From Candidatus Omnitrophota bacterium (GTDB lineage: Bacteria > Omnitrophota > Gorgyraeia > Gygaellales > Profunditerraquicolaceae), in NCBI GenBank assembly GCA_016208765.1, contig JACQXK010000038.1, positions 14,955-78,954 on the forward strand: a DNA stretch of 64,000 nt, written 5' to 3'. The notes beneath the pieces are model-generated. The model ran no database searches. It worked only from the letters and a program-made list of their open reading frames with translations, and was not told the origin of the DNA. How positions within the stretch are numbered: position 1 is the first letter of the stretch; the number at the start of each line of letters is the position of its first letter. This document shows, in pieces, positions 1 to 64,000 of the stretch. The position numbers and the translations under genes were made by a program.

Positions 1-3000
1 CATTTTTACATTATTCTCCACCTCAAGCTGGGAGAGTTGTTTATATACATCAGGGATCAGGATTGTTTCGTATTGATCAATAATACCTGTGTAATAGTTA
101 ACTAAAAACTGATTATGAGCCTGTTCTGCCTGCGTGCGTAATGCCTTATACTGATTTACCTCGGACTGATAAGTAGCAATTTGTGCTAAGAGCGCCGGCC
201 TCCATGAATTTCTGTCATCTATTTCTTTTTGCAGATCAACCATGGTTTTGTCCAGATTCTGGTCTAAATCAGCAAGGCTTACTGTCCTTTTTCCGCCCAT
301 TTCAATTTCTATCTGCCTTCTCCAAAACTCAAGGCCGTCAACTAAATCAGAATAAAATCTCAACCTATCCTCAGTAACAGCATCGGCAGCAATGGCCTGA
401 TAAATATCGCTAAACCCGCGCAGCTCGCGGCGCATCTGCATCAGCTTAAACACCTCATCCCAATACATATTAGTTAATCTTGTCAGATGATCTGCTTTTG
501 CATTTGGATCCCTTCTTGCCGCATCTTCAAACGGCTTATCTCCCTCTAAGACAGGAAGCATTTCTCCTTCTTTTACCCCAAAAGGCTGGGTGGCAAGCCT
601 GCTGAAATCATTTTCCACCACAGCTTCATTGCTTAAATAATCCTGGTCTTTGGCGAATTCTATAATACCGGCTCCCAAAGGACTGGCTTTTTCATCATAA
701 TACCAGCGCAGCGCTGTTCCTGTGGTAAGCTCAATCTTTAAACCGTTATCAAATCTGATTTCTTCCGGCTCGCCGACAATTTCAATATTAACCAATTCTT
801 TTTTATCATAAATAAACTGTGTGGGAATTCTTGGGCTGGTGCTGTAAACTATAGCTATAGGAACATTGATCTCTTTCTCAGCAATAACCAAAACTTTTTC
901 TCCGTCTATCTCAACATACCTTGTTCCGGCGGAAAACACAATTTCCCTTCTTCCTGACTTAAACTTAAATTCCTTACCGGCAACCTTAACCTGCAAGCCC
1001 TGATCCCCTGTCCTGATATCAACATTATCCCCGTCAAAAAGCACCGCGAATTTCTGCTTGCCGGTTTCTCCCATTTCCATCGCCCAGCGTATCAATGCCA
1101 AGTTAAGTGACGGCATCTTCACATTACCTGCATAAGGATCAAGCGGCAGGCCCTTGGCATCATAAACAACAGGAGGAATATCTTGTTCCCTTCTTACCTC
1201 GTAAACTTCTCCGGTGACCGGATTGACTTCCGCGCCAAACTTGCCTTCCTGTATGGAGTTAACGTAGTTACGCGCATAATTAAGCCTTAATATGGAAGGC
1301 AGGACAATTGCCTCACCGTCGTGCATATACCAGCCCACATCCTGAAGGAATTTCCTGGTTTCCTCTTCAAACATCAGGGTTTCGCTAATGATCTCATATT
1401 CCCTGGAGGAAAGATTGTGTTTAACAATATACTGATACTTGCCCTGACGGATGGCGAAATAAACGTCATCTGCGTTTTTATTAAAAAATGCCTGGCGATA
1501 CGCCAAAAGCTGCTGCGTCCCCAGGAAAACAATGGCTTTATAGTCCTTGCGTTCAAAAGGAGATTTTAAATGAAGCAGCCTGGATATTACATTGGTTACC
1601 TTTTCCCACGGGAAATCCACTTTTACAGGCGTAACTGTTTCTTCTTCTGAACCCTTGATTACCCTGCCTGTTTTAGGATCATAGCGCATATTCAGCAGTG
1701 CTTTTGGCCAGGCAGCGCTTAAAATACCCGCATTAAATTCCCTGCCGTCTAAATACATGATCCCGCCGCGCTCTTCAAGCTTTTCCATTTTTGGCGCTGA
1801 ATAAAGATCAATTATTGCATCTGCCGCAGCCAAAGTCCCGATAATGCTGATTCCATTCTTGCTTAACCCATAAACATTATTTAAAAGTGAAGGTATTGCC
1901 CCGTATTTACCGCCCAATTGCAGGCCTATGCCAAGGTTACAATCATCGCCAAAAAGCGGGAAGGAGCCAAAGTTAAAGGAAAACAGCGAATTAAATAATC
2001 CGCCCGGGCCGATCTTTATGATCGGAGCCAGATTTATAAGATCTTCTCTTTCTTTCTCAGTCATGGCCAATCTTTCCTGGATTTCTTTCACCCACGATTG
2101 AGCGCCATAAAGCGACCTGACCATATCAAATACCGCATATTCAGCCTGCTTTAAACGGTAGGTCTCCTCGCTAAAGCTAAAATTCTTAAGCATTGAATCT
2201 AAATTCCCTGCATTGATCTTCGCCCCGGAACAATGCGGGTCAAAAATGTTTGCGCCAGACTGCGCAAGCAAATTCCAAAGGCTTGAAACTAACGCTCTGC
2301 CTCTTGAGGTGCTCCAGCCAAAATATGTAGAAACATCCGGCTCAGTAGCATACTCCAACATACCATTTACTGCAGCCCTGTTTTGTGAATCAAGCAAGCG
2401 GCGGGAAAGTTTTACTCTGCCTGTTTTAGCTGCTGCCAATGCCGCAAAACTTGTCCATTCAAAAGTTACTACCTGTTTTTGATCTAACCTTGCCCTGCCA
2501 AAAGGAAGTCCTTCAACCTTAATTTTTTCCCCTTGTTTCCTATAGTCAACTTTAATTACCTGCCCCTCAACAAAATCCAGCATCTGTTCTTGAGCAGGCC
2601 CGGCAATACCCGCAAGTATCGCCCATGAATTAAGATCGTTGGCATAATCCGTGTCCCAAGTGTTAGTGTCAATACGATAGCCAACTTTGAAATAACCTTC
2701 CTGTGTAATATAAGCCGCAGTCAAGTAATCTTGCAGGCTGTTGCGCACAAGCTTATAATCAACATCGCCGGTTAAAGCATATAATTGATTAAATGCCGCA
2801 TAAGAGGAAATTTGATGCTCGGTAGAAACCACATTATAAAGATCAAGATAATCTTCTTTATTATTGGTGAATCTGAACATCGTCATTCCATTTGCGCTTG
2901 TTAATAAATTCTTCTGCATAAACCTTGCGATATTTTCTGCCACATGGCGGTATGTGCCGTCTCCGCTTGTTCTTTCATAATTACACAAAGCAATGATCAT

Positions 3001-6000
3001 ATGCGCAAGCGGGCCGGCACTCTTATTTTCTATGTGGCGCAGGTCGGAAAGGATATAGGCATTGTAAAAACCATTTTTCCCATCACCAAAGAAACGAGTA
3101 AAAAGCCTTAATAACTCTGCAGCTTTTTTATTCTCTCCGGCAAATGTCAGGGCATCAATCAGCACTGCAAAATCATACAGGTATGTTTTGCCGAATTCCG
3201 CCGGGTCGTCTGCAAATGAAACAGGCATTAACTCAAGAAATGCCTTGCGCTGCGCGTCATATCTGGAAATCTTCAGGTATTTCTCGTATTTGGCTGTTTT
3301 CTTCTTAAGTTCAAACTCGCCTTTTTCAACGCGGATATAAGAAGCTTTTCTGGCAATTGTGGTTTCTAAGCCCCTGATTTGCTCTAATACCTGTTCCTTT
3401 GCTGCTTCAAAAGCGCGGAAAGCCTTAATATAATCCCAAAAACCATTATATTTTTTGTCCCATGACTTCGGGCTTTTTAACAGATGGACCCTTGCCTTTA
3501 AAGCTTCAAGGTCTGTTGAGATTGTTTGTAATGGAATCAGGAGATCGTCTGCTTTCTTGGTAAGATCAAGCTCTCTTGGGATCCTGCGCCCTAAAGCAGC
3601 TAATGCCTGCGGCACGCTTCCTAAATCCCTGATACCTGAATAATCAAGAGGCTTATAAGGCGCTGGTTTTGGCTTTGGCGTAACTGCCGGTTCTGGGGAA
3701 GCTTTAGCGCCTGTTGTTGGCCCGGATTTAACAGCTTGGTCTGCTGGTTGAGGCTGAGCTGTCTGCGCAGGAGCTGCTGTCCTTGCTGATACAGGTATTT
3801 TAATTTGCCTTTCCGGGAATATACGATTAGGATTCGCTCCAATTACGCCCTTATTATAATCATACAAATCCTGCCACTTGATCCCATATCTTATGGCGAT
3901 TTTGGAAACAGTATCACCGGATTTAATTGTATAGATAATATCTGCGGGTGCGGCTGGTGCTTGACGAGGAACAGCTACTGGGTCAGGCCTTCTTGCTACC
4001 GGAGCAGGCGCAGGAACTGCCGCGGGAACTGCTGCGGCAAAAGCCTCGGTGGCGCCTAAAGAATTGAGGAATAATGCTGAAGCTAAAACAACTGCTTTAG
4101 CTTTCTGTCCAAAGGTATTGTTGGCTTGTTTTGCAGGTGGAGCGCGCGACATAGTGGTTTCTACCGGAACCTGTCCTGGAACTTTTACACCTTTATTTAT
4201 TACAACCTGGGCTGGAGCCTTAGGCGCAGCAACAATTTGCCTGTCTTGCGCCTTTGTGCCCTGCTCTTCTTGCTGCCTGATCTGATCGCGAATGTCAATG
4301 CTGTTTGCAGGCTCAGTTACAGGCACTGCAGGTTTCTTATCCTTAAGCTCTGCTAATTCATCATAAGCCTGCTGCAAAGCTGTTTCTCTGAACATCTCCG
4401 CTTCCTGCCCAGATACTCCGCCAAAACCCTGCGCGCTTAATTCTGCCATAAATTCTTCTGTAGTTGCTCTTTCCAATCTATAAACTTTTCTCTGCGCCAA
4501 AAACAACTCTAATGCATGCTTTTGTTTTCTTAACCCTTCAAGCTTAACTGCGCCTTTTTCATTATTTATTTCCAGCTCTAATAAAGCAATCCTGCGGCTG
4601 AGCTGATTATCTTCTGATTTTTCTTTTGCGCTATTATTCTCCCTGAGAACCTCATCCTGCAAGTCCAGATCTACAATGCGCGCCAAGATCATAAATCTCT
4701 CTTTTTGCACATCGTCTGCCTGGGCCAAAGCCTTAAATTTATACTCAACGCTCATAAGCATAAGCCGGCGCGCTCTTTCACTTATCCCCTCCTGAGCTTT
4801 AACTGCTCTCACAGAAAATGCATGACGGATATTTAATAAATTTTTAGAATCTTTACCCACCATGCCAAAACCAGAAATTATCTCATCTAAATTCGCGCTT
4901 CTTAACAGCCTTCTTAAATCATCTGCGGAATTAATACGCACGCGATAAACCCTATCAATTACCCTGATAATATTCGCCCGGCGAGAATGAGAGAAAATTC
5001 TGTCAAAATTAAACCTGCCTTTAAAAGACTCTAATAACTTAGCTGTTTCATTCCTGTCTAATTCTTTACTAAGAGGTTTTCTTCCCACATACAAAGCGTG
5101 GAAATCATCCAGATTTAAACCGCCGGGTAAAATATGGCCGTCTTTATTTTTTAATATTTGGCCATTCTGATACAAAGGATAAAAATTATACGCAGTAGCA
5201 AATATGCCGGGCTCTTTATTGCCGCTAACCAAAGAATATGCAAATTCTGTCAAATCTGCTCCGACAAACTGATTCACCGAATTTAAAGCGTGGCTGCCCC
5301 AGCTAATTGCGCCATTCTCGCCTTCAAGGCTTCTGCCGATAATATCCAGCTCCGTGCCGCCGAAATGCTTTAACACCGGATGTTCTGCCAAGAACCCGCC
5401 TGACGCAATTACAGCATTAATTTCTGCGCCAATGGTCCACATATAAAGCATGCTGGAGAAAAATTCCCCTGATAAGCTTACCCACAAATTCTTATAAGGA
5501 TCAGCAAAGAAAGCTTTTTTACGAATAGATTGGGCAACATACAACCCCAAACCTAATAATCCAAGCGGCAACAATACCGGGAATTTTAACATTAATACAA
5601 TCGGCGTAACTACTGCCAAGATAACTGCCAAAGCAACTATATCAGCCTTAAGATAAAGCCATTGCCTGCTGGAAATCCTGGCTACTTTTTTACCCAGCCC
5701 GTTCATTACTACCTTCTCAAATAAACTATTTCCCATTGCGCCCCGGGAAATTATATACTCTAGATCGGCCTTAGCCTTTTCACGTACCTGTTCTTTATCG
5801 CTGTTTAATGCCTGGTAATAACTCATCACATTAATGCTTCTTCCAAGCCAAAACTCAATAATCCTGTTACGGATATGTCCTAAATTAATTACCTTGAGCC
5901 CAAAAACAATGGCAAGAGTACCGAAAATATCTCCCGTATGATAACTTAAATGCAAGGCGCTAAGATACGGCTCAAGGAATTTGATTCCGTAAACTGCAGG

Positions 6001-9000
6001 CAATGAATTAATTACTGCATCACCCAGGATAACCGGTGCAAAAATATGTCCTAACAAAGAACTCAACAATATCAATTGTAACCTGCCAAAGAAGAACATT
6101 GTAGTTGCAGACAAAACAGGGAAAGCAACGTTTAACCTGACAAAGAAAAATGCAATATGTAATACGGCCTTGGCCGGCCAACTCAAGTTTGCATATTCAG
6201 CAGCCAATTTCTTTTCAAGATTATTAATAAATTCGGTTTGCGCTGCCTCAAGCTGGTTGTCATGATGCTTAAAAATTAAACCTGTTCTTTCCGCGTTATA
6301 CAACGCGCGGTCAAAAAAGAAGTTGCGTAAAACATTCCAAAGATAAGGCATGGTATACCCCAGCACAGCCGCGATGATGATAAGTTTTACGCTGGCTATT
6401 CCTGAGGTTAATACCACTGCCAAAGATAAACCGATATAAGCTGCGCGGGTCTTTAATGTAAAATGGCGGATACTAAACAGGTCGCGGAAAGAGTGCCTTT
6501 CACCTAAGGTCTTCTGAGTGTGGACAGCCTGATGTGCCAAGCGTAAAGCAATAAGCCTGGTTAATAGCATGCCGAATGCAAGTTTTAGAAATTTAACACC
6601 GCTATACTCTACACCGTGCTTGGTTAAGAAACTTGCAGTTAAAAGCATGCTTATGCCAAGCATAATAACTACTGAAGGCAGTAATTTGGCAAGTAAACCA
6701 GCGCTGATGATTAACGGTGTAATCTTGAGCCCGCCGATAATAAGCAAGGTACCGGCTGCCACATACAATGCCGCAGGCATGGCTTTTTTAAGTGCGGCGG
6801 CAGGAGTGATCTGGGTTTGCGGATTTAGCCGGATATTTTTGCGCGCAGTAAAAGAAGCATACAACAATCCAAAAGAGGCTGCCGATAAGACAACCGGCAA
6901 TAGCGGCAAAAATCCTTTTATGTTGACAAGCAAACCAAACAGAATAATTATAGTTGCAACTGATGCGATCTTTACCGTTTTAACAACTAAATTTCTGACA
7001 CTACTGGACGAACAAATAGTAACCAAACTCCCCACCGGCCCTGCGCGGATAAGGCCCTTGTTTGCAACATCGCTAAGATATTTTCCTGCTCCAAAATTAT
7101 TAAATAACGCCGATGAGCTCTTTGCCGCTTCCTGTGAAGCAATCGCCCCAACCACAGCGCCCACGGGTGAAGACGTGCCCGTCTTTGTCACCATCAGCGC
7201 TCCAACCGGAGAAGAAGACTTAACTATTGCATCAAATGGTTTAGAAAATACATTGCCATTTTTAGAGAAATTAAATGCTTTAAAGAATGCCCCGTCACCA
7301 ATCCTTGGATCCACTACGATGCTTACAGTAGGATTAAAATCTGTGCCATGATATTTTGCTATTTCTTTTTCTTGTTTCCAATCAACTAATATCAAGCTCA
7401 GGAATTTCAGTAATAAAATCGGAGAAAGATACTCATTACGCCTGCTATTTATAACTCCGAAGCAAAAAACAACTATATTATTATTGTTTTCGTCATATCT
7501 ATACACAACGGCTCCTATAGGATGGTCGCCATTGGATTCCTTCTTTCCAAAATCTCTTTCATGCGCAAAGAATACCTTTAATCCGCGCTTAGCCAATACA
7601 GCATGGATATAACTCCTCTCATATCCGATATCTAACAGGATTTTGAATAATACACTGTCTTCTACTATCTTAATATCTCTCTCTCCGGATATGCCATATG
7701 AGCCGCTATATTCTTTTAGCAGCATATGTGCGGAAAATATAGAAGTAAGGACTAAACCGGGTATCTCCACCATATCCCGATATTTATTTTCAAATTCCGC
7801 AACAGCATACCGCATTGTTTCTCCTGCTGTTCCAACAGTATTTCTTGCTTCATTATCTCCATCTATGGTATCAACGAAATTCAAGATGTACTTAACCTGG
7901 TTTTTGAGAAAATTCAGCCTTGGCAAAAGTATCTCTTTTTTAATCTCATCCCATGTGTTATCAGTTAATTTCACCGAAGCTGGAGCACCGGTGATATTCT
8001 TGATAGATTCAACAAATAGAACAGGATCCGGATCAAGATTAGAAGCAATTTCAGCAACAGAAGGTTGTTCCATGCTTAAAACCTCTTCAATAAATTTAAG
8101 CATACTCTGACACCCATCTATTATTTCGCTCTTTATCACATCGGGAGAAGCCAGATACGAAGCATAAGCCGGATCTTGCATAAGTTTAATATTACCAACA
8201 ATCGGCCCTATGGAATTGCCCATAAAATGGTTCAATGTCTTAAAAAATGCCCTAAACAATTCGCTCCAGCCCATCTCAACAACAGCCGAACTGGCTTGCG
8301 TGGTGTTAATTGCCACTACCGCCCCTACTGCAGATGAAGCGGTGACGGCTTTTTTCATCAGGTCAATTATAAAGGCTTCATTATCAGCAAATCTCTTTGT
8401 GAACATCTCAATAAACAAAATGCCTCTTTCTCTGAAAGTAGTCTGTTCCGGATCAACATTCTGATCCCTGGTAATAACCATTATGTAATCTTTCATAAAC
8501 TCCCGGACTACTTCTTCGGCTTTTCTTAGGTTGCGCCCGCGTAAAGTTTCTAAATTCAACAAGAATGTTCCTTTTATATCAATTAAAAGTTCGTTATTAT
8601 CCCTATGGGCCTTAACAAAGTTTGCACCAGCATTAATACTTGCTAACACAAACTCCATTTTCCCGATTTCGCTCTCTATCCAAGCAAAGGCCTCTTTTCT
8701 TTTCTCCGGCTCTGATACTTTTTTAAGACGATATAAAGCCCCATTGATCACGAACATCGCGGCGTTAAGGTCATACTCAGAAATCTTGGTTATTGTCTGG
8801 CACAACATACCAAAAATATCCTGCGCGTCTGTTTTTGTTCTCTTGCGTCCGCCCTCTATACTCTTGCTGAACCCTATGATCAGTTGCTCCAACGCGGTTA
8901 AACCCTTCTTATTATTTTTCTTATATTTAGACAAAGCATCCTTAAATTTATCAAGGGTAACGGTAAATTCGCTCAGGAACACTTTGATCATTTCTTTTGA

Positions 9001-12000
9001 TTCCTCTGAAACGGGCAATTCTCTTGTAACTTCGTCAACACTGGAAGAGGCAACCACCACAGCTCCTACGTTATTGGTTAACGCAGAAGAAGCATGCCCG
9101 GCGGTAACAGCTTCAATAGCCTGATTCCTTAAATTGTTTCTCTGTTTTTTAGTTGCGTTGATAAACCGGGCGTCAAACATCCTTTCAAATAACTCATTAA
9201 GGAATTTCTTTGTTATCTTTGCTCCGGTTTCTCGGGCTAACTTTACAACCTCTTCAAATTCATCTACAAACACATTAAACAACTCTACAACGCCGTCTGA
9301 TTCCTTAAACAATGTGTCACTTAAATCAATTACCGCGCTTGATGAGCCTTCTGTCCTTGCCACAGCTCCGAGATCATTATTCAGGGCGCTTGAGGCCGCT
9401 TTACCGGAGACAGGAGACAGGTGACTGGTGACTGGTGACACGTGACCGGCGACACGATTAGAGCGGCCTTTCTGCGTTGATCTTGTAGACCGGGATCTTG
9501 CCGCGGCAGGCAATGATGAGTCGTTTAAGGACCATATCACGGTCATTATCTGTGAGTATTTCCCAGGAATCTGCCCGGCCATTACGGCTATAGACATTAC
9601 CCGTGCGGTCGTTAATAAGGAAAAGCCGCAAATGACTGTTGTCTCTACCCGCGGCAAAGATAGTTGAGTCTTTAGTGAATTCCACCATGTGGTCAAAATC
9701 AATTTCTGAATAGTTAGGTCTACACATTTTGCACCTCCTGTTAATTTAAAATATGTGGTTAAATTTGATTGTGGCTCTACTGCCACGCTATAGTTTAATA
9801 TTTTAGTAACTGCGTTGGATGCAGATTTAGTTGTCACGCAGGCGCCGAAGGAGGTCAGTCCTTGGAGGGAGGCCTTCTGGCGGCCTGCGTAAACAACAAT
9901 AGCCTTAACTATCGTTCCTGCCACGGAAGGGATAGAATAAGGCTTGGTTAAATTTGTAATCGGGCTGGAAGTTGAACGAGAACGATTTCTTCTAACTGGC
10001 TTTTGATTTCTTAATAAACCCTGCAAACCAACATCTCTTTTACCCATGCTTTCTTTAGGCTCGGCAGTCCAGCGATTATAAAGAACCAAAAGTAACGTGC
10101 CTGCTGCATATGCCAAAATATCATATGGATCATAGGTAAGATTTTTCCAATAAAAGGCGTGAATAAAATTACGGGTAGATTCGTATTTAGTGAGAATCTC
10201 CTGCGCGCTAAGCAAGCTGAAGAAAACCGCCGCCGCAATATTTGCTCCTATAACGCTAATTTGGGTGATCGGTTTAGCCGCCAAACCATTTTCTAACTCG
10301 CTGTTATTTTCTTTAATATACCTTGATAACTCCACAAGCCCCAAAGCAAAACCCATATAAACTGACACATCAAGGAAATTATAGAACCAATTGTGGAAAA
10401 ACCAGTTAAGATTGGCAAAATTAAAAGCAAAATTAAATATTACTATGCTGGATGATAAAGCCGCAAAACGCATATTCTTCCTGATAAAACCATAGAAAGC
10501 TGCGGCAGAGAAACTCACACAGGTTAACGTCCAGAGAATTCCTGATAATGAAAAATCAGCAACAAAAATACTGGAAAGCCCTGAAGAAGCAGTTGTTTTA
10601 GTTGTCACGCAGGCGCCGAAGGAGGTCAGTCCTTGGAGGGAGGCCTTCTGGCGGCCTGCGTAAACAACAATAGCCTCATCTACCATTCCTGCCACGGAAG
10701 GAGTAAAATGAGGCTCGTTAGAAATAAAAGCCGAAATAATCTCTTTTAAATAGTATTTTAATAATTGGTAAATAGAAGACAGGGAAACAGAACTTGAACC
10801 AATCCTGACAACTGCTCCATAATTTACAGGTATTGCGGATGATACAGTTTGATTTAATGGATAATCTGCGGGCGGACCACGGGCACCATACTTTTCAACG
10901 AGAATTTGATTTCTTGTATGAATAGATGAAGACGCACTTTCTCCGATTAACGGAAGTTTATCATCTTCTCGCCTTAAACCAATAATTGCACTACTGGAAC
11001 CTCTGGATTTACCTACAGTTCTTGCTACTGCGCCAACATTTGCTGCAACAGGTAAGCCTGTTTCATTGCTCCTGCTTTCAGCTGCACCTCTGGCACCTAC
11101 GATTGCACCTACTGCACTGCTACCAACTAAAGCTCCTAATTTTCTGCCCGCTTGTCTGTTACCACGACCTGACATTGGGCTAATGCCAGTCGCCACGTTG
11201 ACACCGCCAGCTTGGCCAAACAGCTGCGTACCCGCGACTGTTGACATTATTGCTGACGAAGATACTACCAGTCCTTCCGTGGCGGGTTTAATTACTAAAG
11301 GTAAAGCCGGTGATGATCCAAGCATTTCCGCAAAAGTTCCTAATCCTCCCACTACCGCCCCAATGCTTGTCGGAACAGGCACTCGTGCCGGCGCAACTGG
11401 CAGATTTGCCGGTAATTGATTTTCTGCAGGGCTTTGAACTGGAGAAGAAGCCTGATCCAAAACAGCATCCACATCAATAACTTCTCGCGCAAGATAGCCA
11501 TCAGTAAAAGCAACTATGCGTAGAGGTAACTTAGGGTTATTATTATTGAATAAAGACAGGTCTAAAGACATTCTGCCTTCTAAATCAGACGCAGATTCAA
11601 ATATCATTTCAAGAACTTCTTTTTTCTCATTTTCCGAAGAACCGTTAAACAACTCCACATAACTTTGCAATCCGAATGCAGCGCTATACGAATCAAATGC
11701 GCTAAATTGTCTGCCGCCTTCTCTGCCATAATTATCACCGCTAGTCTTAAAGCTCAATCCTATTATAGCTAAAACAGGATCTGCATCTTTCTTCGCGATA
11801 GCTTCATTAATCCATTTCATCACTTCATTAGAGACGCTATCTAAAACACCTGCTAATTCACGTATTTTATCAACCGAAGCGCCCTCTGCCATCGCCTTAC
11901 CTATATTAGCCCTTGCCTCAACCAACTGCTCTTTTATCGCGGCAAATTTGGCAATTTCTGTTCTATGCTCTGGGGCAAGTTCAATAAACCTCTGGCCGTT

Positions 12001-15000
12001 CTCCACAACCACCGGCGACGCTGCAGCATTACCCTGCCTCTTCGCCGCTACCATTGCCTGGGCAAGGCTAGCGATAGCCTTAACTTCTTCATTTTCAACC
12101 AAAACACTACTGGCTGAAACATCTACCACAACAGGCTGTCTTGATTGTTGCGCCAATGTTTGCCAAGCCAAAGAAGCAACAGGTTTGCTGGAAAATTCTC
12201 CAGCAAAATAAGTTCTTCTGACGGCCGGATCTCGAAAAGAAAAATGTTGTTTATACTCAAGTTCTGAAGCTCTTGAGCTATAAAGAGGGTTGATTTTCTC
12301 AAAACGACGAGCTGATAATAATTCCCCTGCTTTAGAATAATAATCTATTCCATAGCTATACAAAAATTTGTTTATAAGCTTTACTTCAAACTTATTCCCG
12401 CCAGCTACCACTAGTGCACCTTCAGGTTTTAATGCTTGAGTCATTGCCCAAATAGCTGTTTTTTGTTGTTCTGGTTCCCAGTAGTGTCCAAGCACGTTAG
12501 CAGTTAAAATTAAATCTACACCATCTCTCAATGCTCTTATTCCTCTACCAGCAAAACTTCTAACATCAGGGAAAAGAAGAAAATTATCATTAATCCCAAA
12601 ATCCATTCTTATCCCAACAGGAACTTCTTCTCTTTCCAATCTATCCCGAGCCGATACAAGATGTTTAACAGTATTATCCACACCAATCAGGTCAACATTA
12701 CGATATCCAGCGTCAGATAAAACACGCGCAAATTCAAACACAGTCGGTGCTCCGCTATGGCCAATACCCAAATCAACAATTGTCAAATGCTGTTCAGGAG
12801 CCTTACCGGCGCTCTGTAAATATCCAACTACATCCTGATGCACTAGTCCAAGCCGGCCCGGATAAGTTACACTCTGTGTACGCTTGTTAAGAGTAAACCT
12901 TGTAGCTTGAGCAGTTGGCGAGGAAACTATTGCTGAAGAGGCACTGGCTTTTTTCTGAATATCCACAGCTACTGGCACAGCTTTAACTACTGCATGGTCA
13001 ACTTTAATAGTTCTTACTATATGATTATTTTCACCCCTTACAACAAGGTTGGATGGGTTGCCAACCTTCACAACTTCGCTTACTGCCTTAGGAGAAGCGC
13101 TTTTAACATTATCTGCTAGCGCTCCGGTAACAAGGCCAAATTTTACCCCGCCCGAAATTAAAGCAGCCACTACCACAGGAATAAGGAACTTCACCGGATT
13201 AAATTTAATCTTACCAACGGCATCGCGAGAAATCATTTCATCAACTGTTTCAGAAATAACACCACCGCTATCAATTCCTGACTTAGCGGGCCTTTCCAGA
13301 GTATGCCCTTGAACAATATCAAAAGCGTCAAACCCGATACCAATAACGTTTGCCCAACGAGCAAGTCCTTTTTCCTTAACAACAGAATAACTTGCTCCAG
13401 CAATCTGCATGGCGTTTCCTACCTGACTCACTGCTCCACCGAAGAAAACATCAAGCGGAGTGCCAAGAGTAATCGCCAACTGCGATAACCAAGCGCCTTT
13501 TGAGCTGTTATTTCCAGAAACTAAATCTATAGTTCTTACTGCAGTTCCCAAGCCGGCAACTGTTGTTAATAAACCACCCTGTACATACGAGAGAATTTCA
13601 ATAGATGGAGCATGATCAATAGCAAACATACTACCTAATACACCGACGGAAGTTAAAGATAAACCTGCAGCAGTCCATCTTAATCCCTTACGCAAATCAT
13701 TAGAATTAATTGCTGAAGAAGACTGGTTAATTATATTTCTTGGAGAGACATAAGCGGCAACAATAGATGTTACAACTGGTGTTGCAATAGGAGCCGATAA
13801 AACAACTTCTTTTTTACCAGTAAGTGCTGTTAATACAGCTGAGGAAACGATAATTTTCTTATCTACGGCCTGATTATTTTCTGGAGGCTGAACAAAGAAT
13901 GCTGCGCGTTTTAACAAATTAATTAAGCTTGAATCTTTAACCTCTTGCAGAGATCTTATTAATGGCACCAAAGGAGCATTGTCTTTTTGCTTGGTAAATT
14001 GGGTTGCTTTAACAACTGCCGGGCTGGCCTTAACAACTCTTTCTATCTGCTGATTTTCGTCATTTAAAATAAAGTTTGAAGGTCTGCTCACCTGCACAAC
14101 CCTGCTTACTGCTTTTGGAGTAGCACCAGAAACATTATTTGCCAATGTTCCGGTAACAGGACTTAATTTTACTCCACCAAAAATTATTACTGCTAATGCC
14201 AAAGGAATAAATAACTTTGCCAGATAAGACTTCATTCTTCCAACAGATGAAAAAGTTGCTCTTTGTGCGCTTGCAGGAGTTACTGATGGGATTACCACAG
14301 GGGTTACTACTGGAACAGTAATTGCTTGTTCCGGCGGGCTGCGTCCGCGGGAAGCTTCTATTGCTGCGCTAACTACCTTTTGTGCTTCAGGAATTCCCAC
14401 TTTGTCGGTGGCTGATAAAGGCACATCGGAAGACGCATTTTCTTTTGAATCAGAAAGCGCCGCTAATACAGATGAGGAAGCGATAATCTTTTTATCTTTA
14501 GCACTCTCTACTTCCGGAGGAAGGCCATAAACTGGCTTGCGTTTTAAATTCATAATAATAGGAGAACTTGTATCATCATCTTCCTCTGGCTGCTGGCCAT
14601 TAGTTTGAGCTGTTGGCGTAACAAACTTAATCTTATTTCCATTGGTACACTGCACAAAATCAATAATATAATCCATTGCTTCACCAGTATTTTCCATTTC
14701 AAGCATTCTTTCAGATAAGCTTAATAATGAATTCCCTCCCTGATTAATGGTTCGCTGGATTAAATCCTGAATATTATAGCTTCCCGGGCAGAATTTAGCT
14801 AAGTGCAAATTTTTATCTTGATCTAAAAAGTGCAATAAATCAACCATGCTATAATATTGAACCAAAGCTTCATTTAAACCCCACTCTGTAATACCTAAAT
14901 CTACACGTTGAAATTCTTCATTATCTAACCCCAATCTATTCTGAAATTGGTTTAAAAAGCCTTCGTATTGTAATCTGGTATTATTATCTATTATACGCCT

Positions 15001-18000
15001 CGTATCGTGCTGCACATAATCAATTACACTGTGATGCAACTCATGAGCTCCTCCGCCAACGTTATACTCGCCTACAACATTAGTCGTAACAGAAAGTCTT
15101 CCTCCTGAGGAAACCTTATAATTAAAATTCATTGCAGCATCAAGTCTAAAATCGCCAGTTTCCTTATCCACCTGTGCCGGGGTAACCGCATTAGTTTCTT
15201 CATTTCTGATACTATTTGCCGGCATCAAGTTTACCCTGCCTCTTTTACCCCTCATTGCTGCCTGCCACATTCCAACCCCCCATCTTTCATCAACTGCCGC
15301 CTGACCTCTTGCTATCAGAATCTCTGCTTTTCTCTGAAGAGATGGACGCATTGCCGCTGAAACTTCTTCTGGAGTAGAGGTAAAAAGTGCTAAACCGCGG
15401 ACATTATTTAAAGCTGCTCGATACTGAGTTATCATATCATTTAATGCTGCTTGTCTTGTTTGAACCATTTCTGTAGTTAATGCAATAGGTCTCCCATTTC
15501 GTAACCGATTTTCCGATCCCCTAGCATTAGAACCTTCTGTCAACCTCTTGTTTAGAACATTTTTTGCATTTTCAGCGTTGTATATTTTCTTCTTTAAATA
15601 ATCAATCGCTTGTCCCCTGCTAAACACATTCACCCTGCCTGCCATTCCATTAGGCGAAAGTATTTCCTGCAAAATTTCGCTTAATTGCGATGCTTTAGAT
15701 GGGGATAAAAATGCCCCAAATGGCAAGAAATTTAAAGCCGCCTGAATAAACTGTTCAGTTACTGTCTCTTCAACAGTTCCAGTTACCACCATGCTATAAA
15801 GCCGCTGCCCAATAATCTTTCCTGCTCCCAAAGAGCTTTCTCTTGGAGAAGATTTTAACAACATCCCGGCACCCAAAGTTTCTTCTACTCCTTTACCTAT
15901 TGCCTGAAATTTATATCCGAAGTTGCGCCACTTAATCGCCCCAAAAGCTGATTCTGCAAAAGGCTGTAACCCCGCTAAAGTTGCCGAGAAAATTAAATTA
16001 GTTCTATCTACCTTCTTAAAGAAACCGCTTAGTGTCTTTGGTGCCTGGTCAAATGAATCTACTTTTATATCACCAATCTTCTTCTTATTATCTTGAATAT
16101 TGTCACCCTCTGCGTAAGAACCAAATAACCCGGCAAAATATGCTCTCTCAGCAATCCTACCAGCAACCCTTAGCTTGCTTTCGAAACTCCCTGCTTTATC
16201 AAACGCACCCAACAAAACTGCATATTTATCTCTGCTTGCCGGGCCTTTGCCCTGTTTTGATTCTTCAGGCGTAATCCAGAAAGCTCCGTAAGTAAAATTC
16301 AACAGCGATTTTTCCCAATCTCCATATGCTGCAGGAGAAATGTATGTTTTAGTAAAAGCTGATAAAGACTCCACTACTCCTTGTAACGGAGCAATTACAG
16401 TAAACAAATTAATCATCGTTCCTCTTAAAGCAAAATCCCAAGCTATACCTTTAGTTCCTGCTAAACTAAGTCCGGCCACTTGCCGCGAAGTTTTATCAAG
16501 AAATGAATCCCTTAATCCCGGTATACGGGAAGCTACAGATGCAACCAAATTAACTGTTCCTAGCCATTTCATACCAGTACCAATTCGCCCAACAATTAAT
16601 CCTAAATCCGCTCCATTTTCACCAATTGTTGCACCTTTTAAACCGAATGTACCCTCTACAGCCCCCCAATGCTCTAATCCATAACCTGCGCCAATCATAA
16701 GGGTAGAAGAAATTATCGGATGCTCTACACCAAATAAATGTATATCACTTAATTTAAATTTACCAACCTTAGAAACAAAATAAAGAGCCGGCAAAATCAT
16801 CATTGCCTTGCCAATATTTTCCCCATATTTTGTACCAGAGAAGCCGTATGTCGCTAAACCAGTCAATGCTGTAGCAACAGGAATAACAAATTGCGGGCTA
16901 CTAACAGATTTCCAGAAAGTTGTGGCTCCGGCATTAACTCCTCCTACCGCGCTACTGGCATGTCCTTCTCCCGGAGGAACGCCGCCTTTTCTCCTCGAAC
17001 TAAATACCCAATCCCACATTTTTTCCCCGCCATTAATTACATTTTCTCTAATACCTTTTGCTGCGCCGCGTCCAAAACCTATCTGAGGCTCTAACGGGCC
17101 TTTAATATAAGTTTCGCGCGCAATAAGGCCAATTTTAGTTGCACCCAGCATATTAGCGCCTAAAAATAAAGCGTAGCGCCAATGATTCAACTTACCAGCT
17201 TCTTTATATTTATATGGGTAAACTTCTAATTTCTTACCATCTCTTTCTACCAATACTTTCTCTTTTGTTGTATCTAACTTTTTCTGGCCATATTCATCTT
17301 CCTCAATCATAAAAACTTTCTGCTCTTCAAAAAGATACGGCCGGGTTGCCTCAGCAAAGTCAGGTTTTCTTTTCTGTGGATCAAGCTTCCAAGCCCATTC
17401 CTCAAGCTTGCCATCAACCATTTTCTTTGTTCCATAAAATAGCGCAGCACCAGAAGCTAAATTGCCAGCTAATAATCCTGCTTGGCCAGCTAATCTTAAT
17501 ATTGGGAATACATTGCGCAAACCAACTCCAAATGCTGCACCAGCAATAACATCTGTTTTCCAACCATCGCCAAACAATTCTCCTGTAAGTTTATAATTCG
17601 CATAAATTCCACTTGCTACACCAAGAGATATATAAGGAGCATAATATGCTACACTGTGACCTAAAGCCTTCCATCCTTCTAATCCATTAGCCACAGTACC
17701 AAAATATTTTGCTTCAGTCCTCCCCAACAACGACCTCTCTAAAGCAGATTCAGTGGTACCAGGAAGACGTTCCTTCCTAGCAACAAAAGCTCTTGAGCTC
17801 AACACACCAGACAAACTTTTCATCATTAATAATCCACCGATACCAGCAAGCACTAATCCGGCGTCTGCCACATAATTCCATGACTCTGAGGGCTTATCTT
17901 TAGGACTATTACTCATTCCCCATCTATATAAACCATATCCTCCGACAATCATCCCAACTGAAGTACCAATAGCCCAGCCTCTTCTGCTGTTATATTTCGC

Positions 18001-21000
18001 TTCCTTTTCCCCTAAACTATTCCAGAATTTACCTGCCCTGGTTTTTCCTAATTCCCCGGAAACTAAACCTAAAGAATTAAATACCGCGCTCAACCCAAAA
18101 GCACCTTTAGCTACAGTATCCATACTATAAGCCATAGCAGTTACCTGACGGGAAACATCCTCCAGGCTAAACTGCCCGCCGCTCATAGCATTACCTACAA
18201 AAGTAGAAAATACCGTATTCCAGACTACTAAATTTGCTGCATCACTATGAGTCTTTACAAAAACAGCTCCTAACCGCTGCGTAAACTTATAGTTTGTTAT
18301 TCTTAGGCCGGTATCGGTACCAATAAGTTTATATGTCTGGCCTTTTAATAGTCCCTTTGGAATATTAAAATACTCCGATTCGCTTATTCTAGTAGCCATT
18401 GTTTTATATCCCTTAGTAGCCCCTATTAAACCACCCAAGAACATACCCCACTCTGCACCAGTTGCAGTAGGCACTTCGCCTGTTTGGTCAATCAACATCT
18501 GTTTTGCATGGTCCGCAAAAGAAATTAAACCATGTAAAGTATCCAAAGGATGTGCTGCTGCAGAAATAGAATAACTTCCGCTTGCTGCCTGCGCAAAAGT
18601 ATCTGCAAAAGAATAAAGATAAGCGCCTACAGCCGCGCGCATCCAGCCAAAACTGCTATTCTGCTGCACATCTCTTAAATAATCAGTTACCTGCTTTCTT
18701 TCTTGCATTTTCAATTGGTCAATTACTGCATTAGTTTTGCTGTAACTACGTTGCCCGGAAAATACGCCTATAAAATTTCTACCAGAATTAACTAATACAC
18801 CCCTTAATACTGGTCCCAAGAAATCCAAATTCCCGCCCTTAACAGACTCAGCAACTACCCTGCCGTTTGCATCCAAATCATATTTTACGCCGGCAAGATC
18901 ATATTTTGCAAGAGCAGTAGAAACAGTTAGAGGATGAGTAAGAAGACGCACCGCACCATTGCCAAACAAACGAAGCTTAGAAATCTCATTAGTTTTTTCA
19001 CTTACTTTTAAGAAAATGTTCCCTGTGGCAAAAGATGGCTTAAGCAATGCCACTCCGCCCCAGCGCGCAACTAAACCTAACCCTGCGCCTTTAAGCGCGT
19101 TAGACCAAGTGTGGCCTTCTTTTGTGAAAAACGGGTAAATCCCAGCGCCGGCAGCAGACCAACCAGCACTATAAATTAAATTACCTCTTAGAGGCGTTTT
19201 CCAAATCCATTGGAATGTCGCACTTTTTTCCGCCTCATTCAAACCTAAACCAAAAAGTCTTGCTGAAGACACATAAGATAAATACGCAATATTGCGCGCA
19301 ACGAAGCCAACAGCAGCGCCCTCAAGAAAGTTTCTTCCACTCCAGCCATTAACAGCGCTATTAATCAACCCGCCCGCACCTGCCCAACCTAAAGAATAAC
19401 CAATATGTGCAGCGCGGCTTGCTTTCTGCGCTCCAATAAGATAGCTCATTCCCTTGCCTAAAGCCCCAACTCCTCTTAATTGCCCAACCGCAGACGGAAT
19501 ATATCCCGAAGCTAAAGATACAGCTCCCTCACCAAAAGTCAGCGGTCTACCGGAGCTGGCAATACTTCCGGCATTACCAAGGGCGTATGAAGCATACGCA
19601 AAAGTTGCTCCACTTTCTAGCGTCCTGCCAGATGCAGCAATAATTTGTGTGGCAACTCCTGCCACTCTTGCAAGACGACTTGCCTGAACAACATTTACCG
19701 CTGCCTCAGTAAAATCCATTGCCCCAGCTCCAACACCAGCGCCACTAACAACCGAAGCAGATGCTCTGGCAAATTGAGCTGCTTTTCCTAAAGCAGCCGG
19801 AGCAGCACCCAAAACACCAGCAGTAACTCTTTCAGACCAAGTTAACGTTTCACCAGTAAGCCCGTATTTTAATATTTCCGCTCCGGCAATAGAATATGCT
19901 GCGGCTCCGGCAATCATAATTAAAGATACACCTGTAGGAGCGCCTACGCCAGTTGCAGACAAAACTGTCCCAGCGACATAAGCTGCTGCTGCTCCACCGT
20001 ATATTGCCGCAGATCTTGTTGTTACCGCATCATCCACTACCGCGATCGGTATATAACCGTGTTTTAATGCCCTTTCAGCAAATGCTCCCATAAATACCCG
20101 CTGCGCCTGCGCATAGGATGTCCTTAAAGCATAATTATTGAATACCCTAACTTCACCTGAGCTTACATCAATATCACTAAAACTTATATATTCCATTATC
20201 CCGGTTTGTGGGTTTATCACCAATAACTTGCGGCTTCTCTCAGAATCACTCCTCCAAAAAGCCATTTGGCCACGCCAGGAATCAGTAGTATTAAACAAAG
20301 CTACCATATTCTCTGCTGCCCTTGGATTATTAGATAACATTTCACGCAGAACTTTTCCCCGCGTCTGTACACTTAATGCCTCAGTAGACGCCAAAAGCGT
20401 GCCGCTATTAGCTTCTTTTCTTGTCTTTCTTTCAAGCCATTTCATTTTTCCGTCGGCAGAACGATAACAATCATAGGCAAAACCAAGCTGCTGAAGCCAC
20501 GGCTGCAGAGTATAACGAGTATCGCCTATCTGAATATACTGCTCAAATACACCTCTATTAAGACTACGAACCCATCGCCCTTTTTCTCCGGAAGCAAAAG
20601 CAACATCTTCTGACAACTGAGTGCCACTCGCATTTGCCAGGCTAACATAAAACAACTTATTTGAATATTGCGCGCCAGATAAACAAAGATACCTAACGCC
20701 GTCAATTTCTGTCTCTCCTTTTACATATACCCGCGCGCCATTAAACATATAAGCCATTTCGCCTTGCGGAGTTTTTACCTGCCTTAAACCAGTGCCCGGA
20801 AGCACTTCCAAGCCGTAAGGCATATAATCGGTCAAAAGCGGAGCGCCAACCTCTGTTTTCTTTCTTGTCTTGCCCTCTTGATAAGAAATGCTTAATTGAT
20901 TACCATCCTGAGTTACGATCACCTTATCTAAATCTCCAGCAGCTTGGGCTTTAACTACAATATTCATTATGCTGGTTAACCCTGCGCCTAATTGAATATT

Positions 21001-24000
21001 AAATTTATTTGCTATATTGGCATACTGTATTGCCCTAGCTTTGTTATCCACTCCGCCGGCAGCAAGATAACGCGAGACTAACATACAGGCAAGATCTGGG
21101 AATATATTGGTTGGGCCAAATTGCTCTGCTTTAGCAAGGTAAGCACTTCTTGTAACCGGATCAACTGTGCGTTTTGCCATTTCTGTGTAATACATCTGCA
21201 TTACATGAAATCCAGATAAGCTTTTTCCATTAGCCGCGTTAAACTCAGAGGTAGTCAAATGCAATAATTTTCCATCTTTATATACCACAATTCTCACAGT
21301 ACCCTTGTTACCCGGAAGCCCGTCGTACGCTTCAGGCCTCGTGATTAATTCTCGCACATCAACAATTCTACCCTTACTATCTACTGTAGTTTCTCTATGA
21401 GTTAAATCCACTGGTATCAATTTACCGTCTTTATTTCTAAACAATCCCGCCACATGCGGCTCTTCCAGGCCATCTATAATCCCCGAGGTAACCCTGCCTT
21501 TAAGCCCGGTTAACTCAGCCAATTGATAAAAAAGAGTAGTTGCAGCAACACAATTGACTTTTCCAGTACTTGGATCTTTGAGCTCTTTTGTTAAAGCAGT
21601 GTTAAGCAAAATAAATGCTTTTATAAAAGCGACCTTGTCTTCTTCTGTTTTCTTTAAACCTCTTAGAACACCATCAAGATCTTGCCAGCTTGCTTTAGCG
21701 CCATTCGTATCCAACCATTTCAACGTCAACATAACTAATCTATCAGCGCCTTCTTCTTTAGGGATCGGCCTCCCTCTATTTGCCTTTATAAAATTCCTTA
21801 GCCACTGATCAAGATTCTGTTCCTTTCCTAAAGCACCTAAAGCAGCTAACGGATCAAAAGCCCCCTGCTCAAATTCAGGCATGACTAATTGGCCGTCTCT
21901 AACTTTAAAAACTGCTCCACCTTGGCTAATCGCTCCACTTGATATTTGACCATTGGAATCAAAGGAAACTTTACTAGAACCATCAAAAACTAAATCATTA
22001 CTTCCAACTACCTTGCCATCTTTATCAAGAATTGCCTGATATTTCAAATTACCCTTAAAGCCATTACTAACAATTTCATAATTTCTTAAGTCTTGAGATA
22101 TTGATCCGCTAAAATTATAATTAAGACGAGTTAAGAAATTAGAGGAGGCTCCAGAGACCTTGCCATCAACACCTAAACTTAAAGTATTCAACCCCCTGTT
22201 TGCTGCAACAGGCTTTTCTACTTTGTCTTCACCCACACCAGTTTCCTGCTGACCACCAGTTGTTTGAGCATAAAGAGCCTGTTTTCCATTAGCTAAGGTC
22301 ACGCTTACCTGCTTAGTGCCATCTCCTTCAACTCCAGTAACCGCTCTCCATTTACCAGGTTCAGTCATGAATCTGGCTGATGTATCTATTCCTTTAATAT
22401 TACCTGCTGCATCCCAACTTACTCTCTTGGCAAATTCACCTAAAGCTCTTTTCTCATAAACATCAGTAAATAATGCTGTGTATTTCTTACCATCTAATGG
22501 CTGCCAGTAACCTGCATGTCCGCCTTTTATCTGCCCCTTTGCATCAAAAGATACTTGTTCTCCTTTTGTTCCAGTAAAGGTTAGACCGCCGTCGGCAGCA
22601 GCATAAGAAACAGCATCTTTATCTCTAAATTGTCTAACAAGATTTTTATCTCCTTTATACCCTTGATTAACTACTGTATAATTCCTTAAATCTTGGCTGA
22701 TAGAACCACCAAAGTTATAGCTTAATCCTGCGATATAGTTTGAAGATACACCGGATAGATTACCATCAACACCTAAATGCATTGTCTGCGCATGGCGGGC
22801 TGTAGCAGTAGCAGAACTCTCTTTATCTTGAGGAGAAGCGTTGGTTTCCTGGCCCTGAGATCTTTCGCCAAACCAGGCCTGTTTTCCATTAGCTAAGGTC
22901 ACGCTTACCTGCTTAGTGCCATCTCCTTCAACTCCAGTAACCGCTCTCCATTTACCAGGTTCAGTCATGAATCTGGCTGATGTATCTATTCCTTTAATCT
23001 TACCATCTAATGGCTGCCAGTAACCGCCAAGCTTGGTTTCAAGGGTACCATCTGCATTAAAAACAGCTTTATCTCCTGCCCTCACAAAAGCTAAGCCACC
23101 TTTTGCCAAAGAATCATTATTTCTGCTCAGCTGAACTGTCAAAGATGCATCCCCAGAAAAAGTTGAATGCAAAGTTGAATTTCTGAAATCTCCAGACAAA
23201 TTCATAGAGGCAGAATTAAGCTGAGACACAGAAATGTCTGCTATCTGCACACCAGAAGATCGAAGAACGCCAGAACGTTTGGATAATGTTAGCTCCCTAT
23301 GGCTATAACTTACCTTATTATTATCATTACCTGATTCGTCTTTCCTGAGTTCCGGCTGAGGTGTCTGTGCCAAAACCAATTCATTATCTCCGCCAAATTG
23401 CAAATATGGTTTCCCTGCGGCATTAACTCCAGCCACCAAATCCTGCACCGAACCACCAGGCATAGTTAAACTTCTTACTTTAAAATCAAGCCATTTCTTA
23501 CCACCATCCTCTACCCAGAAACTTACACCTTTAAGTGTTACATGCCTTAATGCCACATTATTTCTATCAGTCAAATCCACATAATAATTTCCCGACGCAT
23601 TAATTCCTCTCCACCCTGACTGGAATCCTCTATCTTTAACAAATCCATTTTCATTTAACGTAAATGTCTGCCCCTTTAAAGAACCGCCGTCTTTACGCGC
23701 GGCGGCAATAATTGTTCCTGTCCTACCTTGTTCTCCGGAAACAAACTCTCTAATATCACTTCCAATTGCATGCCTCGTATTCTCAAACATCGGCGAGAAG
23801 TTGATGTTGGTGCCGAGGTTAGCAGAATTAACTTCAAAGATTGCTGCACGCTGCAAGCCGCCAGAAGCGCCCTTTGAATGATATCTTTCTGTATCGCTCT
23901 TTGGATTAATTTCTTTGGTGGACCAAGATGTAATAGGTAAAGTTTTAATGTCGGCTTGCTTATTCTGCGCGCTGTCTTTTTCATCAAATTTAATTTCTTC

Positions 24001-26769
24001 AGGAATAACCATAGCTCCATAGCGCACTTCTTTAAAACGAAGATAATCTTTGCCCTGCTCGGTAACTAAATCTCCGACTTCAACTTCTTTCTTAACACCT
24101 GTCTGCCCATATTTATAAAAAGTAACGGTAGCCTTCTGGTTCTGCTTGGCAACACCGTTTCTTTTCCACTCACTACCTTGATAAGAATACGGAGTTCCAA
24201 CAGCAAGCTCGGTTAACCTCTGAGTACCGTCATTTGCCGAGACCAAATCCGCAAATACCATTGCACTTGCAGAACAACCGGCAGCAGGAGTTACTTTATC
24301 TTTACCAACGATAACTGCAGGATTCGCGCCTTTAACTGTATACTCAGCGCCATTCCAATTAAATTTTTCTCCTAAAATACGCGAATTAGAAAAATACGGA
24401 TTTAAATTTGCACCTTGGCCGGTAAGGCCCAAAATAATATTCCCAGTTGCCCGCATAGTGTAGCGGTCAAGAGTATGATTATTAAAAACAGACTGCACGC
24501 CATAAGCCGTGCTTGATTCGCTTCCTGTAGCAGGCTTAGGAGTTATCGTCGGCAGTGTTCCGGCGTTAATTCCCACTGCATCCACATAGCCATTTTTATC
24601 AGCGTAATAACCAATAACTCTTCCAACAGTATCCCAATCTTTTTTGTCGGCGACTCCGGAATAAGCAACTCCAGCGCCGCTTAGCGCTTTATCTAAAGCT
24701 ACCTTATTCGGCAAGCCAAACTCATTATGTCCAATATCCCATTTTGCACCAGATAACGGCGAATAAAAAGACTGCCAATAAGTTCTGTCGGCAATAGTCT
24801 GCGCGCCTTGGCCATTAAAACGCAAATCCGTCCGGCCCCCGCTATTTTCCATATTTAAACCCATCACCTGCCATGGCAAAGTGCCTCCGTCCCTAATCGG
24901 CTCAGGAAGAAAGTTTACCACCCTTTTATATTCCGGCACGGAATTTCCTTCGGGCGAATAAAATATAATCTCAGGTAAAATTTCTACTCTTTGTCCTGGC
25001 TTAAAACCAATTTGATTGAATCCCGGATTCCAACCAGCACGATTACAATAAAGAGTAAAGCCCGTGTCTCTACCATATTCATCAAGTACTCCCGAAACTT
25101 TAACCAACCCACTCTCCACAGAAAATCCATCATATTCTGAAAGCCTTACACGCGTCGGCGCAGTTACAGGCACATCACGCGGAGCGCTATCTCTATCTAA
25201 CGCATTTACTCCAGACGGATTCATTACCGCATTAGCCATAGTCCACAATGGAACAATTACCGACATCTTCCCATCTCTACCCTTATCAAAAGACTGCTCA
25301 TTTAAACTCACCCTAAAATCCAGTTCACTTCTCTGCTTGCTGATCCATACGTAACCAGTATCCTTGGCAGACCTGCTGCGGAAAGCGCTCTCAGCATGCG
25401 CCACTTGCCCATTAGCCTTTGTTTCAAAACCTTCAAATTTACCTTCCATAGGAGTGGCAAAAAACTGTCCAGTCTGCCCTTTTGCCGCCGGAACAATAGT
25501 CTTATTATTAAAACGCGCTTCCACTAATCTACTGTTGCTGTCAAAACGCTCCTGAATAGCCACAGGCTTTGCAGCAGCGGTGGTATCGCTAATAAATCCG
25601 TAAGTCGCCCTCCACTCAGCGGTCTTTGCCGGATTTGTAGAAGCCTGCGCAAAACCATAGGTGCTGCGCACGGTGTTTGCCGGCCTCTGATTAGGATCAT
25701 AAAAAGTAACGCTCATAGACATTGGCGAGCTGACTTGGCGGGTAATATTGACATTTGCATTGTTAGACCTGGCATCGTAGGCAACAAAACCTGAATTATA
25801 ATTATTTGTCGCCGGACTGCTATAACCTTGATAAGAATTGCTGAATATCTCATCTCTCTCACGCAGCCAATCTCCGGCCCCTCTTATTTCCTTAGCCTCT
25901 TTTTCAGATAAAATTATATCCGTGCCTTGCGGCTGGGCAATTAAAGCATAGCCGCTAAATTTTTCTGCGAATTTTTCGGTCGGCAGAAATTCTTCTTTAT
26001 GCTCGTCACTATAATAGATCTTATCCGGGGTAATCCGGGTTACTAAAACGAAATGGTCTTTTTTAAAATGCGCAATGAATGGCGCTGCATTTGCTGCATT
26101 AGCCGAATTGGTTGAACTAAAATCTAACTTAACCGGATAAAGCTTGTCCCCAAAAAATTCTGCTGATTTTGAAAGGGCAAATAAAGAATTCTTAATTTCA
26201 GTTGGATTTCCTTCAGGCTTAACAATGTCATTTAAAATATCAAAGGTTAAAGCCATAACCGCCACATCCTGCTCCTGAGCGCTTATTCCTTTGTAAACTA
26301 AATAATCAAATAATGCCTTTGCGCCGCAAGGCTTGCCAATTAACCAATTGTAAATTTCTTCAATGCGGCCCTTAGATAATTTTAATGGCTTGGCTAATTC
26401 AATACTCTGTGTGGGAGAAATCTTAATGCTTGTAACCGGCTTACCTGAAAGGTCAATAAGGACATTTTTAACTGCTGTGGGGACATTCAAATCTTGAGGA
26501 TTCCTGACAATTGAGGCAGGGCCCATATTAACTGAAGGAGCATAAGGTTTGTTCCAGAGTACACGCCAATCATATTCAATGGCGTGGGCAACCTGCTCCG
26601 GTAGAAAAACCGCTACCAGGATAAAAGCAACAACTCTGATCCAGCCTTTGAAATTTGAATGAAATGGTGTTTGTTCGGTTTGGATTGTAGGATTTGTAGA
26701 TTGTTCAGATGAGATTACAGTTTGTGGGACAGGCCTGCGCAATACTATATAAAAAATAATTGAGAGCAT
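1..26769 (-). CDS. Giant multidomain membrane-anchored/secreted protein A, partial (>8,900 codons in window; 3' end beyond window position 1)
   Basis: I translated minus frame 0 by hand at 1-60, 3900-3960, 6361-6480, 9400-9780, 12750-12780, 15018-15060, 17281-17340, 25920-26400 and 26581-26769. All are open and in the same frame. The ORF track shows no stop-delimited minus-strand ORF in this frame, consistent with an ORF running off the window edge. ATG at 26769 is preceded by AAGGGGAGG (SD) 4 nt upstream. N-terminus MLSIIFYIVLRRP...GWIRVVAFILVAVFLPEQVAHA is a signal anchor. Plus-strand ORFs here are antisense shadows. Confidence 0.8.
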   Translation of the reverse strand, partial: MLSIIFYIVLRRPVPQTVISSEQSTNPTIQTEQTPFHSNFKGWIRVVAFILVAVFLPEQVAHAIEYDWRVLWNKPYAPSVNMGPASIVRNPQDLNVPTAVKNVLIDLSGKPVTSIKISPTQSIELAKPLKLSKGRIEEIYNWLIGKPCGAKALFDYLVYKGISAQEQDVAVMALTFDILNDIVKPEGNPTEIKNSLFALSKSAEFFGDKLYPVKLDFSSTNSANAANAAPFIAHFKKDHFVLVTRITPDKIYYSDEHKEEFLPTEKFAEKFSGYALIAQPQGTDIILSEKEAKEIRGAGDWLRERDEIFSNSYQGYSSPATNNYNSGFVAYDARSNNANVNITRQVSSPMSMSVTFYDPNQRPANTVRSTYGFAQASTNPAKTAEWRATYGFISDTTAAAKPVAIQERFDSNSRLVEARFNNKTIVPAAKGQTGQFFATPMEGKFEGFETKANGQVAHAESAFRSRSAKDTGYVWISKQRSELDFRVSLNEQSFDKGRDGKMSVIVPLWTMANAVMNPSGVNALDRDSAPRDVPVTAPTRVRLSEYDGFSVESGLVKVSGVLDEYGRDTGFTLYCNRAGWNPGFNQIGFKPGQRVEILPEIIFYSPEGNSVPEYKRVVNFLPEPIRDGGTLPWQVMGLNMENSGGRTDLRFNGQGAQTIADRTYWQSFYSPLSGAKWDIGHNEFGLPNKVALDKALSGAGVAYSGVADKKDWDTVGRVIGYYADKNGYVDAVGINAGTLPTITPKPATGSESSTAYGVQSVFNNHTLDRYTMRATGNIILGLTGQGANLNPYFSNSRILGEKFNWNGAEYTVKGANPAVIVGKDKVTPAAGCSASAMVFADLVSANDGTQRLTELAVGTPYSYQGSEWKRNGVAKQNQKATVTFYKYGQTGVKKEVEVGDLVTEQGKDYLRFKEVRYGAMVIPEEIKFDEKDSAQNKQADIKTLPITSWSTKEINPKSDTERYHSKGASGGLQRAAIFEVNSANLGTNINFSPMFENTRHAIGSDIREFVSGEQGRTGTIIAAARKDGGSLKGQTFTLNENGFVKDRGFQSGWRGINASGNYYVDLTDRNNVALRHVTLKGVSFWVEDGGKKWLDFKVRSLTMPGGSVQDLVAGVNAAGKPYLQFGGDNELVLAQTPQPELRKDESGNDNNKVSYSHRELTLSKRSGVLRSSGVQIADISVSQLNSASMNLSGDFRNSTLHSTFSGDASLTVQLSRNNDSLAKGGLAFVRAGDKAVFNADGTLETKLGGYWQPLDGKIKGIDTSARFMTEPGKWRAVTGVEGDGTKQVSVTLANGKQAWFGERSQGQETNASPQDKESSATATARHAQTMHLGVDGNLSGVSSNYIAGLSYNFGGSISQDLRNYTVVNQGYKGDKNLVRQFRDKDAVSYAAADGGLTFTGTKGEQVSFDAKGQIKGGHAGYWQPLDGKKYTALFTDVYEKRALGEFAKRVSWDAAGNIKGIDTSARFMTEPGKWRAVTGVEGDGTKQVSVTLANGKQALYAQTTGGQQETGVGEDKVEKPVAANRGLNTLSLGVDGKVSGASSNFLTRLNYNFSGSISQDLRNYEIVSNGFKGNLKYQAILDKDGKVVGSNDLVFDGSSKVSFDSNGQISSGAISQGGAVFKVRDGQLVMPEFEQGAFDPLAALGALGKEQNLDQWLRNFIKANRGRPIPKEEGADRLVMLTLKWLDTNGAKASWQDLDGVLRGLKKTEEDKVAFIKAFILLNTALTKELKDPSTGKVNCVAATTLFYQLAELTGLKGRVTSGIIDGLEEPHVAGLFRNKDGKLIPVDLTHRETTVDSKGRIVDVRELITRPEAYDGLPGNKGTVRIVVYKDGKLLHLTTSEFNAANGKSLSGFHVMQMYYTEMAKRTVDPVTRSAYLAKAEQFGPTNIFPDLACMLVSRYLAAGGVDNKARAIQYANIANKFNIQLGAGLTSIMNIVVKAQAAGDLDKVIVTQDGNQLSISYQEGKTRKKTEVGAPLLTDYMPYGLEVLPGTGLRQVKTPQGEMAYMFNGARVYVKGETEIDGVRYLCLSGAQYSNKLFYVSLANASGTQLSEDVAFASGEKGRWVRSLNRGVFEQYIQIGDTRYTLQPWLQQLGFAYDCYRSADGKMKWLERKTRKEANSGTLLASTEALSVQTRGKVLREMLSNNPRAAENMVALFNTTDSWRGQMAFWRSDSERSRKLLVINPQTGIMEYISFSDIDVSSGEVRVFNNYALRTSYAQAQRVFMGAFAERALKHGYIPIAVVDDAVTTRSAAIYGGAAAAYVAGTVLSATGVGAPTGVSLIMIAGAAAYSIAGAEILKYGLTGETLTWSERVTAGVLGAAPAALGKAAQFARASASVVSGAGVGAGAMDFTEAAVNVVQASRLARVAGVATQIIAASGRTLESGATFAYASYALGNAGSIASSGRPLTFGEGAVSLASGYIPSAVGQLRGVGALGKGMSYLIGAQKASRAAHIGYSLGWAGAGGLINSAVNGWSGRNFLEGAAVGFVARNIAYLSYVSSARLFGLGLNEAEKSATFQWIWKTPLRGNLIYSAGWSAAGAGIYPFFTKEGHTWSNALKGAGLGLVARWGGVALLKPSFATGNIFLKVSEKTNEISKLRLFGNGAVRLLTHPLTVSTALAKYDLAGVKYDLDANGRVVAESVKGGNLDFLGPVLRGVLVNSGRNFIGVFSGQRSYSKTNAVIDQLKMQERKQVTDYLRDVQQNSSFGWMRAAVGAYLYSFADTFAQAASGSYSISAAAHPLDTLHGLISFADHAKQMLIDQTGEVPTATGAEWGMFLGGLIGATKGYKTMATRISESEYFNIPKGLLKGQTYKLIGTDTGLRITNYKFTQRLGAVFVKTHSDAANLVVWNTVFSTFVGNAMSGGQFSLEDVSRQVTAMAYSMDTVAKGAFGLSAVFNSLGLVSGELGKTRAGKFWNSLGEKEAKYNSRRGWAIGTSVGMIVGGYGLYRWGMSNSPKDKPSESWNYVADAGLVLAGIGGLLMMKSLSGVLSSRAFVARKERLPGTTESALERSLLGRTEAKYFGTVANGLEGWKALGHSVAYYAPYISLGVASGIYANYKLTGELFGDGWKTDVIAGAAFGVGLRNVFPILRLAGQAGLLAGNLASGAALFYGTKKMVDGKLEEWAWKLDPQKRKPDFAEATRPYLFEEQKVFMIEEDEYGQKKLDTTKEKVLVERDGKKLEVYPYKYKEAGKLNHWRYALFLGANMLGATKIGLIARETYIKGPLEPQIGFGRGAAKGIRENVINGGEKMWDWVFSSRRKGGVPPGEGHASSAVGGVNAGATTFWKSVSSPQFVIPVATALTGLATYGFSGTKYGENIGKAMMILPALYFVSKVGKFKLSDIHLFGVEHPIISSTLMIGAGYGLEHWGAVEGTFGLKGATIGENGADLGLIVGRIGTGMKWLGTVNLVASVASRIPGLRDSFLDKTSRQVAGLSLAGTKGIAWDFALRGTMINLFTVIAPLQGVVESLSAFTKTYISPAAYGDWEKSLLNFTYGAFWITPEESKQGKGPASRDKYAVLLGAFDKAGSFESKLRVAGRIAERAYFAGLFGSYAEGDNIQDNKKKIGDIKVDSFDQAPKTLSGFFKKVDRTNLIFSATLAGLQPFAESAFGAIKWRNFGYKFQAIGKGVEETLGAGMLLKSSPRESSLGAGKIIGQRLYSMVVTGTVEETVTEQFIQAALNFLPFGAFLSPSKASQLSEILQEILSPNGMAGRVNVFSRGQAIDYLKKKIYNAENAKNVLNKRLTEGSNARGSENRLRNGRPIALTTEMVQTRQAALNDMITQYRAALNNVRGLALFTSTPEEVSAAMRPSLQRKAEILIARGQAAVDERWGVGMWQAAMRGKRGRVNLMPANSIRNEETNAVTPAQVDKETGDFRLDAAMNFNYKVSSGGRLSVTTNVVGEYNVGGGAHELHHSVIDYVQHDTRRIIDNNTRLQYEGFLNQFQNRLGLDNEEFQRVDLGITEWGLNEALVQYYSMVDLLHFLDQDKNLHLAKFCPGSYNIQDLIQRTINQGGNSLLSLSERMLEMENTGEAMDYIIDFVQCTNGNKIKFVTPTAQTNGQQPEEDDDTSSPIIMNLKRKPVYGLPPEVESAKDKKIIASSSVLAALSDSKENASSDVPLSATDKVGIPEAQKVVSAAIEASRGRSPPEQAITVPVVTPVVIPSVTPASAQRATFSSVGRMKSYLAKLFIPLALAVIIFGGVKLSPVTGTLANNVSGATPKAVSRVVQVSRPSNFILNDENQQIERVVKASPAVVKATQFTKQKDNAPLVPLIRSLQEVKDSSLINLLKRAAFFVQPPENNQAVDKKIIVSSAVLTALTGKKEVVLSAPIATPVVTSIVAAYVSPRNIINQSSSAINSNDLRKGLRWTAAGLSLTSVGVLGSMFAIDHAPSIEILSYVQGGLLTTVAGLGTAVRTIDLVSGNNSSKGAWLSQLAITLGTPLDVFFGGAVSQVGNAMQIAGASYSVVKEKGLARWANVIGIGFDAFDIVQGHTLERPAKSGIDSGGVISETVDEMISRDAVGKIKFNPVKFLIPVVVAALISGGVKFGLVTGALADNVKSASPKAVSEVVKVGNPSNLVVRGENNHIVRTIKVDHAVVKAVPVAVDIQKKASASSAIVSSPTAQATRFTLNKRTQSVTYPGRLGLVHQDVVGYLQSAGKAPEQHLTIVDLGIGHSGAPTVFEFARVLSDAGYRNVDLIGVDNTVKHLVSARDRLEREEVPVGIRMDFGINDNFLLFPDVRSFAGRGIRALRDGVDLILTANVLGHYWEPEQQKTAIWAMTQALKPEGALVVAGGNKFEVKLINKFLYSYGIDYYSKAGELLSARRFEKINPLYSSRASELEYKQHFSFRDPAVRRTYFAGEFSSKPVASLAWQTLAQQSRQPVVVDVSASSVLVENEEVKAIASLAQAMVAAKRQGNAAASPVVVENGQRFIELAPEHRTEIAKFAAIKEQLVEARANIGKAMAEGASVDKIRELAGVLDSVSNEVMKWINEAIAKKDADPVLAIIGLSFKTSGDNYGREGGRQFSAFDSYSAAFGLQSYVELFNGSSENEKKEVLEMIFESASDLEGRMSLDLSLFNNNNPKLPLRIVAFTDGYLAREVIDVDAVLDQASSPVQSPAENQLPANLPVAPARVPVPTSIGAVVGGLGTFAEMLGSSPALPLVIKPATEGLVVSSSAIMSTVAGTQLFGQAGGVNVATGISPMSGRGNRQAGRKLGALVGSSAVGAIVGARGAAESRSNETGLPVAANVGAVARTVGKSRGSSSAIIGLRREDDKLPLIGESASSSIHTRNQILVEKYGARGPPADYPLNQTVSSAIPVNYGAVVRIGSSSVSLSSIYQLLKYYLKEIISAFISNEPHFTPSVAGMVDEAIVVYAGRQKASLQGLTSFGACVTTKTTASSGLSSIFVADFSLSGILWTLTCVSFSAAAFYGFIRKNMRFAALSSSIVIFNFAFNFANLNWFFHNWFYNFLDVSVYMGFALGLVELSRYIKENNSELENGLAAKPITQISVIGANIAAAVFFSLLSAQEILTKYESTRNFIHAFYWKNLTYDPYDILAYAAGTLLLVLYNRWTAEPKESMGKRDVGLQGLLRNQKPVRRNRSRSTSSPITNLTKPYSIPSVAGTIVKAIVVYAGRQKASLQGLTSFGACVTTKSASNAVTKILNYSVAVEPQSNLTTYFKLTGGAKCVDLTIQKLILTTWWNSLKTQLSLPRVETTVICGFSLLTTARVMSIAVMAGQIPGKYSQIMTVIWSLNDSSLPAAARSRSTRSTQKGRSNRVAGHVSPVTSHLSPVSGKAASSALNNDLGAVARTEGSSSAVIDLSDTLFKESDGVVELFNVFVDEFEEVVKLARETGAKITKKFLNELFERMFDARFINATKKQRNNLRNQAIEAVTAGHASSALTNNVGAVVVASSSVDEVTRELPVSEESKEMIKVFLSEFTVTLDKFKDALSKYKKNNKKGLTALEQLIIGFSKSIEGGRKRTKTDAQDIFGMLCQTITKISEYDLNAAMFVINGALYRLKKVSEPEKRKEAFAWIESEIGKMEFVLASINAGANFVKAHRDNNELLIDIKGTFLLNLETLRGRNLRKAEEVVREFMKDYIMVITRDQNVDPEQTTFRERGILFIEMFTKRFADNEAFIIDLMKKAVTASSAVGAVVAINTTQASSAVVEMGWSELFRAFFKTLNHFMGNSIGPIVGNIKLMQDPAYASYLASPDVIKSEIIDGCQSMLKFIEEVLSMEQPSVAEIASNLDPDPVLFVESIKNITGAPASVKLTDNTWDEIKKEILLPRLNFLKNQVKYILNFVDTIDGDNEARNTVGTAGETMRYAVAEFENKYRDMVEIPGLVLTSIFSAHMLLKEYSGSYGISGERDIKIVEDSVLFKILLDIGYERSYIHAVLAKRGLKVFFAHERDFGKKESNGDHPIGAVVYRYDENNNNIVVFCFGVINSRRNEYLSPILLLKFLSLILVDWKQEKEIAKYHGTDFNPTVSIVVDPRIGDGAFFKAFNFSKNGNVFSKPFDAIVKSSSPVGALMVTKTGTSSPVGAVVGAIASQEAAKSSSALFNNFGAGKYLSDVANKGLIRAGPVGSLVTICSSSSVRNLVVKTVKIASVATIIILFGLLVNIKGFLPLLPVVLSAASFGLLYASFTARKNIRLNPQTQITPAAALKKAMPAALYVAAGTLLIIGGLKITPLIISAGLLAKLLPSVVIMLGISMLLTASFLTKHGVEYSGVKFLKLAFGMLLTRLIALRLAHQAVHTQKTLGERHSFRDLFSIRHFTLKTRAAYIGLSLAVVLTSGIASVKLIIIAAVLGYTMPYLWNVLRNFFFDRALYNAERTGLIFKHHDNQLEAAQTEFINNLEKKLAAEYANLSWPAKAVLHIAFFFVRLNVAFPVLSATTMFFFGRLQLILLSSLLGHIFAPVILGDAVINSLPAVYGIKFLEPYLSALHLSYHTGDIFGTLAIVFGLKVINLGHIRNRIIEFWLGRSINVMSYYQALNSDKEQVREKAKADLEYIISRGAMGNSLFEKVVMNGLGKKVARISSRQWLYLKADIVALAVILAVVTPIVLMLKFPVLLPLGLLGLGLYVAQSIRKKAFFADPYKNLWVSLSGEFFSSMLYMWTIGAEINAVIASGGFLAEHPVLKHFGGTELDIIGRSLEGENGAISWGSHALNSVNQFVGADLTEFAYSLVSGNKEPGIFATAYNFYPLYQNGQILKNKDGHILPGGLNLDDFHALYVGRKPLSKELDRNETAKLLESFKGRFNFDRIFSHSRRANIIRVIDRVYRVRINSADDLRRLLRSANLDEIISGFGMVGKDSKNLLNIRHAFSVRAVKAQEGISERARRLMLMSVEYKFKALAQADDVQKERFMILARIVDLDLQDEVLRENNSAKEKSEDNQLSRRIALLELEINNEKGAVKLEGLRKQKHALELFLAQRKVYRLERATTEEFMAELSAQGFGGVSGQEAEMFRETALQQAYDELAELKDKKPAVPVTEPANSIDIRDQIRQQEEQGTKAQDRQIVAAPKAPAQVVINKGVKVPGQVPVETTMSRAPPAKQANNTFGQKAKAVVLASALFLNSLGATEAFAAAVPAAVPAPAPVARRPDPVAVPRQAPAAPADIIYTIKSGDTVSKIAIRYGIKWQDLYDYNKGVIGANPNRIFPERQIKIPVSARTAAPAQTAQPQPADQAVKSGPTTGAKASPEPAVTPKPKPAPYKPLDYSGIRDLGSVPQALAALGRRIPRELDLTKKADDLLIPLQTISTDLEALKARVHLLKSPKSWDKKYNGFWDYIKAFRAFEAAKEQVLEQIRGLETTIARKASYIRVEKGEFELKKKTAKYEKYLKISRYDAQRKAFLELMPVSFADDPAEFGKTYLYDFAVLIDALTFAGENKKAAELLRLFTRFFGDGKNGFYNAYILSDLRHIENKSAGPLAHMIIALCNYERTSGDGTYRHVAENIARFMQKNLLTSANGMTMFRFTNNKEDYLDLYNVVSTEHQISSYAAFNQLYALTGDVDYKLVRNSLQDYLTAAYITQEGYFKVGYRIDTNTWDTDYANDLNSWAILAGIAGPAQEQMLDFVEGQVIKVDYRKQGEKIKVEGLPFGRARLDQKQVVTFEWTSFAALAAAKTGRVKLSRRLLDSQNRAAVNGMLEYATEPDVSTYFGWSTSRGRALVSSLWNLLAQSGANIFDPHCSGAKINAGNLDSMLKNFSFSEETYRLKQAEYAVFDMVRSLYGAQSWVKEIQERLAMTEKEREDLINLAPIIKIGPGGLFNSLFSFNFGSFPLFGDDCNLGIGLQLGGKYGAIPSLLNNVYGLSKNGISIIGTLAAADAIIDLYSAPKMEKLEERGGIMYLDGREFNAGILSAAWPKALLNMRYDPKTGRVIKGSEEETVTPVKVDFPWEKVTNVISRLLHLKSPFERKDYKAIVFLGTQQLLAYRQAFFNKNADDVYFAIRQGKYQYIVKHNLSSREYEIISETLMFEEETRKFLQDVGWYMHDGEAIVLPSILRLNYARNYVNSIQEGKFGAEVNPVTGEVYEVRREQDIPPVVYDAKGLPLDPYAGNVKMPSLNLALIRWAMEMGETGKQKFAVLFDGDNVDIRTGDQGLQVKVAGKEFKFKSGRREIVFSAGTRYVEIDGEKVLVIAEKEINVPIAIVYSTSPRIPTQFIYDKKELVNIEIVGEPEEIRFDNGLKIELTTGTALRWYYDEKASPLGAGIIEFAKDQDYLSNEAVVENDFSRLATQPFGVKEGEMLPVLEGDKPFEDAARRDPNAKADHLTRLTNMYWDEVFKLMQMRRELRGFSDIYQAIAADAVTEDRLRFYSDLVDGLEFWRRQIEIEMGGKRTVSLADLDQNLDKTMVDLQKEIDDRNSWRPALLAQIATYQSEVNQYKALRTQAEQAHNQFLVNYYTGIIDQYETILIPDVYKQLSQLEVENNVKM
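3820..3960 (-). other. LysM domain in giant protein A, flanked by Pro/Ala-rich linkers
   Basis: Verified translation APAAPADIIYTIKSGDTVSKIAIRYGIKWQDLYDYNKGVIGANPNRIFPERQIKIP. Canonical LysM pattern YxVkxGDTlxxIAxxYgv...L...N.l....i.pGq.l.iP. Confidence 0.75.
5400..6480 (-). other. Polytopic membrane segment (8 or more predicted hydrophobic helices) embedded in giant protein A
   Basis: Translation of 6361-6480 verified (AAYIGLSLAVVLTSGIASVKLIIIAAVL). The adjacent stretch continues with several about 20-aa hydrophobic runs (approximate read). Confidence 0.4.
9403..9451. repeat. Heptanucleotide array (GGAGACA GGAGACA GGTGACT GGTGACT GGTGACA CGTGACC GGCGACA) inside gene A
   Basis: Seven imperfect 7-nt units. 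Verified to encode ...VAGHVSPVTSHLSPVSGK in frame. Confidence 0.85.
9826..9930. repeat. Internal direct repeat copy 1 in gene A (80-nt perfect identity with 10596-10675)
   Basis: ttagttgtcacgcaggcgccgaaggaggtcagtccttggagggaggccttctggcggcctgcgtaaacaacaatagcct is identical at both sites. It contains an imperfect internal palindrome (gcaggcgccgaagg...ccttctggcggcctgc). In frame; encodes VVYAGRQKASLQGLTSFGACVTTK. Confidence 0.9.
10596..10700. repeat. Internal direct repeat copy 2 in gene A
   Basis: See copy 1 at 9826-9930; 770 nt apart. Confidence 0.9.
12400..12900 (-). other. Class I SAM-dependent methyltransferase-like motif set within giant protein A
   Basis: Verified translation PEQHLTIVDLGIGHSGAPT (motif I hh(D/E)hGxGxG), followed by DLIGVD (post-I acidic), VDLILTANVLGHY (motif II) and KPEGALVVAG (motif III). 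Confidence 0.45.
15031..15045 (-). other. HExxH zinc-metallopeptidase-type motif (GGGAHELHHSVIDY) in giant protein A
   Basis: Verified codon by codon. The motif alone is not proof of a peptidase. Confidence 0.35.
22277..22398. repeat. 122-nt perfect direct repeat copy 1 in gene A (tandem ~200-aa domain repeats)
   Basis: gcctgttttccattagctaaggtcacgcttacctgcttagtgccatctcc...cctttaat is identical at 22877-22998. The surrounding about 600-nt units (21900-23100) are diverged copies of the same unit; copy 2 lacks an about 85-nt segment. Confidence 0.9.
22877..22998. repeat. 122-nt perfect direct repeat copy 2 in gene A
   Basis: See 22277-22398. Confidence 0.9.
25920..26340 (-). other. Peptidase C39-like (papain-fold Cys/His) domain within giant protein A
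   Basis: Hand-translated: IGKPCGAKALFDYLVYKGISAQEQDVAVMALTFDIL...NAAPFIAHFKKDHFVLVTRITPDKIYYSDEHKEEFLPTEKFAEKFSGYALIA. The Cys, His and Asp/Glu spacing and the HFVL...D..E..F..W/F.G motif match the C39 bacteriocin-processing peptidase pattern. Confidence 0.5.
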
Positions 26770-26885
26770 GCGCCTCCCCTTACCCCAAATTTCTTTAATC
26801 ATCGCGTTTATCTTCGCGCTCGTCATAATTTAATTAAAGAGAATTAAAATCTGTTTGTGAAACTGTTTAATAAGCAATTAAATAA

Positions 26886-27070
26886 AAAACCGGATTGTCA
26901 AAACCTTGTCTCGGTTCGGCAACCCGGCCATCCTTTGATAATACTCAATTTATCTTTTAGGACCCGTGGCTTTGCGCCCCCCGATTACTCGTCCCGTTCA
27001 ATAATCTTTCTAACGGGATCCCGCTTTTTTTGCGGGAGGGTTTGCCCTTCTCGTTCCAACCTCTAATTGC
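26886..27070 (-). promoter_or_regulatory. Conserved 5' leader L1 of giant gene A (structured RNA candidate ending in hairpin + U-tract)
   Basis: Homologous to 35088-35296 and partly to 45303-45489. Shared blocks: GCGGGAGGGTTT, CCCGTGGCTTTG(C/T)GCCCC, CGG(C/T)AACCCGGC, a hairpin, then AAAAATAAAA(A)CCG (U-tract on the sense strand). Confidence 0.5.
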
Positions 27071-27076
27071 ATATTA

Positions 27077-27105
27077 AGTATATATGATGCTTACAAGTGT
27101 GTCAA
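27077..27105 (-). promoter_or_regulatory. Sigma70-like promoter of giant gene A (TTGACA, 17 nt spacer, TATACT)
   Basis: Sense strand reads TTGACAcacttgtaagcatcataTATACT. An AT-rich UP-like region lies upstream. Confidence 0.5.
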
Positions 27106-27212
27106 GTATATTTTTAGTACTTTTTGAAAGTGTTTTCTTTCTACTCTTTTCTGCGGTTACCGCCCTATTTGCAAAGGGTTTAGTTGCTGATTAATTTTTG
27201 TTTCCTCTTTGT

Positions 27213-27279
27213 TGTCATTCCCGCGGACACGGGCATCCAGGCATTTAAACGGTTGGATTCCCGCTTTCGCGGGAATGAC
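27213..27279. repeat. Palindromic intergenic repeat, GTCATTCCCGCG...CGCGGGAATGAC family, copy A
   Basis: gtcattcccgcggacacgggcatccaggcatttaaacggttggattcccgctttcgcgggaatgac. The outer 12-nt arms are inverted repeats, and the inner gggcatccagg/ctggattccc arms are also inverted. ORF-track ORFs here (WIPAFAGMT / VIPAKAGIQ) are translation artefacts of the repeat. Confidence 0.85.
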
Positions 27280-27327
27280 AAACCTCCCCTACGATTTTCG
27301 TAGAGAGGTGTCCAATACTTCTCTATT

Positions 27328-27417
27328 GTCATGCCCGCGGACTCCAGCGGCCTTGCCGCTAGGCAGGCGGGCATCCAGGCGTTCCAATAGCTGGATTCCC
27401 GCTTTCGCGGGAATGAC
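27328..27417. repeat. Palindromic intergenic repeat copy B (with extra inner hairpin insertion)
   Basis: gtcatgcccgcggactccagcggccttgccgctaggcaggcgggcatccaggcgttccaatagctggattcccgctttcgcgggaatgac. Confidence 0.85.
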
Positions 27418-27423
27418 GAGCAT

Positions 27424-27460
27424 GACGTCATCCTGAACGAGCCACGCGAGTGAAGGATCC
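27424..27460. repeat. S-element short repeat (GACGTCATCCTGAACGAGC...GAAGGATCC), copy 1
   Basis: Related copies at 35532-35567 and, in reverse orientation, 47798-47823. Confidence 0.7.
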
Positions 27461-27469
27461 AATAAGCTC

Positions 27470-27536
27470 AGATTGGACAATTATATTGGACTTTATTTCA
27501 CTTTGGACATTTTACAGGCATTTAATAATGTCCAAA
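27470..27536. promoter_or_regulatory. Cluster of TTGGACA(T) motif sites just downstream of the gene B stop, including the inverted pair TTTGGACAT(17 nt)ATGTCCAAA
   Basis: cagattggacaa (27470-27480), attggac (27485-27491), tttggacattt (27503-27513), aatgtccaaa (27527-27536). Confidence 0.6.
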
Positions 27537-27545
27537 CTGAAACCT

Positions 27546-30500
27546 TTAAAATTCTTCACGGGTTTCTCCTGAAGTTGAGAAAGTAACAGACTTATTTGTT
27601 TCAGTTGAGCTGCTTAAATCAGGATCATTGGATGGCTTTGCTTTAATATAATCCCACCTATAACCAACAGTGTCATCTCCCATTAAAGGCTTAACAAAAG
27701 CCTGCGGCATACCGTTAGCATTCCATGCCGGAGGCAGCATAATTGAAGCACGGCCTTCATAGGCAGCTCCAAGAGTAAGATCCTCAGGATTATCCTGCAC
27801 CAAAGTAATACCATTGCCCATATCCACCAGTTGGATCTTAAGTAATCCATCTCGTGCCTCTTCCAAGCTGATAATAGATTGTGCGGGATCCTGCCAGCGG
27901 CCCAATTCTTCACTAAGTTTCTTTATTTCTTCCTGCACTTCCTTTAATTTCTTTTCAGCTTCTTTTTTCTGCTGGCTATCATCACTCATCGCTTCCAAAC
28001 CTTTATTAATATTTTCTTCTTGTAGAACTAACTCTTCAACACTGCTTTTCTTATCCCTCAGATAATTTATGTCTTGAGTATAAATATTATATGCTGTGCG
28101 AATATTTGCCTCAATAGAATCTCTATTGTACGCTCCGTTACGGGGCAGGGTAAATGCCGGCGCCAACTGCAGATTATTTTCTGCCCGATAACCGGAAGTA
28201 ACGCCCCATTGCAATAACGGCGCATTTTCTTCGGTATTAAAACGGGTATACTTATAAACACCCGACTGCCAAACCACATTTGCCGGAGCGCTAAGCTGCC
28301 CTATCTGTTTCACATATTCAGTCCTCTCAAATAATTCTCCCGAGGTATGCTTATCTGCCTTGGCTCTTTCAGCATTGAACCTGTCAAACACAACGCGCTT
28401 TGTAAGCGGCAGATCTTTCTGCTCTTGGGCATCATCACCTTGGATAGCCTCAAACTGTTTAAAGTCAAATACAACACTCTGCGCAATTTGCCATATCTGG
28501 TCGGTTAAGCTGCTTGGAATTGCTGAATCAAATTGAGGTTTATTGCCACCGGCGTAAGCCGCATTCAATGCCTCTTCAAACATACGCTTCCCCTTGTCTC
28601 TTAAAAATGCTGCTTCTCTGCCTGTGTTTAAATACATATAAGGCTGCAGTGCCGGGCCTGAGCGGGTTTCAGAAAGGCGCCATGAGTAAGACGGATTTCC
28701 ATAAGGGCTGTGCCCTTGGCCGATAGAATAGAAGTTATAATTGTAGTCTGTATTTGCCCCGACGGAAACTGGAGCGTAGCCAGATGGCTGTATTTCAACT
28801 GTAGGAACAACTTCCGGCTTCTTAGGCTCCGGATCCCTCATCATTACCTCAAGGCTGCGCGGCAACCATATCACGCTGGCAGCAAGCATGTTAGCAACAT
28901 GGTGGCGAGGAGCTTTGTCTGGATCATAATCCTGGATAACCGCAGTTGTTGCAGCATCTCTTTTCATATTATTGCTCGGATAATCTGAATTGGATTGCAT
29001 ATTCCAATCTTCTAAGACAGTTGCCCAGCCAACAAATTTAACGGTAAATCTTTCTTTGTCTTTAGCAGACATTTCATTCCAAGCATCATGATTATTGGCA
29101 ATATACCACAAAAGCATTGTATTATGCGAAGTTGGCTTGTCGCTCTTAAACCCGCGTCCAACCCTTCCTTGTTTTTTATACCAACGCCTCACAATGCCAT
29201 CAAGTTCTTTCACCAAATCCGGATTATCAGCAAACAATTTCTCTGCATCCCGGTAAGAAACTTTCACCACTTCCACATCTTTGTTTTCAACTGCAGCTAT
29301 AAGCCTTTTTGTGGCCACAGCTTTAGCGGCCCTTTGCACCGGATCATCCCTGCTAAACAGCTGTTCCGTCGCTGTAGGCAGTTTTGGAAAACGAATAACT
29401 ACCCGAGCCTCAACAGGAACAGGGCTCTGCCCTTGAGGAGCAGCTGCTTGATCTTGCTTGCCAACTACGCTTTGCTCTTGCACATACTCCGGAGGAGTAA
29501 TCGCGGTGTAATCCGTTGTCCTGGTCAATGCAGAACCAAACGGGCCGTAATAATATTCGGTTGTCTTGGGCAATTGCACCAAATTCCAATTACCATTGGC
29601 AAAATCCTGGCCATCCTCACTAACAAAATCCTGCCCGAAATATTCTGTGCTTCTTGCCCTGCCCCATAAATCAACTCTGGTGCGCGATAAAAGGCTGGTA
29701 ACCGGCGAGAAAAATACCGGCCGCGCAGAAGAAAATTTGCGGATAATTTCTTTTTTATCTTCAAGTGACAAAGCCAATAATTTTTCTTTTTCGGCATTAA
29801 ATTCCTGCACTGCTTTTTCATCCTGAGCATCAGGCAATTGCATACGTTTTACAAATTTATCAAACTGCTCTTGCATAAACTGATCCTGAGTAACAAGGTC
29901 ACTCTTTTGAGCCTTAAGCATATCTTGTGTCAACGCCTGCATTACCGGCTGGGCGATAACAGAACGCCCATAGGTCAACTGATCCAGAGGCAATCCGCCG
30001 GCAACTGACAAAGAATAAGTGCTGTTTACTACTCCGTCGCCAATATTAGGTAAAGATAAATATTTACCCAAAATACCTCTTTCCTGCGGCTTAAGCATTG
30101 TTGAACTGCTGGCGCTAAAATGCCGCATAAATAATGCTTCATTAGTATTTAGGGATGCGTCCATACCTGCGGCCTCATCTCTGCGCTGGTAATGATAAAT
30201 ACCGCCGATTTGCCCATGGCCAAGGCTTGAATCATACACGGAATATTCCATTTGCCTTGCCTCTGCCATCTGCCTTGCCACAGGCAGAGCTTGCTGCATC
30301 CAATTATCTTCACCTTCTCCGCCTTTCTTGCTAAAGAAATAAACCGACTTATCTCTAAGCGCCCAACCTTGAGTAATTTCTGCAGTAGTAACAGGAGCAG
30401 AATCAGGTAACTTAGCGCTATACACAGGTGTTAACCCTTGTGCCGCAACCACCCACTGGAATATTTCCTGGCGCGGAATTGATAAATCTTGAAGTTGTCT

Positions 30501-33500
30501 ATTTATTTCTGGTAAAGGCGCTTTTATTGCATCCATTTCATCTCTCAATCCATTAATGCGTGTCTCCTGGATACTAACAAAATCCTTAACCTTACCTTCA
30601 AAAACACTGATTTCTTCTGCACCAAGCGCATCACGATTCATAGATTGTCCAGCAAGCTTATTAATATTTTCTACTTGCTCTTCTTCCCCAGCAAAAACAC
30701 CAAACTGAGCATTTGTGGCAACCACAAGCGAAATTGTATTAACATCCGGATTTAAACCTTGCTCTTTTGCCTTCTGCAAATCTTGATATGCTGCGTAAAT
30801 CGGATCTGCTTCCAGCTCTTTTTTCTTTTTCTCTTTTTTATTCACTTGCTCTGCAATTTCAGTTTTCTTTACTTCTAAGCCAACTATTTGCTCAGCTGTA
30901 TCAGGCTTATATCTCTTCGCAGTATCAATAAATCTTTCTGCCTGCTCTCTTAAGGCCTTTCTTCTTTGCGTTTCCTCTTTTACTAACTCGCTTGTAGGCT
31001 TAAAACTTGCGTAGGTGCGGGAAGAGCGAGGCAATATTGGATTTGTAAAAACAGCAGAAACAGATGAAGCCAGCCTTGAATTTGCCTGCTGGCTCAATGA
31101 TTCAAGCATTAATGCCCTATTAGCTTGTAACGGGCTGTAACCCTTTGCCCGCATTTTCATATATTCAATAAAACGATCCTGCTCATTAAATCTTGCCTGC
31201 AAACCATTCATTCCGTTAATCGGCGTCCTTAAATTAACCGGGAACAATGTGGCATTAACCGTTGACAGGAATAAATTATCCCCTATATTTTCCAAGGTAG
31301 CAGGAATAAACCTGCCCAACACATCACGCATGCTGAAATTAATTCTTCCTTTGCTGATTGGATCCTCGCCCAGAGAAGGCATTCTCCTGGTTTCTCCGGA
31401 GTAATCAAACCCAGCTATATTTAATCCATAAACAGTCCTGGTAATTTCGCGTGTGCGCACGCGGAAATCCTCCGGAGCAAGCTCTACTTCTTTTCTTTCT
31501 TTGGAAGATAAAACAATTATACCGGTTTCTTTCTTACCAACAACAACACCTTTCTCATTTACTACATCCATTATCTTACGGGTATCTTGTGCTACCGAAT
31601 ACACCGTAGTAGTATCTGCATCCAATTCAAATTCTCCGGTGGATTCACTTCTTGCTGTCCCGCCTTGCGCTCTTATCTGGCTGACTGAAGCATAATGCAC
31701 ATCGCCAGTGGCAGACTTTAAAGAAATAAGCGGATCAGCGGTATTTTCTGTCCAAAATTTAGTCCCGTTAATCTCATATCCGGGGAGAGTAATCATTTTT
31801 AATGGAGAACGCTGAGACGGGCCGGCAAAAATAAATTCACCTTCTCCTAAAATATTATACACATCAACTATCTCAGTTTTCTGAACCGATTTGTTAAATT
31901 CTTCTCCGCTCATCTCTAAAATATTGCCATCGGTAGAGATAAAAGTGTGTTCCGGAGAAGCATTGCCTTCTTGGTCAGTAGCTCTAATATAAGTCCGTCC
32001 ATCTCCGGCAAACCGATAGTATTCTACGCTCCGTCTTGGACCCGACTGGGCAATCGCAGCCCACTGCTCTGAAGAAACTTCTTTATTTTGTCCATCACCT
32101 AATGAATGCAAAATAACACCAGCTGGCTTAGCCTGCTGGCTAAATTTCTCCGGCGTCATAAAAGTCCTCTGGCCACCTGGAGTTGATGCTCCCAAAAGCA
32201 CTCCAGTAACTGTACTCACGCCCTTTAATGCCTGTCCACTGCCATATTGGACAACATTTGCGGATAAATCTTCCAACGACACTGAGATCTTCTTTTTAGT
32301 CGTTCCTTCGCTTTCCAATTCAACACTATTGCTATCCTGGCTATAGCCAACAATATGATAATATTGTATCTCACCTGAACCAGAACTAAGGCCTACTCGC
32401 ATAGGAGCATTATTTGATGCTGAAGTTTCTGATGATTTCTGCTGCAAACTTACCGCCAACTCTCTGCCGAAGTCATTTTGAAATTCATCCATTGTCTTAA
32501 GTTTTTCACTGCCGGCAACTATGATCGGCTGTTGATCACTTTTTTTCTCGTCTTTGTTTTCTTCCGGTTTATTCGCCACAAAATCAACAACCATTATATT
32601 TCCAGTAGCTATTACTTGGCTGATATTACCATCTCTGACATAAACCTGAATATCTGTTTTCTTTGCTCCTTGCTTTTCTTTTACCTCATCCAATGTTTCA
32701 GAAGAAAAATCTATATACTGGCCATCGGGGGCATGAGCCCTTGTTATATCTTTTGCCGGTGCGCGCAAGACCAAAGCATCAACCACTGAACCAGCCACTA
32801 CACCACTGGCAAGATGTAATAATTCCTGCAATGCCTGCGGTTGGCGAATTTCATTCACCCGGCAATACTGCCCCCAGGCAATTTGCAAGCCGGCATCCAC
32901 AGCATTATCAATTAGCGACTTTGCTATATATTTAGAAAGAGATAAACTTCCTCTTGTTCGCCAATAATTATCCTGGACTTTATTACCTGTTTTATCATCT
33001 GTCCAAGTCGTTCCGGAATACCATGTGTTTAAAACATCTATATTAGAAAACACACCGCTAGAAAAACCGGCAATTGCTCCAGCACCTACGCGCTTAACCA
33101 AATTATCAAAAATCTTATCATCATCGTCGCCGTAATGAGTCTTATACCCCATTGCTGATAAGACTGCAAGCTTAACCCCCAAATTAACAAAGGGTGCCAG
33201 CCCCATATTCTGCACCGCCTTAAAAGACTGATTCAATATGCCAAAATCACTCATTGTGTTTCCTTGCACATCAGTCATCAATCCACCGGTTGCATTTAAC
33301 AAAGCAGCTGTGTTAACATGCGCTTGTGTTAATAAATTCAACGTACTCAGTTGTGCCTGAGCAAGCTCTCTTCCTGAAACCTGGAGCAAAACATTTTCCT
33401 TTTCACCTGTTGGAATAATAAGAATTACTTTTTCGGCAGATTGTAAAATACCAGCGAGCGCTTTATTTTGCGCAACATCAGAAAGGGCGATACTCCCAGC

Positions 33501-35045
33501 ATTATCTATGGACGCTGTTGCCCCATTTAACTGCGCAGCTGTAAAAGAATATTCTTTACCGCTAATATCTCTGATAGACACCGCAGCCTGCTGCGCCTGA
33601 TTAACCGCATTTAACATAATAGCATCTGCCTGATCCAACGCTCCACCTACTGCACTTAAGCTATACCCTCCCACATACTGCATTAACGACCTATAAACAG
33701 AACCCTTGTTCATATCAATATCAAGCGTATATGTGTCTTCACCAATTTTTAAAACTAGCGCCTTCTGCAACTCTCCAATTTCTCCCGTATTAATTCCTTC
33801 CTGCAATGATGTACCTTTAGTAGTTTTGCCTTGAGATAATTCCTGGATACTAATTTCTACAGTTTCAACCTTACCGTCTTTTGTTTGCCGCGTAACTTTA
33901 ACTTTGTCATTTGACGTAGCCTGATCAGAAACTGCATCTAATGCAGAAAATGCCAAGTTTGAAACAAATTGGTTTACAAAAATCCCGGAAACGCTGGCTC
34001 CAAACTGCGACACTAAATCAGCCAGCAACTCATCCCACCCGGCTTCTTCAAGCTTATCCTTTATTCCCTGCTGTGTCCAAAGCTTAAATGTGCCGACAAT
34101 CATATCGCTTGCCAAATGCACCAATGGCTTCTTTACAGATAATTCAATCCCATATTGAAAATAAGGGCTGCGCATACCGTAGCTTGGTGAGAACTTTTGC
34201 AGCAAAGCTTCAATCTTACCCATAACAACATCAAAGGTAGATAAATTACCTAACACACCCTTAATAATATTTTCTTTAATGAGCGCTAAACTTTCTTCAG
34301 TAACCTGCGCTGTTATCTCTTTTGGAAGAATTTTTACTGCCTCACTTGCTGCCTTTTCCAATGCCTCTGCTGTAGGCTTTCCGCCTGCCTTGGCTACACT
34401 GGCTACTGCCGTTACCACAGCATTTTTTATTGCAGCCTCACAAACAGAGCTTATTACTTCCTCAACTATCTGATCCACGCCTTCTTTGCCAAGCGTTTTC
34501 AATACTTCTTGAGGCAACTGTTCAATTGCTTCCCTTGCAGCGCTCTCCATCATTGCCAGCGAGGCTCCTTTTGGCAATTCTTCTATTGCCTTTTTAGCAG
34601 CGCTTTTAGCTGTTTCCTTTGCCATTTCTTTTGCTGACTGCGCCACGCCGGCACCATAAGCCACGCCTACAGAAACTACCATACCGGCAACCATAGAATA
34701 AAACTGCCCCTTAGTAACCGTAACCCCAGCCACCTCAAACATCGGCTTTGCATACTGATTATAATTGTAATAGTAAAGCGCGTAACCAGTTACATCAGAA
34801 GCAGCAGAGCCCGCCGCTGCTGCAGCAGCTCCCCATGGGCCCAGAGCGTAAGCTCCCAAAAGTATTCCCGCATCAGTTACTGCACCTGCCAAAGCGCCTC
34901 CGGCAAAAGACTCCAGAGAAGTAGTGTTGCCATAATTGCCTTCTCTTGCCCAAGCCGGAGAAAGGCTGCTAAATAGAAAAACACCCGCCAGAATTAAGTA
35001 TGGGATTTTAAATCTTTTTAGGTTAGAGAAAAAGTTACTTTTCAT
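27546..35045 (-). CDS. Giant secreted protein B (about 2,499 aa), function unknown
   Basis: ORF track 27546..35060. I prefer the ATG at 35045 (MKSNFFSNLKRFKIPYLILAGVFLFSSLSPAWA, signal peptide with AWA cleavage site). The N-terminus has Gly/Ala-rich hydrophobic stretches. Long coiled-coil and charged segments; contains LASSVSAV and SPVTS-like motifs. Confidence 0.85.
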   Translation of the reverse strand: MKSNFFSNLKRFKIPYLILAGVFLFSSLSPAWAREGNYGNTTSLESFAGGALAGAVTDAGILLGAYALGPWGAAAAAAGSAASDVTGYALYYYNYNQYAKPMFEVAGVTVTKGQFYSMVAGMVVSVGVAYGAGVAQSAKEMAKETAKSAAKKAIEELPKGASLAMMESAAREAIEQLPQEVLKTLGKEGVDQIVEEVISSVCEAAIKNAVVTAVASVAKAGGKPTAEALEKAASEAVKILPKEITAQVTEESLALIKENIIKGVLGNLSTFDVVMGKIEALLQKFSPSYGMRSPYFQYGIELSVKKPLVHLASDMIVGTFKLWTQQGIKDKLEEAGWDELLADLVSQFGASVSGIFVNQFVSNLAFSALDAVSDQATSNDKVKVTRQTKDGKVETVEISIQELSQGKTTKGTSLQEGINTGEIGELQKALVLKIGEDTYTLDIDMNKGSVYRSLMQYVGGYSLSAVGGALDQADAIMLNAVNQAQQAAVSIRDISGKEYSFTAAQLNGATASIDNAGSIALSDVAQNKALAGILQSAEKVILIIPTGEKENVLLQVSGRELAQAQLSTLNLLTQAHVNTAALLNATGGLMTDVQGNTMSDFGILNQSFKAVQNMGLAPFVNLGVKLAVLSAMGYKTHYGDDDDKIFDNLVKRVGAGAIAGFSSGVFSNIDVLNTWYSGTTWTDDKTGNKVQDNYWRTRGSLSLSKYIAKSLIDNAVDAGLQIAWGQYCRVNEIRQPQALQELLHLASGVVAGSVVDALVLRAPAKDITRAHAPDGQYIDFSSETLDEVKEKQGAKKTDIQVYVRDGNISQVIATGNIMVVDFVANKPEENKDEKKSDQQPIIVAGSEKLKTMDEFQNDFGRELAVSLQQKSSETSASNNAPMRVGLSSGSGEIQYYHIVGYSQDSNSVELESEGTTKKKISVSLEDLSANVVQYGSGQALKGVSTVTGVLLGASTPGGQRTFMTPEKFSQQAKPAGVILHSLGDGQNKEVSSEQWAAIAQSGPRRSVEYYRFAGDGRTYIRATDQEGNASPEHTFISTDGNILEMSGEEFNKSVQKTEIVDVYNILGEGEFIFAGPSQRSPLKMITLPGYEINGTKFWTENTADPLISLKSATGDVHYASVSQIRAQGGTARSESTGEFELDADTTTVYSVAQDTRKIMDVVNEKGVVVGKKETGIIVLSSKERKEVELAPEDFRVRTREITRTVYGLNIAGFDYSGETRRMPSLGEDPISKGRINFSMRDVLGRFIPATLENIGDNLFLSTVNATLFPVNLRTPINGMNGLQARFNEQDRFIEYMKMRAKGYSPLQANRALMLESLSQQANSRLASSVSAVFTNPILPRSSRTYASFKPTSELVKEETQRRKALREQAERFIDTAKRYKPDTAEQIVGLEVKKTEIAEQVNKKEKKKKELEADPIYAAYQDLQKAKEQGLNPDVNTISLVVATNAQFGVFAGEEEQVENINKLAGQSMNRDALGAEEISVFEGKVKDFVSIQETRINGLRDEMDAIKAPLPEINRQLQDLSIPRQEIFQWVVAAQGLTPVYSAKLPDSAPVTTAEITQGWALRDKSVYFFSKKGGEGEDNWMQQALPVARQMAEARQMEYSVYDSSLGHGQIGGIYHYQRRDEAAGMDASLNTNEALFMRHFSASSSTMLKPQERGILGKYLSLPNIGDGVVNSTYSLSVAGGLPLDQLTYGRSVIAQPVMQALTQDMLKAQKSDLVTQDQFMQEQFDKFVKRMQLPDAQDEKAVQEFNAEKEKLLALSLEDKKEIIRKFSSARPVFFSPVTSLLSRTRVDLWGRARSTEYFGQDFVSEDGQDFANGNWNLVQLPKTTEYYYGPFGSALTRTTDYTAITPPEYVQEQSVVGKQDQAAAPQGQSPVPVEARVVIRFPKLPTATEQLFSRDDPVQRAAKAVATKRLIAAVENKDVEVVKVSYRDAEKLFADNPDLVKELDGIVRRWYKKQGRVGRGFKSDKPTSHNTMLLWYIANNHDAWNEMSAKDKERFTVKFVGWATVLEDWNMQSNSDYPSNNMKRDAATTAVIQDYDPDKAPRHHVANMLAASVIWLPRSLEVMMRDPEPKKPEVVPTVEIQPSGYAPVSVGANTDYNYNFYSIGQGHSPYGNPSYSWRLSETRSGPALQPYMYLNTGREAAFLRDKGKRMFEEALNAAYAGGNKPQFDSAIPSSLTDQIWQIAQSVVFDFKQFEAIQGDDAQEQKDLPLTKRVVFDRFNAERAKADKHTSGELFERTEYVKQIGQLSAPANVVWQSGVYKYTRFNTEENAPLLQWGVTSGYRAENNLQLAPAFTLPRNGAYNRDSIEANIRTAYNIYTQDINYLRDKKSSVEELVLQEENINKGLEAMSDDSQQKKEAEKKLKEVQEEIKKLSEELGRWQDPAQSIISLEEARDGLLKIQLVDMGNGITLVQDNPEDLTLGAAYEGRASIMLPPAWNANGMPQAFVKPLMGDDTVGYRWDYIKAKPSNDPDLSSSTETNKSVTFSTSGETREEF

Positions 35046-35087
35046 ATTTTTAAGTGGCAAATACTTTTTGAAACTGTTTAGGATTTA

Positions 35088-35296
35088 AGCAAAAATAAAA
35101 CCGAGCTGCCTTTATTCAAACTCGGCAACCCGGCTACCCAAAAAATGATTCCAAATAAACTCGGTAAACTACATTTCTCCGAGGGGCCCGTGGCTTTGTG
35201 CCCCCTGATTACTCATCCCGCTCAATAATCTTTTTAACGGGATCCCGCTTTGCGGGAGGGTTTACTCTTATCGAACTGACCTTTATTATTTACTAC
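35088..35296 (-). promoter_or_regulatory. Conserved 5' leader L2 of giant gene B (paralog of L1) ending in hairpin CCGAG...CTCGG + UUUUAUUUUU, 45 nt before the ATG
   Basis: About 85-90% identical to L1 over the core cccgtggctttgtgccccctgattactcatcccgctcaataatctttttaacgggatcccgctttgcgggagggttt. Confidence 0.5.
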
Positions 35297-35302
35297 AATG
35301 CA

Positions 35303-35332
35303 AGTATAGCATTCATATATATATATTTCAAG
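35303..35332 (-). promoter_or_regulatory. Sigma70-like promoter of giant gene B (TTGAAA, 17 nt spacer, TATACT)
   Basis: Sense strand reads TTGAAAtatatatatatgaatgcTATACT. Confidence 0.5.
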
Positions 35333-35419
35333 GGTGTTTTTAACTCTTTTTGAAAACGCTTTCTTATGCATTAAGATTCTTCAGCCCCTTCGCGGTGAGG
35401 CATTCAACACTTTTCTATT

Positions 35420-35509
35420 GTCATGCCCGCGGACGCCAGCGACCTTGCCGCTAGGCAGACGGGCATCCAGGCGTTCCAACGGCTGGATTCCCGCTTTCGC
35501 GGGAATGAC
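35420..35509. repeat. Palindromic intergenic repeat copy C
   Basis: gtcatgcccgcggacgccagcgaccttgccgctaggcagacgggcatccaggcgttccaacggctggattcccgctttcgcgggaatgac. Nearly identical to copy B. Confidence 0.85.
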
Positions 35510-35531
35510 ACGAGCGCCAAGGAAGACCAAC

Positions 35532-35567
35532 CAAATGAATACGTCATCCTAAAGGAGCGCAAGCGAC
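35532..35567. repeat. S-element copy 2
   Basis: acgtcatcctaaaggagcgcaagcgactgaaggatc. Confidence 0.6.
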
Positions 35568-35586
35568 TGAAGGATCTAAGATACCC

Positions 35587-35622
35587 AGATTGGACATTAT
35601 CACAGCTATTAATGTCCAATCT
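35587..35622. promoter_or_regulatory. Near-perfect palindrome AGATTGGACATTA(9 nt)TAATGTCCAATCT, 6 nt after the lipoprotein gene stop; operator-like and/or terminator hairpin
   Basis: 13/14-bp arms. There is no U-tract afterwards on the sense strand. Confidence 0.55.
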
Positions 35623-35628
35623 GACAGA

Positions 35629-36135
35629 TTATTTAGCTCTAAAACTGGTGATTATTTTATTAAAGATAGGCTCATATTTCTTATCCTTACCTACCTCATA
35701 AGCATAGGTTAAGACATAAAAATACTTTCCCTTGCGGAAAACAACGCTGGTCATTCTTAAAGTAAATTCTTTTATCTTGGTGACAAATGAAAATTTCTTA
35801 CCTGGCAAAAAACCTGCGAATGCGCTTCCTTCCTGTTGATCATACGCTCCCGGCAAATTGCGTAAAAGTTCTTCACGATTTAACTCGTAAAATGTCCCCA
35901 AAGAAACCTGTTCCGGCAATTCTGTTACTACCACGTTAATATTTTCCGGATACACATCCCCTTTACCTTCAAGCGGCGCCTTGGCAATCAAAGCCACCTT
36001 ATCCATTCCTTCTTTACTCCAGGAATTTGGCAGTAGTAAAGAAAATTTATATTCTTCATTACTATATTTCTGCCAGAATAAATTACACCCTGCCAGAAAA
36101 AATGTGATCAAAAATATAATAAATAACTTACGCAT
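35629..36135 (-). CDS. Lipoprotein, unknown function (about 168 aa; lipobox FFLAGC)
   Basis: Track ORF 35629..36174. The internal ATG at 36135 gives MRKLFIIFLITFFLAGC. The N-terminal extension in the track overlaps a degenerate repeat copy. Confidence 0.7.
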   Translation of the reverse strand: MRKLFIIFLITFFLAGCNLFWQKYSNEEYKFSLLLPNSWSKEGMDKVALIAKAPLEGKGDVYPENINVVVTELPEQVSLGTFYELNREELLRNLPGAYDQQEGSAFAGFLPGKKFSFVTKIKEFTLRMTSVVFRKGKYFYVLTYAYEVGKDKKYEPIFNKIITSFRAK

Positions 36136-36143
36136 AGTATTGC

Positions 36144-36180
36144 GTCGTCCCCGCGCAAGCGGGGATCCAGGCATAATGAC
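36144..36180. repeat. Degenerate half-copy of the palindromic repeat family (reverse orientation)
   Basis: gtcgtccccgcgcaagcggggatccaggcataatgac versus the reverse complement of gtcattcccgcgaaagcgggaatccagc. Confidence 0.5.
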
Positions 36181-36186
36181 ATTTGT

Positions 36187-37074
36187 TTAGAACGCCCCCT
36201 TGGGAATTAATTCCCCCTCGGTAAATTTAATAATGATCGGCCCGGCAACCACAATCATAACCGCCGGCAAAATACAAAAAATCAAAGGAAAAAGTATTTT
36301 TAGGGATGCCTTGATTGCGTATCTTTCACCAGCCTCAAAACGCATAGTGCGCGTATCTTCAGAAAGGTTCTTAAATGTTTCCTCAATGGGAGTACCCATT
36401 CTTTCAGACTGCACTACCGAGCGCACAAAACTATTTACCTCGGGGATATTTAATCTTCTTGCCATATCCTTTAATGCCTCAGCGCGGGTTTTACCCACCT
36501 GGACCTCGCTTAACACCACGCCAAGCTGTTCAATAAAGGGATTATATTTACTTTTCTCAACCACCCATTTTATAGCCGAGAGAAAATCAGCTCCGGCGCT
36601 CACACACATATCCAAAAGGTCAATCGTCTCCGGGAAAATACGCACAATATCCTGTTTTTTCTTTTTGAATTTATTAAGCATGATCGCATCCGGCACAAAA
36701 AAACCAAAGAAAACCCCCAATAAGCCGTACAACACAGAAATAAACGTAGTGGCAATAACACCGCAAAGGATCGCTAATGCCAATTTAAAAAAAACTAATG
36801 CATACACGTTCATATCAATACGCAAAACCTCAGACTGCTGTTTTAATTTTTTAATGTACTGCAGATGAGAAAGCGGCTCAATAATAAAGTTAAGCGGCTT
36901 TAAGAAATTATCAAGCGAACCAGCCATGCTAAACGGCTTCTTCATGGCAGCTGCCATAGAATTCGGCTCGGTAATAAAATATGTGCGGCGCCTGCCCATA
37001 CCGGAAACAATGGATATAAGCAGGTAAAAAACTATAGCCAAAACCATAAAAATCACCACTAAATATATTGTCAT
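36187..37074 (-). CDS. tadC: Tad pilus inner-membrane platform protein TadC (GspF/T2SSF family)
   Basis: 295 aa, polytopic, T2SSF-like. Adjacent to tadB. Confidence 0.75.
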   Translation of the reverse strand: MTIYLVVIFMVLAIVFYLLISIVSGMGRRRTYFITEPNSMAAAMKKPFSMAGSLDNFLKPLNFIIEPLSHLQYIKKLKQQSEVLRIDMNVYALVFFKLALAILCGVIATTFISVLYGLLGVFFGFFVPDAIMLNKFKKKKQDIVRIFPETIDLLDMCVSAGADFLSAIKWVVEKSKYNPFIEQLGVVLSEVQVGKTRAEALKDMARRLNIPEVNSFVRSVVQSERMGTPIEETFKNLSEDTRTMRFEAGERYAIKASLKILFPLIFCILPAVMIVVAGPIIIKFTEGELIPKGAF

Positions 37075-37135
37075 ATCCTTCTTTCTATTGATCCTTAAGT
37101 CGGCCGAAGGCCTCCTTCAGATGACGGTAGCGCAA

Positions 37136-37993
37136 CTACATCTTAATCGTACTGATCTTTTTAATTAAGAACATTCCCACTATCTGCAGCCCAACCGCAG
37201 TCATCAAAAGTTTTTTCCCGGTTACAGTAGAAAGCATCACGTCAAAATGCTCAGGATTCTGCCGGTAAATAATGTAAGTAAAGACAAATGGCAAGAACAT
37301 CATGATTATACCCTGAAGCTTTCCCTGCAGCGTAAGGGTAGCGATTTTTTCCTTTAATTTAATATTGCTGCGGATAGTATCCACCAAGCGCGCTAAAACA
37401 TGAGGCAATTCTCCTCCTGATTCGCGAGCGATCAAAATTGAGGTTACCAGAAGATTGACTTCGTCTATCGGGACCCTCTCCCTGAGATTTTTTAAAGATT
37501 CCTCAAGGCTGACGCCGAGGCGGTTTTCTTTAAGGATCAGGTTAAATTCCTGCGAAACAGGCGCGGGCATTTCTTCGCACAATACTTCAATTGCCTGCAC
37601 AAAGCTTAATCCTGCGCGGATAGACGAGGAAAGTATGCGCAGGGTATCAATGAGTTGGCCGCGGAATTTCTTCAGTCGCTGTGCGCGGGCGATCCTTAAA
37701 ATTACCTGCGGAGCAATCAACCCTGCGACAAACCCTGCGGAAAGCACAATGGGGTTCCTGGCAATCAAAACAAAGGCAGCCCCGGCAAAAACCAAAGGCA
37801 GGAAAGAAATCAGGAAAATCTTGCGCTTCTCCCAAAAAAGAAATGATTCTTCAAGCTGGGCGGAGAATTGCTGGGTCCTGCGCTCATGCATTTTTTGGTA
37901 AAAGTCAAGCAGCATCGGGACGATGCTTTCAGATATAATATATGTGATGATAAAAACAGCGAAGAAAATAAACAGAAAAAGAAAAATTTCCAT
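37136..37993 (-). CDS. tadB: Tad pilus inner-membrane platform protein TadB (GspF/T2SSF family)
   Basis: 285 aa, T2SSF-like. Operon context with flp and tadC. Confidence 0.75.
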   Translation of the reverse strand: MEIFLFLFIFFAVFIITYIISESIVPMLLDFYQKMHERRTQQFSAQLEESFLFWEKRKIFLISFLPLVFAGAAFVLIARNPIVLSAGFVAGLIAPQVILRIARAQRLKKFRGQLIDTLRILSSSIRAGLSFVQAIEVLCEEMPAPVSQEFNLILKENRLGVSLEESLKNLRERVPIDEVNLLVTSILIARESGGELPHVLARLVDTIRSNIKLKEKIATLTLQGKLQGIIMMFLPFVFTYIIYRQNPEHFDVMLSTVTGKKLLMTAVGLQIVGMFLIKKISTIKM

Positions 37994-38002
37994 AACTATA
38001 GT

Positions 38003-38203
38003 TTATTCGTTTCCGACCTGCGAGTCAACTGTTGTTTTTTCCGGCTCATAAACTTCTCCCTGCCCGAAGGTATCGGCAGTATCGCGGATCTTTGAGGTAA
38101 GGGCGTTCTTGATATATTGCCCCATAATGATAATTGCCGCGATAATTACCGCGAAGACAACGGCAAACTCAATAATGGACTGGGCTTTATTTTTCCTGGA
38201 CAT
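38003..38203 (-). CDS. flp: Flp-family type IVb pilin (flp7), about 66 aa
   Basis: ATG at 38203 preceded by AGGTG. MSRKNKAQSIIEFAVVFAVIIAAIII carries the Flp motif (G/A)QS(I/V)(I/V)E(Y/F) plus a hydrophobic helix. The track ORF is extended N-terminally. Confidence 0.75.
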   Translation of the reverse strand: MSRKNKAQSIIEFAVVFAVIIAAIIIMGQYIKNALTSKIRDTADTFGQGEVYEPEKTTVDSQVGNE

Positions 38204-39029
38204 AAGACACCTGCACAAAAGAACCCTGGCCTTCCTGGCCATAGTTGTTATTAAACACAGAAACTTCCGCCTTACCGGAAGAAGATTTAAATTTTAATAT
38301 ATATCCTCCTTCTACCAATTGAGGAATTGTTATCCCGCTTAACGGCAGTTGCGGGGCATTCTTCATCGCAGGCAGCCTTTCTGCTTCACGATATGCTTCC
38401 TGCATATCTATAGGCTCTTCAGCTTCCCAACCCAAGGCCAGCATTTTATGCCGGTAAAAGTTCATCAAATCCTTGCTGGATTCTTTACTGGAATAAAATA
38501 TAAAGGTAAGCTGGTTGTTCTTATTGTAAAGAACCCTTATGCTTTCCGGAGGGCGGGGTATAAAATCAAGGTCCTCTCCGGCAACGTCTTCTTTGGGCAA
38601 ATACCCCTGCGCATTTTTCCAGTTGCGCAGCAATTCTTCCGGGCCGGGGGCGTTTTGCGGCTGGAGGTATTGCGCGATTACCACCTGATTTTTACCCTGC
38701 TTTGGGGTAATCACAATATTTACCACTAAATCTTCTTTTCTAAAACGCAGTAACCTGCCGATTTTTCCCGCCCTATCCTGCACAGGTTCAAATTTACTTT
38801 TCTTAAAATAATCTTCATAAAATTTATTAATGGTTTCTTCTTCAGCCTGCGACTCAAACAAGAATGACATGATTTTCATTCCCTCAAGCTGTGTTTGATG
38901 CGTATCCAACATAACACTTTGAGGAGGAACAGGAACAGACAGCTCATCCTGAGAAAAAACAGGGTCTGTAGCTGTAAATAATAAAAATAAACACACAGCT
39001 AAAAATCTAAAGACAGTTTTAATACGCAT
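38187..39029 (-). CDS. Secreted protein of unknown function (signal peptide MRIKTVFRFLAVCLFLLFTATDPVFSQ)
   Basis: ORF track entry. Lies in Tad locus context. Confidence 0.6.
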   Translation of the reverse strand: MRIKTVFRFLAVCLFLLFTATDPVFSQDELSVPVPPQSVMLDTHQTQLEGMKIMSFLFESQAEEETINKFYEDYFKKSKFEPVQDRAGKIGRLLRFRKEDLVVNIVITPKQGKNQVVIAQYLQPQNAPGPEELLRNWKNAQGYLPKEDVAGEDLDFIPRPPESIRVLYNKNNQLTFIFYSSKESSKDLMNFYRHKMLALGWEAEEPIDMQEAYREAERLPAMKNAPQLPLSGITIPQLVEGGYILKFKSSSGKAEVSVFNNNYGQEGQGSFVQVSYVQEK

Positions 39030-40293
39030 GTGTCAATTTAGTCTCAAACAGGTGGCGCTCCGTATCAAAGAAGCTCCAGTCACTGCCCTTGCAGCCGAAA
39101 ATATTAGTGATCAACTGCCCGGGATTGAACTGCGGCCTGATTGTTTCTTCATCATCTAAATCCGTATGCTCCCTGAAGGCAACGCCAACCCCCGAAGCTG
39201 AAACTTCTCCGTACCTTAATTTCCAAACTCCCAGGTCTTTTGGCTTTTTGTAACGAGTAACCTTGACCACCAGCGGATTATCATCTGTCTGCGCTTTGGT
39301 GCGGTCTTTTAACTCCAGCCCGGCAAAGTCTATACCGGTAGGCATAAACTCTGTCATACCCTTTACAATTGCCTTAGTAGTCTCAATAATAAATCCAAAC
39401 CCAAGCCATTCTAAATACCAGGGAATACTTAAATTTCCTGTTATGAAATTTAAAAGGCAATTCAAGATTTCTGCTATCCAACTATAGAAATTAATCGCAT
39501 AAGTACCGGCGCCTGTAACCTGCACTTCTATCCAATTTTCATAATTCTTATAACTGTCTCCATTACTATAACTATTTCCTCCTCCTGATGACTTATCATT
39601 CCATCCATAACCGGAATTAACCTCAGCCTCGCTATAATCACCCGGCTCTACCTTGCCAAAGCTATCGCGCCAATAACCATTATGTATATCTTGCATAAAA
39701 TTAGAAAACCCGCTTCTGGCATACCTGACTGCGCTTCCTGTTTCACCTTTCATATATTCATCATAATATATGCGCAATTGATCGTTAGTCAACTTTTCAG
39801 GCGTTGTTTTGTACGCGTTGGATAAAAAGCTTTCAAAAGTAGGCTGAGGCTCTTCAACACTAATATTATTAAATGCGTATTGAACTGCGGTTTTCTTGGC
39901 ATTAGTCCAGCCCATATTTGAATCACCCATCGCATGTAACAATTCAATGAACATGTTAATAAAAAACGCTACGGCCAATATAATTACTATTACCCATCCT
40001 AAAACAGGTATGCATGCGGAAATAATTATTGGGATAATTACCTCTGTTGCCCTACCGGACATCATGTCGCTTTTTAAGCCAAGCCCAAGGAGCGTACTGC
40101 TTAACACGCTCGCGCCTGAAAGCGCACCCGCATCAGCGGCATTTGATACCTCAGTCTTAAATATGCCTAACTGCCCCAGATTAAGCGTGATCATTGCCAT
40201 TACCAAAAACACCGCGATGACGGCCACAAGAAAAGGAAACACCTGCCCCTTTTCATAATGGTTTTTATTCTGGGAGAATTCCTTAAATATCAT
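39019..40293 (-). CDS. tadG: TadG-like Tad pilus assembly / minor pilin protein
   Basis: N-terminus ...GQVFPFLVAVIAVFLVMAMITLNLGQLGIFKTEVSNAADAGALSGASVL resembles the TadE/G N-terminal helix plus the NAADAAALAGA motif. Confidence 0.55.
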   Translation of the reverse strand: MIFKEFSQNKNHYEKGQVFPFLVAVIAVFLVMAMITLNLGQLGIFKTEVSNAADAGALSGASVLSSTLLGLGLKSDMMSGRATEVIIPIIISACIPVLGWVIVIILAVAFFINMFIELLHAMGDSNMGWTNAKKTAVQYAFNNISVEEPQPTFESFLSNAYKTTPEKLTNDQLRIYYDEYMKGETGSAVRYARSGFSNFMQDIHNGYWRDSFGKVEPGDYSEAEVNSGYGWNDKSSGGGNSYSNGDSYKNYENWIEVQVTGAGTYAINFYSWIAEILNCLLNFITGNLSIPWYLEWLGFGFIIETTKAIVKGMTEFMPTGIDFAGLELKDRTKAQTDDNPLVVKVTRYKKPKDLGVWKLRYGEVSASGVGVAFREHTDLDDEETIRPQFNPGQLITNIFGCKGSDWSFFDTERHLFETKLTHAY

Positions 40294-40329
40294 TTCAAGA
40301 CCTCTTCTTAGGCACTTAACCTATAGCGC

Positions 40330-42084
40330 TTATTGAGCAATAGGAGTTAAAGCCTGAATACACGCTGCGCGCTCAGCCTGTGTCGGCTTCAGGCAACATT
40401 TTCTATATTCTTCTTTTTGGTTAACAACTTTCTTGCCGGCCTCTTCAATTATATTTGCGCTTCTATACGACAAAAGGTATCCTAACATATAGTCTGCACC
40501 GACGAAAAATGGGTCTCCGGGGGGACAGGGTTGATACAGCCATTGCCAATCGCACCATTGATGGCATTGTGCTTCTGAATTAAATATGGGAGATGCGCCA
40601 AGAGCGGCGAAACACCACCGAAAACCAAACCAAGGATCTTCTATCCAGATTTTGCACCATTGATACCTGCCCCCGCCAACTTCTTTACAATTTTGTTTCG
40701 GATGATTTGCCCTCCACGGGATTGCGCATTGCGCTTCGGTAAAATTCTCATCTTGCCTGCCATCATTACAAAAGTCACAGGCCATGCCGCTGTTTTCTGC
40801 TGCGCAATTCAGGCATTTAGCCCTGTTTCCCGCGGCGAGCGCCCCGCATCTTTGACAGGAAACAATGTAAGCATTACAAGCTGCTGCATTACATCCGGCT
40901 TCAAATCCGGAAAAACAAGTTTTACAAGATACGGGGCTATTTGCACAAGTTTTACAATCATTATTCAACTGAACCTTGTTACAGTTTAAATCACTGCCGC
41001 AGTAAGTTGAAATCGCCCCGTCAAACGCAGCTGAAGATTGGGCGCCGCAAACACATTGGCCAAAGCACCCGCAATTAACGTTAAAAGTATTAACAGTTAA
41101 ACCGCATCCTTCTTTGCCCAAACAAGATTGTTTACAATCTTCACCGGGCTCAAAAGGAGTAATGCTATAAATCCTTTTATTTATGGAATCCTCGCATGCC
41201 TGTCGCAGCCCCTGATCAACAATGTGTGAGCACATACATTGGGCCTGTTCTTCAACCGACCGATAGCTGCTGCAACGGCACTCAAGCTGCTTCTGCGGGT
41301 TATCCTCTTTCACATTACAAAAACATCTTTGCTGATCCGCAAAAGTTGCCTGGCTGCAACAACCGACCATGCCGTCTCTTTTCTGTTTAAGTTTGGCGCC
41401 TTCAGTTTCAAACTTAGAGGCCAGATCCCAAAGCTTGTGTGCTGCCTTTTTCAATTCACTGGCGGTTTTACCCCAATTACCCCACCAACAGATTTCCCAC
41501 GGGTCATCGCATTGGCTTGCCTTATCCCACATACTATTGGCGTTTCGCCAAAAATTACAGGCCATCCCGTCTCCGCAGCGATTTCCCCCGATTTTTCCGC
41601 AATCCTCATTCTGCCCGCAATATTGTTTCACCTGATTAGTCAGGGCATTTACCATCGGCTGAACCCTTGACAGACAGATACAACGGGTATAACAAGGACA
41701 CTCCTTATTAAATTTTCCATCTTTATCAAAACAGGCTTGATCATTATTACATTGCTCAAGGCACTCTGAGGGGCTGAACCCGCCGCCCTCAAATAAACCT
41801 TTACTCCAGGCATCAACCTGTTGCCCGGGTTCTCCCTTAAAGACCCACTCCTCGGTTAATTCCAAAGGCCTAAAAGGCACAACACTAACAAGATCTGTTT
41901 TTTGTTCCTGAACGGCAGGTGTCCCTGCCTGAAGGCGGGTTTTTTGATAGATGACATCGCGCGCGGCATAATTGGCATTAAACCAAACCATGACCCTCGC
42001 TATGCCGATTACCAAAATAAGAATGCCGACAAAAGTAAAAACAAAATCCAGTATTGACTGGGATTTCTTTTTATTCATTGGCAT
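40330..42084 (-). CDS. Cysteine-rich (about 75 Cys) pseudopilin-like protein with a Flp/TadE-type N-terminus; candidate pilus tip adhesin
   Basis: N-terminus MPMNKKKSQSILDFVFTFVGILILVIGIARVMVW (pilin-like KSQSILDF + TM), followed by about 520 aa with dense C-x-x-C / C-x(3-6)-C spacing. Confidence 0.6.
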   Translation of the reverse strand: MPMNKKKSQSILDFVFTFVGILILVIGIARVMVWFNANYAARDVIYQKTRLQAGTPAVQEQKTDLVSVVPFRPLELTEEWVFKGEPGQQVDAWSKGLFEGGGFSPSECLEQCNNDQACFDKDGKFNKECPCYTRCICLSRVQPMVNALTNQVKQYCGQNEDCGKIGGNRCGDGMACNFWRNANSMWDKASQCDDPWEICWWGNWGKTASELKKAAHKLWDLASKFETEGAKLKQKRDGMVGCCSQATFADQQRCFCNVKEDNPQKQLECRCSSYRSVEEQAQCMCSHIVDQGLRQACEDSINKRIYSITPFEPGEDCKQSCLGKEGCGLTVNTFNVNCGCFGQCVCGAQSSAAFDGAISTYCGSDLNCNKVQLNNDCKTCANSPVSCKTCFSGFEAGCNAAACNAYIVSCQRCGALAAGNRAKCLNCAAENSGMACDFCNDGRQDENFTEAQCAIPWRANHPKQNCKEVGGGRYQWCKIWIEDPWFGFRWCFAALGASPIFNSEAQCHQWCDWQWLYQPCPPGDPFFVGADYMLGYLLSYRSANIIEEAGKKVVNQKEEYRKCCLKPTQAERAACIQALTPIAQ

Positions 42085-42110
42085 GAAAACATTATGAACA
42101 TGAAGTTGTT

Positions 42111-42176
42111 GTCATGCCCGCGGACGCGGGCATCCAGACGTTCCAATGGCTGGATTCCCGCATTCGCGGGAATGAC
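42111..42176. repeat. Palindromic intergenic repeat copy D (between the tadE-like gene and the Cys-rich pseudopilin gene)
   Basis: gtcatgcccgcggacgcgggcatccagacgttccaatggctggattcccgcattcgcgggaatgac. Confidence 0.85.
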
Positions 42177-42183
42177 GGTTAAG

Positions 42184-43008
42184 TTATTCCAAAGATGTTT
42201 CCCAAGTCTTCTGCCTGACAATTTTATTATCTACTTTGTCTTTGCTGTATTCCGCGGTAGTGCGGACCAAACGCCCGGTATCCGGGTCTCTCTCTTCTTT
42301 GCTGGATACGCCAAAACTATAAGCTGCAGGCTGAGCATTATATTCATACTCAGGAAGCTTTCCTTGCTCCCATGGTTGCTTATCATCCCACGGCTCTTCA
42401 TCTACAGCCTTATCAAAACGGGTATAAATCTTAGTTTCAATATTACTTGTCAGCTCGGATTTTTTACTGGTTCTAATCCCGTTACCAGCAGGAAGATTTT
42501 CCTCCCGCTTGGCATACGAATCATATTTCTCAACAACGCGTCTTTCTTCCTTCCAAATACTCTCCGGAGCTGTAATCTCGCGTTTGCTGCCGTCAAATCC
42601 TACAACTTCTTTCTTCTTACGGGCAAGGCCGGTATCAGCATTACCGAGCGGCTGGCCGTTGATTTCATAAAACGCGTAGGAAGCATCATTGTCAACACCC
42701 TGCGGCCCCGGCATTCCCTTTTGCCACATCAGGCTTGCTGATGCTCCTATTGTTGAAGGCTGCCCCTGGCCAAAACCACCTAAAAGATTAAAAAAACGTG
42801 CGTCCTTTTTTATTGTATATGAAACCGTGCCGTTTTTTTCGTAGGCTTTTTGCATTGCTATGCGAAAGGCGTCCATTTTAAGCTTCTGCTGCATTTCAAG
42901 CCTCTGGCCGAAACTTAATAAAAGCGAAGCGCCTAACAGCATCATGCTGCTAAGCACCGCTAATTCCACTACTGACTGTGCCTTCGCATTGCGAGAATAT
43001 ATTTTCAT
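42184..43008 (-). CDS. tadE: TadE-like pseudopilin
   Basis: MKIYSRNAKAQSVVELAVLSSMMLLGASLLLSF has the prepilin-like motif plus a hydrophobic helix. Confidence 0.6.
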   Translation of the reverse strand: MKIYSRNAKAQSVVELAVLSSMMLLGASLLLSFGQRLEMQQKLKMDAFRIAMQKAYEKNGTVSYTIKKDARFFNLLGGFGQGQPSTIGASASLMWQKGMPGPQGVDNDASYAFYEINGQPLGNADTGLARKKKEVVGFDGSKREITAPESIWKEERRVVEKYDSYAKREENLPAGNGIRTSKKSELTSNIETKIYTRFDKAVDEEPWDDKQPWEQGKLPEYEYNAQPAAYSFGVSSKEERDPDTGRLVRTTAEYSKDKVDNKIVRQKTWETSLE

Positions 43009-43050
43009 TTTAATTTATATCTCTTGCCGGGTCAACTATTATTTAAATAC

Positions 43051-43551
43051 TTACCCTCCTAATTTGTCATTAACATCGCTGCTTAAATTATTGCGCAGAG
43101 CGTCTACCTCATCCCCAAGATCTTTCTTCGCAGGAAGAGCGTGATTATCTACAGAATATGCTCTGAGCGCTGAACGAAAATCTTCTCCAACAGCAACGCT
43201 CAGGCTATGCTCAGTGTTTCCGACTGAGGAAGAAAAGCTGATATTCCGAGGAGAAGATGTCTCGGTTAATTGCGTATCCTGCTTATTCTGGCTCACAGAT
43301 TTAGTTACCACAGAATCATCGCCTTTATACTGCTGAGTGTCCTGCCCCCACCTGCCCCAGAAACAATAATCCGCGCTTGCTGCGACTTTTGCGCGCAGAG
43401 AGCGGGAAACTATCTTCTGGGTAAAAAGCCAACCCATTGACAATACCGCCAAAACCGCTACCCACATACTAAGGCTTTGGCCGCAACGGCTGTTAAATAA
43501 CTTATTTTTCGTCAGCAAAGGCATCCACCCCCTCTGTCTTACTAAAAGCAT
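43051..43551 (-). CDS. Minor pilin-like protein (weak prepilin motif RCGQSLSMWVAVLAVL); start uncertain (43551 or 43524)
   Basis: ORF track entry. Overlaps the 3' end of flp6 in another frame. Confidence 0.4.
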   Translation of the reverse strand: MLLVRQRGWMPLLTKNKLFNSRCGQSLSMWVAVLAVLSMGWLFTQKIVSRSLRAKVAASADYCFWGRWGQDTQQYKGDDSVVTKSVSQNKQDTQLTETSSPRNISFSSSVGNTEHSLSVAVGEDFRSALRAYSVDNHALPAKKDLGDEVDALRNNLSSDVNDKLGG

Positions 43552-43834
43552 TGGTGGTTTGGCTCTGAGTTACAGTCATCCCAAGAGGAATATTATCGCT
43601 CTCAACACCGGTCCTGGAATCAGAATAGGTAGAGGTTTTTGTAATTGTGGTAGAGGCAGTATGCCCGGGGGAATATTGCATCCCGACTTCATCTACCTCT
43701 CTTTTGATCCTGCCCTCATAACACCTCTTTACATAAAACTGCATGATCATCAGTGCGCTGAGGATCAGGCAGAACAATACCGTATATTCTACAATGCTCT
43801 GCCCGATCTTAGACTTTTTCAATGCGCGAAACAT
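43502..43834 (-). CDS. flp: Flp-family pilin with C-terminal extension (flp6, 110 aa)
   Basis: MFRALKKSKIGQSIVEYTVLFCLILSALMI. RBS TCAGGAGGC. Confidence 0.8.
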   Translation of the reverse strand: MFRALKKSKIGQSIVEYTVLFCLILSALMIMQFYVKRCYEGRIKREVDEVGMQYSPGHTASTTITKTSTYSDSRTGVESDNIPLGMTVTQSQTTNAFSKTEGVDAFADEK

Positions 43835-43860
43835 AACTCAGCCTCCTGATAAAAACGATA

Positions 43861-44298
43861 TTACTTGGCGTATTCGCCCGATAAATCTTCTGCGTTTTCC
43901 GCAGTATATTCAGACCAACGAGTCTTTTCCTGGTTAGCTGAATCAGTTGAAGACTTCGTAGCCATTGTCATTTCTCCGCCTGTCCTCTGATTAACAGAAT
44001 AAGTATCCTTCTCCAAAGTATTGACTGACGCATCTATTCCTTCGGGAAGAAAATCTCCGATCGCACCAGTTGTAGCAGAAGCATCAACTATTTCCTGAGG
44101 GCTATTCATTGTCCTTTTATTAAGGACAGTGGTCCCTCCTGCAGAAAACTGCTCGCCCATTTTATCCGCAGATTCCTTAAGGTTACCCTGGAACCCTCTT
44201 TTTACAAACACCTGCATGATCAAAACTGCAGCCACGACCACACCCAACAAAACTGCATATTCAAGTATTGACTGACCTCTATTACGTTTATTAAACAT
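43861..44298 (-). CDS. flp: Flp-family pilin with C-terminal extension (flp5, about 145 aa)
   Basis: MFNKRNRGQSILEYAVLLGVVVAAVLIM. GGGAGGTG lies upstream of the ATG at 44298. Confidence 0.8.
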   Translation of the reverse strand: MFNKRNRGQSILEYAVLLGVVVAAVLIMQVFVKRGFQGNLKESADKMGEQFSAGGTTVLNKRTMNSPQEIVDASATTGAIGDFLPEGIDASVNTLEKDTYSVNQRTGGEMTMATKSSTDSANQEKTRWSEYTAENAEDLSGEYAK

Positions 44299-44326
44299 CT
44301 TACCAATCACCTCCCTTTAAATAAAG

Positions 44327-44704
44327 TTATTCTGCCGCATCCAGAGTTTCAATGCTGACTGCGCTGGTTGTAGTAGTCTGGCTCTGTTCACGATCTTCCT
44401 TGCCGCCTTTATGCAGAATGCTCTTGTCTACAAAAGTCTTATCATCAACGGTTGTTTTACGCAAATCCTGGGTATACAAAGATTGATCGCTACCTGAAGT
44501 GCTGTAGCTGGACAAATCAAAATCTGAATCGTTCGCCTTATCTTCTTTTCCCCCGGCTTGCTGCAAGAAATTCAATGACTGCGTGCTCTTATCGCGTATG
44601 CCGCCTTTTAAGGCCACAGACAAAAATCCTGCCGCAACTGCCACCACCAATCCTAATGTAATCGCGTATTCTGCTGTTGATTGCGCTCTTTTACTTAAAA
44701 ACAT
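44327..44704 (-). CDS. flp: Flp-family pilin (flp4, 125 aa)
   Basis: MFLSKRAQSTAEYAITLGLVVAVAAGFL. RBS GAGGAGGTGAGC. Confidence 0.8.
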   Translation of the reverse strand: MFLSKRAQSTAEYAITLGLVVAVAAGFLSVALKGGIRDKSTQSLNFLQQAGGKEDKANDSDFDLSSYSTSGSDQSLYTQDLRKTTVDDKTFVDKSILHKGGKEDREQSQTTTTSAVSIETLDAAE

Positions 44705-44727
44705 TTTTGCTCACCTCCTCTTAAATT

Positions 44728-44916
44728 TTATTCTTTAAATATACCTGTTGTTAAATCATTGGTCGTGTTTTGAATGGCATCTCCCGCCTTATCATATGCG
44801 CCCTTTATTTTCGTTTTAACTCCTCCGAACAACGCCACAACAATTACAGTGATCACCGCGCCCAATAACAGAGTGTATTCCAAGATGCTCTGGCCTTTCT
44901 TAAAATCACGTCTCAT
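44728..44916 (-). CDS. flp: Flp-family pilin (flp3, about 62 aa)
   Basis: ATG at 44916 preceded by GAAGGAGGTGA. MRRDFKKGQSILEYTLLLGAVITVIVVALF. Confidence 0.8.
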   Translation of the reverse strand: MRRDFKKGQSILEYTLLLGAVITVIVVALFGGVKTKIKGAYDKAGDAIQNTTNDLTTGIFKE

Positions 44917-44975
44917 TTTCTCACCTCCTTCACAATAAGTGAACACTTGCCTATCCAATAAGGCAAGGTGCCTTT

Positions 44976-45119
44976 TTATTTTAATTCGTCCTGAATCTGT
45001 TTAATTCTTGCGTTCATTGAACGATATACATAACGCTGCGTAATTAACAGTGCCCCGGCCACTACGGTAAACAATAAAACAAACTCAATAATACTTTGTG
45101 CTCTTTTATTCCTAATCAA
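44976..45119 (-). CDS. flp: Flp-family pilin missing from the ORF track (flp2, 47 aa, TTG start)
   Basis: Hand translation: (M)IRNKRAQSIIEFVLLFTVVAGALLITQRYVYRSMNARIKQIQDELK*. GGGGGTG lies 5 nt upstream of the TTG. An upstream in-frame TAG rules out a longer ORF. Confidence 0.6.
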   Translation of the reverse strand: MIRNKRAQSIIEFVLLFTVVAGALLITQRYVYRSMNARIKQIQDELK

Positions 45120-45291
45120 CTTGCACCCCCATAAATGCTGCTATGGTCTGAAAATGATTCTCAAACACATTATTCTTTGTTTTTAGAAGAAAATCAGTGC
45201 TTACTAAGGCAATCACAGCTACTGCTGCCAAAAGCAGATATTCTACGAAAGATTGTCCAATCTGGTTTCTTAAAGACTTTTTAAATTTCAT
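45112..45291 (-). CDS. flp: Flp-family pilin (flp1, about 59 aa), first gene of the pilin array, under promoter/leader L3
   Basis: ATG at 45291 preceded by AAGGAG. MKFKKSLRNQIGQSFVEYLLLAAVAVIALV. The track ORF 45112..45444 reads through the leader. Confidence 0.75.
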   Translation of the reverse strand: MKFKKSLRNQIGQSFVEYLLLAAVAVIALVSTDFLLKTKNNVFENHFQTIAAFMGVQVD

Positions 45292-45302
45292 TAGTATCTC
45301 CT

Positions 45303-45489
45303 TAAATAAAAAACCGACGTCTCTTTTACTTTCAAAGAAACCTCGGCTTTCGGTAACCCGGCTAATGCTCTCGCTCTTGACCTTAAAGCTTAAAGCAATG
45401 AAGACAAATCTTGCGAGCGTCATCCCGTGGCTTTGCGCATCCACCCCTCCAAGAGTGGAATTGCCTTTTCGTTGCCGCCCTTCAACTAC
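45303..45489 (-). promoter_or_regulatory. Leader L3 upstream of the flp array, sharing the 3' half of the L1/L2 leader
   Basis: Sense strand: ...GCGCAAAGCCACGGG...GCCGGGTTACCGAAAGCCGAGG...GACGTCGGTTTTTTATTTAAGGAGatactaATG. aaataaaaaaccg matches L1 exactly over 13 nt. Confidence 0.45.
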
Positions 45490-45495
45490 ATCATA

Positions 45496-45524
45496 AATAT
45501 AACATGCACAAACATGGGTGTCAA
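45496..45524 (-). promoter_or_regulatory. Sigma70-like promoter of the flp array (TTGACA, 17 nt spacer, TATATT)
   Basis: Sense strand: TTGACAcccatgtttgtgcatgtTATATT. An ATGTCC half-site abuts the -35. Confidence 0.5.
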
Positions 45525-45555
45525 GGACATTTCAGCTCAAACAGGAAAGCGCTTT

Positions 45556-47370
45556 CTAAACCTGAAACCAAATTGACTTGTTGTCACAAGACTTAATCTC
45601 ACGCTCATTTAACCTCAGGCAGGCGTATTTGAGCTCCCTTAAATAGCGAAAACCCTGCGCAGGCTTAAAAATATAAATTAAATCATTGCCTTTGTGCTCA
45701 ACATGCACTTCCATGGAGTAAAACTGCTCTTTTACCGTCGGAAAATCAATATTTTCCGCGCCGGCAGGAAAAAAATACCTTTTAAAATATGCGTCTAATG
45801 CCAAAAGATACTGATTAAACAAGGTTAATGTGTCACTCTTCACATATTGCTGCAGGCTTAATGATTCTGCAGAAAAACCCTGCTGCGAACTTGCCGTGTA
45901 AGTAAAAAATTCTATTTTACGCTGAAAGTCCTGCAGGCCTTCTTCAAAATTTGGCCAATGCTCCAGATAAAGCACAGCCAGATCTTCAATTTTAATCTCT
46001 TCCGGAGCAATATTTGAAAGAATAAAAAGGCGAGGCTTATCCGAGAGGGAGTTTTGTAAAACGCACCCTCTTAATGTAACATTATGCGTTGCATGTGGTT
46101 GCGATAGGCTGACTTCAATTGGAGCAAGAAAATATTCCTTATTTAGGGTGCTAAAATAATATGGCCTAAATTCCCCTGTTTTCTTTATCTTTCTATAACC
46201 ACTGTATTGCCAAGGCCATAGCGCAAGAATAAGCCTTCTTTTTTGCGGTTTCATGGTGAAGATCTCCAGCTCATCCAAACGGTTGCCATAAAAAGTTAAT
46301 GAGCGGATTTGCTTTTGCTGGTTTTCTAAAGCCAAAAGAAAATTCAAGAATTCAACTGGTAAATCTTCCCCTCCAGGGCAAGAATAAAAAACAAGCGGCT
46401 CATTTTCAAAGAAATGCCTGTTTATGTAATTCTTTGCAGCCAAAAGAGTTGTGCCAAAATCATAAGGCACATATGCTGCCGACCAAACTGTGCGTAACTG
46501 CCCGTCTAAATACAGGCTCTGCCCGTCTGAAAGCACAACCTTGATACAACGCACAGGCTCAAAGGTATTAACGATCGTACGAAACACATCTATATTAATT
46601 TCTTTAACCGTTTGGATACTATCAAGATATGCGTTAATTTCCTCCTGGGAGAATTGCTTTCCGGTTAGATTTGCTGCTAAAGAAAGCCTTTCATAAGATA
46701 AATTTGCCAAACCTTCTAATTGCAAGTAAATTACGCTTTCAGTAATTAGCGAAAAATCACCTGAGACAAGTTTTATCCTGCGCTTGATCACCTCGGCAAT
46801 ATGTTTAGAGCCTTGCAGGAGATAATCCATGGCTTTCAACAAGATCAAACCATTCAACAGGATTTCTTTTTGCGGTTTTATTTCAGGCAGCACCTCTGGT
46901 ATTTCTGCCACGGGGGTTTGCTCAGTAACAGATTCTCCGACGGGAATCTTTTCTTTTTCACCGGTTATCTCTATGGGCAGGTTTATTTCTTCAACAGGCT
47001 TTAAAGGTACAGCTGCTTCGGGCATAATTACTGTTTCTTCTGGTTTTGCCTGCGCAGCAACCGGCATGATTTCTATTGCCGGCTCGGCTTTTACTTCATC
47101 GGGCTGTTTCAAAATGCCTTTTAAGTCATCCTGAGAGAGGGCATTGGCCGGCCGAAGGATCTTAACTCTGCGGCGCTTACAAGGCCTTCCTACCGGCATG
47201 CTTAAGCTGGCATTCTTAATGATAAAATTAATACTTGATTTGGAAAGCTTAATATTAAATTTGTGCTGAACCAAAGAGGTGAGGCCACGGCAGCTCAGAG
47301 AATGATCATTCTTTTTTTCCTCTAAGACGAAGCTGATTACCTCTGATTTAATTTTGTAGATTACGCCCAT
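45556..47370 (-). CDS. 604-aa protein with N-terminal helix-turn-helix (transposase-like HTH, ...SMPVGRPCKRRRVK), Pro/Glu-rich linker and a large C-terminal domain; candidate locus regulator
   Basis: ORF track entry. RBS GGAGAGAG. Its promoter is bracketed by AGATTGGACATTT sites. Confidence 0.5.
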   Translation of the reverse strand: MGVIYKIKSEVISFVLEEKKNDHSLSCRGLTSLVQHKFNIKLSKSSINFIIKNASLSMPVGRPCKRRRVKILRPANALSQDDLKGILKQPDEVKAEPAIEIMPVAAQAKPEETVIMPEAAVPLKPVEEINLPIEITGEKEKIPVGESVTEQTPVAEIPEVLPEIKPQKEILLNGLILLKAMDYLLQGSKHIAEVIKRRIKLVSGDFSLITESVIYLQLEGLANLSYERLSLAANLTGKQFSQEEINAYLDSIQTVKEINIDVFRTIVNTFEPVRCIKVVLSDGQSLYLDGQLRTVWSAAYVPYDFGTTLLAAKNYINRHFFENEPLVFYSCPGGEDLPVEFLNFLLALENQQKQIRSLTFYGNRLDELEIFTMKPQKRRLILALWPWQYSGYRKIKKTGEFRPYYFSTLNKEYFLAPIEVSLSQPHATHNVTLRGCVLQNSLSDKPRLFILSNIAPEEIKIEDLAVLYLEHWPNFEEGLQDFQRKIEFFTYTASSQQGFSAESLSLQQYVKSDTLTLFNQYLLALDAYFKRYFFPAGAENIDFPTVKEQFYSMEVHVEHKGNDLIYIFKPAQGFRYLRELKYACLRLNEREIKSCDNKSIWFQV

Positions 47371-47379
47371 GCTCTCTCC

Positions 47380-47450
47380 AGATTGGACATTTCCTCTACA
47401 ATATTACCATTTTTATGCGGCGTGTCAAGCTCTTTATAGATTGGACATTT
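47380..47450 (-). promoter_or_regulatory. Promoter of the HTH-protein gene (TTGACA, 16 nt spacer, TAATAT) flanked by two direct AGATTGGACATTT sites
   Basis: Sites at 47380-47392 and 47438-47450. -35 at 47423-47428, -10 at 47401-47406. Confidence 0.5.
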
Positions 47451-47793
47451 ATTCTTGAACAGCTAAGATATCACCAACTTGGGCTTGAGATGCGGAAATA
47501 CTGCCTGCGGAAAATTCTACAACATAGCGCGCCTGCCAGAAAATCGAGCTAAACTTAAACGGCTTAAGCGCAAAAAGCATAGCAACAACTTTGTAATTTT
47601 TGTCTAAAAAGAGCGCATCAATAGAGAAGCGCATAAAAAAGGTGTGAATTGAATTGCAGGGTTTAATTAATAACGCTGTATCTTGCGCCAAACTGCTTCT
47701 ACCCAGCAATCCCCTGGTCCTTGACCAAAAATTATCTGCAATAATCAGCTTCTGGGCAAGCACAATATTCTTAGTTTGATTTAGTAAGCGCAT
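47449..47793 (-). CDS. DUF192 (COG1430) family protein
   Basis: ...LIKPCNSIHTFFMRFSIDALFLDKNYKVVAM... matches the DUF192 core. Confidence 0.55.
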   Translation of the reverse strand: MRLLNQTKNIVLAQKLIIADNFWSRTRGLLGRSSLAQDTALLIKPCNSIHTFFMRFSIDALFLDKNYKVVAMLFALKPFKFSSIFWQARYVVEFSAGSISASQAQVGDILAVQE

Positions 47794-47797
47794 TTAG

Positions 47798-47823
47798 ATC
47801 CTTCGCTCGTTCAGGATGACGTC
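47798..47823. repeat. S-element copy 3 (reverse orientation) spanning the tadZ-tadA stop codon
   Basis: gatccttcgctcgttcaggatgacgtc. Confidence 0.6.
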
Positions 47824-49967
47824 TTAAAGACATCATCGGACAAAGCAATGCCTTTAATTTTAAGCTCTTGCACAAATGGAGGGATGTAACCGGTAGCCGT
47901 AAAATTTCCTAAAACCTTGCCCTGATTGTCAACGCCGGTCTGACGAAAATTAAAAACGTCTTTTAAGCCGATATGTACTTCGTCTTTCATGCCGCTCAAC
48001 TCTGATATTTGTATTATTTTACGCGTCCCGTCGCTAAGGCGGGCAGTGTGCACAATAATATGCAATGCAGAAGCAATCATCTCACGAATAGCCCTGATCG
48101 GAAGCTCTACTCCTGACATAAGGATCATAGAATCAAGCCTGACTAAAACATCCTGCGTAGAATTAGCATGCACAGTCGTCATAGAGCCGTCGTGGCCTGT
48201 GTTCATTGCCTGAAGCATGTCCAGGGTTTCTGCGCCGCGGCACTCTCCTATAACAATTCTATCGGGGCGCATACGCAGAGTGTTACGAAAGAGTTCACGG
48301 ATAGAAATCATCCCTTTCCCTTCAATGTTAGGCGGACGCGACTCTAACCTGATCCAATGCTCCTGGCTTAATTTAAGTTCAGCCGCATCTTCAATAGTAA
48401 CAATTCGCTCGGTATTTGGGATAAAAGCTGAGAGGATATTTAAAACCGTAGTCTTACCCGAACCCGTCCCACCGGAAACAATAACATTCTTTCTGGCGAC
48501 AACACACGCCCTGATAAAATCTGCCATTGCCTTACTAACAGAGTTCATGGCGATTAATTCTTCTATCTTAAATTTTTCTTTTCTAAATTTACGGATCGTC
48601 AGCGTCGGCCCGGTAAGCGCCAAAGGCGGGATAATCGCGTTTACGCGCGAGCCGTCGGCAAGGCGGCTATCCACCATCGGCACAGATTCATCAATGCGCC
48701 GGCCGGTAGGAGCAATGATACGCTCAATAATCGTTTTTACCTGATCATTAGAAATAAACTTTTTGCTGGTCAGCTCTATTTTTCCATGACGCTCAATATA
48801 CACTTCATCTTTGTTATTAACCATGATGTCGGTAATGCCGGGGTCTGCCAAAAGGTCTTCTAAAGGGCCCAACCCAAGCGCCTCATCAACTATTTCCTTG
48901 ATAAATTTGTTGCGCACCTCCATAGAAGAAATAAAACTGCCGGCCTCATCGGTGAGTAAGTTAGAAACAATTACTTCTGCTTTCTTCCTAAGCTCATGTT
49001 TTTTCACCGCGTCGCTAAAGATCTTGACGTCTAGCCTTTTAATATTCATTTCATCAATCAGGCGGTTATGGATCCGGCGTTTGATCAAAAGCACCTGATC
49101 GGTTTCTGCTGCCACCTCTTCCTCTTGCCCGGCAACGCTAACACCGAATTCTTTCCAAAATGCCGCAGGCTTCTCCAACTGCTCCTTACCTGCCTCAAGA
49201 GCCCCGATCTCTCTGTGAGAAGTATATAATCTTTCTTCAACGATAAGTTTGTGCGCGAATTTCTTGATTGCCTGAGAGATGCCGGATTTAGGCACATCTA
49301 CCACTACCGGAACGCGGCGGTTAATAGAAAGCCCGACGATTTTACCCTCTGAGGGCAGTGCCGCAATAATCTCGCTGGACAAATTAACCTGCAACTCTTC
49401 AAGGCTGATACTTGAAACAGATTCTGAACGGTTAATCACCACCTTGATCATCGTCAAAGGAAAATGCATTGACTGCAAAGTATCCACAACCCACTTCGTC
49501 TGGTATACAGATAAAATATCCGGAGTTACCAAAAGAAGGATCAAGTTTGACTGATTAATTGAACGCATAAATATTTCATTAAAACTCTTACCGGCATCAA
49601 TTACAACATAATCATAATCGCTGGCATATAATTTAAAAATTGTATCAATGCACTCAGGAGGCAAAATCGCGGCCTGTTGCGGTTTTAAAACCGCAGGAAG
49701 GAAATCAAAACCAAAAGCAGTATGCGTAATAAATGCCTGCTTTTCCGCATCAGCCTTTTGTCTTTTAATGGCTCCGGAGATATCAATCATTGATTTTTGC
49801 GGGCCAAGATTAAGCATCCTTGACAGATCCCCTACACCCTGCAAATCAAAATCCATTAACAAGACGCGTTTTTTCTCGTCGCGGGAAAGGCTCGCGGCAA
49901 GATTAGAGGCGACAAAGGTTTTACCCACTCCACCTTTTGTGCTGAATATTGATATTACCTTAGACAT
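47811..49967 (-). CDS. tadA: Fused TadZ/CpaE-like (MinD/ParA-type) N-terminal domain + TadA/CpaF secretion ATPase
   Basis: N-terminus MSKVISIFSTKGGVGKTFVASNLA (deviant Walker A). C-terminal part VSGGTGSGKTT...DRIVIGECRG...TGHDGSMTTVHANS (VirB11/CpaF Walker A, Walker B, His box). Confidence 0.8.
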   Translation of the reverse strand: MSKVISIFSTKGGVGKTFVASNLAASLSRDEKKRVLLMDFDLQGVGDLSRMLNLGPQKSMIDISGAIKRQKADAEKQAFITHTAFGFDFLPAVLKPQQAAILPPECIDTIFKLYASDYDYVVIDAGKSFNEIFMRSINQSNLILLLVTPDILSVYQTKWVVDTLQSMHFPLTMIKVVINRSESVSSISLEELQVNLSSEIIAALPSEGKIVGLSINRRVPVVVDVPKSGISQAIKKFAHKLIVEERLYTSHREIGALEAGKEQLEKPAAFWKEFGVSVAGQEEEVAAETDQVLLIKRRIHNRLIDEMNIKRLDVKIFSDAVKKHELRKKAEVIVSNLLTDEAGSFISSMEVRNKFIKEIVDEALGLGPLEDLLADPGITDIMVNNKDEVYIERHGKIELTSKKFISNDQVKTIIERIIAPTGRRIDESVPMVDSRLADGSRVNAIIPPLALTGPTLTIRKFRKEKFKIEELIAMNSVSKAMADFIRACVVARKNVIVSGGTGSGKTTVLNILSAFIPNTERIVTIEDAAELKLSQEHWIRLESRPPNIEGKGMISIRELFRNTLRMRPDRIVIGECRGAETLDMLQAMNTGHDGSMTTVHANSTQDVLVRLDSMILMSGVELPIRAIREMIASALHIIVHTARLSDGTRKIIQISELSGMKDEVHIGLKDVFNFRQTGVDNQGKVLGNFTATGYIPPFVQELKIKGIALSDDVFKTSS

Positions 49968-49970
49968 AAT

Positions 49971-51647
49971 TTACTCTAACTGATAGGAAATCGGGATATC
50001 CACCCATAATTCTTTAGTGCCGATTGTCGTAGGAAACGGAGGATACTGAGAAATCTGTTTTGCAACTTTTAAAGCGTTATCGTCAAGTATTTTATAGTTT
50101 GAGGAATTCTTAACCACGGCATCCAGCAAATCACCTTTGTAAGAAATAAGCAGGCTCAGTTGCACTGTCCCTTCAAACCCGGATTGCTTTGCTTGGGCAG
50201 GATAGGCTAAATTCTTCATAATCTTTTGTTTGATTATGCCTGTGTATTTTGCAACAGGGTCTAACGCATACTCGTCTGCAACTTCAACTGTAGAAGCAGC
50301 TTTTTTTGCCTGCTCCATGCTAATATCCATTTGTTTTGCATCTGGGGTTAACGGTTGTTGAGGTTTTTCGGCATCTGCAGGCTGCTCCTCGGTTTTCTTT
50401 TCCAAATAAGGAGTTTCCCTGCTGACAATCGTCGGGGTAATGATAATATATAATTCGGTATCTGCTTTCTGCCCTGTGCCGCCGCCGGTCTTGGTTACTC
50501 TTTTTCTAAAAGCTCCCCCAACCAAAGGAAGGTCCCCGAACCAGGGAACCTTGGTTACCTGTTCCTCGGTTTTCCTGCGCATCAGGCCGCCGATGGATAA
50601 TGTCTGCCCGTTCAACAGGAATAGCTCTGTTGAGGCATTGCGCTTGGTTAATGGGAATGCCTTTGCAGTAATGTTGGTCGCTGTGCCAAGAGTTTCCGCC
50701 TCGCCGTAATCGCTAACCTCCATTTTCACTCCCAACTTAATACGGTCATCGGGCATTACTGTTGGTTTCATCTTAAGCTTAATCCCAAATTCTTTATACT
50801 CAACTTCTGTGCCGGAAGAACCTGCTGTCGCCGCCACAGAAGTAGTGAGCACGGGCTTTTCTCCTCCGACGAGCAATTCAGCTTCTTTGCCGCTTTGACA
50901 GGCAAGCCGCGGACGGGAAAGAATCTTTGCCTTACCCTCCTCTATTAAAGCATCCAGCTTTAAGGTAAATGCGCTGTCTCGCTTAACATTTAAAAGCCTG
51001 AATACATTAGAAAATGCCGTACCACCAGCAGCCAAACCCGGAGAGCCTACTTCAGTAAGACTGACAGAACTCGGCCAGGTAACTCCGAGAGTTTTGCTTG
51101 CATCCTGATCAAGTTCTAAAACCTGCACATCAATTTCTACCACAGATTCTTCTTCGCGGACAGTAGTCAAATTTATTGTTTTTGCCATTAAAGGGCCGAG
51201 CGCCAAAGAAATTTTTTTAATGTCATCGTCGCTTTTTACCCTGCCTAAAAGCATTACCTTGCCTTCCTCATCAGAATCCTTTGTATATACCTCGGGAAGA
51301 TCTAAAGTTTCGAGCATGCTGTCTATTCTACGTTTAATATCCTTCATATCTTCTGTATAGACCCTTATTTCCTGTGACTTTTCTCCGGAAGCATCCCAAT
51401 AAAAAAGAGTAGTTGTGCCTCGGCCTTTGGCAGCAACAATGATAGTATCTTTGCTGACCTCTACCACATCAATTACCTGAGGGTTAGAAATTACTATTCT
51501 CGTCGGGTTAGAAGCAGAAATAGGCCGCGTGTCTCCGACATACATAACAAATTCCTCGCCTGATTTATCCGCAGCGCCCAAAACGCCAAAACAACATAAA
51601 ATTGCAAACCCCGACACAATAAAACTCTGCAAGATTCTTTTTGTCAT
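49971..51647 (-). CDS. cpaC: Tad secretin (RcpA/CpaC family) with C-terminal TonB-C-like domain
   Basis: Secretin core ...TLSIGGLMRRKTEEQVTKVPWFGDLPLVGGAFR...ELYIIITPTIV. C-terminus YPAQAKQSGFEGTVQLSLLISYKGDLLDAVVKNSS...LDDNALKVAKQISQYPPFP matches the TonB_C pattern. Confidence 0.75.
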   Translation of the reverse strand: MTKRILQSFIVSGFAILCCFGVLGAADKSGEEFVMYVGDTRPISASNPTRIVISNPQVIDVVEVSKDTIIVAAKGRGTTTLFYWDASGEKSQEIRVYTEDMKDIKRRIDSMLETLDLPEVYTKDSDEEGKVMLLGRVKSDDDIKKISLALGPLMAKTINLTTVREEESVVEIDVQVLELDQDASKTLGVTWPSSVSLTEVGSPGLAAGGTAFSNVFRLLNVKRDSAFTLKLDALIEEGKAKILSRPRLACQSGKEAELLVGGEKPVLTTSVAATAGSSGTEVEYKEFGIKLKMKPTVMPDDRIKLGVKMEVSDYGEAETLGTATNITAKAFPLTKRNASTELFLLNGQTLSIGGLMRRKTEEQVTKVPWFGDLPLVGGAFRKRVTKTGGGTGQKADTELYIIITPTIVSRETPYLEKKTEEQPADAEKPQQPLTPDAKQMDISMEQAKKAASTVEVADEYALDPVAKYTGIIKQKIMKNLAYPAQAKQSGFEGTVQLSLLISYKGDLLDAVVKNSSNYKILDDNALKVAKQISQYPPFPTTIGTKELWVDIPISYQLE

Positions 51648-51657
51648 TATTTTTCCT

Positions 51658-52611
51658 CTATTTATTGGATAAAGGCATTCTTTCTTTGTTTAAGCCCCGA
51701 TAAATCTCTACGAAACCTTTTTCTTCCCGCGGCTTTTCAGCTTCCACGTTAGAAGGAGTTATATAATTTAACAAGGTATCCCAATCAGCCGGCTTGGTTT
51801 TGTCAATCTGGGTATCTCCCGGAGAGCGCAGCACCAGCCTGATTTTTCCTTGTTCGTTAACAAACGATATTAAGTTCGCCTCTTCCGGAGAAAGCGCCAA
51901 TGTAATTAAAGGTGAAATGTCTTTCTTTTTGTCGCTGCCTTTGGATTTAAAAATCATTCCTGCTTGCGGAGATAAAATTTCATCTCCAACTGCCAGCACT
52001 AAAACGTTTTGAAATAAAGGCACAGTGCTTTTATCTTTTTGCTTTTCATTATCTTTTACGCCCATTGGCCCGCTGTTAGGCAGGGCAATAATAGCAATCA
52101 AATCCACAAAATCACCCGGCTTAATCATTCCTGCCAAAGAAGAGATATTGTCTACCGAAATCGTGATCGCCCTTTTCCCTGCGGGAGTAACTTCGGCTAA
52201 TCCGCTTTCTTTTTGGGTATATTTTTGCTTTCCGCCACCTTCTATCTGCGTGACCTTATTTGCAGTGATCTGTTCCCCTTTTAAAATATCTTCAATAACA
52301 CCCATTCCCGCTACTGCATCCATAGCTGTTGCCGCATTAGGACGGACATATTTTTCAGGGATTACTTGCGCAACAACCATAGAAGGATCTATAACTGTGC
52401 CGCGCGGAAGATCCTTATTTGCCACCAACACTGCCACCATAGAAGATTGTAAACGCTTAAATTCTTCTTTAGCGTTCTCTGTAACTTTTTTCTTTTCAGT
52501 CTCTATTAGATACTTGACCGTAAAGACAGTAACCACTGCCAAGACGATACTGATCAACACCATCGGGATTTTTTTCTGCATATTCTGCATATTATTTAAT
52601 TTCTCCCTCAA
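51658..52611 (-). CDS. cpaB: Flp pilus assembly protein CpaB/RcpC
   Basis: N-terminal TM followed by ...DLPRGTVIDPSMV... (SAF/CpaB). Operon position. Confidence 0.65.
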   Translation of the reverse strand: MREKLNNMQNMQKKIPMVLISIVLAVVTVFTVKYLIETEKKKVTENAKEEFKRLQSSMVAVLVANKDLPRGTVIDPSMVVAQVIPEKYVRPNAATAMDAVAGMGVIEDILKGEQITANKVTQIEGGGKQKYTQKESGLAEVTPAGKRAITISVDNISSLAGMIKPGDFVDLIAIIALPNSGPMGVKDNEKQKDKSTVPLFQNVLVLAVGDEILSPQAGMIFKSKGSDKKKDISPLITLALSPEEANLISFVNEQGKIRLVLRSPGDTQIDKTKPADWDTLLNYITPSNVEAEKPREEKGFVEIYRGLNKERMPLSNK

Positions 52612-53509
52612 TAATTTCTATTTTTGCTCCGCGGTTTAGCTGATCAATCATATTTTCCATTTTCTGCTGCTGCTTTAAAAATACGAGCGCGCGCTTAATA
52701 TCATCCCACATTTCAGACAATGTCTTTTGCTTACCCCCACGCTTACCTTCTAATTTAACAATATAATAACCGTCGGGGCCTTTAAATATGCTGCTGACCT
52801 TGCCGACTTCCAGCGAATCGGAGAAAGCCACTGTATCAAACTGTTCCGACTTTTTACCTCTCTGCAAATATCCAAGGTCGCCTCCGGATGCCGCGCTCTT
52901 TGCCCTTGAGCGATCTTTTGCAATAGTGGCAAAATCTGCTCCCTGCAAAAGCTGGATCATAATATCTTTTGCATCCTGCTCGCTGGGAACCATAATCTCC
53001 CTGATCTGCCGCTCTTCGGGTTCCTTCAGCTTATCTTTATACAAGTTATAATATTCTTCAATTTCTCCTGAAGTAACATCCACATTTTCGGTTTCTTTAC
53101 GCACAAGCTCTAAGACAAGCAGATTCTGTTTTGTTTTTTCAAGCGCCAAAAGAATGTCTTCTTTTTTATCAAGCCCTTGCTTTAATGCCTCCTGATATAA
53201 AAGTATCTGGCGGACCTTGTCATTTTTCAAATACTCAATTTTTTTATCACGGGTGGTGATTTTTAATTCCGGCTTATCTGCCGGGACGGAAGCATTGTAG
53301 GCCTCTATATCCTGATTCAGATCTTCAAGTGTAACCGCTGTGCCGTTAACCTTAGCTACTATCGGCCCCTTTCCCACAAAAGCCGTAGAAACAGAAGCAG
53401 ATTTTTTCGCCGGGCTCTTTTTTTGCTGCAACATCGGGAGCTTATCGCAACCTATTATTACCATGATAGCACAAAATAAAACTAAAAGGATCCTTCTGTT
53501 CATCTTCAT
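52592..53509 (-). CDS. PpiC-type peptidyl-prolyl isomerase lipoprotein (SurA/PrsA-like)
   Basis: Lipobox VIIGC. Parvulin motif ...QGADFATIAKDRSRAKSAASGGDLGYLQRGK...SSIFKGPDGYYIVKLEG. Confidence 0.65.
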   Translation of the reverse strand: MKMNRRILLVLFCAIMVIIGCDKLPMLQQKKSPAKKSASVSTAFVGKGPIVAKVNGTAVTLEDLNQDIEAYNASVPADKPELKITTRDKKIEYLKNDKVRQILLYQEALKQGLDKKEDILLALEKTKQNLLVLELVRKETENVDVTSGEIEEYYNLYKDKLKEPEERQIREIMVPSEQDAKDIMIQLLQGADFATIAKDRSRAKSAASGGDLGYLQRGKKSEQFDTVAFSDSLEVGKVSSIFKGPDGYYIVKLEGKRGGKQKTLSEMWDDIKRALVFLKQQQKMENMIDQLNRGAKIEIIEGEIK

Positions 53510-53521
53510 CCTCCTTTAAAA

Positions 53522-53764
53522 CTACTCTTTTTTTATCTCGTTAATAATCTTGATCAACAATTCCGCAATCTTGGCGATAATATATAGGAAAAAGAACAGG
53601 AACCCGTATACAGCCAAAACCACAAGGCCCATCCAGCGCGGATACGTGCTGGCAAAACCCAGCATGATCGCAGCTCCCCCTACCGCTCCAAAAAACAAAA
53701 AAATCCAGGCAGCAGCTTTCACCACCACACTGGCAAATTTAAGAAACTCTAAATGTTCGCGCAT
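53522..53764 (-). CDS. Small membrane protein (about 80 aa), unknown function
   Basis: ATG at 53764 preceded by AAGGAGG. Two hydrophobic helices. Confidence 0.5.
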   Translation of the reverse strand: MREHLEFLKFASVVVKAAAWIFLFFGAVGGAAIMLGFASTYPRWMGLVVLAVYGFLFFFLYIIAKIAELLIKIINEIKKE

Positions 53765-53799
53765 CAAACCTCCTTGTTCAATATATTACTTGATTATTA

Positions 53800-53860
53800 T
53801 CATAAAGAAATTAAGAATGCAAGATATTTTTTAAATATTCTAATTTCAATGGGGAAAACT
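53800..53860 (-). promoter_or_regulatory. Possible promoter of the Tad operon (TTGCAT, 17 nt spacer, TAATAA, or TTGAAA, 17 nt spacer, TATCTT)
   Basis: AT-rich region upstream of the 53764 start; weak hexamer matches only. Confidence 0.2.
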
Positions 53861-54007
53861 GCTGCTATCTTAGTATTTTTACGTAGATTTTTTCGTTACG
53901 GACATGCTCTTGGTGGCAAGAGTTATATTGTGCCTATACTCTGAGATTTACAACTATTCGGTGGTGCAATCTCACCCAGCTATTTATTTGGTAACGGGAG
54001 AATTTAG

Positions 54008-54082
54008 TAGCCCCAACCGGATTTGAACCGGTGTTTAGTGGCTGAGAACCACGCGTCCTAGACCAGGCTAGACGATGGGGCC
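54008..54082 (-). tRNA. tRNA-Glu (anticodon CUC), 75 nt, no encoded CCA
   Basis: I folded it by hand. Acceptor GGCCCCA/TGGGGCT (7 bp, one G-U); D-stem GTCT/GGAC with an 11-nt D-loop containing GG; anticodon stem 4 bp plus one mismatch; loop TTCTCAG; T-stem ACCGG/CCGGT; T-loop TTCAAAT; discriminator A. Confidence 0.7.
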
Positions 54083-54137
54083 AAAAGCAGAATTCTTATT
54101 TTAGTTTAACAACATCATCTCGTCAATTAGTTTCTCC

Positions 54138-54210
54138 AATGAAAAGGGGGCACTGGCGTTCGGCATGATCATTTCGGCTGATAAGCCTACAGGCGGGCAG
54201 CGCCCCCTAA
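54138..54210 (-). terminator. Intrinsic-terminator-like structure after gene C (10-bp GC-rich stem GGGGGCGCUG/CAGUGCCCCC with structured loop, then UUUUCAUU)
   Basis: Lies immediately downstream of the gene C stop codon at 54216-54218. Confidence 0.5.
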
Positions 54211-54215
54211 TTTAT

Positions 54216-57200
54216 TTATTTAGATACAAAGTTTATACCGGCTAAACTTGATTGAAATTCTTCTCCTGTTTTTTCCGACTCAAGCGCAACTAAAAATTGT
54301 TTTAAACCGGTGTCTGTCGCGCAACATTCTTCTTCCTGCTTTCTTAATATATCTGCCATCAGGCTGATTACTTTATCTATTTCCTGATCAAAATTATTTA
54401 CAGCGCAACAATTAGATAAATACTCTTTAATTCTTTGCGCTGAAGGAGTAATTCCTCCATTGAACATCCTCTCAATTGCTTGCCATTCTTTGGCTAAAGA
54501 GCCATCCGTAGAGTAGAGGAGGTTTAAACCTCCTCTACTAACTGGTGACTGGTGACTGGTGACTGGTGACAGCATCCCCGGCTGTGTCACAATCGGCAAA
54601 ACGCGCATATCAATACCACCTTTTTTGTCCGCTGATGATGAAACAGGATACTCAGTATTAACCATCGCAATATTTTCAGCTTCCTTCTTTTTTCTAGCGT
54701 CAACTAAACTAACTACCTTAGGCGGACTTTGTAATGTCAAATTAACACCTAATATCTTTGCTGATTTTTCCCTGATAAGATTAATCTCATCTGTAATAAG
54801 CCCATAATCGGATTGAGAAATAATCTCTTCACCTCTAACCTCTTTTGCATATTTTGATATTATCGTAATAAAACGGTTTACTGCATTCCAAGCATCTTCA
54901 TTGCTTCCGGAAATATTAATCTCGTAGCGCGGTTGTCCAAAAATCTCGTTAAGCTCATCACGAAGCTCTTTAACATTATCCGAACTCAAAGTCGTGTTCT
55001 GCAATATATAATCCCCCAGATGCATTCTTAAAAGCAACAGCAAATCTTTTACCTGTTTTTTATCTACGTTCAATCTGACATCTTCTTGTCCCGCGCTTAA
55101 CGAATAATCCCGGTTTATATTTATCACAGGAGGATATTTTTCCACCGCCGAGGAGGCTGTCGCACCGGCTCCCGCATTAACGTTATCTCTTTCGGTTTTT
55201 ATATTACCTCTCGTGGCATTGAGAATCTGTGATAACAATAATACTGCAGAAGTATCCGCTGCCTGCTGATTATATTTATTCTTAAAACCTATATATGTAT
55301 TAAACGCTCTTGCACCAGCTGCCGCAGGGTCAGCCATGAGTTTCTTAAAATTTTGAAGACTAAATTTCAAAGCTCCTTTTCTTCTGGAAATAAAATCCTT
55401 AGCCGATAAATTAAACAACCAATCCCCAGGAAAATATAAAATTGGTTTTACAAGGCCTGCCGGCTCAAATATATTTCTATCTTCACCGACAATACACAAA
55501 TCTGCGATTGCAAACATTTTTAACAATTCTCCTGTTGTATAGAGAATCAAAACATCCTTTTCCGACATGTCTACAAACTTTTCCGTAGTTGTTCCCCGGA
55601 TTTCAACGATTTTGCTTGCGACCGTTTCAGGTAAACCACCGGGCCATTTTTCTCTTGGCGCAAAAATTAATAGCGGCCTATCCTGACGGGGTAGATTACC
55701 ATATAATTCATCAAATGCCTTAGCCACAGCATTTGCTTCGTGATAATAAGGAGAGCCCACAACAATAATTTTTCTCTTACCGACATTTAATTCTTTTTTT
55801 ATCCGGGCTGCTTCCTCAGAAGCCACAAATTCCTGCATACTGTGTTTAAAAGGAAAGTAGGGCAATGAAACAGAGGCGCCCACCTCTTTATCAACTCCGC
55901 GATGATCATGAAATTCTATCCAGATATACCTCCCATCATCCTGAACCTTGTTGGGCGCAACGAGCTTTTCTGCACGATAACCTGGAAATTCTTTTTCTAC
56001 AACTTCTTTTTCTTGGATATCCCCAAGAAAACTAAATTCGGCTGTGCCGCTATCCAAACCTAATGCTTCAATAAAACCTCTGGCGGCACGAAGCGAAGCA
56101 AACTCATAGGCGACAAACTTAATTTTTTTTCCGCTTAATTTTAAAGCATTTTTAAAAATACGGCCGATTGCGATGATTTGATCGCGGCCGACAGCCTCAT
56201 CTGGCCTGCCCAATTTATCAACTAACTTATTAAATAAAATTAACGCGAGATTCTCAAGTTCTGCCTGAGCATTTTCTTTGCCTATTCTTTCAGCGCCAAA
56301 AAAGACATTGCTGATTCGTAACAAATTTGCTTTGGTTTGCACAGAATTACCGACAACAACTATTTCATCTTTTAAGACAGGAAAGGCAGTCTCAAATAAA
56401 TCCACTGCGTTTTCTTTCGCCAATACACCGGCTTCTACAAGGGTCTCAAAATACCTATCAAAAAACTCCATCCCAAACTCTTTAACAAAAACCTGTAGGC
56501 TATCAATAAACAAGTTATTAGATTCTCTGCCGCTAGCCATAAGCAGAGAAACAAGGCCATTGCCAATTCTTTGCAGATTCTTGGTAGTTTTTTCTGCATC
56601 ATCTTTTACGACAATTAACTCTTTAAATATTACCAAACCCAACTCACACAGAACCCATGCTTCCTCGCCTGAAGATTTAAAAAGCTCAACAAGAACATTC
56701 CAATTTGTTTCCATAAAATGCTCTCCGTATGCTTTATAGAAAACTGGCAGGCTATTTGCAAATAAGAGAATGGCGTTTTCTCCGGAGCTCTGGGCAATCT
56801 CTACCAAGCTATCCCAATGTTTAGTGACAAAGGCCATGCCGACTTCTTTTGTTAACCTGGGTAAAGCAATACGGAATAGAGGGCTTGCTATTTTTTTATT
56901 AGCCCCACAGAACTCAACCAGTCTTTCAGAAATTCCTGTCAAAGAAAGAATTTGCTGAGTCTCTTCAGGAAGGTCATTAAATGAAATTTTTGTAAAAGTA
57001 AAGATTTCTTTATTATAATCTTCCCTGATTGAGCCTCCCACCGCCGATGAGGAAACGTTGGATAACTTAGGCTTAAATGCGATCGCCGCAGGAGAATTGT
57101 CTTTTTCATTTTCAAAAATAATTCTCTCAACTTCTTTCTTTCTATTTTTATAAATGTCAGCTATCAGTTCATCAACATAGGGAACCCTTTTTTCAATCCT

Positions 57201-60200
57201 CGCGCCAATATCGGGAAGCATAAAATCCACAAATAATATATAGCCGTTATCACCCAAAATTTCTTGCGCTTGGGCAATGTATTGCCATACATTCCAATTT
57301 TCATTCCCTATGCCAAGATTAACAGGAGCATATAAATTCATAAATTGCCACATGTTATAAAACACTACCACTACAGGGCCTTTTTGCAGTCCGAATCTTT
57401 CTTTTAAACTATCCTGAAAGTCATCTTCAAAAAAATCTTTTTTGAATATTTCACAGCCTTCTACAGCAGGAAGCGATGCGTTAGCGTCCACATTAATTAC
57501 CCGCCAACCTTTCGTAATAAGCGGGTTCCGGCCACTTCCAATATTTAAAATCACGCTACCCTTAGGAATCTTTAATTTCTCAAGAAATATTTCCAGGTTT
57601 TTTGAAGCCGCTTCCCTGTAATGGCCATTTAAATCATTGAGATGGGGCATTAGAGATACGCGTACGCACGAAGACACATCCTCCACCGCAGAGGAAGCGA
57701 CAGTATCTATATCCTTAGGAGCGAGCGAAGAATCAAGAGGCAGCTCAATAATCTTAGGCTCAACAGAAAGAACTTGGTTATTCAAAATATTAATCATTCT
57801 CCGGCATTCTTTTGTAAGAGCACCCTGAGCGTCATAATATGGCCTCAAACAATAAAGCTCGTCTCCTTTTTGCGAAATCGCTACCTGCCCACCAAGAGGT
57901 TCAAGATAATTTACCAGGGTATCTTCCTTATCTCTAAACCAAGCGGCAAATTCTCTTATTAACAAGTCTTCATTACCCGTATCATAATAAAGACTGAAAA
58001 ATGTTTTAATAAATTCTCTATTGGCTTCTGAAAGACTTAACCATAATTTTTTTAATTCAAGGCGGTAATCAGGATTAATAAAGTATTCCGCGTGATTTAA
58101 TTCATGTTCAACTGTAGCTTTTCCTGCGCCTTGATAGTAAGTTACAATAGCTATGTCAGGAGCGCCAATATATGTATGGCCTGTTCTCACAAGCAACCCC
58201 AGCTTTATTAATTCTTCTTTCATTCTTTCCTCTATGACGTTTAAAGACATGCCCTGTTGCGCTGCCAATGTAAAGAAATTTGCCATATCCTCCAACTTGA
58301 AATCATGGCCCAATGCTCCTTCACACCCAGTTTCTGCCAACTCTTGGTCAAGCCGGCTATCCGAAAGCAAGCCATTTTTCTGTTCTACAAAAAAACTAAG
58401 CCGGTCAAAGGCTAATCCTTGAAACGTAGACTTGTTAAATACGAAAAAGAATACCGGCTTAGAACCATACTTTAATAATCTGTAAAACTCACTTTCCCGC
58501 AGGTTAACATTCAAAATATCCTCTGCTTGCATAAAACTGGATAATACTTCAGAGGCCTGAAGAGGATATCCAGACAAAGATGTTTTTAACTCTTCCAATC
58601 TCCCCTCTTTAAAATACCTGTACCGGAAAGCTGGATCATATTTCAAACTCCTTGCCATCATGTCTCTGTAATAAATACTAGATTCCATGTTTTCTTTTAT
58701 AATTAATCTAAATTCTTTTGAATCAAGAAAATGTTTCAAAATATCTGCTACGGGTTTTACACTACCGTCTCCCTGTAGGATAGCCGGTGCAATAACGAGC
58801 ATTGCCCATAAAAGAATTCTTTTAATAACCCTATTAAAATTAATCATCTTATGATTTCCTGAAAGAATATTGGTTATTGTTGCCGATTCTGTTCCTTCCG
58901 CTACTGAAGAGTTAGCAGATTGCTTAATCGCCGAGGAGGCGACAGTGCTTTTGGCATGAGGCGTAAGCGAAGAATCAAGAGGCAGCTCAATAATTCTTTC
59001 TTCAACAGCAGGCGGGTTAACTTGCGGGCCTGGAAAAACACTTTCTTCCTCTTGCGGTTTTTTTGTTCCGCTAATCATGCCTTCAACGACATTCACCGAA
59101 ATTTTCTTTTCTTTGCCTTTGCCGTCGCCAAGAGTAGCCACCACTAAAACAATCGTATTCCCTTGGTGGATGAGAACAGTATTAGAGCAAGTTACATCTT
59201 TAAAATCATCCTCGGCAATGCCTAAACGCCTGCAGACCTCTTCTTTGCTCTTGATTAAAATATCTAAAGCATCAACTACGGCTTTTTGGGAAACTATATC
59301 CAAATTGCTATTATTCGTGCTCTTGAGCAATTCTAAACTTAGATTATGCGCCTGATATTCCACCTCAAGACGCGGTTTGCTATCAGGGCTTCCTGAATAG
59401 ATAACCATATAGGCAATATGCTGAGCCAGGGCCATAGCTCTTTCTTTCCTTCCCCCTTGCAGCCGGCTGAACCATTCCCACCCAACCACTATAATTGTAG
59501 TAAAAGAAGTTTTGCCGGAATTATACGTAGTTTTCGTCTGAAGAAAAGCCGTGCCATCCCCCATGCCTATTCCTTTCATAAAAAGAACCTGAAAATGATT
59601 ATTTTCATTTCTTAAAAAAGGTTCTTCCGGTAACTTATCCGCCAAATATTTGATGCTTTCCTCAACTAGCCCTGCGTGCTCATTAGATATTCTTATGGAT
59701 TGTTGCAGCCGTTCTTTTGTAACTCTGCCCGGGGCATACCTTTGCACAAAACCTAACAGCCTGTCTGAATAAACAATATCCTCTTGCTCATTGTTGTCAA
59801 AATCTTGCTGGCCTACCACTTCTCCCACTGTCTTTTTTATGCCCTCCAATGCCGTTGCGTTCATAGGCATAATGCCCAAGGCTGCTACAAAAGCAACCAA
59901 AGAAAGCAAGCCCGTCGCTGCTAACTTTTTCTTCACCGCCGAGGAGGCGAAGGATCCAGAGTAAGTAGCCCGATAGGCTTTTTCAAAAGAGCGCAATGCA
60001 ATATCAGAATACTTACCGAGAGACCTATACAGCTCAAAATACTCAGTCTCAATATTATCCTCTGAGACTTCGTTCAAGCTGTATACATTATTAAGATCAA
60101 CTCTCAACACTTCAGAGACCTTGTCATTTTCAACCCTGACAACAAATTGGCCAAGATGGGTATCCCCGGCGATTATTTCTTGATTATGAAGCGTGGCTAA

Positions 60201-63200
60201 AGTTATACCCAAAAACGCTCCCATCTCGCGCAGGAGATTCTCGCTATGCTGATGAACGGATATAAATTCTTTTACGTTTGGCCCGACCCAGTCAGAAACA
60301 AAAATAATCTTGCTTGATTGTGTCATCACTTCAAAAAACTGCTCTTTGTTTAATCCTAATTCACCTGCTACAGCATTATATTCATCCTCAGTACGCATCT
60401 CTACTAATTGCAACATATTTTCTTGTTGGGCGTTGCGTAAAATAGATAGCGTTTCAGAAGGCAAAAGTTGCTCATTCTTTTCTGAGAATGTAATTTTCTT
60501 CTGGGCTATCGTTGCTTCAACATCTAATCTTATCATCGGCAGGTAAACACGCAAAACCCGCGGCACAACCCTTTTACCTCCCGGAGTCCGTATTTGCAAA
60601 CTTAAACAATAGTTCTTAATACTTCTTGGATCAGGCGTTATGCCTCGCACATGCGCCTGTTTGTTATCCACAACCGCCTTAAAACCACTTTCTAATAACA
60701 ACGAATCAACTACTCTGCCTTTTGTTTCATTCACCGCCGAAGAAGCAAAATTTCTTTCACCTATAATTATCTTATCTCCCGGCCGTATATCGGGTATTTT
60801 TGAAAAAAGATTGAATCTGCCCTCGTCATTAACAACGGCATTTAATGCTCTTATTTTACCCGTACTTATTCTATACCTACGCCCAATCCCCCAAAGAGTG
60901 TCTCCTTTTCTCACCACGTGCCGAATCTCGAGAGGCAATCTCAGTTGCTGGCCTGCTTTAATTCTATGCATGCTGCGTAAACGGTTAATCCGGGCTAACT
61001 GCCCTGCAAGTTTTGCATTGCCATAATATTTAATTGCGATATGTCCCAAAGTATCGCGCGGCTTAACATCAATATATACATCTCCACGCTGCGGAGGTGG
61101 CTGAGCAAACTCTGGCGGCGGAATTTCAATGAACTTTTTAATCTCCATATCTAACAATCCCGGGAACCCGGCTGTGATAATTCCGAAAATTAAACCGGCT
61201 GCGATAATTCTAAAAATAGAGACAAGCCCTGATGTTTTTTCTTTATTCAAATGCTTTATCAAATTTATTCTTGGCGTTAAAAATAATTGGCTTGTAGGAA
61301 CCCTGTTATAATTAATAGGTTGAATATTATCTGATTCATCAAATTCAGGTACATTAAATTCAGGCCCATCATTATACGGCCCAGTAATTTCCTGATCCGT
61401 GATAGCTTCCACTGGCTGAGGCATCTTTGCATTGTAATAACCTAATTTTTGTAAAACTTTTTCTAAATCCCTGCGAACCGCCTCAGGTTTGCGGGTAACC
61501 CCCGATTCCCTATTTTCTAATGCTAATGCGCGCAATACTGCGTTAATTGTTTGTTGGTCTCTAAACAGCACCGGCAAGGTTAATTCCCTAAAAGCAGCAG
61601 AACGCACAGAATAGTCCTTATCTCTAATTAAGATTTCAACTAAAATTGGAGTTGAAAAACGATAATCAATCTTAGTAATTATTTTAATTATATCCTTTCG
61701 GACAGGAGATTTCTGGTCTTTTAGTCTATCGCGAAGCAGCTCTAAAGCAGGGTTACCTATGCGAATTAAAACATTTCCTATATTTTCATACCCAGAATCC
61801 CTATTCTCTAAAGCTGAAATAAGCTCAGGCACAGCAGCCTCTCCAATGCTGACCAAAATTTCAGCTGCGTCTTCCTTAATCGGACTGGACACTCCTTTTA
61901 GTAACGCGTCAATCAACGGCTTAACCGCCGGCTTACCAAAATTGGTTAAATCTTTGACAATAACTGTTCTTTCCTGAAAACCAAGTTTTTGGTTTAATCT
62001 GTCAATAAGCAACGAAATTACATAATCAACCCCGCCGTACTTAATTAAACCTTCAAGCGCGGCTTGGTGAACTCCCGGGTCATCATCTCTTAATAAGTTA
62101 AGTAAAATTAACACCGCAGGCTGAGGTACAATGTTTTTTAAAATATTATTACCGGCAAAAAATCCGTTCTTTTCTGAATATTCACGGACAGACCTGTCCC
62201 GCATAGCATTTTCTCTCAATGCCTGGCGCAAACCTTTGATTGAATATGGAGAACGCACCCAGCCAATCTGAACTGCTGCCCGGGCGACCTCCTCCCGGAC
62301 ACTCTTGTTTTCATCCCCGCTTAAATCAATTAAAACAGGAAATGCGGCAGGGTCTTTCATTTGAGCTAATGTTTGGACAACCTTTACGCGAATATCGGGA
62401 TTGGGATCATCGGCTAATCTCAGCAATGAATGTACTGCAATCCTGATTATTCCATCACGAAGAGGGGGGTCAGCCAGTTGAAGCAAAATATTCGTTATTG
62501 CTGAATAAACAGTTAAGCCGTGGTCAGGAAAATATTCTTCTGGAAACATTCTTTCTAAATCACGCAGTATCGTCAACAGATAATCTGTATTATTTCTTCC
62601 TCGCACAATTAATTCAATACGCGCAGACTCACGAGGAAGCAAACCTGCATATAAATCTTTAAGCAAAGGCCCGATGCTTGGATCGTCCGTTGCTGATAAT
62701 ATTGGAGAAGAGGAATTTACATAATTTCCAACCGCCGAGGAGGCGCTGGTACCTTTGACAGGTGCAATCGCGGAGCTTGCATTTTGTTTAGTTAGGGACG
62801 GTTCTGAAACATGCTTAAAAGTATCCCCCAGCGATGGCGCGGCTGCCGAAGAAGCACTATTTCTTCCCGCAAAAATAATTCCGCTATGTGCTTCAGCCTC
62901 TTTTGAACCTTCTCCATAGGCCTTAATAAACTCGTCCATCTCAGCAATGACTTCGTTTTCTAACGGAACCCCCTGAGAAAATAACCTTGCTTTAATTTTC
63001 TCTTTCTCTTGATAGGCTAAATTAAAATCAAAATGCGATAGTGCATCTGCAAAACTATCTATCAACGAAAGGTATTCTTTTCTTGAAGACGCCGCGTCAA
63101 AACTCCTTAACAAGAGAATCAGTTCATTAAAAATGTGCTCTCTAATCCTCTCCTTTTTAACAAATAATTCCACATAACCCTTGTCTTTTTCCTCCAGGCA

Positions 63201-64000
63201 AGCTTTTAAGTCCGGACGTTCATTTATAGCTATAAAAATACACCGTTTAAATTGACGTTTTAATTCTTCCAAAGATTTATCTAAGGTATCAACAGATTCC
63301 ATACGCCCATATTTATTTCCAAATTCAAGTTTATAATGGTCGGGGTATCCAGTAATAAGAACTTCTCGTCCTGCAAAAGCTATCGTTTCAAGTTCTTTAT
63401 CCACTGATGGCGAAGGCATTGTCGCAAGATCAAGATGAGTCTTGTTTCCTCGTTTCTTCATTAGCCAATCTATCTCGGATAATACAGAAGGGTCATTTTT
63501 ATAAGCCACTCTTAACGATAAGAGCGCTTCTTTGTCTCCTTCGTTTTGCAAAGTCTCCAAAGTTTTAGTCCAGTGATCAGAATGAGGATTAAAACAATTG
63601 ATTCCTTTCTTTCTCAGGGCTTCTTTATAGGCAATTTGCATATGCGGATTGTTTTCCCACCCCCAAAATTTATAATCAGGCAAATTATTTAACCCTGTTA
63701 AAGCCTTAAGATAGTCTTCAATGCTTGTTAAATCATTGTTCTCAACATAAAAAATTCTAGCTGTATCTGGTAGCGTAACATCGCCTAAGAAAAATGTATC
63801 GGTTTCATTAGCGCTTAAAAGATTGTTTTCTGTATTAGCCAAAACATCCCCAGCTGGAACAACAATAACATAGTTCATACCTGTCCAATCTCCTCCCATA
63901 GACAAAGTATTAACGTAATTATTAACTGAAAAATGTATTGTTTCTCTCCCCGGCTCACGATTAGGTATTAATTTCCCATTCTTTGGAAGCGCCTCGGCAT
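54216..64000 (-). CDS. Giant multidomain protein C, N-terminally partial (at least 3,260 aa; ORF is open to the window end)
   Basis: Track ORF 54216..63905 starts at an internal TTG. I translated 63906-64000 in frame (…EALPKNGKLIPNREPGRETIHFSVNNYVNTLSMGGDW) and found no stop, so the N-terminus lies beyond the window. Confidence 0.85.
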   Translation of the reverse strand, partial: AEALPKNGKLIPNREPGRETIHFSVNNYVNTLSMGGDWTGMNYVIVVPAGDVLANTENNLLSANETDTFFLGDVTLPDTARIFYVENNDLTSIEDYLKALTGLNNLPDYKFWGWENNPHMQIAYKEALRKKGINCFNPHSDHWTKTLETLQNEGDKEALLSLRVAYKNDPSVLSEIDWLMKKRGNKTHLDLATMPSPSVDKELETIAFAGREVLITGYPDHYKLEFGNKYGRMESVDTLDKSLEELKRQFKRCIFIAINERPDLKACLEEKDKGYVELFVKKERIREHIFNELILLLRSFDAASSRKEYLSLIDSFADALSHFDFNLAYQEKEKIKARLFSQGVPLENEVIAEMDEFIKAYGEGSKEAEAHSGIIFAGRNSASSAAAPSLGDTFKHVSEPSLTKQNASSAIAPVKGTSASSAVGNYVNSSSPILSATDDPSIGPLLKDLYAGLLPRESARIELIVRGRNNTDYLLTILRDLERMFPEEYFPDHGLTVYSAITNILLQLADPPLRDGIIRIAVHSLLRLADDPNPDIRVKVVQTLAQMKDPAAFPVLIDLSGDENKSVREEVARAAVQIGWVRSPYSIKGLRQALRENAMRDRSVREYSEKNGFFAGNNILKNIVPQPAVLILLNLLRDDDPGVHQAALEGLIKYGGVDYVISLLIDRLNQKLGFQERTVIVKDLTNFGKPAVKPLIDALLKGVSSPIKEDAAEILVSIGEAAVPELISALENRDSGYENIGNVLIRIGNPALELLRDRLKDQKSPVRKDIIKIITKIDYRFSTPILVEILIRDKDYSVRSAAFRELTLPVLFRDQQTINAVLRALALENRESGVTRKPEAVRRDLEKVLQKLGYYNAKMPQPVEAITDQEITGPYNDGPEFNVPEFDESDNIQPINYNRVPTSQLFLTPRINLIKHLNKEKTSGLVSIFRIIAAGLIFGIITAGFPGLLDMEIKKFIEIPPPEFAQPPPQRGDVYIDVKPRDTLGHIAIKYYGNAKLAGQLARINRLRSMHRIKAGQQLRLPLEIRHVVRKGDTLWGIGRRYRISTGKIRALNAVVNDEGRFNLFSKIPDIRPGDKIIIGERNFASSAVNETKGRVVDSLLLESGFKAVVDNKQAHVRGITPDPRSIKNYCLSLQIRTPGGKRVVPRVLRVYLPMIRLDVEATIAQKKITFSEKNEQLLPSETLSILRNAQQENMLQLVEMRTEDEYNAVAGELGLNKEQFFEVMTQSSKIIFVSDWVGPNVKEFISVHQHSENLLREMGAFLGITLATLHNQEIIAGDTHLGQFVVRVENDKVSEVLRVDLNNVYSLNEVSEDNIETEYFELYRSLGKYSDIALRSFEKAYRATYSGSFASSAVKKKLAATGLLSLVAFVAALGIMPMNATALEGIKKTVGEVVGQQDFDNNEQEDIVYSDRLLGFVQRYAPGRVTKERLQQSIRISNEHAGLVEESIKYLADKLPEEPFLRNENNHFQVLFMKGIGMGDGTAFLQTKTTYNSGKTSFTTIIVVGWEWFSRLQGGRKERAMALAQHIAYMVIYSGSPDSKPRLEVEYQAHNLSLELLKSTNNSNLDIVSQKAVVDALDILIKSKEEVCRRLGIAEDDFKDVTCSNTVLIHQGNTIVLVVATLGDGKGKEKKISVNVVEGMISGTKKPQEEESVFPGPQVNPPAVEERIIELPLDSSLTPHAKSTVASSAIKQSANSSVAEGTESATITNILSGNHKMINFNRVIKRILLWAMLVIAPAILQGDGSVKPVADILKHFLDSKEFRLIIKENMESSIYYRDMMARSLKYDPAFRYRYFKEGRLEELKTSLSGYPLQASEVLSSFMQAEDILNVNLRESEFYRLLKYGSKPVFFFVFNKSTFQGLAFDRLSFFVEQKNGLLSDSRLDQELAETGCEGALGHDFKLEDMANFFTLAAQQGMSLNVIEERMKEELIKLGLLVRTGHTYIGAPDIAIVTYYQGAGKATVEHELNHAEYFINPDYRLELKKLWLSLSEANREFIKTFFSLYYDTGNEDLLIREFAAWFRDKEDTLVNYLEPLGGQVAISQKGDELYCLRPYYDAQGALTKECRRMINILNNQVLSVEPKIIELPLDSSLAPKDIDTVASSAVEDVSSCVRVSLMPHLNDLNGHYREAASKNLEIFLEKLKIPKGSVILNIGSGRNPLITKGWRVINVDANASLPAVEGCEIFKKDFFEDDFQDSLKERFGLQKGPVVVVFYNMWQFMNLYAPVNLGIGNENWNVWQYIAQAQEILGDNGYILFVDFMLPDIGARIEKRVPYVDELIADIYKNRKKEVERIIFENEKDNSPAAIAFKPKLSNVSSSAVGGSIREDYNKEIFTFTKISFNDLPEETQQILSLTGISERLVEFCGANKKIASPLFRIALPRLTKEVGMAFVTKHWDSLVEIAQSSGENAILLFANSLPVFYKAYGEHFMETNWNVLVELFKSSGEEAWVLCELGLVIFKELIVVKDDAEKTTKNLQRIGNGLVSLLMASGRESNNLFIDSLQVFVKEFGMEFFDRYFETLVEAGVLAKENAVDLFETAFPVLKDEIVVVGNSVQTKANLLRISNVFFGAERIGKENAQAELENLALILFNKLVDKLGRPDEAVGRDQIIAIGRIFKNALKLSGKKIKFVAYEFASLRAARGFIEALGLDSGTAEFSFLGDIQEKEVVEKEFPGYRAEKLVAPNKVQDDGRYIWIEFHDHRGVDKEVGASVSLPYFPFKHSMQEFVASEEAARIKKELNVGKRKIIVVGSPYYHEANAVAKAFDELYGNLPRQDRPLLIFAPREKWPGGLPETVASKIVEIRGTTTEKFVDMSEKDVLILYTTGELLKMFAIADLCIVGEDRNIFEPAGLVKPILYFPGDWLFNLSAKDFISRRKGALKFSLQNFKKLMADPAAAGARAFNTYIGFKNKYNQQAADTSAVLLLSQILNATRGNIKTERDNVNAGAGATASSAVEKYPPVININRDYSLSAGQEDVRLNVDKKQVKDLLLLLRMHLGDYILQNTTLSSDNVKELRDELNEIFGQPRYEINISGSNEDAWNAVNRFITIISKYAKEVRGEEIISQSDYGLITDEINLIREKSAKILGVNLTLQSPPKVVSLVDARKKKEAENIAMVNTEYPVSSSADKKGGIDMRVLPIVTQPGMLSPVTSHQSPVSRGGLNLLYSTDGSLAKEWQAIERMFNGGITPSAQRIKEYLSNCCAVNNFDQEIDKVISLMADILRKQEEECCATDTGLKQFLVALESEKTGEEFQSSLAGINFVSK
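54540..54568. repeat. (ACTGGTG)x4 perfect heptanucleotide tandem repeat inside gene C
   Basis: Encodes LSPVTSHQSPVS; paralogous to the array at 9403-9451 in gene A. Confidence 0.85.
55500..56000 (-). other. KdtA/WaaA-like (GT30) glycosyltransferase domain in protein C
   Basis: KRKIIVVGSPYYHEANAV...LPRQDRPLLIFAPREKWP (compare THEGEE...LILVPRHPERF) and ...IVGEDRNIFEPAGLVKPILYFP (compare GGHNPLEPAALGKPVIFGPH). First segment verified from nucleotides. Confidence 0.45.
57480..57580 (-). other. Methyltransferase-like motif I in protein C (KGSVILNIGSGRNPL...VINVD)
   Basis: Verified PKGSVILNIGS from nucleotides. Weaker than the motif set in protein A. Confidence 0.3.
58082..58140 (-). other. HExxH motif in protein C (KATVEHELNHAEYF)
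   Basis: Verified from nucleotides. Confidence 0.35.
60750..61080 (-). other. Two tandem LysM domains in protein C
   Basis: Verified YIDVKPRDTLGHIAIKYYG...AGQQLRLP and HVVRKGDTLWGIGRRYRISTGKIRALN...PGDKIIIG. Confidence 0.7.
61600..62500 (-). other. HEAT / PBS-lyase-like repeats in protein C
   Basis: ...DPNPDIRVKVVQTLAQMKDPAAFPVLIDLSGDENKSVREEVARAAVQIG... and further similar repeats. Confidence 0.5.

Follow-up and report, generated by a model that had tools for sequence, protein, structure and literature searches.

Omnitrophota are uncultured, mostly ultra-small bacteria that are thought to live as predators or episymbionts and that carry some of the largest known genes (10.1101/2023.11.21.568195; PMC10066038). 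Which signal might govern the expression of such genes is the question raised by the 64,000-nucleotide stretch of a Candidatus Omnitrophota genome analysed here (hereafter, the window), where three modules on the minus strand, named L1, L2 and L3, precede giant ORF A, giant ORF B and an array of Flp-like pilin genes, respectively. In each module, a near-consensus sigma-70-type promoter is followed by a structured leader and by a hairpin with a U-tract. Across the region, all genes are oriented on the minus strand. The promoters, shared blocks and hairpin with U-tract quoted in a first-pass annotation of this DNA were all located on that strand, and the riboswitch-type layout that it proposed, namely a promoter and a structured leader with a terminator within the 5′ UTR, stands as well.

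The L1 promoter (TTGACA-17-TATACT, 27077..27105, minus strand) matches 11/12 consensus positions and keeps its place in relatives, the L2 promoter (TTGAAA-17-TATACT, 35303..35331, minus strand) matches 10/12, and the L3 promoter (TTGACA-17-TATATT, 45496..45524, minus strand) matches 11/12 and bears a TG extension. The two 11/12 sites are the best minus-strand promoter matches between 26.5 and 46 kb, while the L2 site is one among several 10/12 matches in the same interval. As promoter-like sites are not enriched there (41 found vs 39.7 expected from shuffles), the weight of the three promoters comes from their position and from the same arrangement in relatives. In addition, each -35 box has a conserved motif 20 nt upstream: GAAAACACTTTC at L1 (27126..27137), GAAAGCGTTTTC at L2 (35352..35363), kept in relatives, and the perfect palindrome GAAAGCGCTTTC at L3 (45545..45556), which abuts the stop codon of the upstream 604-aa gene, all on the minus strand. 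Zero-mismatch matches to GAAARCRYTTTC number just three in the window, one per promoter, and the motif recurs in relatives at the identical spacing. We consider this common element a lead rather than a finding, that is, a candidate transcription-factor site.

Giant ORF A (1..26826, minus strand) stays open for >8,942 codons, runs off the left edge of the window and encodes a C39 peptidase-like domain at residues 214-300. Its start had been placed at the ATG at 26826; this codon instead opens a conserved small upstream ORF, which is in frame with the giant ORF here and in a separate frame in relatives. Giant gene B (27546..35045, minus strand) encodes 2,499 aa from the ATG at 35045, with no Pfam domain. 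The third module is followed by five Flp / class-III-signal-peptide-like pilin genes (43861..45291, minus strand; 45291-45112, 45119-44976, 44916-44728, 44704-44327 and 44310-43861), the array being preceded by the Shine-Dalgarno sequence AAGGAG (45303-45298, minus strand). All five translations show (G/A)QS..E(Y/F) and then a hydrophobic helix, and their Pfam Class_IIIsignal match is weak and below threshold. The pilins sit within a Tad-like locus encoding RcpC/CpaB, a secretin with a TonB_C tail, a TadZ-TadA fusion, a TadG-like protein and two T2SSF proteins; the Pfam matches (RcpC, Secretin, a CbiA+T2SSE fusion, T2SSF twice, TadE/G-like) are those of a Tad/Flp (type IVc) pilus, and no prepilin peptidase was identified.

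Family membership and relatives of the leaders

The first-pass annotation had recognised no known RNA family in the leaders. A scan of the window against Rfam with cmscan, which that annotation had itself suggested, however identifies all three as c-di-GMP-I (GEMM-I, RF01051), each at or above the gathering score of 35 bits: L1 at 27056..26915 with 46.6 bits, L3 at 45475..45349 with 40.2 bits and L2 at 35276..35121 with 35.6 bits, the last one barely above the gathering score. With the whole window set against 4,227 Rfam families, the E-values fall between 6e-6 and 3e-3. The sole other Rfam match in the window is a tRNA. A permissive Rfam scan returned no fourth GEMM copy in the window. A further giant ORF, C (63998..54219), is still open where the window ends on the right, and its leader therefore falls outside.

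GEMM RNAs are described as two adjacent hairpins with an AAA linker, the first of them built from 2 bp, an internal loop of 3 nt and a further stem that usually ends in a GNRA loop (PMC1950547). Both the alignment and the folds show two hairpins joined by an AAA linker, as well as the GC/GC base of the first hairpin, in all three leaders. L3 had been thought to keep the 3′ half of the element only; it has in fact a complete aptamer with a simple first hairpin. Each of the three aptamers occupies a 5′ UTR position, with a promoter upstream and a gene downstream. Judged by their sequence, the three leaders are class I c-di-GMP riboswitches (GEMM-I) and new members of an established class.

L1 and L2 were also considered as members of the c-di-GMP-I-GGC family (RF03167), on which they score slightly above their RF01051 scores in a permissive scan. 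This membership was rejected, their 48.1 and 36.1 bits, respectively, lying below the threshold of 59 and the consensus G47 being absent. Relatives upstream of giant-A homologues (L124-L131) reach 59.8-66 bits on the same model (gathering score 59), yet they carry A47; RF03167 has a consensus G47 (GCGAAG), whereas A47 (GCAAAG) is found in every sequence examined here. Consequently, these RNAs are filed as canonical c-di-GMP-I and the RF03167 label is regarded as a clan-competition artefact. In other words, Rfam clan competition can name canonical A47 sequences a 'GGC' variant, which is a pitfall for annotation.

Relatives were collected along three routes. A scan of reference genomes with the TadC protein gave one locus, in a Candidatus Omnitrophota groundwater MAG (82% amino-acid identity), where an orthologous riboswitch (L003; 42.2 bits on RF01051) precedes an orthologous pilin gene, its leader being 94% identical to L3. 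A DNA pattern made from two conserved aptamer blocks retrieved 120 loci from metagenomes and was far more productive than the TadC scan. Among these metagenomic loci, L3-like elements precede pilin arrays in L017, L102 and L119, so that pilin homologues lie downstream of GEMM-I in four loci with L003 included; L1-like elements precede giant-A homologues in L052, L116 and L055; and an L2 orthologue (L042), 86% identical at the nucleotide level, precedes a giant-B orthologue only 49% identical at the protein level. The third sample was blind to the riboswitch, as it was composed of eight homologues of giant A residues 41-340, selected by the length of their contigs, with their upstream DNA (L124-L131). 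Homologues of these residues are mostly annotated as Candidatus Omnitrophota C39-domain proteins. In seven of the eight, a GEMM-clan match that exceeds a gathering score lies 170-270 nt upstream; the remaining one, whose contig has low coverage, shows a degraded GEMM copy, and the whole module is present in all eight.

The covariation check that the first-pass annotation had asked for in homologues turned out strongly positive in an alignment of 43 sequences. The pairs of the fold are intact in 97.3% of cells, vs 82.3% in shuffles and 27-47% with slid partners; double-change cells number 115 vs 36.6 expected; and the covariation score is 0.462 vs 0.172, a value reached by 0/500 shuffles. The metagenome search pattern fixed much of the second hairpin, leaving six of its ten pairs unable to vary, and these pairs therefore give no information. 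The signal is supplied by the first hairpin with its 2-bp base and by the distal portion of the second.

The ligand pocket and the first hairpin

The L1 aptamer, together with an extended P1 (UUGG..CG / CG..CCGA), covers 26911..27059, with G20 at 27046 and the C92 equivalent at 26919; the L2 aptamer covers 35119..35277, with A20 at 35266 and a U22-A45 pair; and the L3 aptamer with its extended P1 (CGGC..CG / CG..GCCG) covers 45344..45477, with G20 at 45465, all on the minus strand. In Vc2 numbering, the pocket is thus G20/A47/C92 in L1 and L3 and A20/A47/C92 in L2, where A47 is presumably a further residue lining the ligand pocket. In Vc2 itself, the two guanines of c-di-GMP are contacted by G20, which reads one of them, and by C92, which pairs with the second (PMC6140456). 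The canonical G20/A47/C92 set makes c-di-GMP the expected ligand of L1 and L3, and G20 with A47 is found in all giant-A-type relatives. A20 occurs in 3 of the 43 aligned sequences, and the L2 orthologue L042 shares with L2 both A20 and U22-A45 in place of C-G. Riboswitches of the GEMM-Ib type that bind cGAMP carry A20, several natural ones being bispecific, and the G20A mutant of Vc2 binds both c-di-GMP and cGAMP (PMC6140456). From its A20, L2 may accept 3′,3′-cGAMP besides c-di-GMP or in place of it.

The first hairpin of L1, L2 and L042 is expanded according to the scheme CCC-(CCCGC..GCGGG)-A-(UCCCGUU..AACGGGA)-(CGA-GUAA-UCG)-GGG. In the folds, the inserted hairpins lie at 27036-27020 and 27018-26992 in L1, followed by a GUAA-capped tip at 26991-26982, and at 35256-35244 and 35242-35216 in L2, with the tip at 35215-35206 (minus strand). 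In a MAFFT alignment this tip aligns with the GNRA tip of ordinary relatives. The first hairpin of L3 is simple and ends in the non-GNRA loop UUGGAGG. The GYRA-type tetraloop occurs here without an obvious receptor, which fits a rule given in the original GEMM description (PMC1950547). Constrained folding turns the expanded hairpin into a four-way junction, which is supported by two compensatory changes, from CCCGC/GCGGG to CCCGU/ACGGG in L042 and from CGA/UCG in L1 to UGA/UCA in L2 and L042. A search with the N-terminus of giant B returned no homologues at E <= 1e-8, so that the A20 observation rests on two lineages and the junction on three sequences. With three sequences a firm claim would be premature, and both the predicted four-way junction and the putative cGAMP-reading copy are offered as leads, not as findings.

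Terminators and the direction of the switch

RNAfold places a stable, G+C-containing hairpin with a U-tract directly after it, that is, an intrinsic terminator, in each of the three leaders; a simple terminator scan leaves them unlisted because of its loop-size and stem rules. The L1 terminator (26880..26929, -20.0 kcal/mol) pairs the 5′ arm GGCCGGGUUGCC, made up of the 3′ strand of the second aptamer hairpin and the C92 region, with the 3′ arm GACAAUCCGG and is followed by UUUUUUAUUU. The L2 terminator (35091..35135, -19.4 kcal/mol) has the same design, with the aptamer 3′ strand AGCCGGGUUGCC as its 5′ arm, GGCAGCUCGGUU as its 3′ arm and the U-run UUUUAUUUUU. At L3 the terminator stands alone (GCCGAGGUUUCUUU-loop-AAAGAGACGUCGGU followed by UUUUUUAUUU, 45304..45347, -22.3 kcal/mol), and its basal GCCG doubles as the 3′ strand of the extended P1; all three lie on the minus strand. 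The sharing of the 5′ arm with the aptamer 3′ strand, seen in L1 and L2, extends to 8/10 metagenomic relatives that were folded and, by eye, to L124-L131. The terminator 3′ arm, moreover, covaries with the aptamer strand (GUUGCC/GGCAAC vs GUUACC/GGUAAU, and GGGCUG/UAGUCC).

Because the same strand serves both structures in L1 and L2, aptamer and terminator are mutually exclusive, and a ligand that stabilises the aptamer must lower termination, which is ON logic. In constrained folding the terminator is the minimum-free-energy state and an enforced aptamer removes the hairpin adjacent to the U-tract (-58.6/-45.1, -63.3/-45.9 and -61.3/-48.9 kcal/mol, values that leave out ligand and tertiary contacts). 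The terminators of L3, L003 and L102 begin 3 nt past the aptamer. The basal GCCG of L3 can nevertheless pair with the upstream CGGC and so extend P1 by 4 bp; in L017, CAGC/GCUG replaces CGGC/GCCG in this proposed helix, a single compensatory change detected by eye. With the extended P1 enforced on L3, an AU-rich upper stem alone is left, 5 nt from the U-tract. If the extended P1 does not form, the L3 terminator would be ligand-independent. L3 is probably an ON switch too, with less confidence than L1 and L2. Throughout, we infer the direction of the switch from secondary-structure logic alone.

The following sequence of events can be proposed. Each strong sigma-70-type promoter would give rise to an mRNA whose first ~130-160 nt can fold as a GEMM-I aptamer, in the order P1, first hairpin, AAA linker and second hairpin. 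When the ligand is absent, the intrinsic terminator would be the more stable fold and transcription would stop at the U-tract, 18-60 nt before the coding region. A bound cyclic dinucleotide would lock P1 and the second hairpin and block the terminator, thereby allowing RNA polymerase to read into giant gene A, giant gene B or the pilin operon, so that high c-di-GMP would switch surface and attachment functions on. Ligand binding and the transcription start sites of the modules are features that we infer. A probability of roughly 0.85 can be given to the reading that the modules are GEMM-I-controlled transcription units acting as ON switches for giant A, giant B and the pilin operon. Between the L1-type terminator and the gene start, no further conserved RNA structure was detected (0 compensatory pairs). 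The L1 hairpin was also considered as the terminator of the upstream gene; this was rejected, as ~440 nt and a conserved promoter separate it from the end of giant B at 27546, and the hairpin shares a strand with the aptamer.

Could the ligand act in the opposite sense, favouring the terminator so that high c-di-GMP shuts down the pilins or giant genes, at least at L3? OFF-acting GEMM-I riboswitches exist elsewhere, for example upstream of flagellar genes, and the self-contained terminators of L3, L003 and L102 can coexist with both aptamer hairpins in the minimum-free-energy fold. Inspection, however, revealed no pairing of the aptamer with the terminator 5′ arm that would act as an anti-terminator, and the terminators of L1, L2 and most relatives, which use the aptamer 3′ strand, are compatible with ON logic only. 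The pairing of the basal GCCG with CGGC in the extended P1 of L3, with its L017 counterpart, also speaks against repression, and c-di-GMP normally up-regulates pili and adhesins. We consider an OFF function unlikely. It is very improbable, in our judgement, that the short terminated RNA is the main product, that is, an abundant riboswitch-bearing small RNA which would buffer or store the cyclic dinucleotide as proposed for Bdellovibrio merRNA. In favour of this are the very strong promoters, a terminator fold that is thermodynamically the default and the precedent of Bdellovibrio, a predator which expresses its c-di-GMP riboswitch RNA very highly, with no downstream ORF (PMC3627812). Whereas merRNA has no conserved downstream ORF, each element here lies 5′ of a conserved gene family and the pairing of element and gene is kept across many lineages. 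A small-RNA role and gene regulation are, in any case, not mutually exclusive.

A different concern is that the similarity of the leaders might be the mere trace of a recent segmental duplication with REP-like repeats, the sensors being no longer functional. L1 and L2, once described as 85-90% identical over about 180 nt, share 90% identity over ~90 nt only (the 5′ half of the aptamer) and 79% across the entire 317/324-nt module; the duplicated block runs ~400 nt further upstream through REP-like repeats, and amounts to ~600 nt when these repeats upstream of the promoters are included. The possibility of duplicated coding starts was rejected, since the N-terminal 1,000 aa of giant A show no similarity to those of giant B, and paralogy is consequently limited to the regulatory module. 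Against a non-functional remnant, the differences between L1 and L2 are compensatory pairs (C22-G45 to U-A, and CGA/UCG to UGA/UCA), L3 has diverged far and retains the fold, the leaders are better conserved than their downstream genes and the module is kept in 8/8 independent relatives. Covariation largely refutes this explanation already, and it can hardly be maintained.

Giant genes, pili and known c-di-GMP riboswitches

The published description of Omnitrophota giant genes reports N-terminal C39 domains and, upstream, a secretion/pilus locus in which homologues of gspD, gspE and gspF occur together with rcpC, a Rotamase_2 isomerase and small class III signal peptide genes, and the layout of the window matches it in both the C39 domain and the upstream locus. 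That description contains neither c-di-GMP nor 'non-coding', and it uses 'regulat' once, in an unrelated sense. Within the literature library that was searched, no paper was found that connects Omnitrophota giant genes with c-di-GMP or riboswitches. The GEMM-I family is already established, as are its link to pili and surface proteins and the use of terminators in ON switches, and the presence of GEMM-I before pili and adhesins will not surprise specialists; the part that appears to be unreported is the Omnitrophota host and the giant-gene regulon. The regulon claimed earlier as undescribed is therefore so in a narrow sense, its sensor class being well known. Similarly, the idea of one regulatory input stands as far as the giant proteins and pilins are under a common type of input, but L2, with its A20, may read cGAMP. 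A canonical RNA sensor in front of giant genes and of the neighbouring pilin operon leads to a testable hypothesis, namely that c-di-GMP triggers the apparatus for attachment or predation, and offers a first concrete, culture-independent handle on the regulation of Omnitrophota giant genes.

A more ambitious picture would combine all of the leads. Here, L1 and L3 would sense c-di-GMP while L2 would be specific for 3′,3′-cGAMP or bispecific, L1 and L2 would represent a new four-way-junction subtype of GEMM-I, and a common transcription-factor site at ~-61 would add a further layer to a circuit, conserved across Omnitrophota, that controls giant genes and pili in attachment or predation. Taken as a whole, this two-dinucleotide model is put forward tentatively and is, in our view, rather doubtful.

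Knowledge of the c-di-GMP-I class goes back to 2007-2008. Its members typically precede pili, adhesin and motility genes (PMC1950547, PMC4933901), the link of GEMM to pilus genes dating from its first description (PMC1950547). The elements described here resemble Vc2 of Vibrio cholerae (RF01051) in the AAA-joined hairpins, in the first-hairpin base with its 2-bp stem and 3-nt loop, in the G20/A47/C92 pocket of L1 and L3 and in the 5′ UTR position before pilus or surface-protein genes. Unlike in Vc2, the 5′ strand of the first hairpin is interrupted in L1 and L2 by two additional hairpins, with a predicted four-way junction; the loop of L3 is UUGGAGG and not a GNRA tetraloop; the second hairpins are long, with 34-61 nt separating the conserved strands; and the host phylum is Omnitrophota, with giant genes as targets. 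For the proposed mechanism, the comparison is with Bc2, which precedes cap (collagen adhesion protein) in Bacillus thuringiensis and is a proven c-di-GMP-I ON switch with an anti-terminator mechanism (PMC4933901). It is likewise a class I c-di-GMP riboswitch with a terminator as expression platform, and it turns on a large surface adhesin that is repressed by default. Bc2 is, however, experimentally tested and present as a single copy in a Gram-positive host, whereas the switches considered here are predicted and form three paralogous modules in one locus.

With the Geobacter GEMM-Ib riboswitches Gs1761 and Gm0970, L2 and L042 have in common an A at the position equivalent to G20 of Vc2, a substitution which enables the pocket to recognise the adenine of cGAMP (PMC6140456, PMC8835794). 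The rest of L2 is closest to its c-di-GMP-type paralogue L1, and its ligand choice is a prediction. Finally, merRNA of Bdellovibrio bacteriovorus is, similarly, a c-di-GMP riboswitch RNA with a strong promoter (PMC3627812); it has no regulated downstream ORF and is a proposed c-di-GMP sponge, whereas the elements of the Omnitrophota locus precede conserved genes.

Upstream elements of the riboswitch promoters

Each of the three riboswitch promoters of the window, driving giant gene A (leader L1), giant gene B (L2) and the pilin array (L3), is accompanied by one copy of the near-palindrome GAAA[AG]C[AG][CT]TTTC on the minus strand (27126-27137, 35352-35363 and 45545-45556, respectively). In all three cases the motif lies exactly 20 nt upstream of the -35 box, with its centre at about -61, and these are the only perfect matches found in the window. 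The same element, with identical spacing, is present at the riboswitch promoters of nine further metagenome loci and precedes the riboswitch promoter in six of the eight loci (L124-L131) that encode homologues of the giant A N-terminus. The near-palindrome is probably a transcription-factor site and, if so, these promoters would be under dual control, by a protein and by the riboswitch.

In addition, a REP/MITE-like intergenic repeat containing the hairpin TCATTCCCGCGAAAGCGGGAATCC occurs four times in the window (27209-27279, 27297-27417, 35389-35509 and 42106-42176). Three of the four copies are located a short distance 5' of the promoters of L1 and L2, and the L1/L2 duplication is therefore about 600 nt long.

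Giant genes, a conserved small ORF and the Tad locus

Giant ORF A (1-26829, minus strand) runs through 8,943 codons without a stop and exits the left edge of the window. In relatives, the C39 peptidase-like N-terminal part is a gene of its own (400-480 aa) followed by the giant gene, which in L125 encodes 14,858 aa, whereas in the window the two are fused into one ORF. A third giant ORF, of at least 3,260 codons (54219-63998, minus strand), is still open where the window ends on the right, which places its start and leader outside.

The interval that separates the L1-type terminator from the giant gene contains a small ORF of about 24-42 aa (26826-26740, minus strand), which is conserved in the metagenome loci L116, L052, L082, L055 and L014 and in L124-L131. 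It is characterized by the invariant block GGGGTAAGGGG(A/G) and terminates in TAT(A/T)AGGTAAA, a few nucleotides 5' of the main ATG, an arrangement that would allow translational coupling. In the window copy the stop codon is gone and the frame is continuous with giant ORF A. Because L014 reads the block in a different frame, its conservation looks to be at the nucleotide level; a search of this region for conserved RNA structure found none.

The Tad locus (minus strand) encodes a 718-aa ATPase that fuses TadZ-like (CbiA/ParA) and TadA (T2SSE) domains (47811-49967) and a secretin with a C-terminal TonB_C domain (49971-51647).

Architecture and ligand-pocket variants of the riboswitches

Several environmental GEMM-I riboswitches (L011:814-979; L079:516-718, minus; L050:1941-2120; L109:2478-2639, minus) bear two to three added hairpins within or beside the first hairpin. 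The junction sequence GGGAUCCCG is common to L011, L079, L1 and L2, but in L011 and L079 the insert lies 3' of the GNRA hairpin, unlike in L1 and L2; the extra-hairpin insert may be a recurrent insertion module. In the metagenomic GEMM-I elements of L020, L073, L108, L012 and L079, a second copy of the 3'-strand block, GAUCGCCGGGYUGCCGA, is nested within the second hairpin; this extra strand may be a built-in competitor, or it may point to aptamers arranged in tandem.

The riboswitches of L124-L131 are assigned by Rfam clan competition to RF03167 (c-di-GMP-I-GGC; 59.8-66 bits), while position 47 is A in all of them, not G, and a wrong label is to be expected from automated annotation.

In pilin-type riboswitches (L3 in the window, at 45458-45441; the L3 orthologue of L003; L017, L119 and L102), the first hairpin is capped not by a GNRA tetraloop but by a purine loop, conserved as UGGAGG (UGGGGGA in L102). 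Their long second hairpin contains pyrimidine-rich stretches, which could pair with the purine loop in a candidate loop-loop contact. The pilin-type riboswitch of L119 (3273-3417, minus strand; AAACGCAAGG) has C at position 20, which corresponds to neither the c-di-GMP state (G20) nor the cGAMP state (A20).

Follow-up and report, generated by a model that had tools for sequence, protein, structure and literature searches.

The 64,000-nucleotide stretch of Candidatus Omnitrophota DNA analysed here (the window) raises the question of how two unrelated genes came to stand behind control regions built from the same elements in the same order. Genes A and B are separate transcription units directly downstream of a Tad (Flp) pilus gene cluster, and both genes, their upstream regions and the elements mapped within those regions lie on the minus strand. 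Gene A (1–26826) is a giant open reading frame of more than 8900 codons that runs past the window edge and contains a peptidase C39-like domain near its N-terminus; gene B (27546–35045) encodes 2499 residues that contain a signal peptide and match no Pfam domain. The two give no blastp match to each other at E ≤ 1e-3, and their upstream neighbours are also non-homologous, a gene for a 181-residue lipoprotein preceding the region upstream of B (upB, 35046–35628) and gene B itself preceding the region upstream of A (upA, 26827–27545). Tandem duplication of a gene together with its upstream region was rejected, as A, B and a third giant open reading frame (54216–63905) lack blastp similarity. Independent contigs from short reads of this organism (Logan SRR12113406: L001 and L039) are 100% identical to the window, which indicates that the sequence is not an assembly artefact; their breaks fall inside palindromes, and the order of the window pieces is supported by synteny with a related locus, L014 (GCA_020063045.1). 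Gene B evolves rapidly, sharing about 40–41% amino acid identity with its syntenic orthologue in L014. A word-indexed search with its first 900 residues returned no match, an exhaustive HMMER search with its last 1200 residues recovered B itself and one 41%-identical orthologue, and the status of orphan gene is excluded by this orthologue, whose locus (L014) is syntenic. The reading favoured here, with a probability of roughly 75%, is that the two regions share an old paralogous design, onto which common blocks were added later, at least in part by copying between them.

Alignment reveals that the similarity spans the whole of both regions and is not limited to individual short repeats. The blastn high-scoring pairs (HSPs) are colinear and far beyond chance: a 213-nt HSP joins 27297–27484 to 35389–35600 at 77% identity (E=5e-46), a 94-nt HSP joins 26960–27053 to 35184–35273 at 86% (E=1e-28), and further colinear pairs connect 27102–27139 with 35328–35365 and 26854–26892 with 35065–35103. 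On the sense (minus) strand both regions run from a box array through S, the 90-nt palindrome and the promoter to a c-di-GMP-I riboswitch and its terminator; all elements named in the original prediction are present in the same order in both regions, and its proposal of a composite regulatory unit is borne out as a case of reuse, with full-length homology in front of proteins without a blastp match. Identity is uneven from module to module, amounting to 94% in the long palindrome (PAL-L), 88% in the aptamer core, 87% in an insertion within the aptamer, 86% in S and 47–76% in the remainder.

The upstream end of each region carries a 10-nt box, TGTCCAATCT, with the consensus TGTCCA(A/C)(A/T)CT. 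Before A the array (27470–27538) begins 8 nt past the stop codon of gene B and includes copies at 27529–27538 (inverted on the sense strand), 27500–27509, 27483–27492 (degenerate) and 27470–27479. Before B a pair (35587–35622), formed by 35613–35622 (inverted on the sense strand) and 35587–35596, begins 6 nt past the stop codon of the lipoprotein gene and makes a perfect 14-nt palindrome. The palindrome arms formed by the boxes, 27496–27511/27527–27542 before A and 35586–35599/35610–35623 before B, had been described as a single TTGGACA-type palindromic element, which resolves into two copies of the box; in seven other Omnitrophota the boxes recur in the same direction at a spacing of about 30 nt, where a hairpin is impossible. 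Across the 149 kb of the window and its relatives, box matches number 27 against 1.7 expected. The A boxes are orthologous to those upstream of A in L014, and the B box pair is likewise kept upstream of B in that locus. The TGTCCAATCT array is most likely to be a putative binding site of a DNA-binding regulator. An improbable alternative is that the palindromes end the upstream transcription unit, acting as terminators or RNA hairpins, as their position 6–8 nt past stop codons and their RNA folds of −16.6 and −18.6 kcal/mol (z about −6) might suggest. Their stems, however, are AT-rich with no U run behind them, and a terminator scan of both regions for a G+C-rich stem followed by a U run made no call there. 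The direct-repeat arrangement in the seven other Omnitrophota also argues against a hairpin function, as does the promoter before a 604-residue gene, which is flanked by two boxes in an arrangement kept in the relative L004.

The next module, S, is a short dispersed repeat that reads GATCCTTC...CAGGATGACGT in its copy before A (27425–27459). Its presence in both regions had been correctly predicted, with the copy before B placed at 35532–35567, about 9 nt from its actual position at 35541–35576, where it constitutes an insertion relative to upB of L014. The two copies are 86% identical, and further copies lie at 47797–47822 and 47125–47161. The copies at the stop codon of CpaF and inside the 604-residue gene are missing from L004. 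The possibility that S is a structured RNA was discarded, since folding gave no stable structure.

Downstream of S, palindromic repeats occur in the predicted numbers, two before A (27328–27417 and 27214–27279) and one before B (35420–35509), but the two before A are of different length, 90 and 66 nt. The longer form, PAL-L, is REPIN-like and consists of two inverted GTCAT-KCCCGC-N3-4-GCGGGMAT units; the 90-nt copies before A (−49.8 kcal/mol, z −5.0) and before B (−50.1 kcal/mol) are identical at 85 of 90 positions (94%). The copy before B belongs to a stretch of about 134 nt (35383–35516) that is missing from upB of L014, and upA of L014 carries a different palindrome, of the GTCATTGCGAG type, where the window has PAL-L. 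Adjoining PAL-L before A is a non-palindromic 3' flank of 25 nt (27303–27327), which includes a degenerate inverted box at 27309–27318 and shares 19 of its 25 positions with upB; this flank (AATAGARAAGTRTTG...) is missing from the other PAL copies in the window. The short form, PAL-S (27214–27279, −39.1 kcal/mol, z −8.4), is found before A only and predates the split from L014, which holds a degenerate orthologue. Overall, PAL folds reach −39 to −50 kcal/mol with z of −4.6 to −8.4, and 0 of 200 shuffles were equally stable. The units presumably fit the ATTCCC-N8-GGGAAT pattern of neisserial dRS3 repeats. Rfam searched at gathering thresholds gave no match for PAL, S or the boxes.

Structurally, PAL corresponds to the REPIN or REP doublet, with two inverted REP units that fold into a single long hairpin of 66 or 90 nt, and it resembles REP, BIME and REPIN elements (Bertels and Rainey 2011, PMC3116915; PMC3337134) further in being extragenic, in having length variants, in clustering with other repeat types in the spacer and in occurring several times in 64 kb, where all four copies are intergenic and short-read contigs break inside PAL. 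A parallel with REPIN/RAYT systems is provided by L009, in which the equivalent intergenic region contains a RAYT-like gene (NF047646, 63 bits, under the cut-off of 80) flanked by inverted repeats that differ from PAL. Unlike those systems, PAL represents a distinct sequence family (GTCAT-TCCCGC...), its mobility is deduced solely from presence and absence in relatives, and the window contains neither a RAYT nor any Y1 transposase.

Beyond the spacer, both regions have a strong sigma-70-type promoter, TTGACA-17-TATACT before A (27077–27105; 11 of 12 consensus positions, kept in all relatives) and TTGAAA-17-(TG)TATACT before B (35303–35331). At 23 nt upstream of the −35 hexamer lies a second conserved box, GAAAACACT before A (27129–27137) and GAAAGCGTT before B (35355–35363). 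Among Omnitrophota loci, 25 of 29 riboswitch promoters have this GAAA[GA]C[GA][CT]T motif (GAAAGCGCT) at that fixed distance, and the promoters stand 20–45 nt upstream of the aptamers.

Each promoter is followed by a c-di-GMP-I riboswitch. The covariance model RF01051 scores the A aptamer (about 26914–27056) at 46.6 bits and the B aptamer (35121–35276) at 35.6 bits, both above the gathering score of 35, and both aptamers occupy the 5' UTR between promoter and open reading frame together with an expression platform. The A aptamer is GGC-variant-like: it reaches 48.1 bits with the variant model RF03167 against a gathering value of 59, with a loop of 54 nt in place of 8, and related and orthologous leaders reach 61–69 bits. 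Both window aptamers are outscored by those of relatives (48 versus 61–69 bits with RF03167) because of an insertion composed of two hairpins, which in A comprises 46 nt (26992–27037) in the first hairpin and in B 42 nt (35216–35257). The insertion is also found in the L014 orthologue of B and is missing from the leaders of all A-type relatives, that of A in L014 included. To our knowledge, the GGC variant RF03167 has been described only bioinformatically, and the literature searched makes only passing mention of its ligand.

The 3' strand of the A aptamer (GCCGGGUUGCC) is at the same time the 5' arm of an intrinsic terminator (26880–26929; stem 26890–26928, U run 26880–26889; −20.7 kcal/mol). 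The terminator of B (35091–35134, −19.8 kcal/mol) is also intrinsic and has a remodelled 3' arm that nevertheless pairs with GCCGGGUUGCC; the same design, a terminator built on the aptamer 3' strand, recurs in 20 of 24 related loci. From this overlap an ON switch is predicted: the aptamer 3' strand would alternatively form the terminator 5' arm, and binding of c-di-GMP would prevent termination, so that polymerase would proceed into the giant gene. The aptamer behind a promoter in the 5' UTR and the competing terminator are typical of c-di-GMP-I riboswitches (GEMM-I, RF01051; GGC variant RF03167), and the genes controlled here, which encode pilins and giant surface or adhesin-like proteins, are of the kind that c-di-GMP usually regulates. 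The window aptamers depart from the class in their 42–46-nt two-hairpin insertion and in an RF03167 score under the gathering value. The rest of the A leader (26769–26873) contains the conserved segments TTATTAAACAGTTTCACAAAC (26853–26873) and GGGGTAAGGGGAGG (26774–26787), and the candidate start codons of A are ATGs at 26826, 26802 and 26769. This part is near-identical in L014, its element GGGGTAAGGGG is found in all A-type relatives, and it is missing from the B leader.

Comparison with relatives shows that the control plan belongs with the C39-type gene. Eight Omnitrophota loci (L005, L006, L007, L009, L010, L011, L012 and L014) contain the C39 giant gene under the same plan, as do nine further A-type metagenomic Omnitrophota loci; the order is TGTCCAATCT boxes after the upstream stop codon, a variable spacer, the GAAAGCGCT box, TTGACA-N17-TATACT, a riboswitch with overlapping terminator, and the GGGGTAAGGGG leader. 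S and PAL are absent from all 8 + 9 of these C39 loci. The gene order of L014 is that of the window, namely Tad genes, lipoprotein, upB, B orthologue, upA and C39 gene. In a closer relative, GCA_016214325.1 (91% CpaF identity), the contig ends ahead of both regions. Within the core, the A regions of the window and L014 are 88% identical and the B regions 85%, against 64–68% between paralogues; moreover, 73 sites follow orthology (A regions alike, B regions alike, A differing from B), and 0 sites show the concerted pattern in which A and B agree within each genome and differ between genomes. The presence of both regions in L014, the higher identity of orthologues than of paralogues and the 73:0 ratio indicate that the duplication is old. 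The scaffold of TGTCCAATCT boxes, GAAAGCGCT box, promoter, riboswitch and terminator was duplicated before the split from GCA_020063045.1.

This history differs from the predicted segmental duplication carrying all four elements at once, since the scaffold was duplicated earlier and S and PAL-L are missing from both L014 regions. A single recent duplication of the whole 600–700-nt unit, with boxes, S, palindrome, promoter and leader, would account for the colinear modules in the same orientation and for the 86–94% identity of PAL-L, S and the aptamer insertion. It is nonetheless very improbable, in view of the two regions at the same positions in GCA_020063045.1, the ranking of orthologues above paralogues with its 73:0 sites, the fluctuation of identity between 47% and 94% along the alignment, and the absence of S and PAL-L just mentioned.

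The direction of the old duplication is suggested by the leaders. B-type leaders have lineage-specific features in common with the A leaders of the window and of L014, TTTCAAAAAG after the box and TAAACAGTTTCA, and they end before the GGGGTAAGGGG element that every A-type leader keeps; judged by these features, the B region is probably derived from an A-type region. Across the phylum, the design is probably the original means of controlling the C39-type giant gene; a copy of it, truncated just past the terminator, was probably placed before B in a common ancestor with GCA_020063045.1.

The original prediction had offered a mobile promoter cassette as its alternative. [quoted passage not shown] The upA/upB pair falls within this definition as a two-member family with non-homologous genes on either side (94 nt at 86%, in addition to the 213-nt HSP at 77%), and REP-like repeats with terminal inverted repeats lie within the region. 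The same study ascribes two-member promoter families to recombination, not transposition, and counts riboswitches among its families (PMC3488235). A unit that inserts before genes by its own mobility is nevertheless barely credible here. The unit is known from two copies only, and both have syntenic counterparts in GCA_020063045.1, so neither variable presence nor variable position is seen; the whole unit lacks bounding inverted or direct terminal repeats, no transposase occurs in 64 kb, and the plan has been inherited vertically along with the C39 gene. Probes of 32–42 nt taken from the two window leaders found no other copies in two large collections: the 42-nt leader probe and the 32-nt A-leader probe had no match in GTDB species genomes, a set that does not include the genome of the window organism, and the 42-nt probe had none in JGI metagenomes. 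Otherwise, the window organism is represented only by short Logan contigs, which end at repeats. An aptamer-core probe recovered 24 related loci, each with a single copy without S or PAL, in a fixed place after Tad genes or similar. In contrast to the published families, reuse in upA/upB is old and vertically inherited, extends over about 600 nt instead of 50–100 nt and gives no sign of mobility.

With the old paralogous scaffold in place, the more similar blocks remain to be explained. S, PAL-L with its flank and the aptamer insertion, 86–94% identical between the regions, are by their distribution recent additions in the window lineage, and they reflect either patchy copying between the regions or parallel insertion of REP-like elements. 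Two observations point to copying. First, the PAL-L block inserted in upB includes about 37 nt of non-palindromic flank matching that of upA, and a flank common to upA and upB and missing from other PAL copies argues for copying rather than transposition. Second, the aptamer insertions of the window differ from each other by 2 substitutions and that of B differs from its own L014 orthologue by 7. We believe that short-patch ectopic recombination transferred both, the aptamer insertion from B to A and the palindrome block probably from A to B, a mechanism and direction that we infer from the sequence comparison. The situation resembles ectopic (non-allelic) gene conversion in that the two regions, as direct repeats separated by 8 kb, have patches in common whose similarity far exceeds that of the adjoining sequence, with an aptamer insertion that groups by genome and not by orthology. 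It differs in that only the large insertions are shared, with no flanking substitutions, which is unusual for conversion tracts. Specifically, A-type marker bases beside the aptamer insertion are unchanged and the 290-nt core contains 0 concerted substitutions, so the patch ends are too precise for ordinary gene conversion; conversion across the promoter–riboswitch core was looked for as such and not found, with 0 concerted-pattern sites. Sharp ends fit site-specific insertion of small mobile elements as well.

The competing account, in which the scaffold is old and paralogous while S, PAL-L and the aptamer insertion are independent REP-like insertions at the same preferred sites with no copying at all, is unlikely, although several observations speak for it. 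S appears to have been recently active as a mini-insertion in the window lineage, with copies missing from L004 and at least two insertions elsewhere since the split from that relative, beside AGGAT-like targets. In L006, L010 and L014, too, REP-like elements accumulate in the upA/upB spacer, with other repeats occupying it in L006 and L010, and this hot spot together with the activity of S keeps some weight on parallel insertion. Additionally, PAL and REP2 palindromes interchange at the exact point after CTC when upA of the window is compared with that of L014, the RAYT-like transposase of L009 sits in the very same intergenic region, patch borders are sharp without co-conversion of neighbouring substitutions, and in the aptamer insertion the first hairpin (TCCCGC-AAAG-GCGGGA) is similar to the PAL unit (CCCGCGAAAGCGGGA). 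On the other side, order, orientation and the long PAL variant would each have to arise twice, the homologous 25–37-nt flank accompanies PAL-L only in the upA and upB copies, and the aptamer insertion interrupts A and B at exactly the same nucleotide, the nearest match of the A insertion being the B copy in the same genome. Copying between the regions is preferred for PAL-L and the aptamer insertion; for S, copying and independent insertion are roughly equally probable. The upA of L014 may hold a degenerate S remnant, which, if real, would make S older in upA. The locus is a clean example of an entire regulatory region reused for an unrelated gene, with REP-like elements later blurring its history, and it carries the warning that the age of a duplication cannot be read from near-identical repeats inside the duplicated regions.

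Giant open reading frames of Omnitrophota are poorly conserved, and their function has been called a puzzle, with adhesion or predation as possibilities (PMC10066038). In that paper and in bioRxiv 10.64898/2026.06.07.730766, both at the level of the phylum, the term c-di-GMP has 0 occurrences and riboswitch has 0 among the matches listed; neither riboswitch control of open reading frames longer than 20 kb nor any other statement on how the giant genes are regulated was found there. The conserved control plan offers a testable handle on when these giant genes are expressed, and the TGTCCAATCT and GAAAGCGCT boxes are two new conserved DNA motifs for tracing the regulator. A tentative wider proposal, somewhat less probable than its opposite, is that boxes, GAAAGCGCT box, promoter and an ON riboswitch of the c-di-GMP-I (GGC) type constitute a phylum-wide regulon, through which c-di-GMP or a related dinucleotide would switch on Tad pilins and giant surface proteins for putative host attachment or attack, and within which paralogous control regions would exchange REP-derived pieces, one of which would have entered the ligand-sensing aptamer of a second riboswitch and left it undestroyed. 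One type of promoter, each time coupled to a c-di-GMP-type riboswitch, precedes the Flp pilin genes, the C39-type giant gene and the second, fast-evolving giant gene alike.

The regulatory regions 5' of the two minus-strand giant genes A and B, here upA and upB, consist of two layers: a phylum-wide c-di-GMP-riboswitch control region was reused long ago for a second, unrelated giant gene, and REP-like blocks were recently shared between upA and upB. Every gene of the A/B region is encoded on the minus strand. Gene A runs from 26826 to 1 and past the window edge as an open frame of >8900 codons with a peptidase C39-like domain close to its N-terminus, while gene B (35045-27546) encodes 2499 aa with a signal peptide and no Pfam domain. 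A third giant ORF spans 54216-63905 (3229+ aa; start and upstream region past the window end), and blastp finds A, B and this ORF mutually without similarity. Upstream of the A/B genes sits a Tad/Flp pilus cluster comprising RcpC, a secretin, a TadZ-CpaF fusion, Flp-like pilins, TadE/G-like proteins, two T2SSF proteins and a 181-aa lipoprotein; close homologues of the TadZ-CpaF protein number in the hundreds, all of them from Candidatus Omnitrophota. This uncultivated phylum has giant ORFs and Tad or type IV pili as known hallmarks, and its giant proteins have been noted to include a C39 group (PMC10066038; bioRxiv 10.64898/2026.06.07.730766); 'c-di-GMP' is absent from both papers, and 'riboswitch' is counted 0 times for both in the search listing. 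A tRNA gene (54008-54082, minus strand) lies directly downstream of the third giant ORF, and a TGTCCAATCT match at 63882 is close to the 5' end of that ORF.

Alignment of upA with upB is colinear, starting at the preceding gene's stop codon and ending ~20 nt short of the B start, and blastn returns colinear HSPs (E=5e-46 and 1e-28) and weaker HSPs in register. Each module named in the original prediction is present in upA and upB in matching order and orientation; the S element before B, a dispersed repeat, exists as described, its position being corrected to 35541-35576. Identity between the regions is strongly uneven, reaching 94% in the 90-nt palindrome PAL-L, 88% in the conserved aptamer core, 87% in a 42-46-nt aptamer insertion (40/42 leaving out an A-run) and 86% in S, and falling to 47-76% in the promoter, linkers, P2 loop and terminator. 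Additionally, upA alone carries the 66-nt palindrome PAL-S (27214-27279) and ~120 nt that the B region is without. Logan contigs obtained independently from this organism match the window at 100% and break off inside the palindromes.

Rfam identifies three minus-strand c-di-GMP-I riboswitches, belonging to A (26915-27056), to B (35121-35276) and to pilin genes (45349-45475, 40.2 bits). Homologues of the A N-terminus define eight other Omnitrophota loci (L005, L006, L007, L009, L010, L011, L012 and L014), in five of which the C39 giant gene follows T2SSF (TadB/TadC) genes across an intergenic gap of ~630-890 nt; L014, like the window, has a lipoprotein gene and B between the T2SSF and C39 genes, and another large gene stands before the C39 gene in L005 and L012. 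The region 5' of the C39 gene has a common layout in all eight. Specifically, one to four boxes AA-TGTCCA(A/C)(A/T)CTG, mostly direct repeats ~30 nt apart, stand directly 3' of the upstream stop and are followed by a variable spacer, a GAAA(G/A)CG(C/T)T box, a TTGACA-N16-18-TATACT promoter 23-24 nt past it, a c-di-GMP-I-GGC or c-di-GMP-I aptamer (58-69 bits), UUGACAAYCCGG with a U run, the element CTTATTAA.AGTTT.A.AAAC and, ~100 nt past the latter, GGGGTAAGGGG. This control plan is ancestral for gene A. An aptamer-core scan of JGI metagenomes added 24 loci, of which the A-type ones carry at least two boxes in 9/9 cases and S or PAL in 0/9, and a GAAAGCGCT box stands at a fixed promoter distance in 25/29 promoters, that of the window's pilin riboswitch included. 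In 20/24 loci a downstream arm base-pairs with the aptamer strand GCCGGGYUGCC to give a terminator (predicted folds of -20.7 and -19.8 kcal/mol in the window); because this terminator takes the strand needed by the ligand-bound aptamer, we infer an ON switch. The pilin riboswitch has the same GAAAGCGCT box and a TTGACA-17-TATATT promoter at about 45500-45528, precedes several short Flp-pilin-like Tad genes (45291 downwards) and is kept in the relative L004 (42.2 bits).

One orthologue of B (41% identity) emerged when its C-terminal half was searched exhaustively; it lies on contig L014 (GCA_020063045.1). That contig and the window are syntenic, 70-84% identical in nucleotide sequence, with the shared order Tad genes, lipoprotein, upB, B, upA, C39 gene. 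In a four-way core alignment that starts at the GAAAGCG box and ends at the post-terminator motif, the two upA copies are 88% identical and the two upB copies 85%, every A/B pair is 64-68% identical, and site patterns support orthology at 73 positions and concerted change at 0. Lineage-specific features are common to the B-type leader and both upA copies, and the B-type leader stops 5' of the GGGGTAAGGGG part, which all A-type leaders retain; upB therefore originated by truncated copying of an A-type region, before the window species and L014 split. The predicted duplication of a composite unit thus holds as old reuse of a control region, both copies being syntenic in L014, and fails as a single recent event, since PAL-L is absent from both L014 regions and upB there has neither S nor any PAL; a mobile promoter cassette, the alternative offered, is not borne out. 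The B protein (27546-35045) shares ~40% aa identity with its L014 orthologue (10001-17116), with only patchy nucleotide similarity; the B leaders are 82% identical and the flanking Tad genes 70-84% at the DNA level. B is an extremely fast-evolving secreted giant protein.

Relative to L014, the window upB contains two insertions, S (~36 nt) and a ~134-nt block (PAL-L plus a 37-nt flank), kept apart by sequence ancestral to upB. In upA, PAL-S and everything downstream are orthologous between the two species, and L014 has a different, GTCATTGCGAG-type palindrome at the exact PAL-L position. Copying of the PAL-L block, probably from upA to upB, is favoured because a homologous non-palindromic flank, missing in other PAL copies, comes along; the block's short left flank in upB, GCTCGT, looks A-type. 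The 46-nt aptamer insertion is present in the B-type aptamers of both species and missing in the L014 A aptamer (68.6 bits) and every other A-type aptamer. It differs by 2 substitutions between upA and upB of the window and by 7 between the two upB copies, and the bases beside it in the window upA are A-type; this is most simply read as one-way copying of a short patch that, in the lineage of the window, took it from upB to upA. Parallel insertion alone, with no copying between upA and upB, is unlikely, even though the shared patches are sharply bordered, S entered two other sites in this lineage (one at the CpaF stop, one in frame within a 604-aa gene, neither copy being in L004), the box-promoter spacer gathers repeats in other genomes too, and the equivalent spacer of L009 holds a RAYT-like gene. 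Within the aptamer insertion (35216-35257 and 26992-27037, compared with L014 upB), the first hairpin shows a compensatory change between species, CCCGC/GCGGG versus CCCGU/ACGGG, suggesting from sequence that it is maintained as a structure.

PAL consists of two inverted units, GTCAT-KCCCGC-loop-GCGGGMAT, occurs in 66- and 90-nt forms and is predicted to fold as a single long hairpin (-39 to -50 kcal/mol). Its units are confined to the window, L004 and L014 when 338 kb of Omnitrophota loci are compared. A fourth, 66-nt copy between two Tad-cluster genes (42111-42176) is kept at the orthologous site in L004 (10262-10327), and PAL copies can therefore outlast speciation. The GTCAT terminus and general build recur in S and in the GTCATTGCGAG palindrome; the behaviour is REP/BIME- or REPIN-like, and these repeats are candidate members of that class. 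The box-promoter spacer is a repeat trap. L010 carries tandem ~45-nt units there (about 5290-5620), and L006 (about 5500-5590) and L014 (17235-17320) carry GTCATTGCGAG...CTCGCAATGAC palindromes. In L009, the C39 giant gene boxes are immediately preceded by a 186-aa Y1 transposase (4810-5370; JGI 3300029288), similar to REP-associated tyrosine transposases (NF047646, 63 bits, below cut-off) and enclosed by inverted repeats of 21-26 nt (AGGGACCGTTTCCCTAT). In the window, S at 47797-47822 overlaps the TadZ-CpaF stop codon and alters the last residues (DDVFKTSS* versus DDVFKTA* in L004, where S is missing), and an S-like element at 47125-47161 (GTCATCCTGA...GAAGGATC) within the 604-aa coding region corresponds to a 27-nt in-frame insertion relative to L004.

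Probably more useful are the by-products: Omnitrophota giant genes and pilins under riboswitch control, and a pair of conserved DNA boxes. Within 149 kb there are 27 matches to the 10-nt box TGTCCA(A/C)(A/T)CT, where 1.7 would be expected, and our best guess is that it binds a protein. A role as terminator was rejected, the boxes being AT-rich, without a U run and direct repeats in other loci. Two direct TGTCCAATCT copies (47380-47389 and 47438-47447, 58 nt apart) bracket the TTGACA-17-TAATAT promoter of the 604-aa gene, and this box-promoter-box arrangement is kept in L004 (4964, 5022), a species with 91% CpaF identity; the pair gives the strongest hint of an operator function for the box. 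Candidate start codons of gene A lie at 26826, 26802 and 26769. From the first ATG of the A frame to GGGGTAAGGGGAGGCGCATG, the window (26769-26826) is nearly identical to L014 (17808-17870), neighbouring DNA being ~81% identical, and GGGGTAAGGGG is kept phylum-wide ~45 nt 5' of annotated starts; this stretch may be an unrecognised leader element or a small upstream ORF.

Follow-up and report, generated by a model that had tools for sequence, protein, structure and literature searches.

Compound palindromic repeats in a Candidatus Omnitrophica Tad pilus locus resemble CGTC-1 REPs and the hairpin targets of Ssn nucleases

CGTC-tagged repeats and the elements in the window

REP sequences have been divided into two superfamilies that carry either a GTAG or a CGTC tag (Di Nocera, De Gregorio & Rocco 2013, PMC3733652). 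Members of the CGTC-1 family, which corresponds to the dRS3 repeat of Neisseria, contain a CGTC tag (TGTC is tolerated), an 8-bp stem that starts with AT, a 4-nt loop and a CCA tail (PMC3733652). They are found mostly as 'HH' dimers, in which the tags lie on the outside, and sometimes only as heterodimers; they have occasional long loops, are located in intergenic regions near the 3' end of the upstream ORF, and give rise to spurious small ORFs (PMC3733652). Five phyla are named for this family, mainly the Alphaproteobacteria (PMC3733652). A recent study of Ssn proteins (Nat Commun 2025, PMC11893778) describes a 28-nt repeat termed the NTS (CGTCATTCCCGCGMAVGCGGGAATCYRG), as well as the degenerate SRM motif HGTCWYN(0-2)YYVSBRHN(0-5)WNVSBRGN(0-2)RNCYNB. 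SsnA is a small GIY-YIG protein that binds and cuts the NTS hairpin only as single-stranded DNA (ssDNA) and only on the forward strand, and copies of the motif typically flank the genes of its homologues (cd10448) (PMC11893778). Strand-specific binding and cleavage have been demonstrated for homologues from Neisseria and Wolbachia, and no mechanism of multiplication is established for such repeats even in Neisseria (PMC11893778).

The DNA studied here, referred to as the window, is the whole 64-kb stretch that was analyzed and belongs to a Candidatus Omnitrophica metagenome-assembled genome (MAG) with 42% G+C. It contains four compound palindromes, which we call doublets A to D, and one single unit (Table 1), and their occurrence is far above chance. 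The terminal 12-mer GTCATKCCCGCG is present eight times, as four inverted pairs, as compared to 0.32 occurrences expected from shuffles of the window. The whole-unit pattern GTCATKCCCG-N(4-34)-CGGGMATCCAG is found seven times (0.00 expected) and the dRS3-type core ATKCCCGC-N4-GCGGGMAT six times (0.04 expected); no shuffle attains the observed counts, so the repeats are over-represented in the window.

Table 1. Positions of the doublets, their units and the single unit, counted from the first nucleotide of the window
Feature	Position	Strand	Length	Description
Doublet A	27214-27279		66 nt	12-nt spacer between units
A, left unit	27214-27240	+		GTCATTCCCGCGGACACGGGCATCCAG; degenerate stem
A, right unit	27253-27279	-		GTCATTCCCGCGAAAGCGGGAATCCAA
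Doublet B	27328-27417		90 nt	12-nt spacer between units
B, left unit	27328-27378	+		24-nt nested hairpin in loop
B, right unit	27391-27417	-		
Doublet C	35420-35509		90 nt	Paralogue of B
C, left unit	35420-35470	+		Nested hairpin
C, right unit	35483-35509	-		
Doublet D	42111-42176		66 nt	
D, left unit	42111-42137	+		GTCATGCCCGCGGACGCGGGCATCCAG
D, right unit	42150-42176	-		GTCATTCCCGCGAATGCGGGAATCCAG
Single unit	36144-36170	+		GTCGTCCCCGCGCAAGCGGGGATCCAG; variant with CCCCGC stem

Each doublet is built from two 27-nt hairpin units that are inverted with respect to one another and separated by 12 nt. A unit consists of a (C/T)GTC tag, an 8-bp stem that starts with AT (ATKCCCGC / GCGGGMAT), a 4-nt loop and the tetranucleotide CCAG, and all four doublets have their GTCAT ends outside and their ATCCAG ends facing each other. 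The two units of a pair are unlike, as the left unit has a G..C third stem pair and a GGAC loop, whereas the right unit has T..A at this position and a GAAA or GAAT loop; the stem sequences are ATTCCCGC/GCGGGAAT and ATGCCCGC/GCGGGCAT. Exceptions to this scheme are the left units of B and C, in which the loop is 28 nt long, and the left unit of A, in which the stem is degenerate. The tag reads CGTCAT in the right units of B and D, TGTCAT in the right units of A and C and in the left units, and CGTCGT in the single unit, while the 3' tail is CCAG in every unit except the right unit of A (CCAA). The long and short variants of the doublet differ by a net 24-nt nested hairpin, AGCGGC-CTT-GCCGCT, which is located in the left-unit loop of B and C. 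When folded as ssDNA, all four doublets are predicted to form long stem-loops on either strand (dG of -23 to -33 kcal/mol, z of -4.5 to -7.3), with doublet A forming a perfect 12-bp outer stem (dG -25.3, z -7.3); the single unit is predicted to fold with a dG of -10.4 and a z of -3.2. Because their left and right units are unlike, the doublets can adopt two alternative folds: either two small perfect hairpins closed by GTCAT/ATGAC, or one long hairpin that contains a G·A mismatch.

A previous sequence-only reading of this DNA had proposed a compound palindromic family of five copies with long stem-loop potential and REP/MITE-like behavior. The four inverted pairs, the additional single unit and the folds predicted for both strands of every doublet bear this out, and the family assignment can be sharpened, as discussed below. 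Several boundaries shift slightly. Copy A had been placed at 27213-27279 (67 nt) and is present, but it measures 66 nt and begins one position later; a half-copy reported at 36144-36180 is indeed a unit, but it ends at 36170; and the two variants do differ by an inner hairpin, although the net insertion is 24 nt instead of 25 nt. The spurious small ORFs that had been pointed out are real consequences of the repeat, since translating the unit itself gives the peptides VIPAKAGIQ and WIPAFAGMT, and doublets A and B are overlapped by an 83-aa - strand ORF (27180-27431).

The window units agree with the CGTC-1 family in their tag, 8-bp stem, 4-nt loop and CCA tail, in their arrangement as HH heterodimers with occasional long loops, in their intergenic location near an upstream 3' end and in the small ORFs that they create. 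They are also close to the NTS: the right unit of B together with C27418 matches it exactly (27391-27418, - strand), the right units of C (35483-35510, - strand) and D (42150-42177, - strand) each differ from it by one mismatch, and the right unit of A and the single unit differ by two and three mismatches, respectively. The right units contain the dRS3 core ATTCCC-N8-GGGAAT, and the SRM motif has three matches in the window, among them the right units of B and C, as compared to 0.06 in simulations. In contrast, the left (G..C) units, with the sequence GCCCGCG-GAC-GCGGGC, fall outside the published degenerate SRM motif and do not match it. The elements further differ from described CGTC-1 repeats in their host, a 42% G+C Omnitrophica MAG, in their 12-nt spacer, which is short relative to the reported range of 20-100 bp, and in the 24-nt hairpin nested in the loop of two copies. 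Moreover, they form compact doublets, whereas in Neisseria the repeats build large NIME arrays with RS spacers of 50-150 bp. Judged by sequence, the elements are best classified as CGTC-1 REPs of the dRS3/NTS/SRM type that occur as HH heterodimers, and they appear to represent a fairly ordinary, known kind of repeat. With regard to the definitions of REP/BIME and Correia-type elements, they conform to the CGTC-tagged REPs, but not to MITE or Correia-type elements.

Occurrence of the repeat family in other genomes

The repeat family is spread over many phyla. Intergenic doublets with the same architecture are present in Nitrospirota and Planctomycetota MAGs, where they display compensatory changes in the stem (e.g. 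GCCCGA/TCGGGC). These nine matches were obtained from a genome collection with a pattern that fixed two spacer positions (TT..AA), which is why the search missed an Omnitrophica orthologue described below. In IMG/VR contigs, the unit pattern was found in at least 120 stretches, and the doublet pattern had one match in viral contigs. The exact left unit of the window was recovered from 45 metagenomic stretches whose G+C content ranges from 40 to 73%, and 29 of 47 such left units have a 27-nt partner within 110 nt. As the partner units were anchored by CTRGA...TGAC only, pairing within their stems was not selected for. Among 18 distinct partners, double changes occur at five of the eight stem pairs and 96.5% of the cells are paired; none of 500 shuffles attains this degree of pairing, and no register shift comes close to it. 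The covariation is not circular, because the partner lay outside the search pattern.

We counted 415 units in ~1.5 Mb of other unit-bearing contigs. They form 147 adjacent pairs, of which 86 have their tags outward, 23 have them inward and 38 are in tandem. Units are depleted from coding regions, as 32% of them are located within crude ORF calls, as compared to 80% of random positions. The doublets occur between tandem, divergent and convergent genes, and where the flanking genes are co-directional, seven doublets have the same orientation as the genes and seven have the opposite orientation.

Genomic placement in the Tad locus

Every gene in the window is encoded on the - strand. A Tad/Flp pilus locus occupies the region, with genes for two T2SSF proteins, a TadE/G-like protein and a TadZ-CpaF-type ATPase; giant ORFs of 2504 aa, 3229 aa and at least 8943 aa, the last of which runs off the window, are interspersed among them. 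Three c-di-GMP-I riboswitches, identified with Rfam along with one tRNA, precede - strand genes. Doublets A and B follow the stop codon of the 2504-aa gene and precede a strong sigma-70-like site (27105 to 27077), which in turn precedes the riboswitch of a giant ORF. Doublet C has the same relation to a promoter-like site (35331 to 35303) and the riboswitch of the 2504-aa gene itself. The intergenic regions that harbor these copies (26850-27540 and 35065-35625) share a paralogous stretch that runs from the riboswitch leader up to and including the doublet, each with a promoter-like site and a c-di-GMP-I riboswitch leader, and the B and C regions share 121 nt at 89% identity. B and C are not independent copies, because both lie within these two paralogous regions, and the alignment indicates that they stem from one event that was subsequently copied. 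Doublet A sits in ~150 nt of extra sequence (alignment columns 326-482) that is present in the 27-kb region (26840-27560) only, as compared to its 35-kb paralogue. A 181-aa ORF located between C and the single unit was considered as a possible 'NTS-gene-NTS' cassette and rejected, as it encodes a PsbP-like lipoprotein.

Adjoining doublet B is the start of a second CGTC-tagged motif, CGTCATCCTGAACGAGC, at 27426-27442 (+). Further copies are located at 35542-35558 (+) and 47805-47821 (-), giving three copies where 0.01 are expected; its membership in the same system as the doublets is uncertain.

The location of A/B and C in the 3' untranslated region of an upstream gene, 107 nt and 88 nt, respectively, before the -35 hexamers of sigma-70-like sites that precede c-di-GMP-I riboswitches, raises the question of whether the doublets were selected as terminators or insulators that shield the promoter and riboswitch of a following giant gene from read-through out of the upstream gene. 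The literature proposes that REPs terminate transcription or stabilize mRNA, and CGTC-1 repeats are close to upstream 3' ends. Like intrinsic terminators, the doublets are GC-rich stem-loops downstream of a gene, and a very stable fold is predicted for the intergenic RNA (-163.5 kcal/mol, z -13). However, they differ from intrinsic terminators in that no T/U run follows any copy on either strand and in that they are symmetric on both strands; a terminator scan reports none of the doublets. The remaining copies in the window also do not fit this reading. Between two Tad-locus genes, in an interval that has no promoter-like site, doublet D is 7 nt past the preceding stop codon and 26-32 nt from the next start. 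The single unit is 16 nt past the stop codon of a T2SSF gene (36187), and 8 nt separate it from the likely start (M14, 36135) of the PsbP-like lipoprotein. Both are placed between closely spaced genes of one apparent Tad pilus operon. Moreover, a doublet is missing from the third riboswitch leader (45349-45475), D is absent from an orthologous operon (see below), and in the ~1.5 Mb of other contigs both orientations are equally frequent and divergent regions are occupied too. Because the A/B and C sites duplicate one leader region, their promoter proximity effectively amounts to one observation.

We thus consider a selected terminator or insulator function unlikely; it is unsupported because there is no U-tract, because D and the single unit lie within an operon, and because A/B and C are in duplicated leaders. 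The sequence-only reading had suggested both this function and a consistent placement immediately 5' of promoters. The first is not supported by these findings or by the balanced orientations, and the second applies only to A/B and C, that is, to one duplicated leader. The units are depleted from ORFs in the ~1.5 Mb of contigs, where the doublets lie between tandem, divergent and convergent genes and show no preferred orientation. The tendency of CGTC-1 repeats to lie near the 3' end of the upstream ORF (PMC3733652) describes the window equally well.

The B and C copies also bear on the possibility that the doublets are recombination sites or hot spots, of a Piv/IS110-type or homologous kind, that promote the duplication or exchange of giant-gene cassettes, as has been proposed for dRS3/NIME. 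Near-identical doublets bracket the 2504-aa gene with its promoter and riboswitch, and the leaders are duplicated. In addition, NIME arrays cluster near genes for pili, adhesins and exoproteins, phages integrate at dRS3, and the neighbors of the window doublets are Tad pilus genes and giant ORFs. Against this, only one gene is bracketed and no recombinase gene was seen in the window, in a search that covered types other than IS110. The similarity of B and C requires no special role of the repeat, because duplication of the whole leader accounts for it. Recombination at the doublets is compatible with the DNA-level explanation that we favor below and does not exclude it, but we regard it as an improbable account of what the doublets are.

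Doublet D provides a comparison of filled and empty sites. The 584-aa protein adjoining D is 100% identical to the hypothetical protein HY761_06755 of a Candidatus Omnitrophica bacterium. Another Omnitrophica MAG (L179), whose orthologue shares 72% amino acid identity, carries D at the same site, and within the element it differs from the window by only two spacer substitutions, as counted by eye on the alignment. Two further loci (L181 and L182), with orthologues at 66% identity and the same gene order, have a 32-nt gap at this position and lack D. As D is filled in some and empty in others at an orthologous site, the doublet behaves as a discrete block that is gained or lost. The alignment of filled and empty sites shows neither a target-site duplication nor any other signature of transposition. 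Logan short-read contigs of the D locus stop exactly at its edge, as expected for a dispersed repeat.

These data also permit two further readings to be judged, namely that the doublets are classical MITEs derived from an insertion sequence (IS) with a DDE transposase, or that they represent a structured non-coding RNA gene. A MITE might be expected to show inverted termini such as GTCAT...ATGAC and an indel like that at D, and in one Nitrospiria MAG a doublet is part of a longer element that has 19-bp terminal inverted repeats. Nevertheless, the flanks of A to D share no duplication, the comparison at D does not show one either, no parent IS was seen, and the conserved parts are the hairpins themselves and not the termini of a longer element. 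The covariation of the stems would be in keeping with an RNA gene, but Rfam 15 returns only chance-level hits (E of 0.6 to 4) and no match even at E up to 10, and there is no orientation bias relative to genes. The presence of one 27-nt unit in contigs of 40 to 73% G+C also fits recognition of DNA by a protein better than it fits a lineage-specific RNA. We regard both the MITE and the RNA gene as very improbable.

Association with Ssn-like nucleases and a candidate mechanism

Genes for GIY-YIG proteins are found next to the same units elsewhere. An approximate consensus of ~95-aa GIY-YIG proteins was used as a tblastn probe against loci that had been retrieved purely by the DNA pattern of the unit, and it identified nine Ssn-like ORFs in the ~1.5 Mb of unit-bearing contigs (E of 1e-27 to 1e-37). 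All seven of those submitted to Pfam are assigned to GIY-YIG (E of 1e-11 to 1e-19), which is independent of the probe. The ORFs tested are single-domain proteins of ~93 aa in which Y6, Y17 and E64 are spaced as are the residues of the SsnA catalytic mutants. They have at least 7998 homologues of ~97 aa, many of them from Sphingomonadales, a group named in the Ssn paper (PMC11893778); none of the best 120 of these at least 7998 homologues is from Omnitrophica. NCBIfam has no model that matches the Ssn-like ORFs, and the PDB yields only a weak match to UPF0213.

Eight of the nine Ssn-like ORFs are directly flanked by units. The gene is always followed by a unit whose CCAG faces the stop codon. 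At four loci (L130, L045, L129 and L091) it is also preceded by a forward unit, whose end is 16-22 nt from the ATG, the distance being 16 nt in three of them. Several of the flanking units are those of the window: the exact right unit is present three times at the L130 locus, the exact left unit flanks the genes at L164 and L161, and near-identical GTCATCCCCGCG..CGGGGATCCAG units, which resemble the single unit, flank the genes at L012, L045 and L129. With identical units on the flanks of their ~95-aa GIY-YIG genes, these other contigs parallel the NTS-ssnA-NTS arrangement. The commonest layout is unit(+)-gene-unit(-) with the tags outward, which is the geometry of the window doublets with a gene in place of the 12-nt spacer. 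The flank geometry is not uniform, as at L164 and L119 a whole doublet is located upstream of the Ssn-like gene. A difference from the NTS system is that the 64-kb window contains no ssn gene; likewise, no Ssn or GIY-YIG ORF was found in the window or in the retrieved Nitrospirota, Planctomycetota and Omnitrophica loci.

Short, inverted and paired hairpins that occupy intergenic regions in many copies are also a feature of the REP/BIME and REPIN-RAYT systems of E. coli and Pseudomonas, and two inverted hairpin units able to form one long hairpin are what a REPIN consists of. The doublets could thus be REPINs that are mobilized by a RAYT, an IS200/IS605-type Y1 tyrosine transposase, and in one metagenomic lineage (L140/L145/L171/L175) a RAYT homologue is indeed located ~1 kb from a doublet. 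However, this sole RAYT is flanked by GTAG-type palindromes of its own (GCGTAGCGTGCCGTGCGCAC) and not by window-type units, and an E. coli RayT tblastn probe gave no other match in the 1.5 Mb. Every unit carries a CGTC/GTCA tag and not the GTAG/GTGG tag of RAYT-associated REPs, and CGTC REPs have not been reported to be associated with a transposase. Pfam neighbors of the units, taken from 150 adjacent ORFs, are housekeeping and phage structural genes with no enrichment of any transposase family; this is a weak negative, as the ORF picker was crude and sometimes chose the wrong strand over ssn. The REPIN-RAYT reading is thus largely refuted, and the chance that it holds is very slight. What the two systems would share is the kind of proposed driver, a nuclease gene that is present once and has its own repeats beside it; here the associated gene encodes a GIY-YIG nuclease instead of a Y1 transposase, and the tag is CGTC instead of GTAG.

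The fit to the CGTC-1 family and the NTS, the association with GIY-YIG genes, the covariation, the tags-outward arrangement, the depletion from ORFs and the filled and empty sites at D make it probable that the doublets are CGTC-1/NTS-type repeats that act as ssDNA hairpins and would be cut and maintained by a putative Ssn-type nuclease encoded elsewhere in the genome. According to this model, the units would function at the DNA level in this Omnitrophica genome, as hairpins that form in single strands, and the putative Ssn-type ssDNA endonuclease would bind them and cut just 5' of the tag. As a doublet has one forward unit per strand, either strand presents a cleavable site, and the doublet would offer this site on whichever strand becomes single-stranded. 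The spread or persistence of the repeats would then depend on the nuclease, in a relationship similar to that between REPs and RAYTs. Any effect on the giant-gene and Tad transcripts, such as stabilization by a 3' stem-loop or partial attenuation, would be a side effect; predicted folding makes such a by-product at mRNA 3' ends possible.

A more elaborate variant of this idea is that the doublets are gene-less miniatures of the 'unit-ssn-unit' cassette, which are non-autonomous and are copied or maintained in trans by the GIY-YIG nuclease, in the manner of REPINs but with another class of enzyme, and which, in Omnitrophota, also seed the duplication and exchange of riboswitch-controlled giant-gene cassettes near the Tad locus. 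We consider this variant conceivable but rather doubtful.

If an Ssn protein is present in these genomes, the doublets would be natural two-strand substrates for a family of enzymes that cut ssDNA, and the tags-outward geometry of identical units at ssn genes would support a view in which Ssn proteins bear the same relation to CGTC REPs as RAYTs do to REPINs. With this assignment, a repeat family described chiefly in Proteobacteria (Neisseria, Rickettsia and Sphingomonads) comes to include an uncultured, ultra-small lineage. It is also of value for annotation, as it accounts for the spurious ORFs of the 'VIPAKAGIQ' type, and it explains assembly breaks at these sites in groundwater Omnitrophica genomes.

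Riboswitch leaders and giant ORFs

Genes on the minus strand lie downstream of all three c-di-GMP-I riboswitch aptamers in the window (see table). Two of the three aptamers lead giant ORFs, each being positioned 3' of a strong sigma-70-like site (27105 to 27077 and 35331 to 35303, respectively), and the leaders containing the aptamers at 26915-27056 and 35121-35276 are paralogous over ~300 nt. In this Omnitrophica MAG the giant ORFs are adjoined by a Tad pilus locus; very long genes have previously been described from the Omnitrophica phylum. A Pfam scan of the 2504-aa protein returned zero matches, and a scan of the N-terminal 3000 residues of the largest giant ORF returned a sole match, to Peptidase_C39 (residues 215-301, E = 4.7e-8).

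Features of the window and, in the last row, of loci from other genomes (locus coordinates)
Feature	Position	Strand	Details
c-di-GMP-I riboswitch aptamer	26915-27056	-	46.6 bits
c-di-GMP-I riboswitch aptamer	35121-35276	-	35.6 bits
c-di-GMP-I riboswitch aptamer	45349-45475	-	40.2 bits
Giant open frame	1-26829	-	at least 8943 codons; continues past window start
Giant ORF	27546-35060	-	2504 aa
Giant ORF	54216-63905	-	3229 aa
Second CGTC-tagged motif	27426-27442 (+), 35542-35558 (+), 47805-47821 (-)		CGTCATCCTGAACGAGC(..GAAGGATC)
Motif CAGATTGGACA	27469-27539, 35586-35623, 45254-45264, 47379-47447		
Small separate hairpin	27285-27310		CCTCCCCTACG-ATTTT-CGTAGAGAGG; between doublets A and B
Other hairpin repeats at shared sites	L180 ~6030-6060; L006 1740-1775 and 2185-2210; L177/L146 spacers		

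Further repeats and hairpins in the window

A second CGTC-tagged motif occurs three times in the window as compared to an expected 0.01, and two of the three copies directly adjoin doublets B and C, which are inverted pairs of 27-nt REP units; the motif may represent a further REP family within the CGTC superfamily. The CAGATTGGACA motif is also overrepresented, as 11 copies are present when up to one mismatch is allowed (0.9 expected), and it frequently forms inverted pairs, TTGGACAT...ATGTCCAA, directly 3' of minus-strand stop codons (e.g. 27497-27535 and 35590-35620). A diverged version of the small hairpin at 27285-27310 is present in the paralogous region, near 35375-35400.

Units and doublets in other genomes and viral contigs

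Repeats of other kinds share sites with the doublets and units. Where the window has its single unit, the orthologous site holds a GTCATTGCGAACCCCGAAGGGGTGAAGCAA unit, and GTAGGGGC...GCCCCTAC palindromes lie within or beside doublet spacers, thus producing BIME-like mosaics. In the Nitrospiria MAG DATECO01 (five loci: L003, L004, L007, L008 and L009), the doublet sits within a longer repeated element of ~200 nt that carries 19-bp terminal inverted repeats (AGGAGCCGTTACGAAATAA / TTATTTCGTAACGGCTCCT) and forms the end of several short contigs; this element looks like a composite MITE with the doublet as cargo.

At locus L145, a homologue of RAYT, the Y1 transposase tied to GTAG-type REPs, is encoded at 5209-5754 on the minus strand (46% identity to E. 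coli RayT). It is bordered by its own GTAG-type palindromes, GCGTAGCGTGCCGTGCGCAC, and a CGTC doublet is located ~1 kb away; a single genome thus harbours REPs of both the GTAG and CGTC superfamilies. In L140, L171 and L175, the RAYT genes carry frameshifts.

Among the IMG/VR loci (L012-L131, on contigs classed as viral), 27-nt units are also found between phage structural genes, namely those for portal, capsid, cement and tail collar proteins, and some of these loci (L020, L024 and L080) contain 4-5 units each. An ORF resembling the small GIY-YIG nuclease gene of SsnA is located at L161 353-625, where it is interrupted by an internal stop codon, and may be a decaying copy; it is bordered by the window's exact left unit.

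Follow-up and report, generated by a model that had tools for sequence, protein, structure and literature searches.

Cyclic-dinucleotide control of pilus genes by RNA is exemplified by Clostridioides difficile, in which a c-di-GMP-II riboswitch upstream of pilA1 serves as an ON switch. In Geobacter, the GEMM-Ib riboswitches of Nelson et al. in 2015 and Kellenberger et al. in 2015 are reportedly terminator-based ON switches that precede genes of extracellular function. Within the GEMM-I (c-di-GMP-I) fold, G20 contacts the Hoogsteen edge of one guanine of the ligand, C92 pairs with the other, and A47 intercalates (PMC6140456, PMC5888326). In the cGAMP riboswitches (GEMM-Ib), an A replaces G20 (PMC6140456, PMC5888326). 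When G20 of Vc2 is changed to A, the affinity for c-di-GMP falls from the picomolar range to about 53 nM and is not abolished; this G20A RNA binds c-di-GMP at 53 nM and cGAMP at 120 nM (PMC6140456). Natural RNAs with A20 are either cGAMP-selective or bispecific, Cbe 1-2 being an example of the bispecific kind (PMC6140456). For Geobacter, an A at position 20 defines the cGAMP riboswitches, which are reported to be selective (PMC6140456, PMC5888326).

The element considered here, L2, lies in a 64-kb window (the whole stretch of DNA that was analysed) and precedes gene B, which is identical to NCBI HY761_06720 from a Candidatus Omnitrophica MAG. The Omnitrophota are uncultured, ultra-small bacteria, putatively predatory nanobacteria, whose giant genes adjoin a Tad-like secretion/pilus system. 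A conserved giant-gene neighbourhood has been published for the phylum and includes a Rotamase_2 isomerase, RcpC, a secretin, an ATPase, small genes with class III signal peptides, GspF-like genes, and the giant genes themselves (bioRxiv 10.1101/2023.11.21.568195); the gene order of the window agrees with it. In an Rfam scan of the whole 64-kb window, three minus-strand matches to RF01051 reach the gathering score. Together with gene B they are arranged, in the direction of transcription, as follows:

45349-45475, minus strand: L3, c-di-GMP-I aptamer (RF01051, 40.2 bits), preceding the Flp pilin/Tad operon
35121-35276, minus strand: L2, c-di-GMP-I aptamer (RF01051, 35.6 bits), preceding gene B
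27546-35045, minus strand: gene B, 2,499 aa, ATG at 35045-35043, with the signal-peptide-like N-terminus MKSNFFSNLKRFKIPYLILAGVFLFSSLSPAWA
26915-27056, minus strand: L1, c-di-GMP-I aptamer (RF01051, 46.6 bits), preceding a giant ORF of at least 8,942 aa

All three aptamers are located about 30-45 nt downstream of a TTGAMA-17-TATAYT promoter, and each is followed by a hairpin and a U-tract. On the side of L3, a Flp-type pilin gene with a strong AAGGAG (45303-45298) is followed by the Tad operon (TadB/C-like, TadG-like, and related genes), while genes for a CpaF-like ATPase, a secretin, RcpC, and a PpiC-type isomerase lie upstream. Gene B has the Tad/Flp pilus operon on one side and the giant ORF on the other. 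The latter is open from 26826 up to the start of the window and contains a Peptidase_C39 domain. At 9-27 kb, what resembled an 18-kb "ORF desert" is in fact a single frame, open for at least 8,943 codons; it had looked empty because the list of ORFs leaves out frames that run off the window. Searches of gene B against Pfam, NCBIfam, and PDB sequences give no significant match to any domain, and among 5.8 billion proteins its homologs form only two other clusters, at 66% and 40% identity. Since the pilus operon, gene B, and the giant ORF each have a riboswitch of the same class, the whole locus appears to be wired to cyclic-dinucleotide signalling. In this respect the pilA1 riboswitch of C. difficile is a functional analogue of L3, which stands before a Flp pilin, and of the logic of the locus. 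However, the C. difficile RNA has the unrelated class II fold, its pili are type IV rather than Tad/Flp, and giant genes are not involved.

We regard it as likely that L2 is a transcription-terminating riboswitch with the c-di-GMP-I (GEMM-I) fold, acting as an ON switch for a cyclic dinucleotide; what it switches on is probably the 2,499-residue secreted protein encoded by gene B. The parts of the L2 unit are:

35352-35364, minus strand: near-palindrome AGAAAGCGTTTTC, with its centre about 62 nt before the predicted start of transcription
35303-35331, minus strand: sigma-70-type promoter, TTGAAA (35331-35326), 17 nt, TATACT (35308-35303), with an extended -10 TG
35275-35272 with 35124-35121, minus strand: P1, UUCG with CGAG, part of the aptamer at 35121-35276
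35266, 35197, and 35125, minus strand: ligand-contact positions A20, A47, and C92 (Vc2 numbering)
35265/35198 and 35264/35199, minus strand: pairs G21-C46 and U22-A45 (Vc2 numbering)
35203-35260, minus strand: enlarged P2 with a four-way junction, a 50-nt insertion made of the stem CCCU/AGGG and three hairpins
within 35203-35260, minus strand: P2 hairpin a, CCCGC-AAA-GCGGG
within 35203-35260, minus strand: P2 hairpin b, AUCCCGUU...GAGCGGGAU
35212-35209, minus strand: GUAA loop, a GNRA tetraloop, of P2 hairpin c, GA-GUAA-UC
35139-35184, minus strand: insertion at the P3 tip, about 45 nt long, with the hairpin CUCGG...CCGAG and a U-rich tail (a 45-nt insertion in Rfam)
35091-35135, minus strand: intrinsic terminator, hairpin 35135-35099 and U-tract UUUUAUUUUU at 35100-35091
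35064-35080, minus strand: post-terminator box TAAACAGTTTCAAAAAG, 17 nt, family consensus TAA[GA]nAGTTT[TC]AnAAAG

The kind of element to which L2 belongs is already well known, and annotation based on Rfam would flag it. Its match to RF01051 passes only marginally (35.6 bits where the gathering cutoff is 35; whole-window E = 0.0028), because the enlarged P2, the enlarged P3, and the A at position 20 bring the score down to the cutoff. The P1-P2-P3 three-helix junction is nevertheless supported by pairing and covariation: 0 pairs are flagged as non-standard in the Rfam alignment, and the consensus pair C22-G45 has become U-A, a compensatory change. In addition to the junction, L2 shares with RF01051 and Vibrio cholerae Vc2 the nucleotides A18, G21-C46, A47-A49, and C92, a GNRA tetraloop on the P2 side, an Rfam score at or above the cutoff, and an association with pili and large surface proteins. 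All junction nucleotides are intact but position 20, which is the unpaired nucleotide directly 5' of the G21-C46 pair; of the ligand-contact set G20/A47/C92, L2 has A47 and C92 but an A at 20. Besides this A for G20, L2 is unlike Vc2 in having a four-way-junction P2 with two extra hairpins and a 45-nt insertion in P3, in lacking a recognisable 11-nt tetraloop receptor, and in its host phylum, Omnitrophota. The defining combination of GEMM-Ib, a GEMM-I fold with A at Vc2 position 20 and C92 kept, is shared by L2 with Geobacter RNAs such as Gs1761 and is conserved in the leaders L002, L003, and L122. However, the Geobacter RNAs come from another phylum and have neither the P2 nor the P3 elaborations.

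Two other families were rejected for L2. RF03167 (c-di-GMP-I-GGC) belongs to the same clan and gave the best raw score for L2 in a scan of the short region, but this score, 36.1 bits, is far below the cutoff of 59; the defining G47 is absent, an A standing where the consensus has G (CACAAAG vs GCGAAg). The match to the RybB sRNA (RF00110; 29.1 bits vs a cutoff of 40) covers the terminator stem and U-tract only.

The elaborated P2 covaries across loci. Independent minimum-free-energy folds of L2, L1, L002, L003, L068, and L042 have the three-hairpin layout in common, and L068 and L042 arrive at it from quite different sequences; the insertion in L123 has the sequence of that in L2 with small changes. 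In an alignment of the P2 regions of seven RNAs, 86.7% of cells pair, compared with at most 51% when the partners are slid by 1-3 columns, and 6 pairs are changed on both sides. These counts are conservative, since MAFFT placed hairpins a and b of L068 and L042 wrongly; Rfam, in turn, misplaces the 5' half of L068. The insertion at the tip of P3 is nearly invariant across three orthologs. No recognisable receptor of the CUAAG/UAUG type for the GUAA loop is found in P3 of L2 in the Rfam alignment.

Contigs that carry orthologs of gene B are syntenic with the window: TadB/C, a PsbP-like lipoprotein, the leader, gene B, a second riboswitch, and a giant gene. Over the span that runs from the upstream palindrome as far as the ATG, leader identity among the window, L002, and L003 is 92%, above the 77-84% identity of the flanking coding DNA. 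L002, L003, and the metagenomic L122 have the same aptamer core as L2, and all four RNAs keep A20, the U-A pair, both insertions, and the terminator. L122 and L003 fall below the RF01051 cutoff, the best score being 36.4 bits on a sister model. The paralogs of L2 in the window, L1 and L3, keep G20, and the riboswitch before the next giant gene has G20 both in the window (L1) and in L003.

A degenerate pattern built from the conserved P3 strands and run against species-representative genomes gave at least 117 loci, at least 34 of them labelled Omnitrophota. At least 34 further Omnitrophota MAGs carry a riboswitch of the c-di-GMP-I class before Flp pilins (L061, L074, L085, L114, and L3 of the window) or before very long ORFs, most of which run off the 8-kb loci. 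Position 20 was assigned by a pairing rule; among the matches listed, the Omnitrophota set comprises 40 entries, 35 assignable and 5 unassigned. The assignable entries among these listed matches have G in 30 of 35 cases, A in 4, and C in 1. Three of the four A20 entries in this set, again among the matches listed, are gene-B leaders, and the fourth is L061, a pilin-type riboswitch in which A20 is confirmed by Rfam (43.5 bits). About 13 further A20 assignments fall in other phyla among the matches listed, mostly Bacillota and Anaerolineae. A linkage of U22-A45 to A20 was considered and rejected; a GU..AC pair is common together with G20 in Omnitrophota among the matches listed.

Downstream of the aptamer core, the earlier note had seen a hairpin and U-tract only 45 nt before the start of gene B and had proposed a conditional termination point between the promoter and this 7.5-kb gene. 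The sense-strand sequence that it quoted is exact on the minus strand (reverse complement of 35700 to 34950), and the spacing is as described: the U-tract ends at 35091 and the ATG is at 35045, so that the spacer is 45 nt, or 43 nt if counted after the subsequent "GC". The idea of conditional termination is supported, the hairpin being the expression platform of the RF01051 aptamer. The stem, however, has to be redrawn. The GCCGAG/CUCGG pairing implied there is impossible in L002 and differs from the stem of minimum free energy; the conserved stem consists of 12 bp between AGCCGGGUUGCC (35135-35124) and GGCAGCUCGGUU (35110-35099), closed by a 13-nt loop. This stem is the minimum-free-energy fold of the whole leader and also of the 53-nt 3' segment alone. 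The terminator folds at -19.8 kcal/mol, compared with -11.5 +/- 2.4 for shuffled sequences (z = -3.4; 0 of 200 shuffles as good). Thus L2 has the stable, GC-rich stem, the U-tract, the stability beyond chance, and the conservation of an intrinsic terminator, with a 13-nt loop that is longer than typical. A simple terminator scan missed the hairpin solely because its loop exceeds 8 nt. In the orthologs, the 3' arms differ (GGCAGCCCGG in L002 and GGCGACGCGG in L003), yet both still pair with the 5' arm, giving terminators of -22.7 kcal/mol (L002) and -18.0 kcal/mol (L003). The 5' arm itself is invariant because it is aptamer sequence.

This last point is central to how L2 would work. The 5' arm of the terminator is made up of the 3' strand of aptamer P3 together with the ligand-pairing C92, and therefore aptamer and terminator are mutually exclusive. 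A ligand-bound aptamer would then exclude the terminator, which predicts an ON switch. The same overlap is seen in L1, where CCGGGUUG pairs with CAAUCCGG; in L3 it is an extended P1 that competes with the terminator. For all three, the ligand is predicted to prevent termination. Nearest-neighbour energies of L2 favour the terminator state (-63.2 kcal/mol vs -46.6 kcal/mol with the aptamer enforced, a gap of about 17 kcal/mol). The ON state would therefore have to rest on contributions from the ligand, tertiary structure, and kinetics, which we infer rather than compute; energies that favour the terminator are what one would expect if the switch is under kinetic control and its bound state depends on the energy of tertiary contacts and ligand.

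Initiation would take place at the sigma-70-type promoter, which matches consensus at 10 of 12 positions and is the top promoter-like site of a 3-kb scan; both of its hexamers are invariant in L002 and L003. RNA polymerase is predicted, from the position of these hexamers, to start near 35296-35299 and would first transcribe the aptamer (35276-35121). A cyclic dinucleotide bound at the three-helix junction (A20, A47, C92) would hold P1 and P3 closed, leaving AGCCGGGUUGCC unable to pair with GGCAGCUCGGUU. No terminator would then form, and polymerase would read through into the 7.5-kb gene. If the ligand were missing, the 12-bp terminator and the U-tract would set free a leader RNA about 200 nt long. 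The earlier note had expected a leader transcript of about 250 nt; by our reading the terminated RNA would be about 200-205 nt. Both the binding of a ligand by L2 and the ON direction are things that we infer from sequence.

The L2 unit is flanked by two further conserved boxes, which suggests that other regulators probably act as well. Upstream, a near-palindrome, AGAAAGCG[CT]TTTC, precedes all three riboswitch promoters (35364-35352, 27138-27126, and 45557-45545); counted at 0-1 mismatch, the sites in the window include one just upstream of each of these promoters. A GAAA[GA]CG[CT]T-like core is present about 20-30 nt upstream of the -35 hexamer at most Omnitrophota riboswitch loci among the matches listed. 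The near-palindrome is a putative transcription-factor site, and its position, typical of activator sites, may indicate such a role. Downstream, TAAACAGTTTCAAAAAG is the only exact match to the box consensus in the window. Among the matches listed, 25 of 43 Omnitrophota-type leaders have the box at 12 or more of 15 positions, compared with 53 of 5,112 background windows. Of 31 cases, 22 have the box beginning 18-21 nt downstream of the first U in the U-tract, while the box and the ATG are separated by anything from 2 to 193 nt. Because its register is fixed relative to the terminator and variable relative to the ATG, the box is tied to the terminator, which argues against a role in initiation of gene B translation. 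It is not a second copy of the upstream site, a possibility that was rejected on the ground that the palindrome upstream is of a different type (GAAAGCGCTTTC). In pilin-type leaders (L3 of the window and L074) the box overlaps the ATG and the first prepilin codons (TA ATG AAA TTT AAA AAG).

As the earlier note had reported, no Shine-Dalgarno (SD) sequence precedes the ATG of gene B: the duplex with the anti-SD is worth -0.4 kcal/mol, compared with -8 to -14 kcal/mol for pilin genes in the window. An SD is likewise missing from several Tad genes and from the giant ORF (at least 8,942 aa), and thus its lack in gene B is not distinctive. A first guess from the missing SD, that the promoter and the SD-less start reflect Bacteroidetes-type biology, was rejected; the host belongs to Omnitrophota and the promoter is sigma-70-like.

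Several other explanations of the leader must be weighed against a riboswitch. Control might be mainly by a protein or at translation, through a factor acting on the post-terminator box or on the SD-less spacer, with the terminator of minor importance. The conserved 17-nt box in the spacer, the near-palindrome upstream of the promoter, and the absence of an SD before gene B would all fit such control. Nevertheless, we consider it improbable: the box is in register with the terminator rather than the start codon, the leader has no conserved complementarity to the start region, and a protein or translational control could add to the riboswitch instead of replacing it. The related proposal of the earlier note, that regulation may also act on translation, is for similar reasons unsupported, there being no SD to sequester, the lack of an SD being common in the locus, and the box being tied to the terminator. 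It is less probable still, indeed very improbable, that the hairpin serves as an insulator or constitutive terminator (ending read-through from the Tad operon, for instance) and that the aptamer-like sequence is a decayed relic. Such an origin could account for the borderline Rfam score and for a thermodynamic minimum that is the terminator state. However, the leader is more conserved than the surrounding genes, the junction nucleotides are intact except at position 20, the helices show compensatory changes, and a strong conserved promoter lies directly upstream of the aptamer; moreover, gene B, which is conserved and 7.5 kb long, would be silenced if the terminator 45 nt before it were constitutive.

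If L2 is a riboswitch, as we favour, the question becomes which dinucleotide it senses. Its candidate ligands are c-di-GMP, 3',3'-cGAMP, or both. The presence of A20, taken with the published data on A20 RNAs, means that L2 should accept 3',3'-cGAMP; it should also bind c-di-GMP less tightly than do its G20 neighbours. No GGDEF or CD-NTase domain was matched in the 19 ORFs of the 64-kb window that were scanned against Pfam. It is quite possible, though we would stop short of calling it probable, that L2 senses c-di-GMP only and that A20 serves to lower its affinity, so that gene B would be turned on at higher c-di-GMP than the pili in a hierarchy of thresholds. The weakening of c-di-GMP binding by G20A in Vc2 without its loss (PMC6140456) and the presence of three riboswitches of the same class in series at one locus are consistent with such a hierarchy. 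However, every A20 RNA in PMC6140456 also binds cGAMP, and the retention of A20 across diverged orthologs fits a change of specificity equally well. A more tentative reading, leaning towards the unlikely, is that L2 is cGAMP-selective and GEMM-Ib-like, which would place gene B under 3',3'-cGAMP and the pilus operon and giant ORF under c-di-GMP. This would agree with the retention of A20 in all four gene-B leaders next to neighbouring paralogs (L1 and L3) with G20, with the separate origin of A20 in the pilin-type Omnitrophota riboswitch L061, and with the use of A at position 20 to define the cGAMP riboswitches of Geobacter (PMC6140456, PMC5888326). On the other hand, A20 by itself makes Vc2 G20A bispecific, as it does certain natural RNAs, of which Cbe 1-2 is one (PMC6140456), and the roughly 13 further A20 assignments in other phyla among the matches listed, being mostly in Bacillota and Anaerolineae, mean that A20 is not proof of a cGAMP pathway. 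In rough terms, then, sensing of c-di-GMP alone is a fair way from certain but a serious possibility, selectivity for cGAMP is somewhat unlikely, and the remainder falls to bispecific or other binding. A fuller scheme, in which c-di-GMP would act through L3 and L1 (G20), 3',3'-cGAMP through L2 (A20), and a protein regulator at the palindromic operator and the terminator-linked box, is in our view doubtful as a whole.

In the literature searched, no paper was found to connect the giant genes of Omnitrophota, or the Tad system of the phylum, with riboswitches or with cyclic dinucleotides, and riboswitches are paired with Omnitrophota there in passing mentions only; two preprints on Omnitrophota giant genes (including bioRxiv 10.1101/2023.11.21.568195) mention neither riboswitches nor c-di-GMP. 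Within a well-known class, what sets L2 apart is its structural elaborations and its conserved A20, and these make it worth a test at the bench. A conserved A20 copy beside G20 copies provides a natural test for cGAMP riboswitches outside the Geobacter group. Our hypothesis for the organism is that a cyclic dinucleotide licenses transcription of an apparatus for attachment together with giant proteins. Should the scheme with separate c-di-GMP and 3',3'-cGAMP channels prove true, it would, as far as is known, take cGAMP signalling by riboswitch beyond the Geobacter lineage, and would provide a first regulatory entry point to the giant genes of Omnitrophota.

Besides the leader of gene B (L2), two further copies of the c-di-GMP-I riboswitch, L1 and L3, lie in the window, each ahead of its own coding region:

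26915-27056, minus strand: L1 c-di-GMP-I riboswitch (46.6 bits, G20, four-way-junction P2 as in L2)
1-26826, minus strand: giant ORF downstream of L1, at least 8,942 aa, with no stop codon between 26826 and the window start
45349-45475, minus strand: L3 c-di-GMP-I riboswitch (40.2 bits, G20, P2 without a GNRA loop)

The L1 riboswitch is accompanied by a terminator ahead of the giant ORF, which has no Shine-Dalgarno (SD) sequence and contains a Peptidase_C39 domain at residues 214-300. The apparent ORF desert at 9-27 kb arises because the ORF listing skips frames that run off the window, this one included. Downstream of L3 are the first Flp-type pilin (ATG at 45291, strong AAGGAG) and then the Tad operon; the competitor of the L3 terminator is an extended P1, not P3.

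All three window riboswitches share sequence upstream of their promoters, and a second conserved element lies past the terminators:

35352-35364, 27126-27138, 45545-45557, minus strand: near-palindrome AGAAAGCG[CT]TTTC, before all three riboswitch promoters
35064-35080, 26853-26869, minus strand: conserved 17-nt box, TAA[GA]nAGTTT[TC]AnAAAG

The near-palindrome is positioned ~20-30 nt upstream of the -35 hexamer in 3/3 cases, and a similar core, GAAA[GA]CG[CT]T-like, is present at most Omnitrophota riboswitch loci; it looks like a transcription-factor site that these promoters have in common. The 17-nt box, which also occurs at many Omnitrophota loci (e.g. L118, L092, L059, and L123), is enriched ~50-fold over background and begins at a constant spacing, 18-21 nt past the start of the riboswitch terminator U-tracts. 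Where the leader is of the pilin type, the box falls on the prepilin ATG and first codons. No known family matching the box was found.

Two repeats are dispersed through the window:

35409-35509, 27317-27417, 27229-27280, 42109-42176: intergenic repeat of ~100 nt, copies 94% identical
35585-35624, 27468-27540, 47378-47449, 45252-45265: motif AATGTCCAATCTGG

The ~100-nt repeat is hairpin-rich (GUCAUUCCCGCGAAAGCGGGAAUCC...) and resembles a REP or MITE element. At L002 and L003, which carry orthologous gene B leaders, the L2 leader region lacks this repeat, but it is found near the L1-type riboswitch. The motif AATGTCCAATCTGG occurs 7 times, versus 0.4 expected by chance; the PsbP-like gene and gene B both have inverted pairs downstream of their stop codons, and a single copy falls within the pilin coding region, at the QIGQS motif.

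Another giant ORF lies at the opposite end of the window:

54216-63998, minus strand: giant ORF, 3,229 aa when counted from the first start in the ORF listing, encoding HEAT repeats and LysM domains

The frame continues unbroken to the window end, so that the real start and the leader must lie farther out. The ORF is similar to the "archaeovorin" class reported from Omnitrophota. Many riboswitch-controlled long ORFs at Omnitrophota loci (L012, L059, L063, L071, L089, L092, L104, L111, L118, and L123) have in common the N-terminal motif ...FKSSFKTWI..., and in several (L059, L071, L104, L118, and L123) TATA(T)AGGTAAA directly precedes the ATG. These ORFs are a single family of riboswitch-regulated giant proteins, separate from gene B.

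An A at position 20, as in L2, recurs in a separate Omnitrophota MAG, upstream of an Flp pilin:

6281-6413, plus strand, JAZDFW010000012.1: L061 pilin-type c-di-GMP-I riboswitch (A at position 20, 43.5 bits)

Within the phylum, the A20 of L061 has an independent origin. The orthologs of the L2 aptamer in L122 and L003 (9768-9925) score under the RF01051 gathering score, and routine Rfam annotation would overlook this insertion-rich aptamer subtype.
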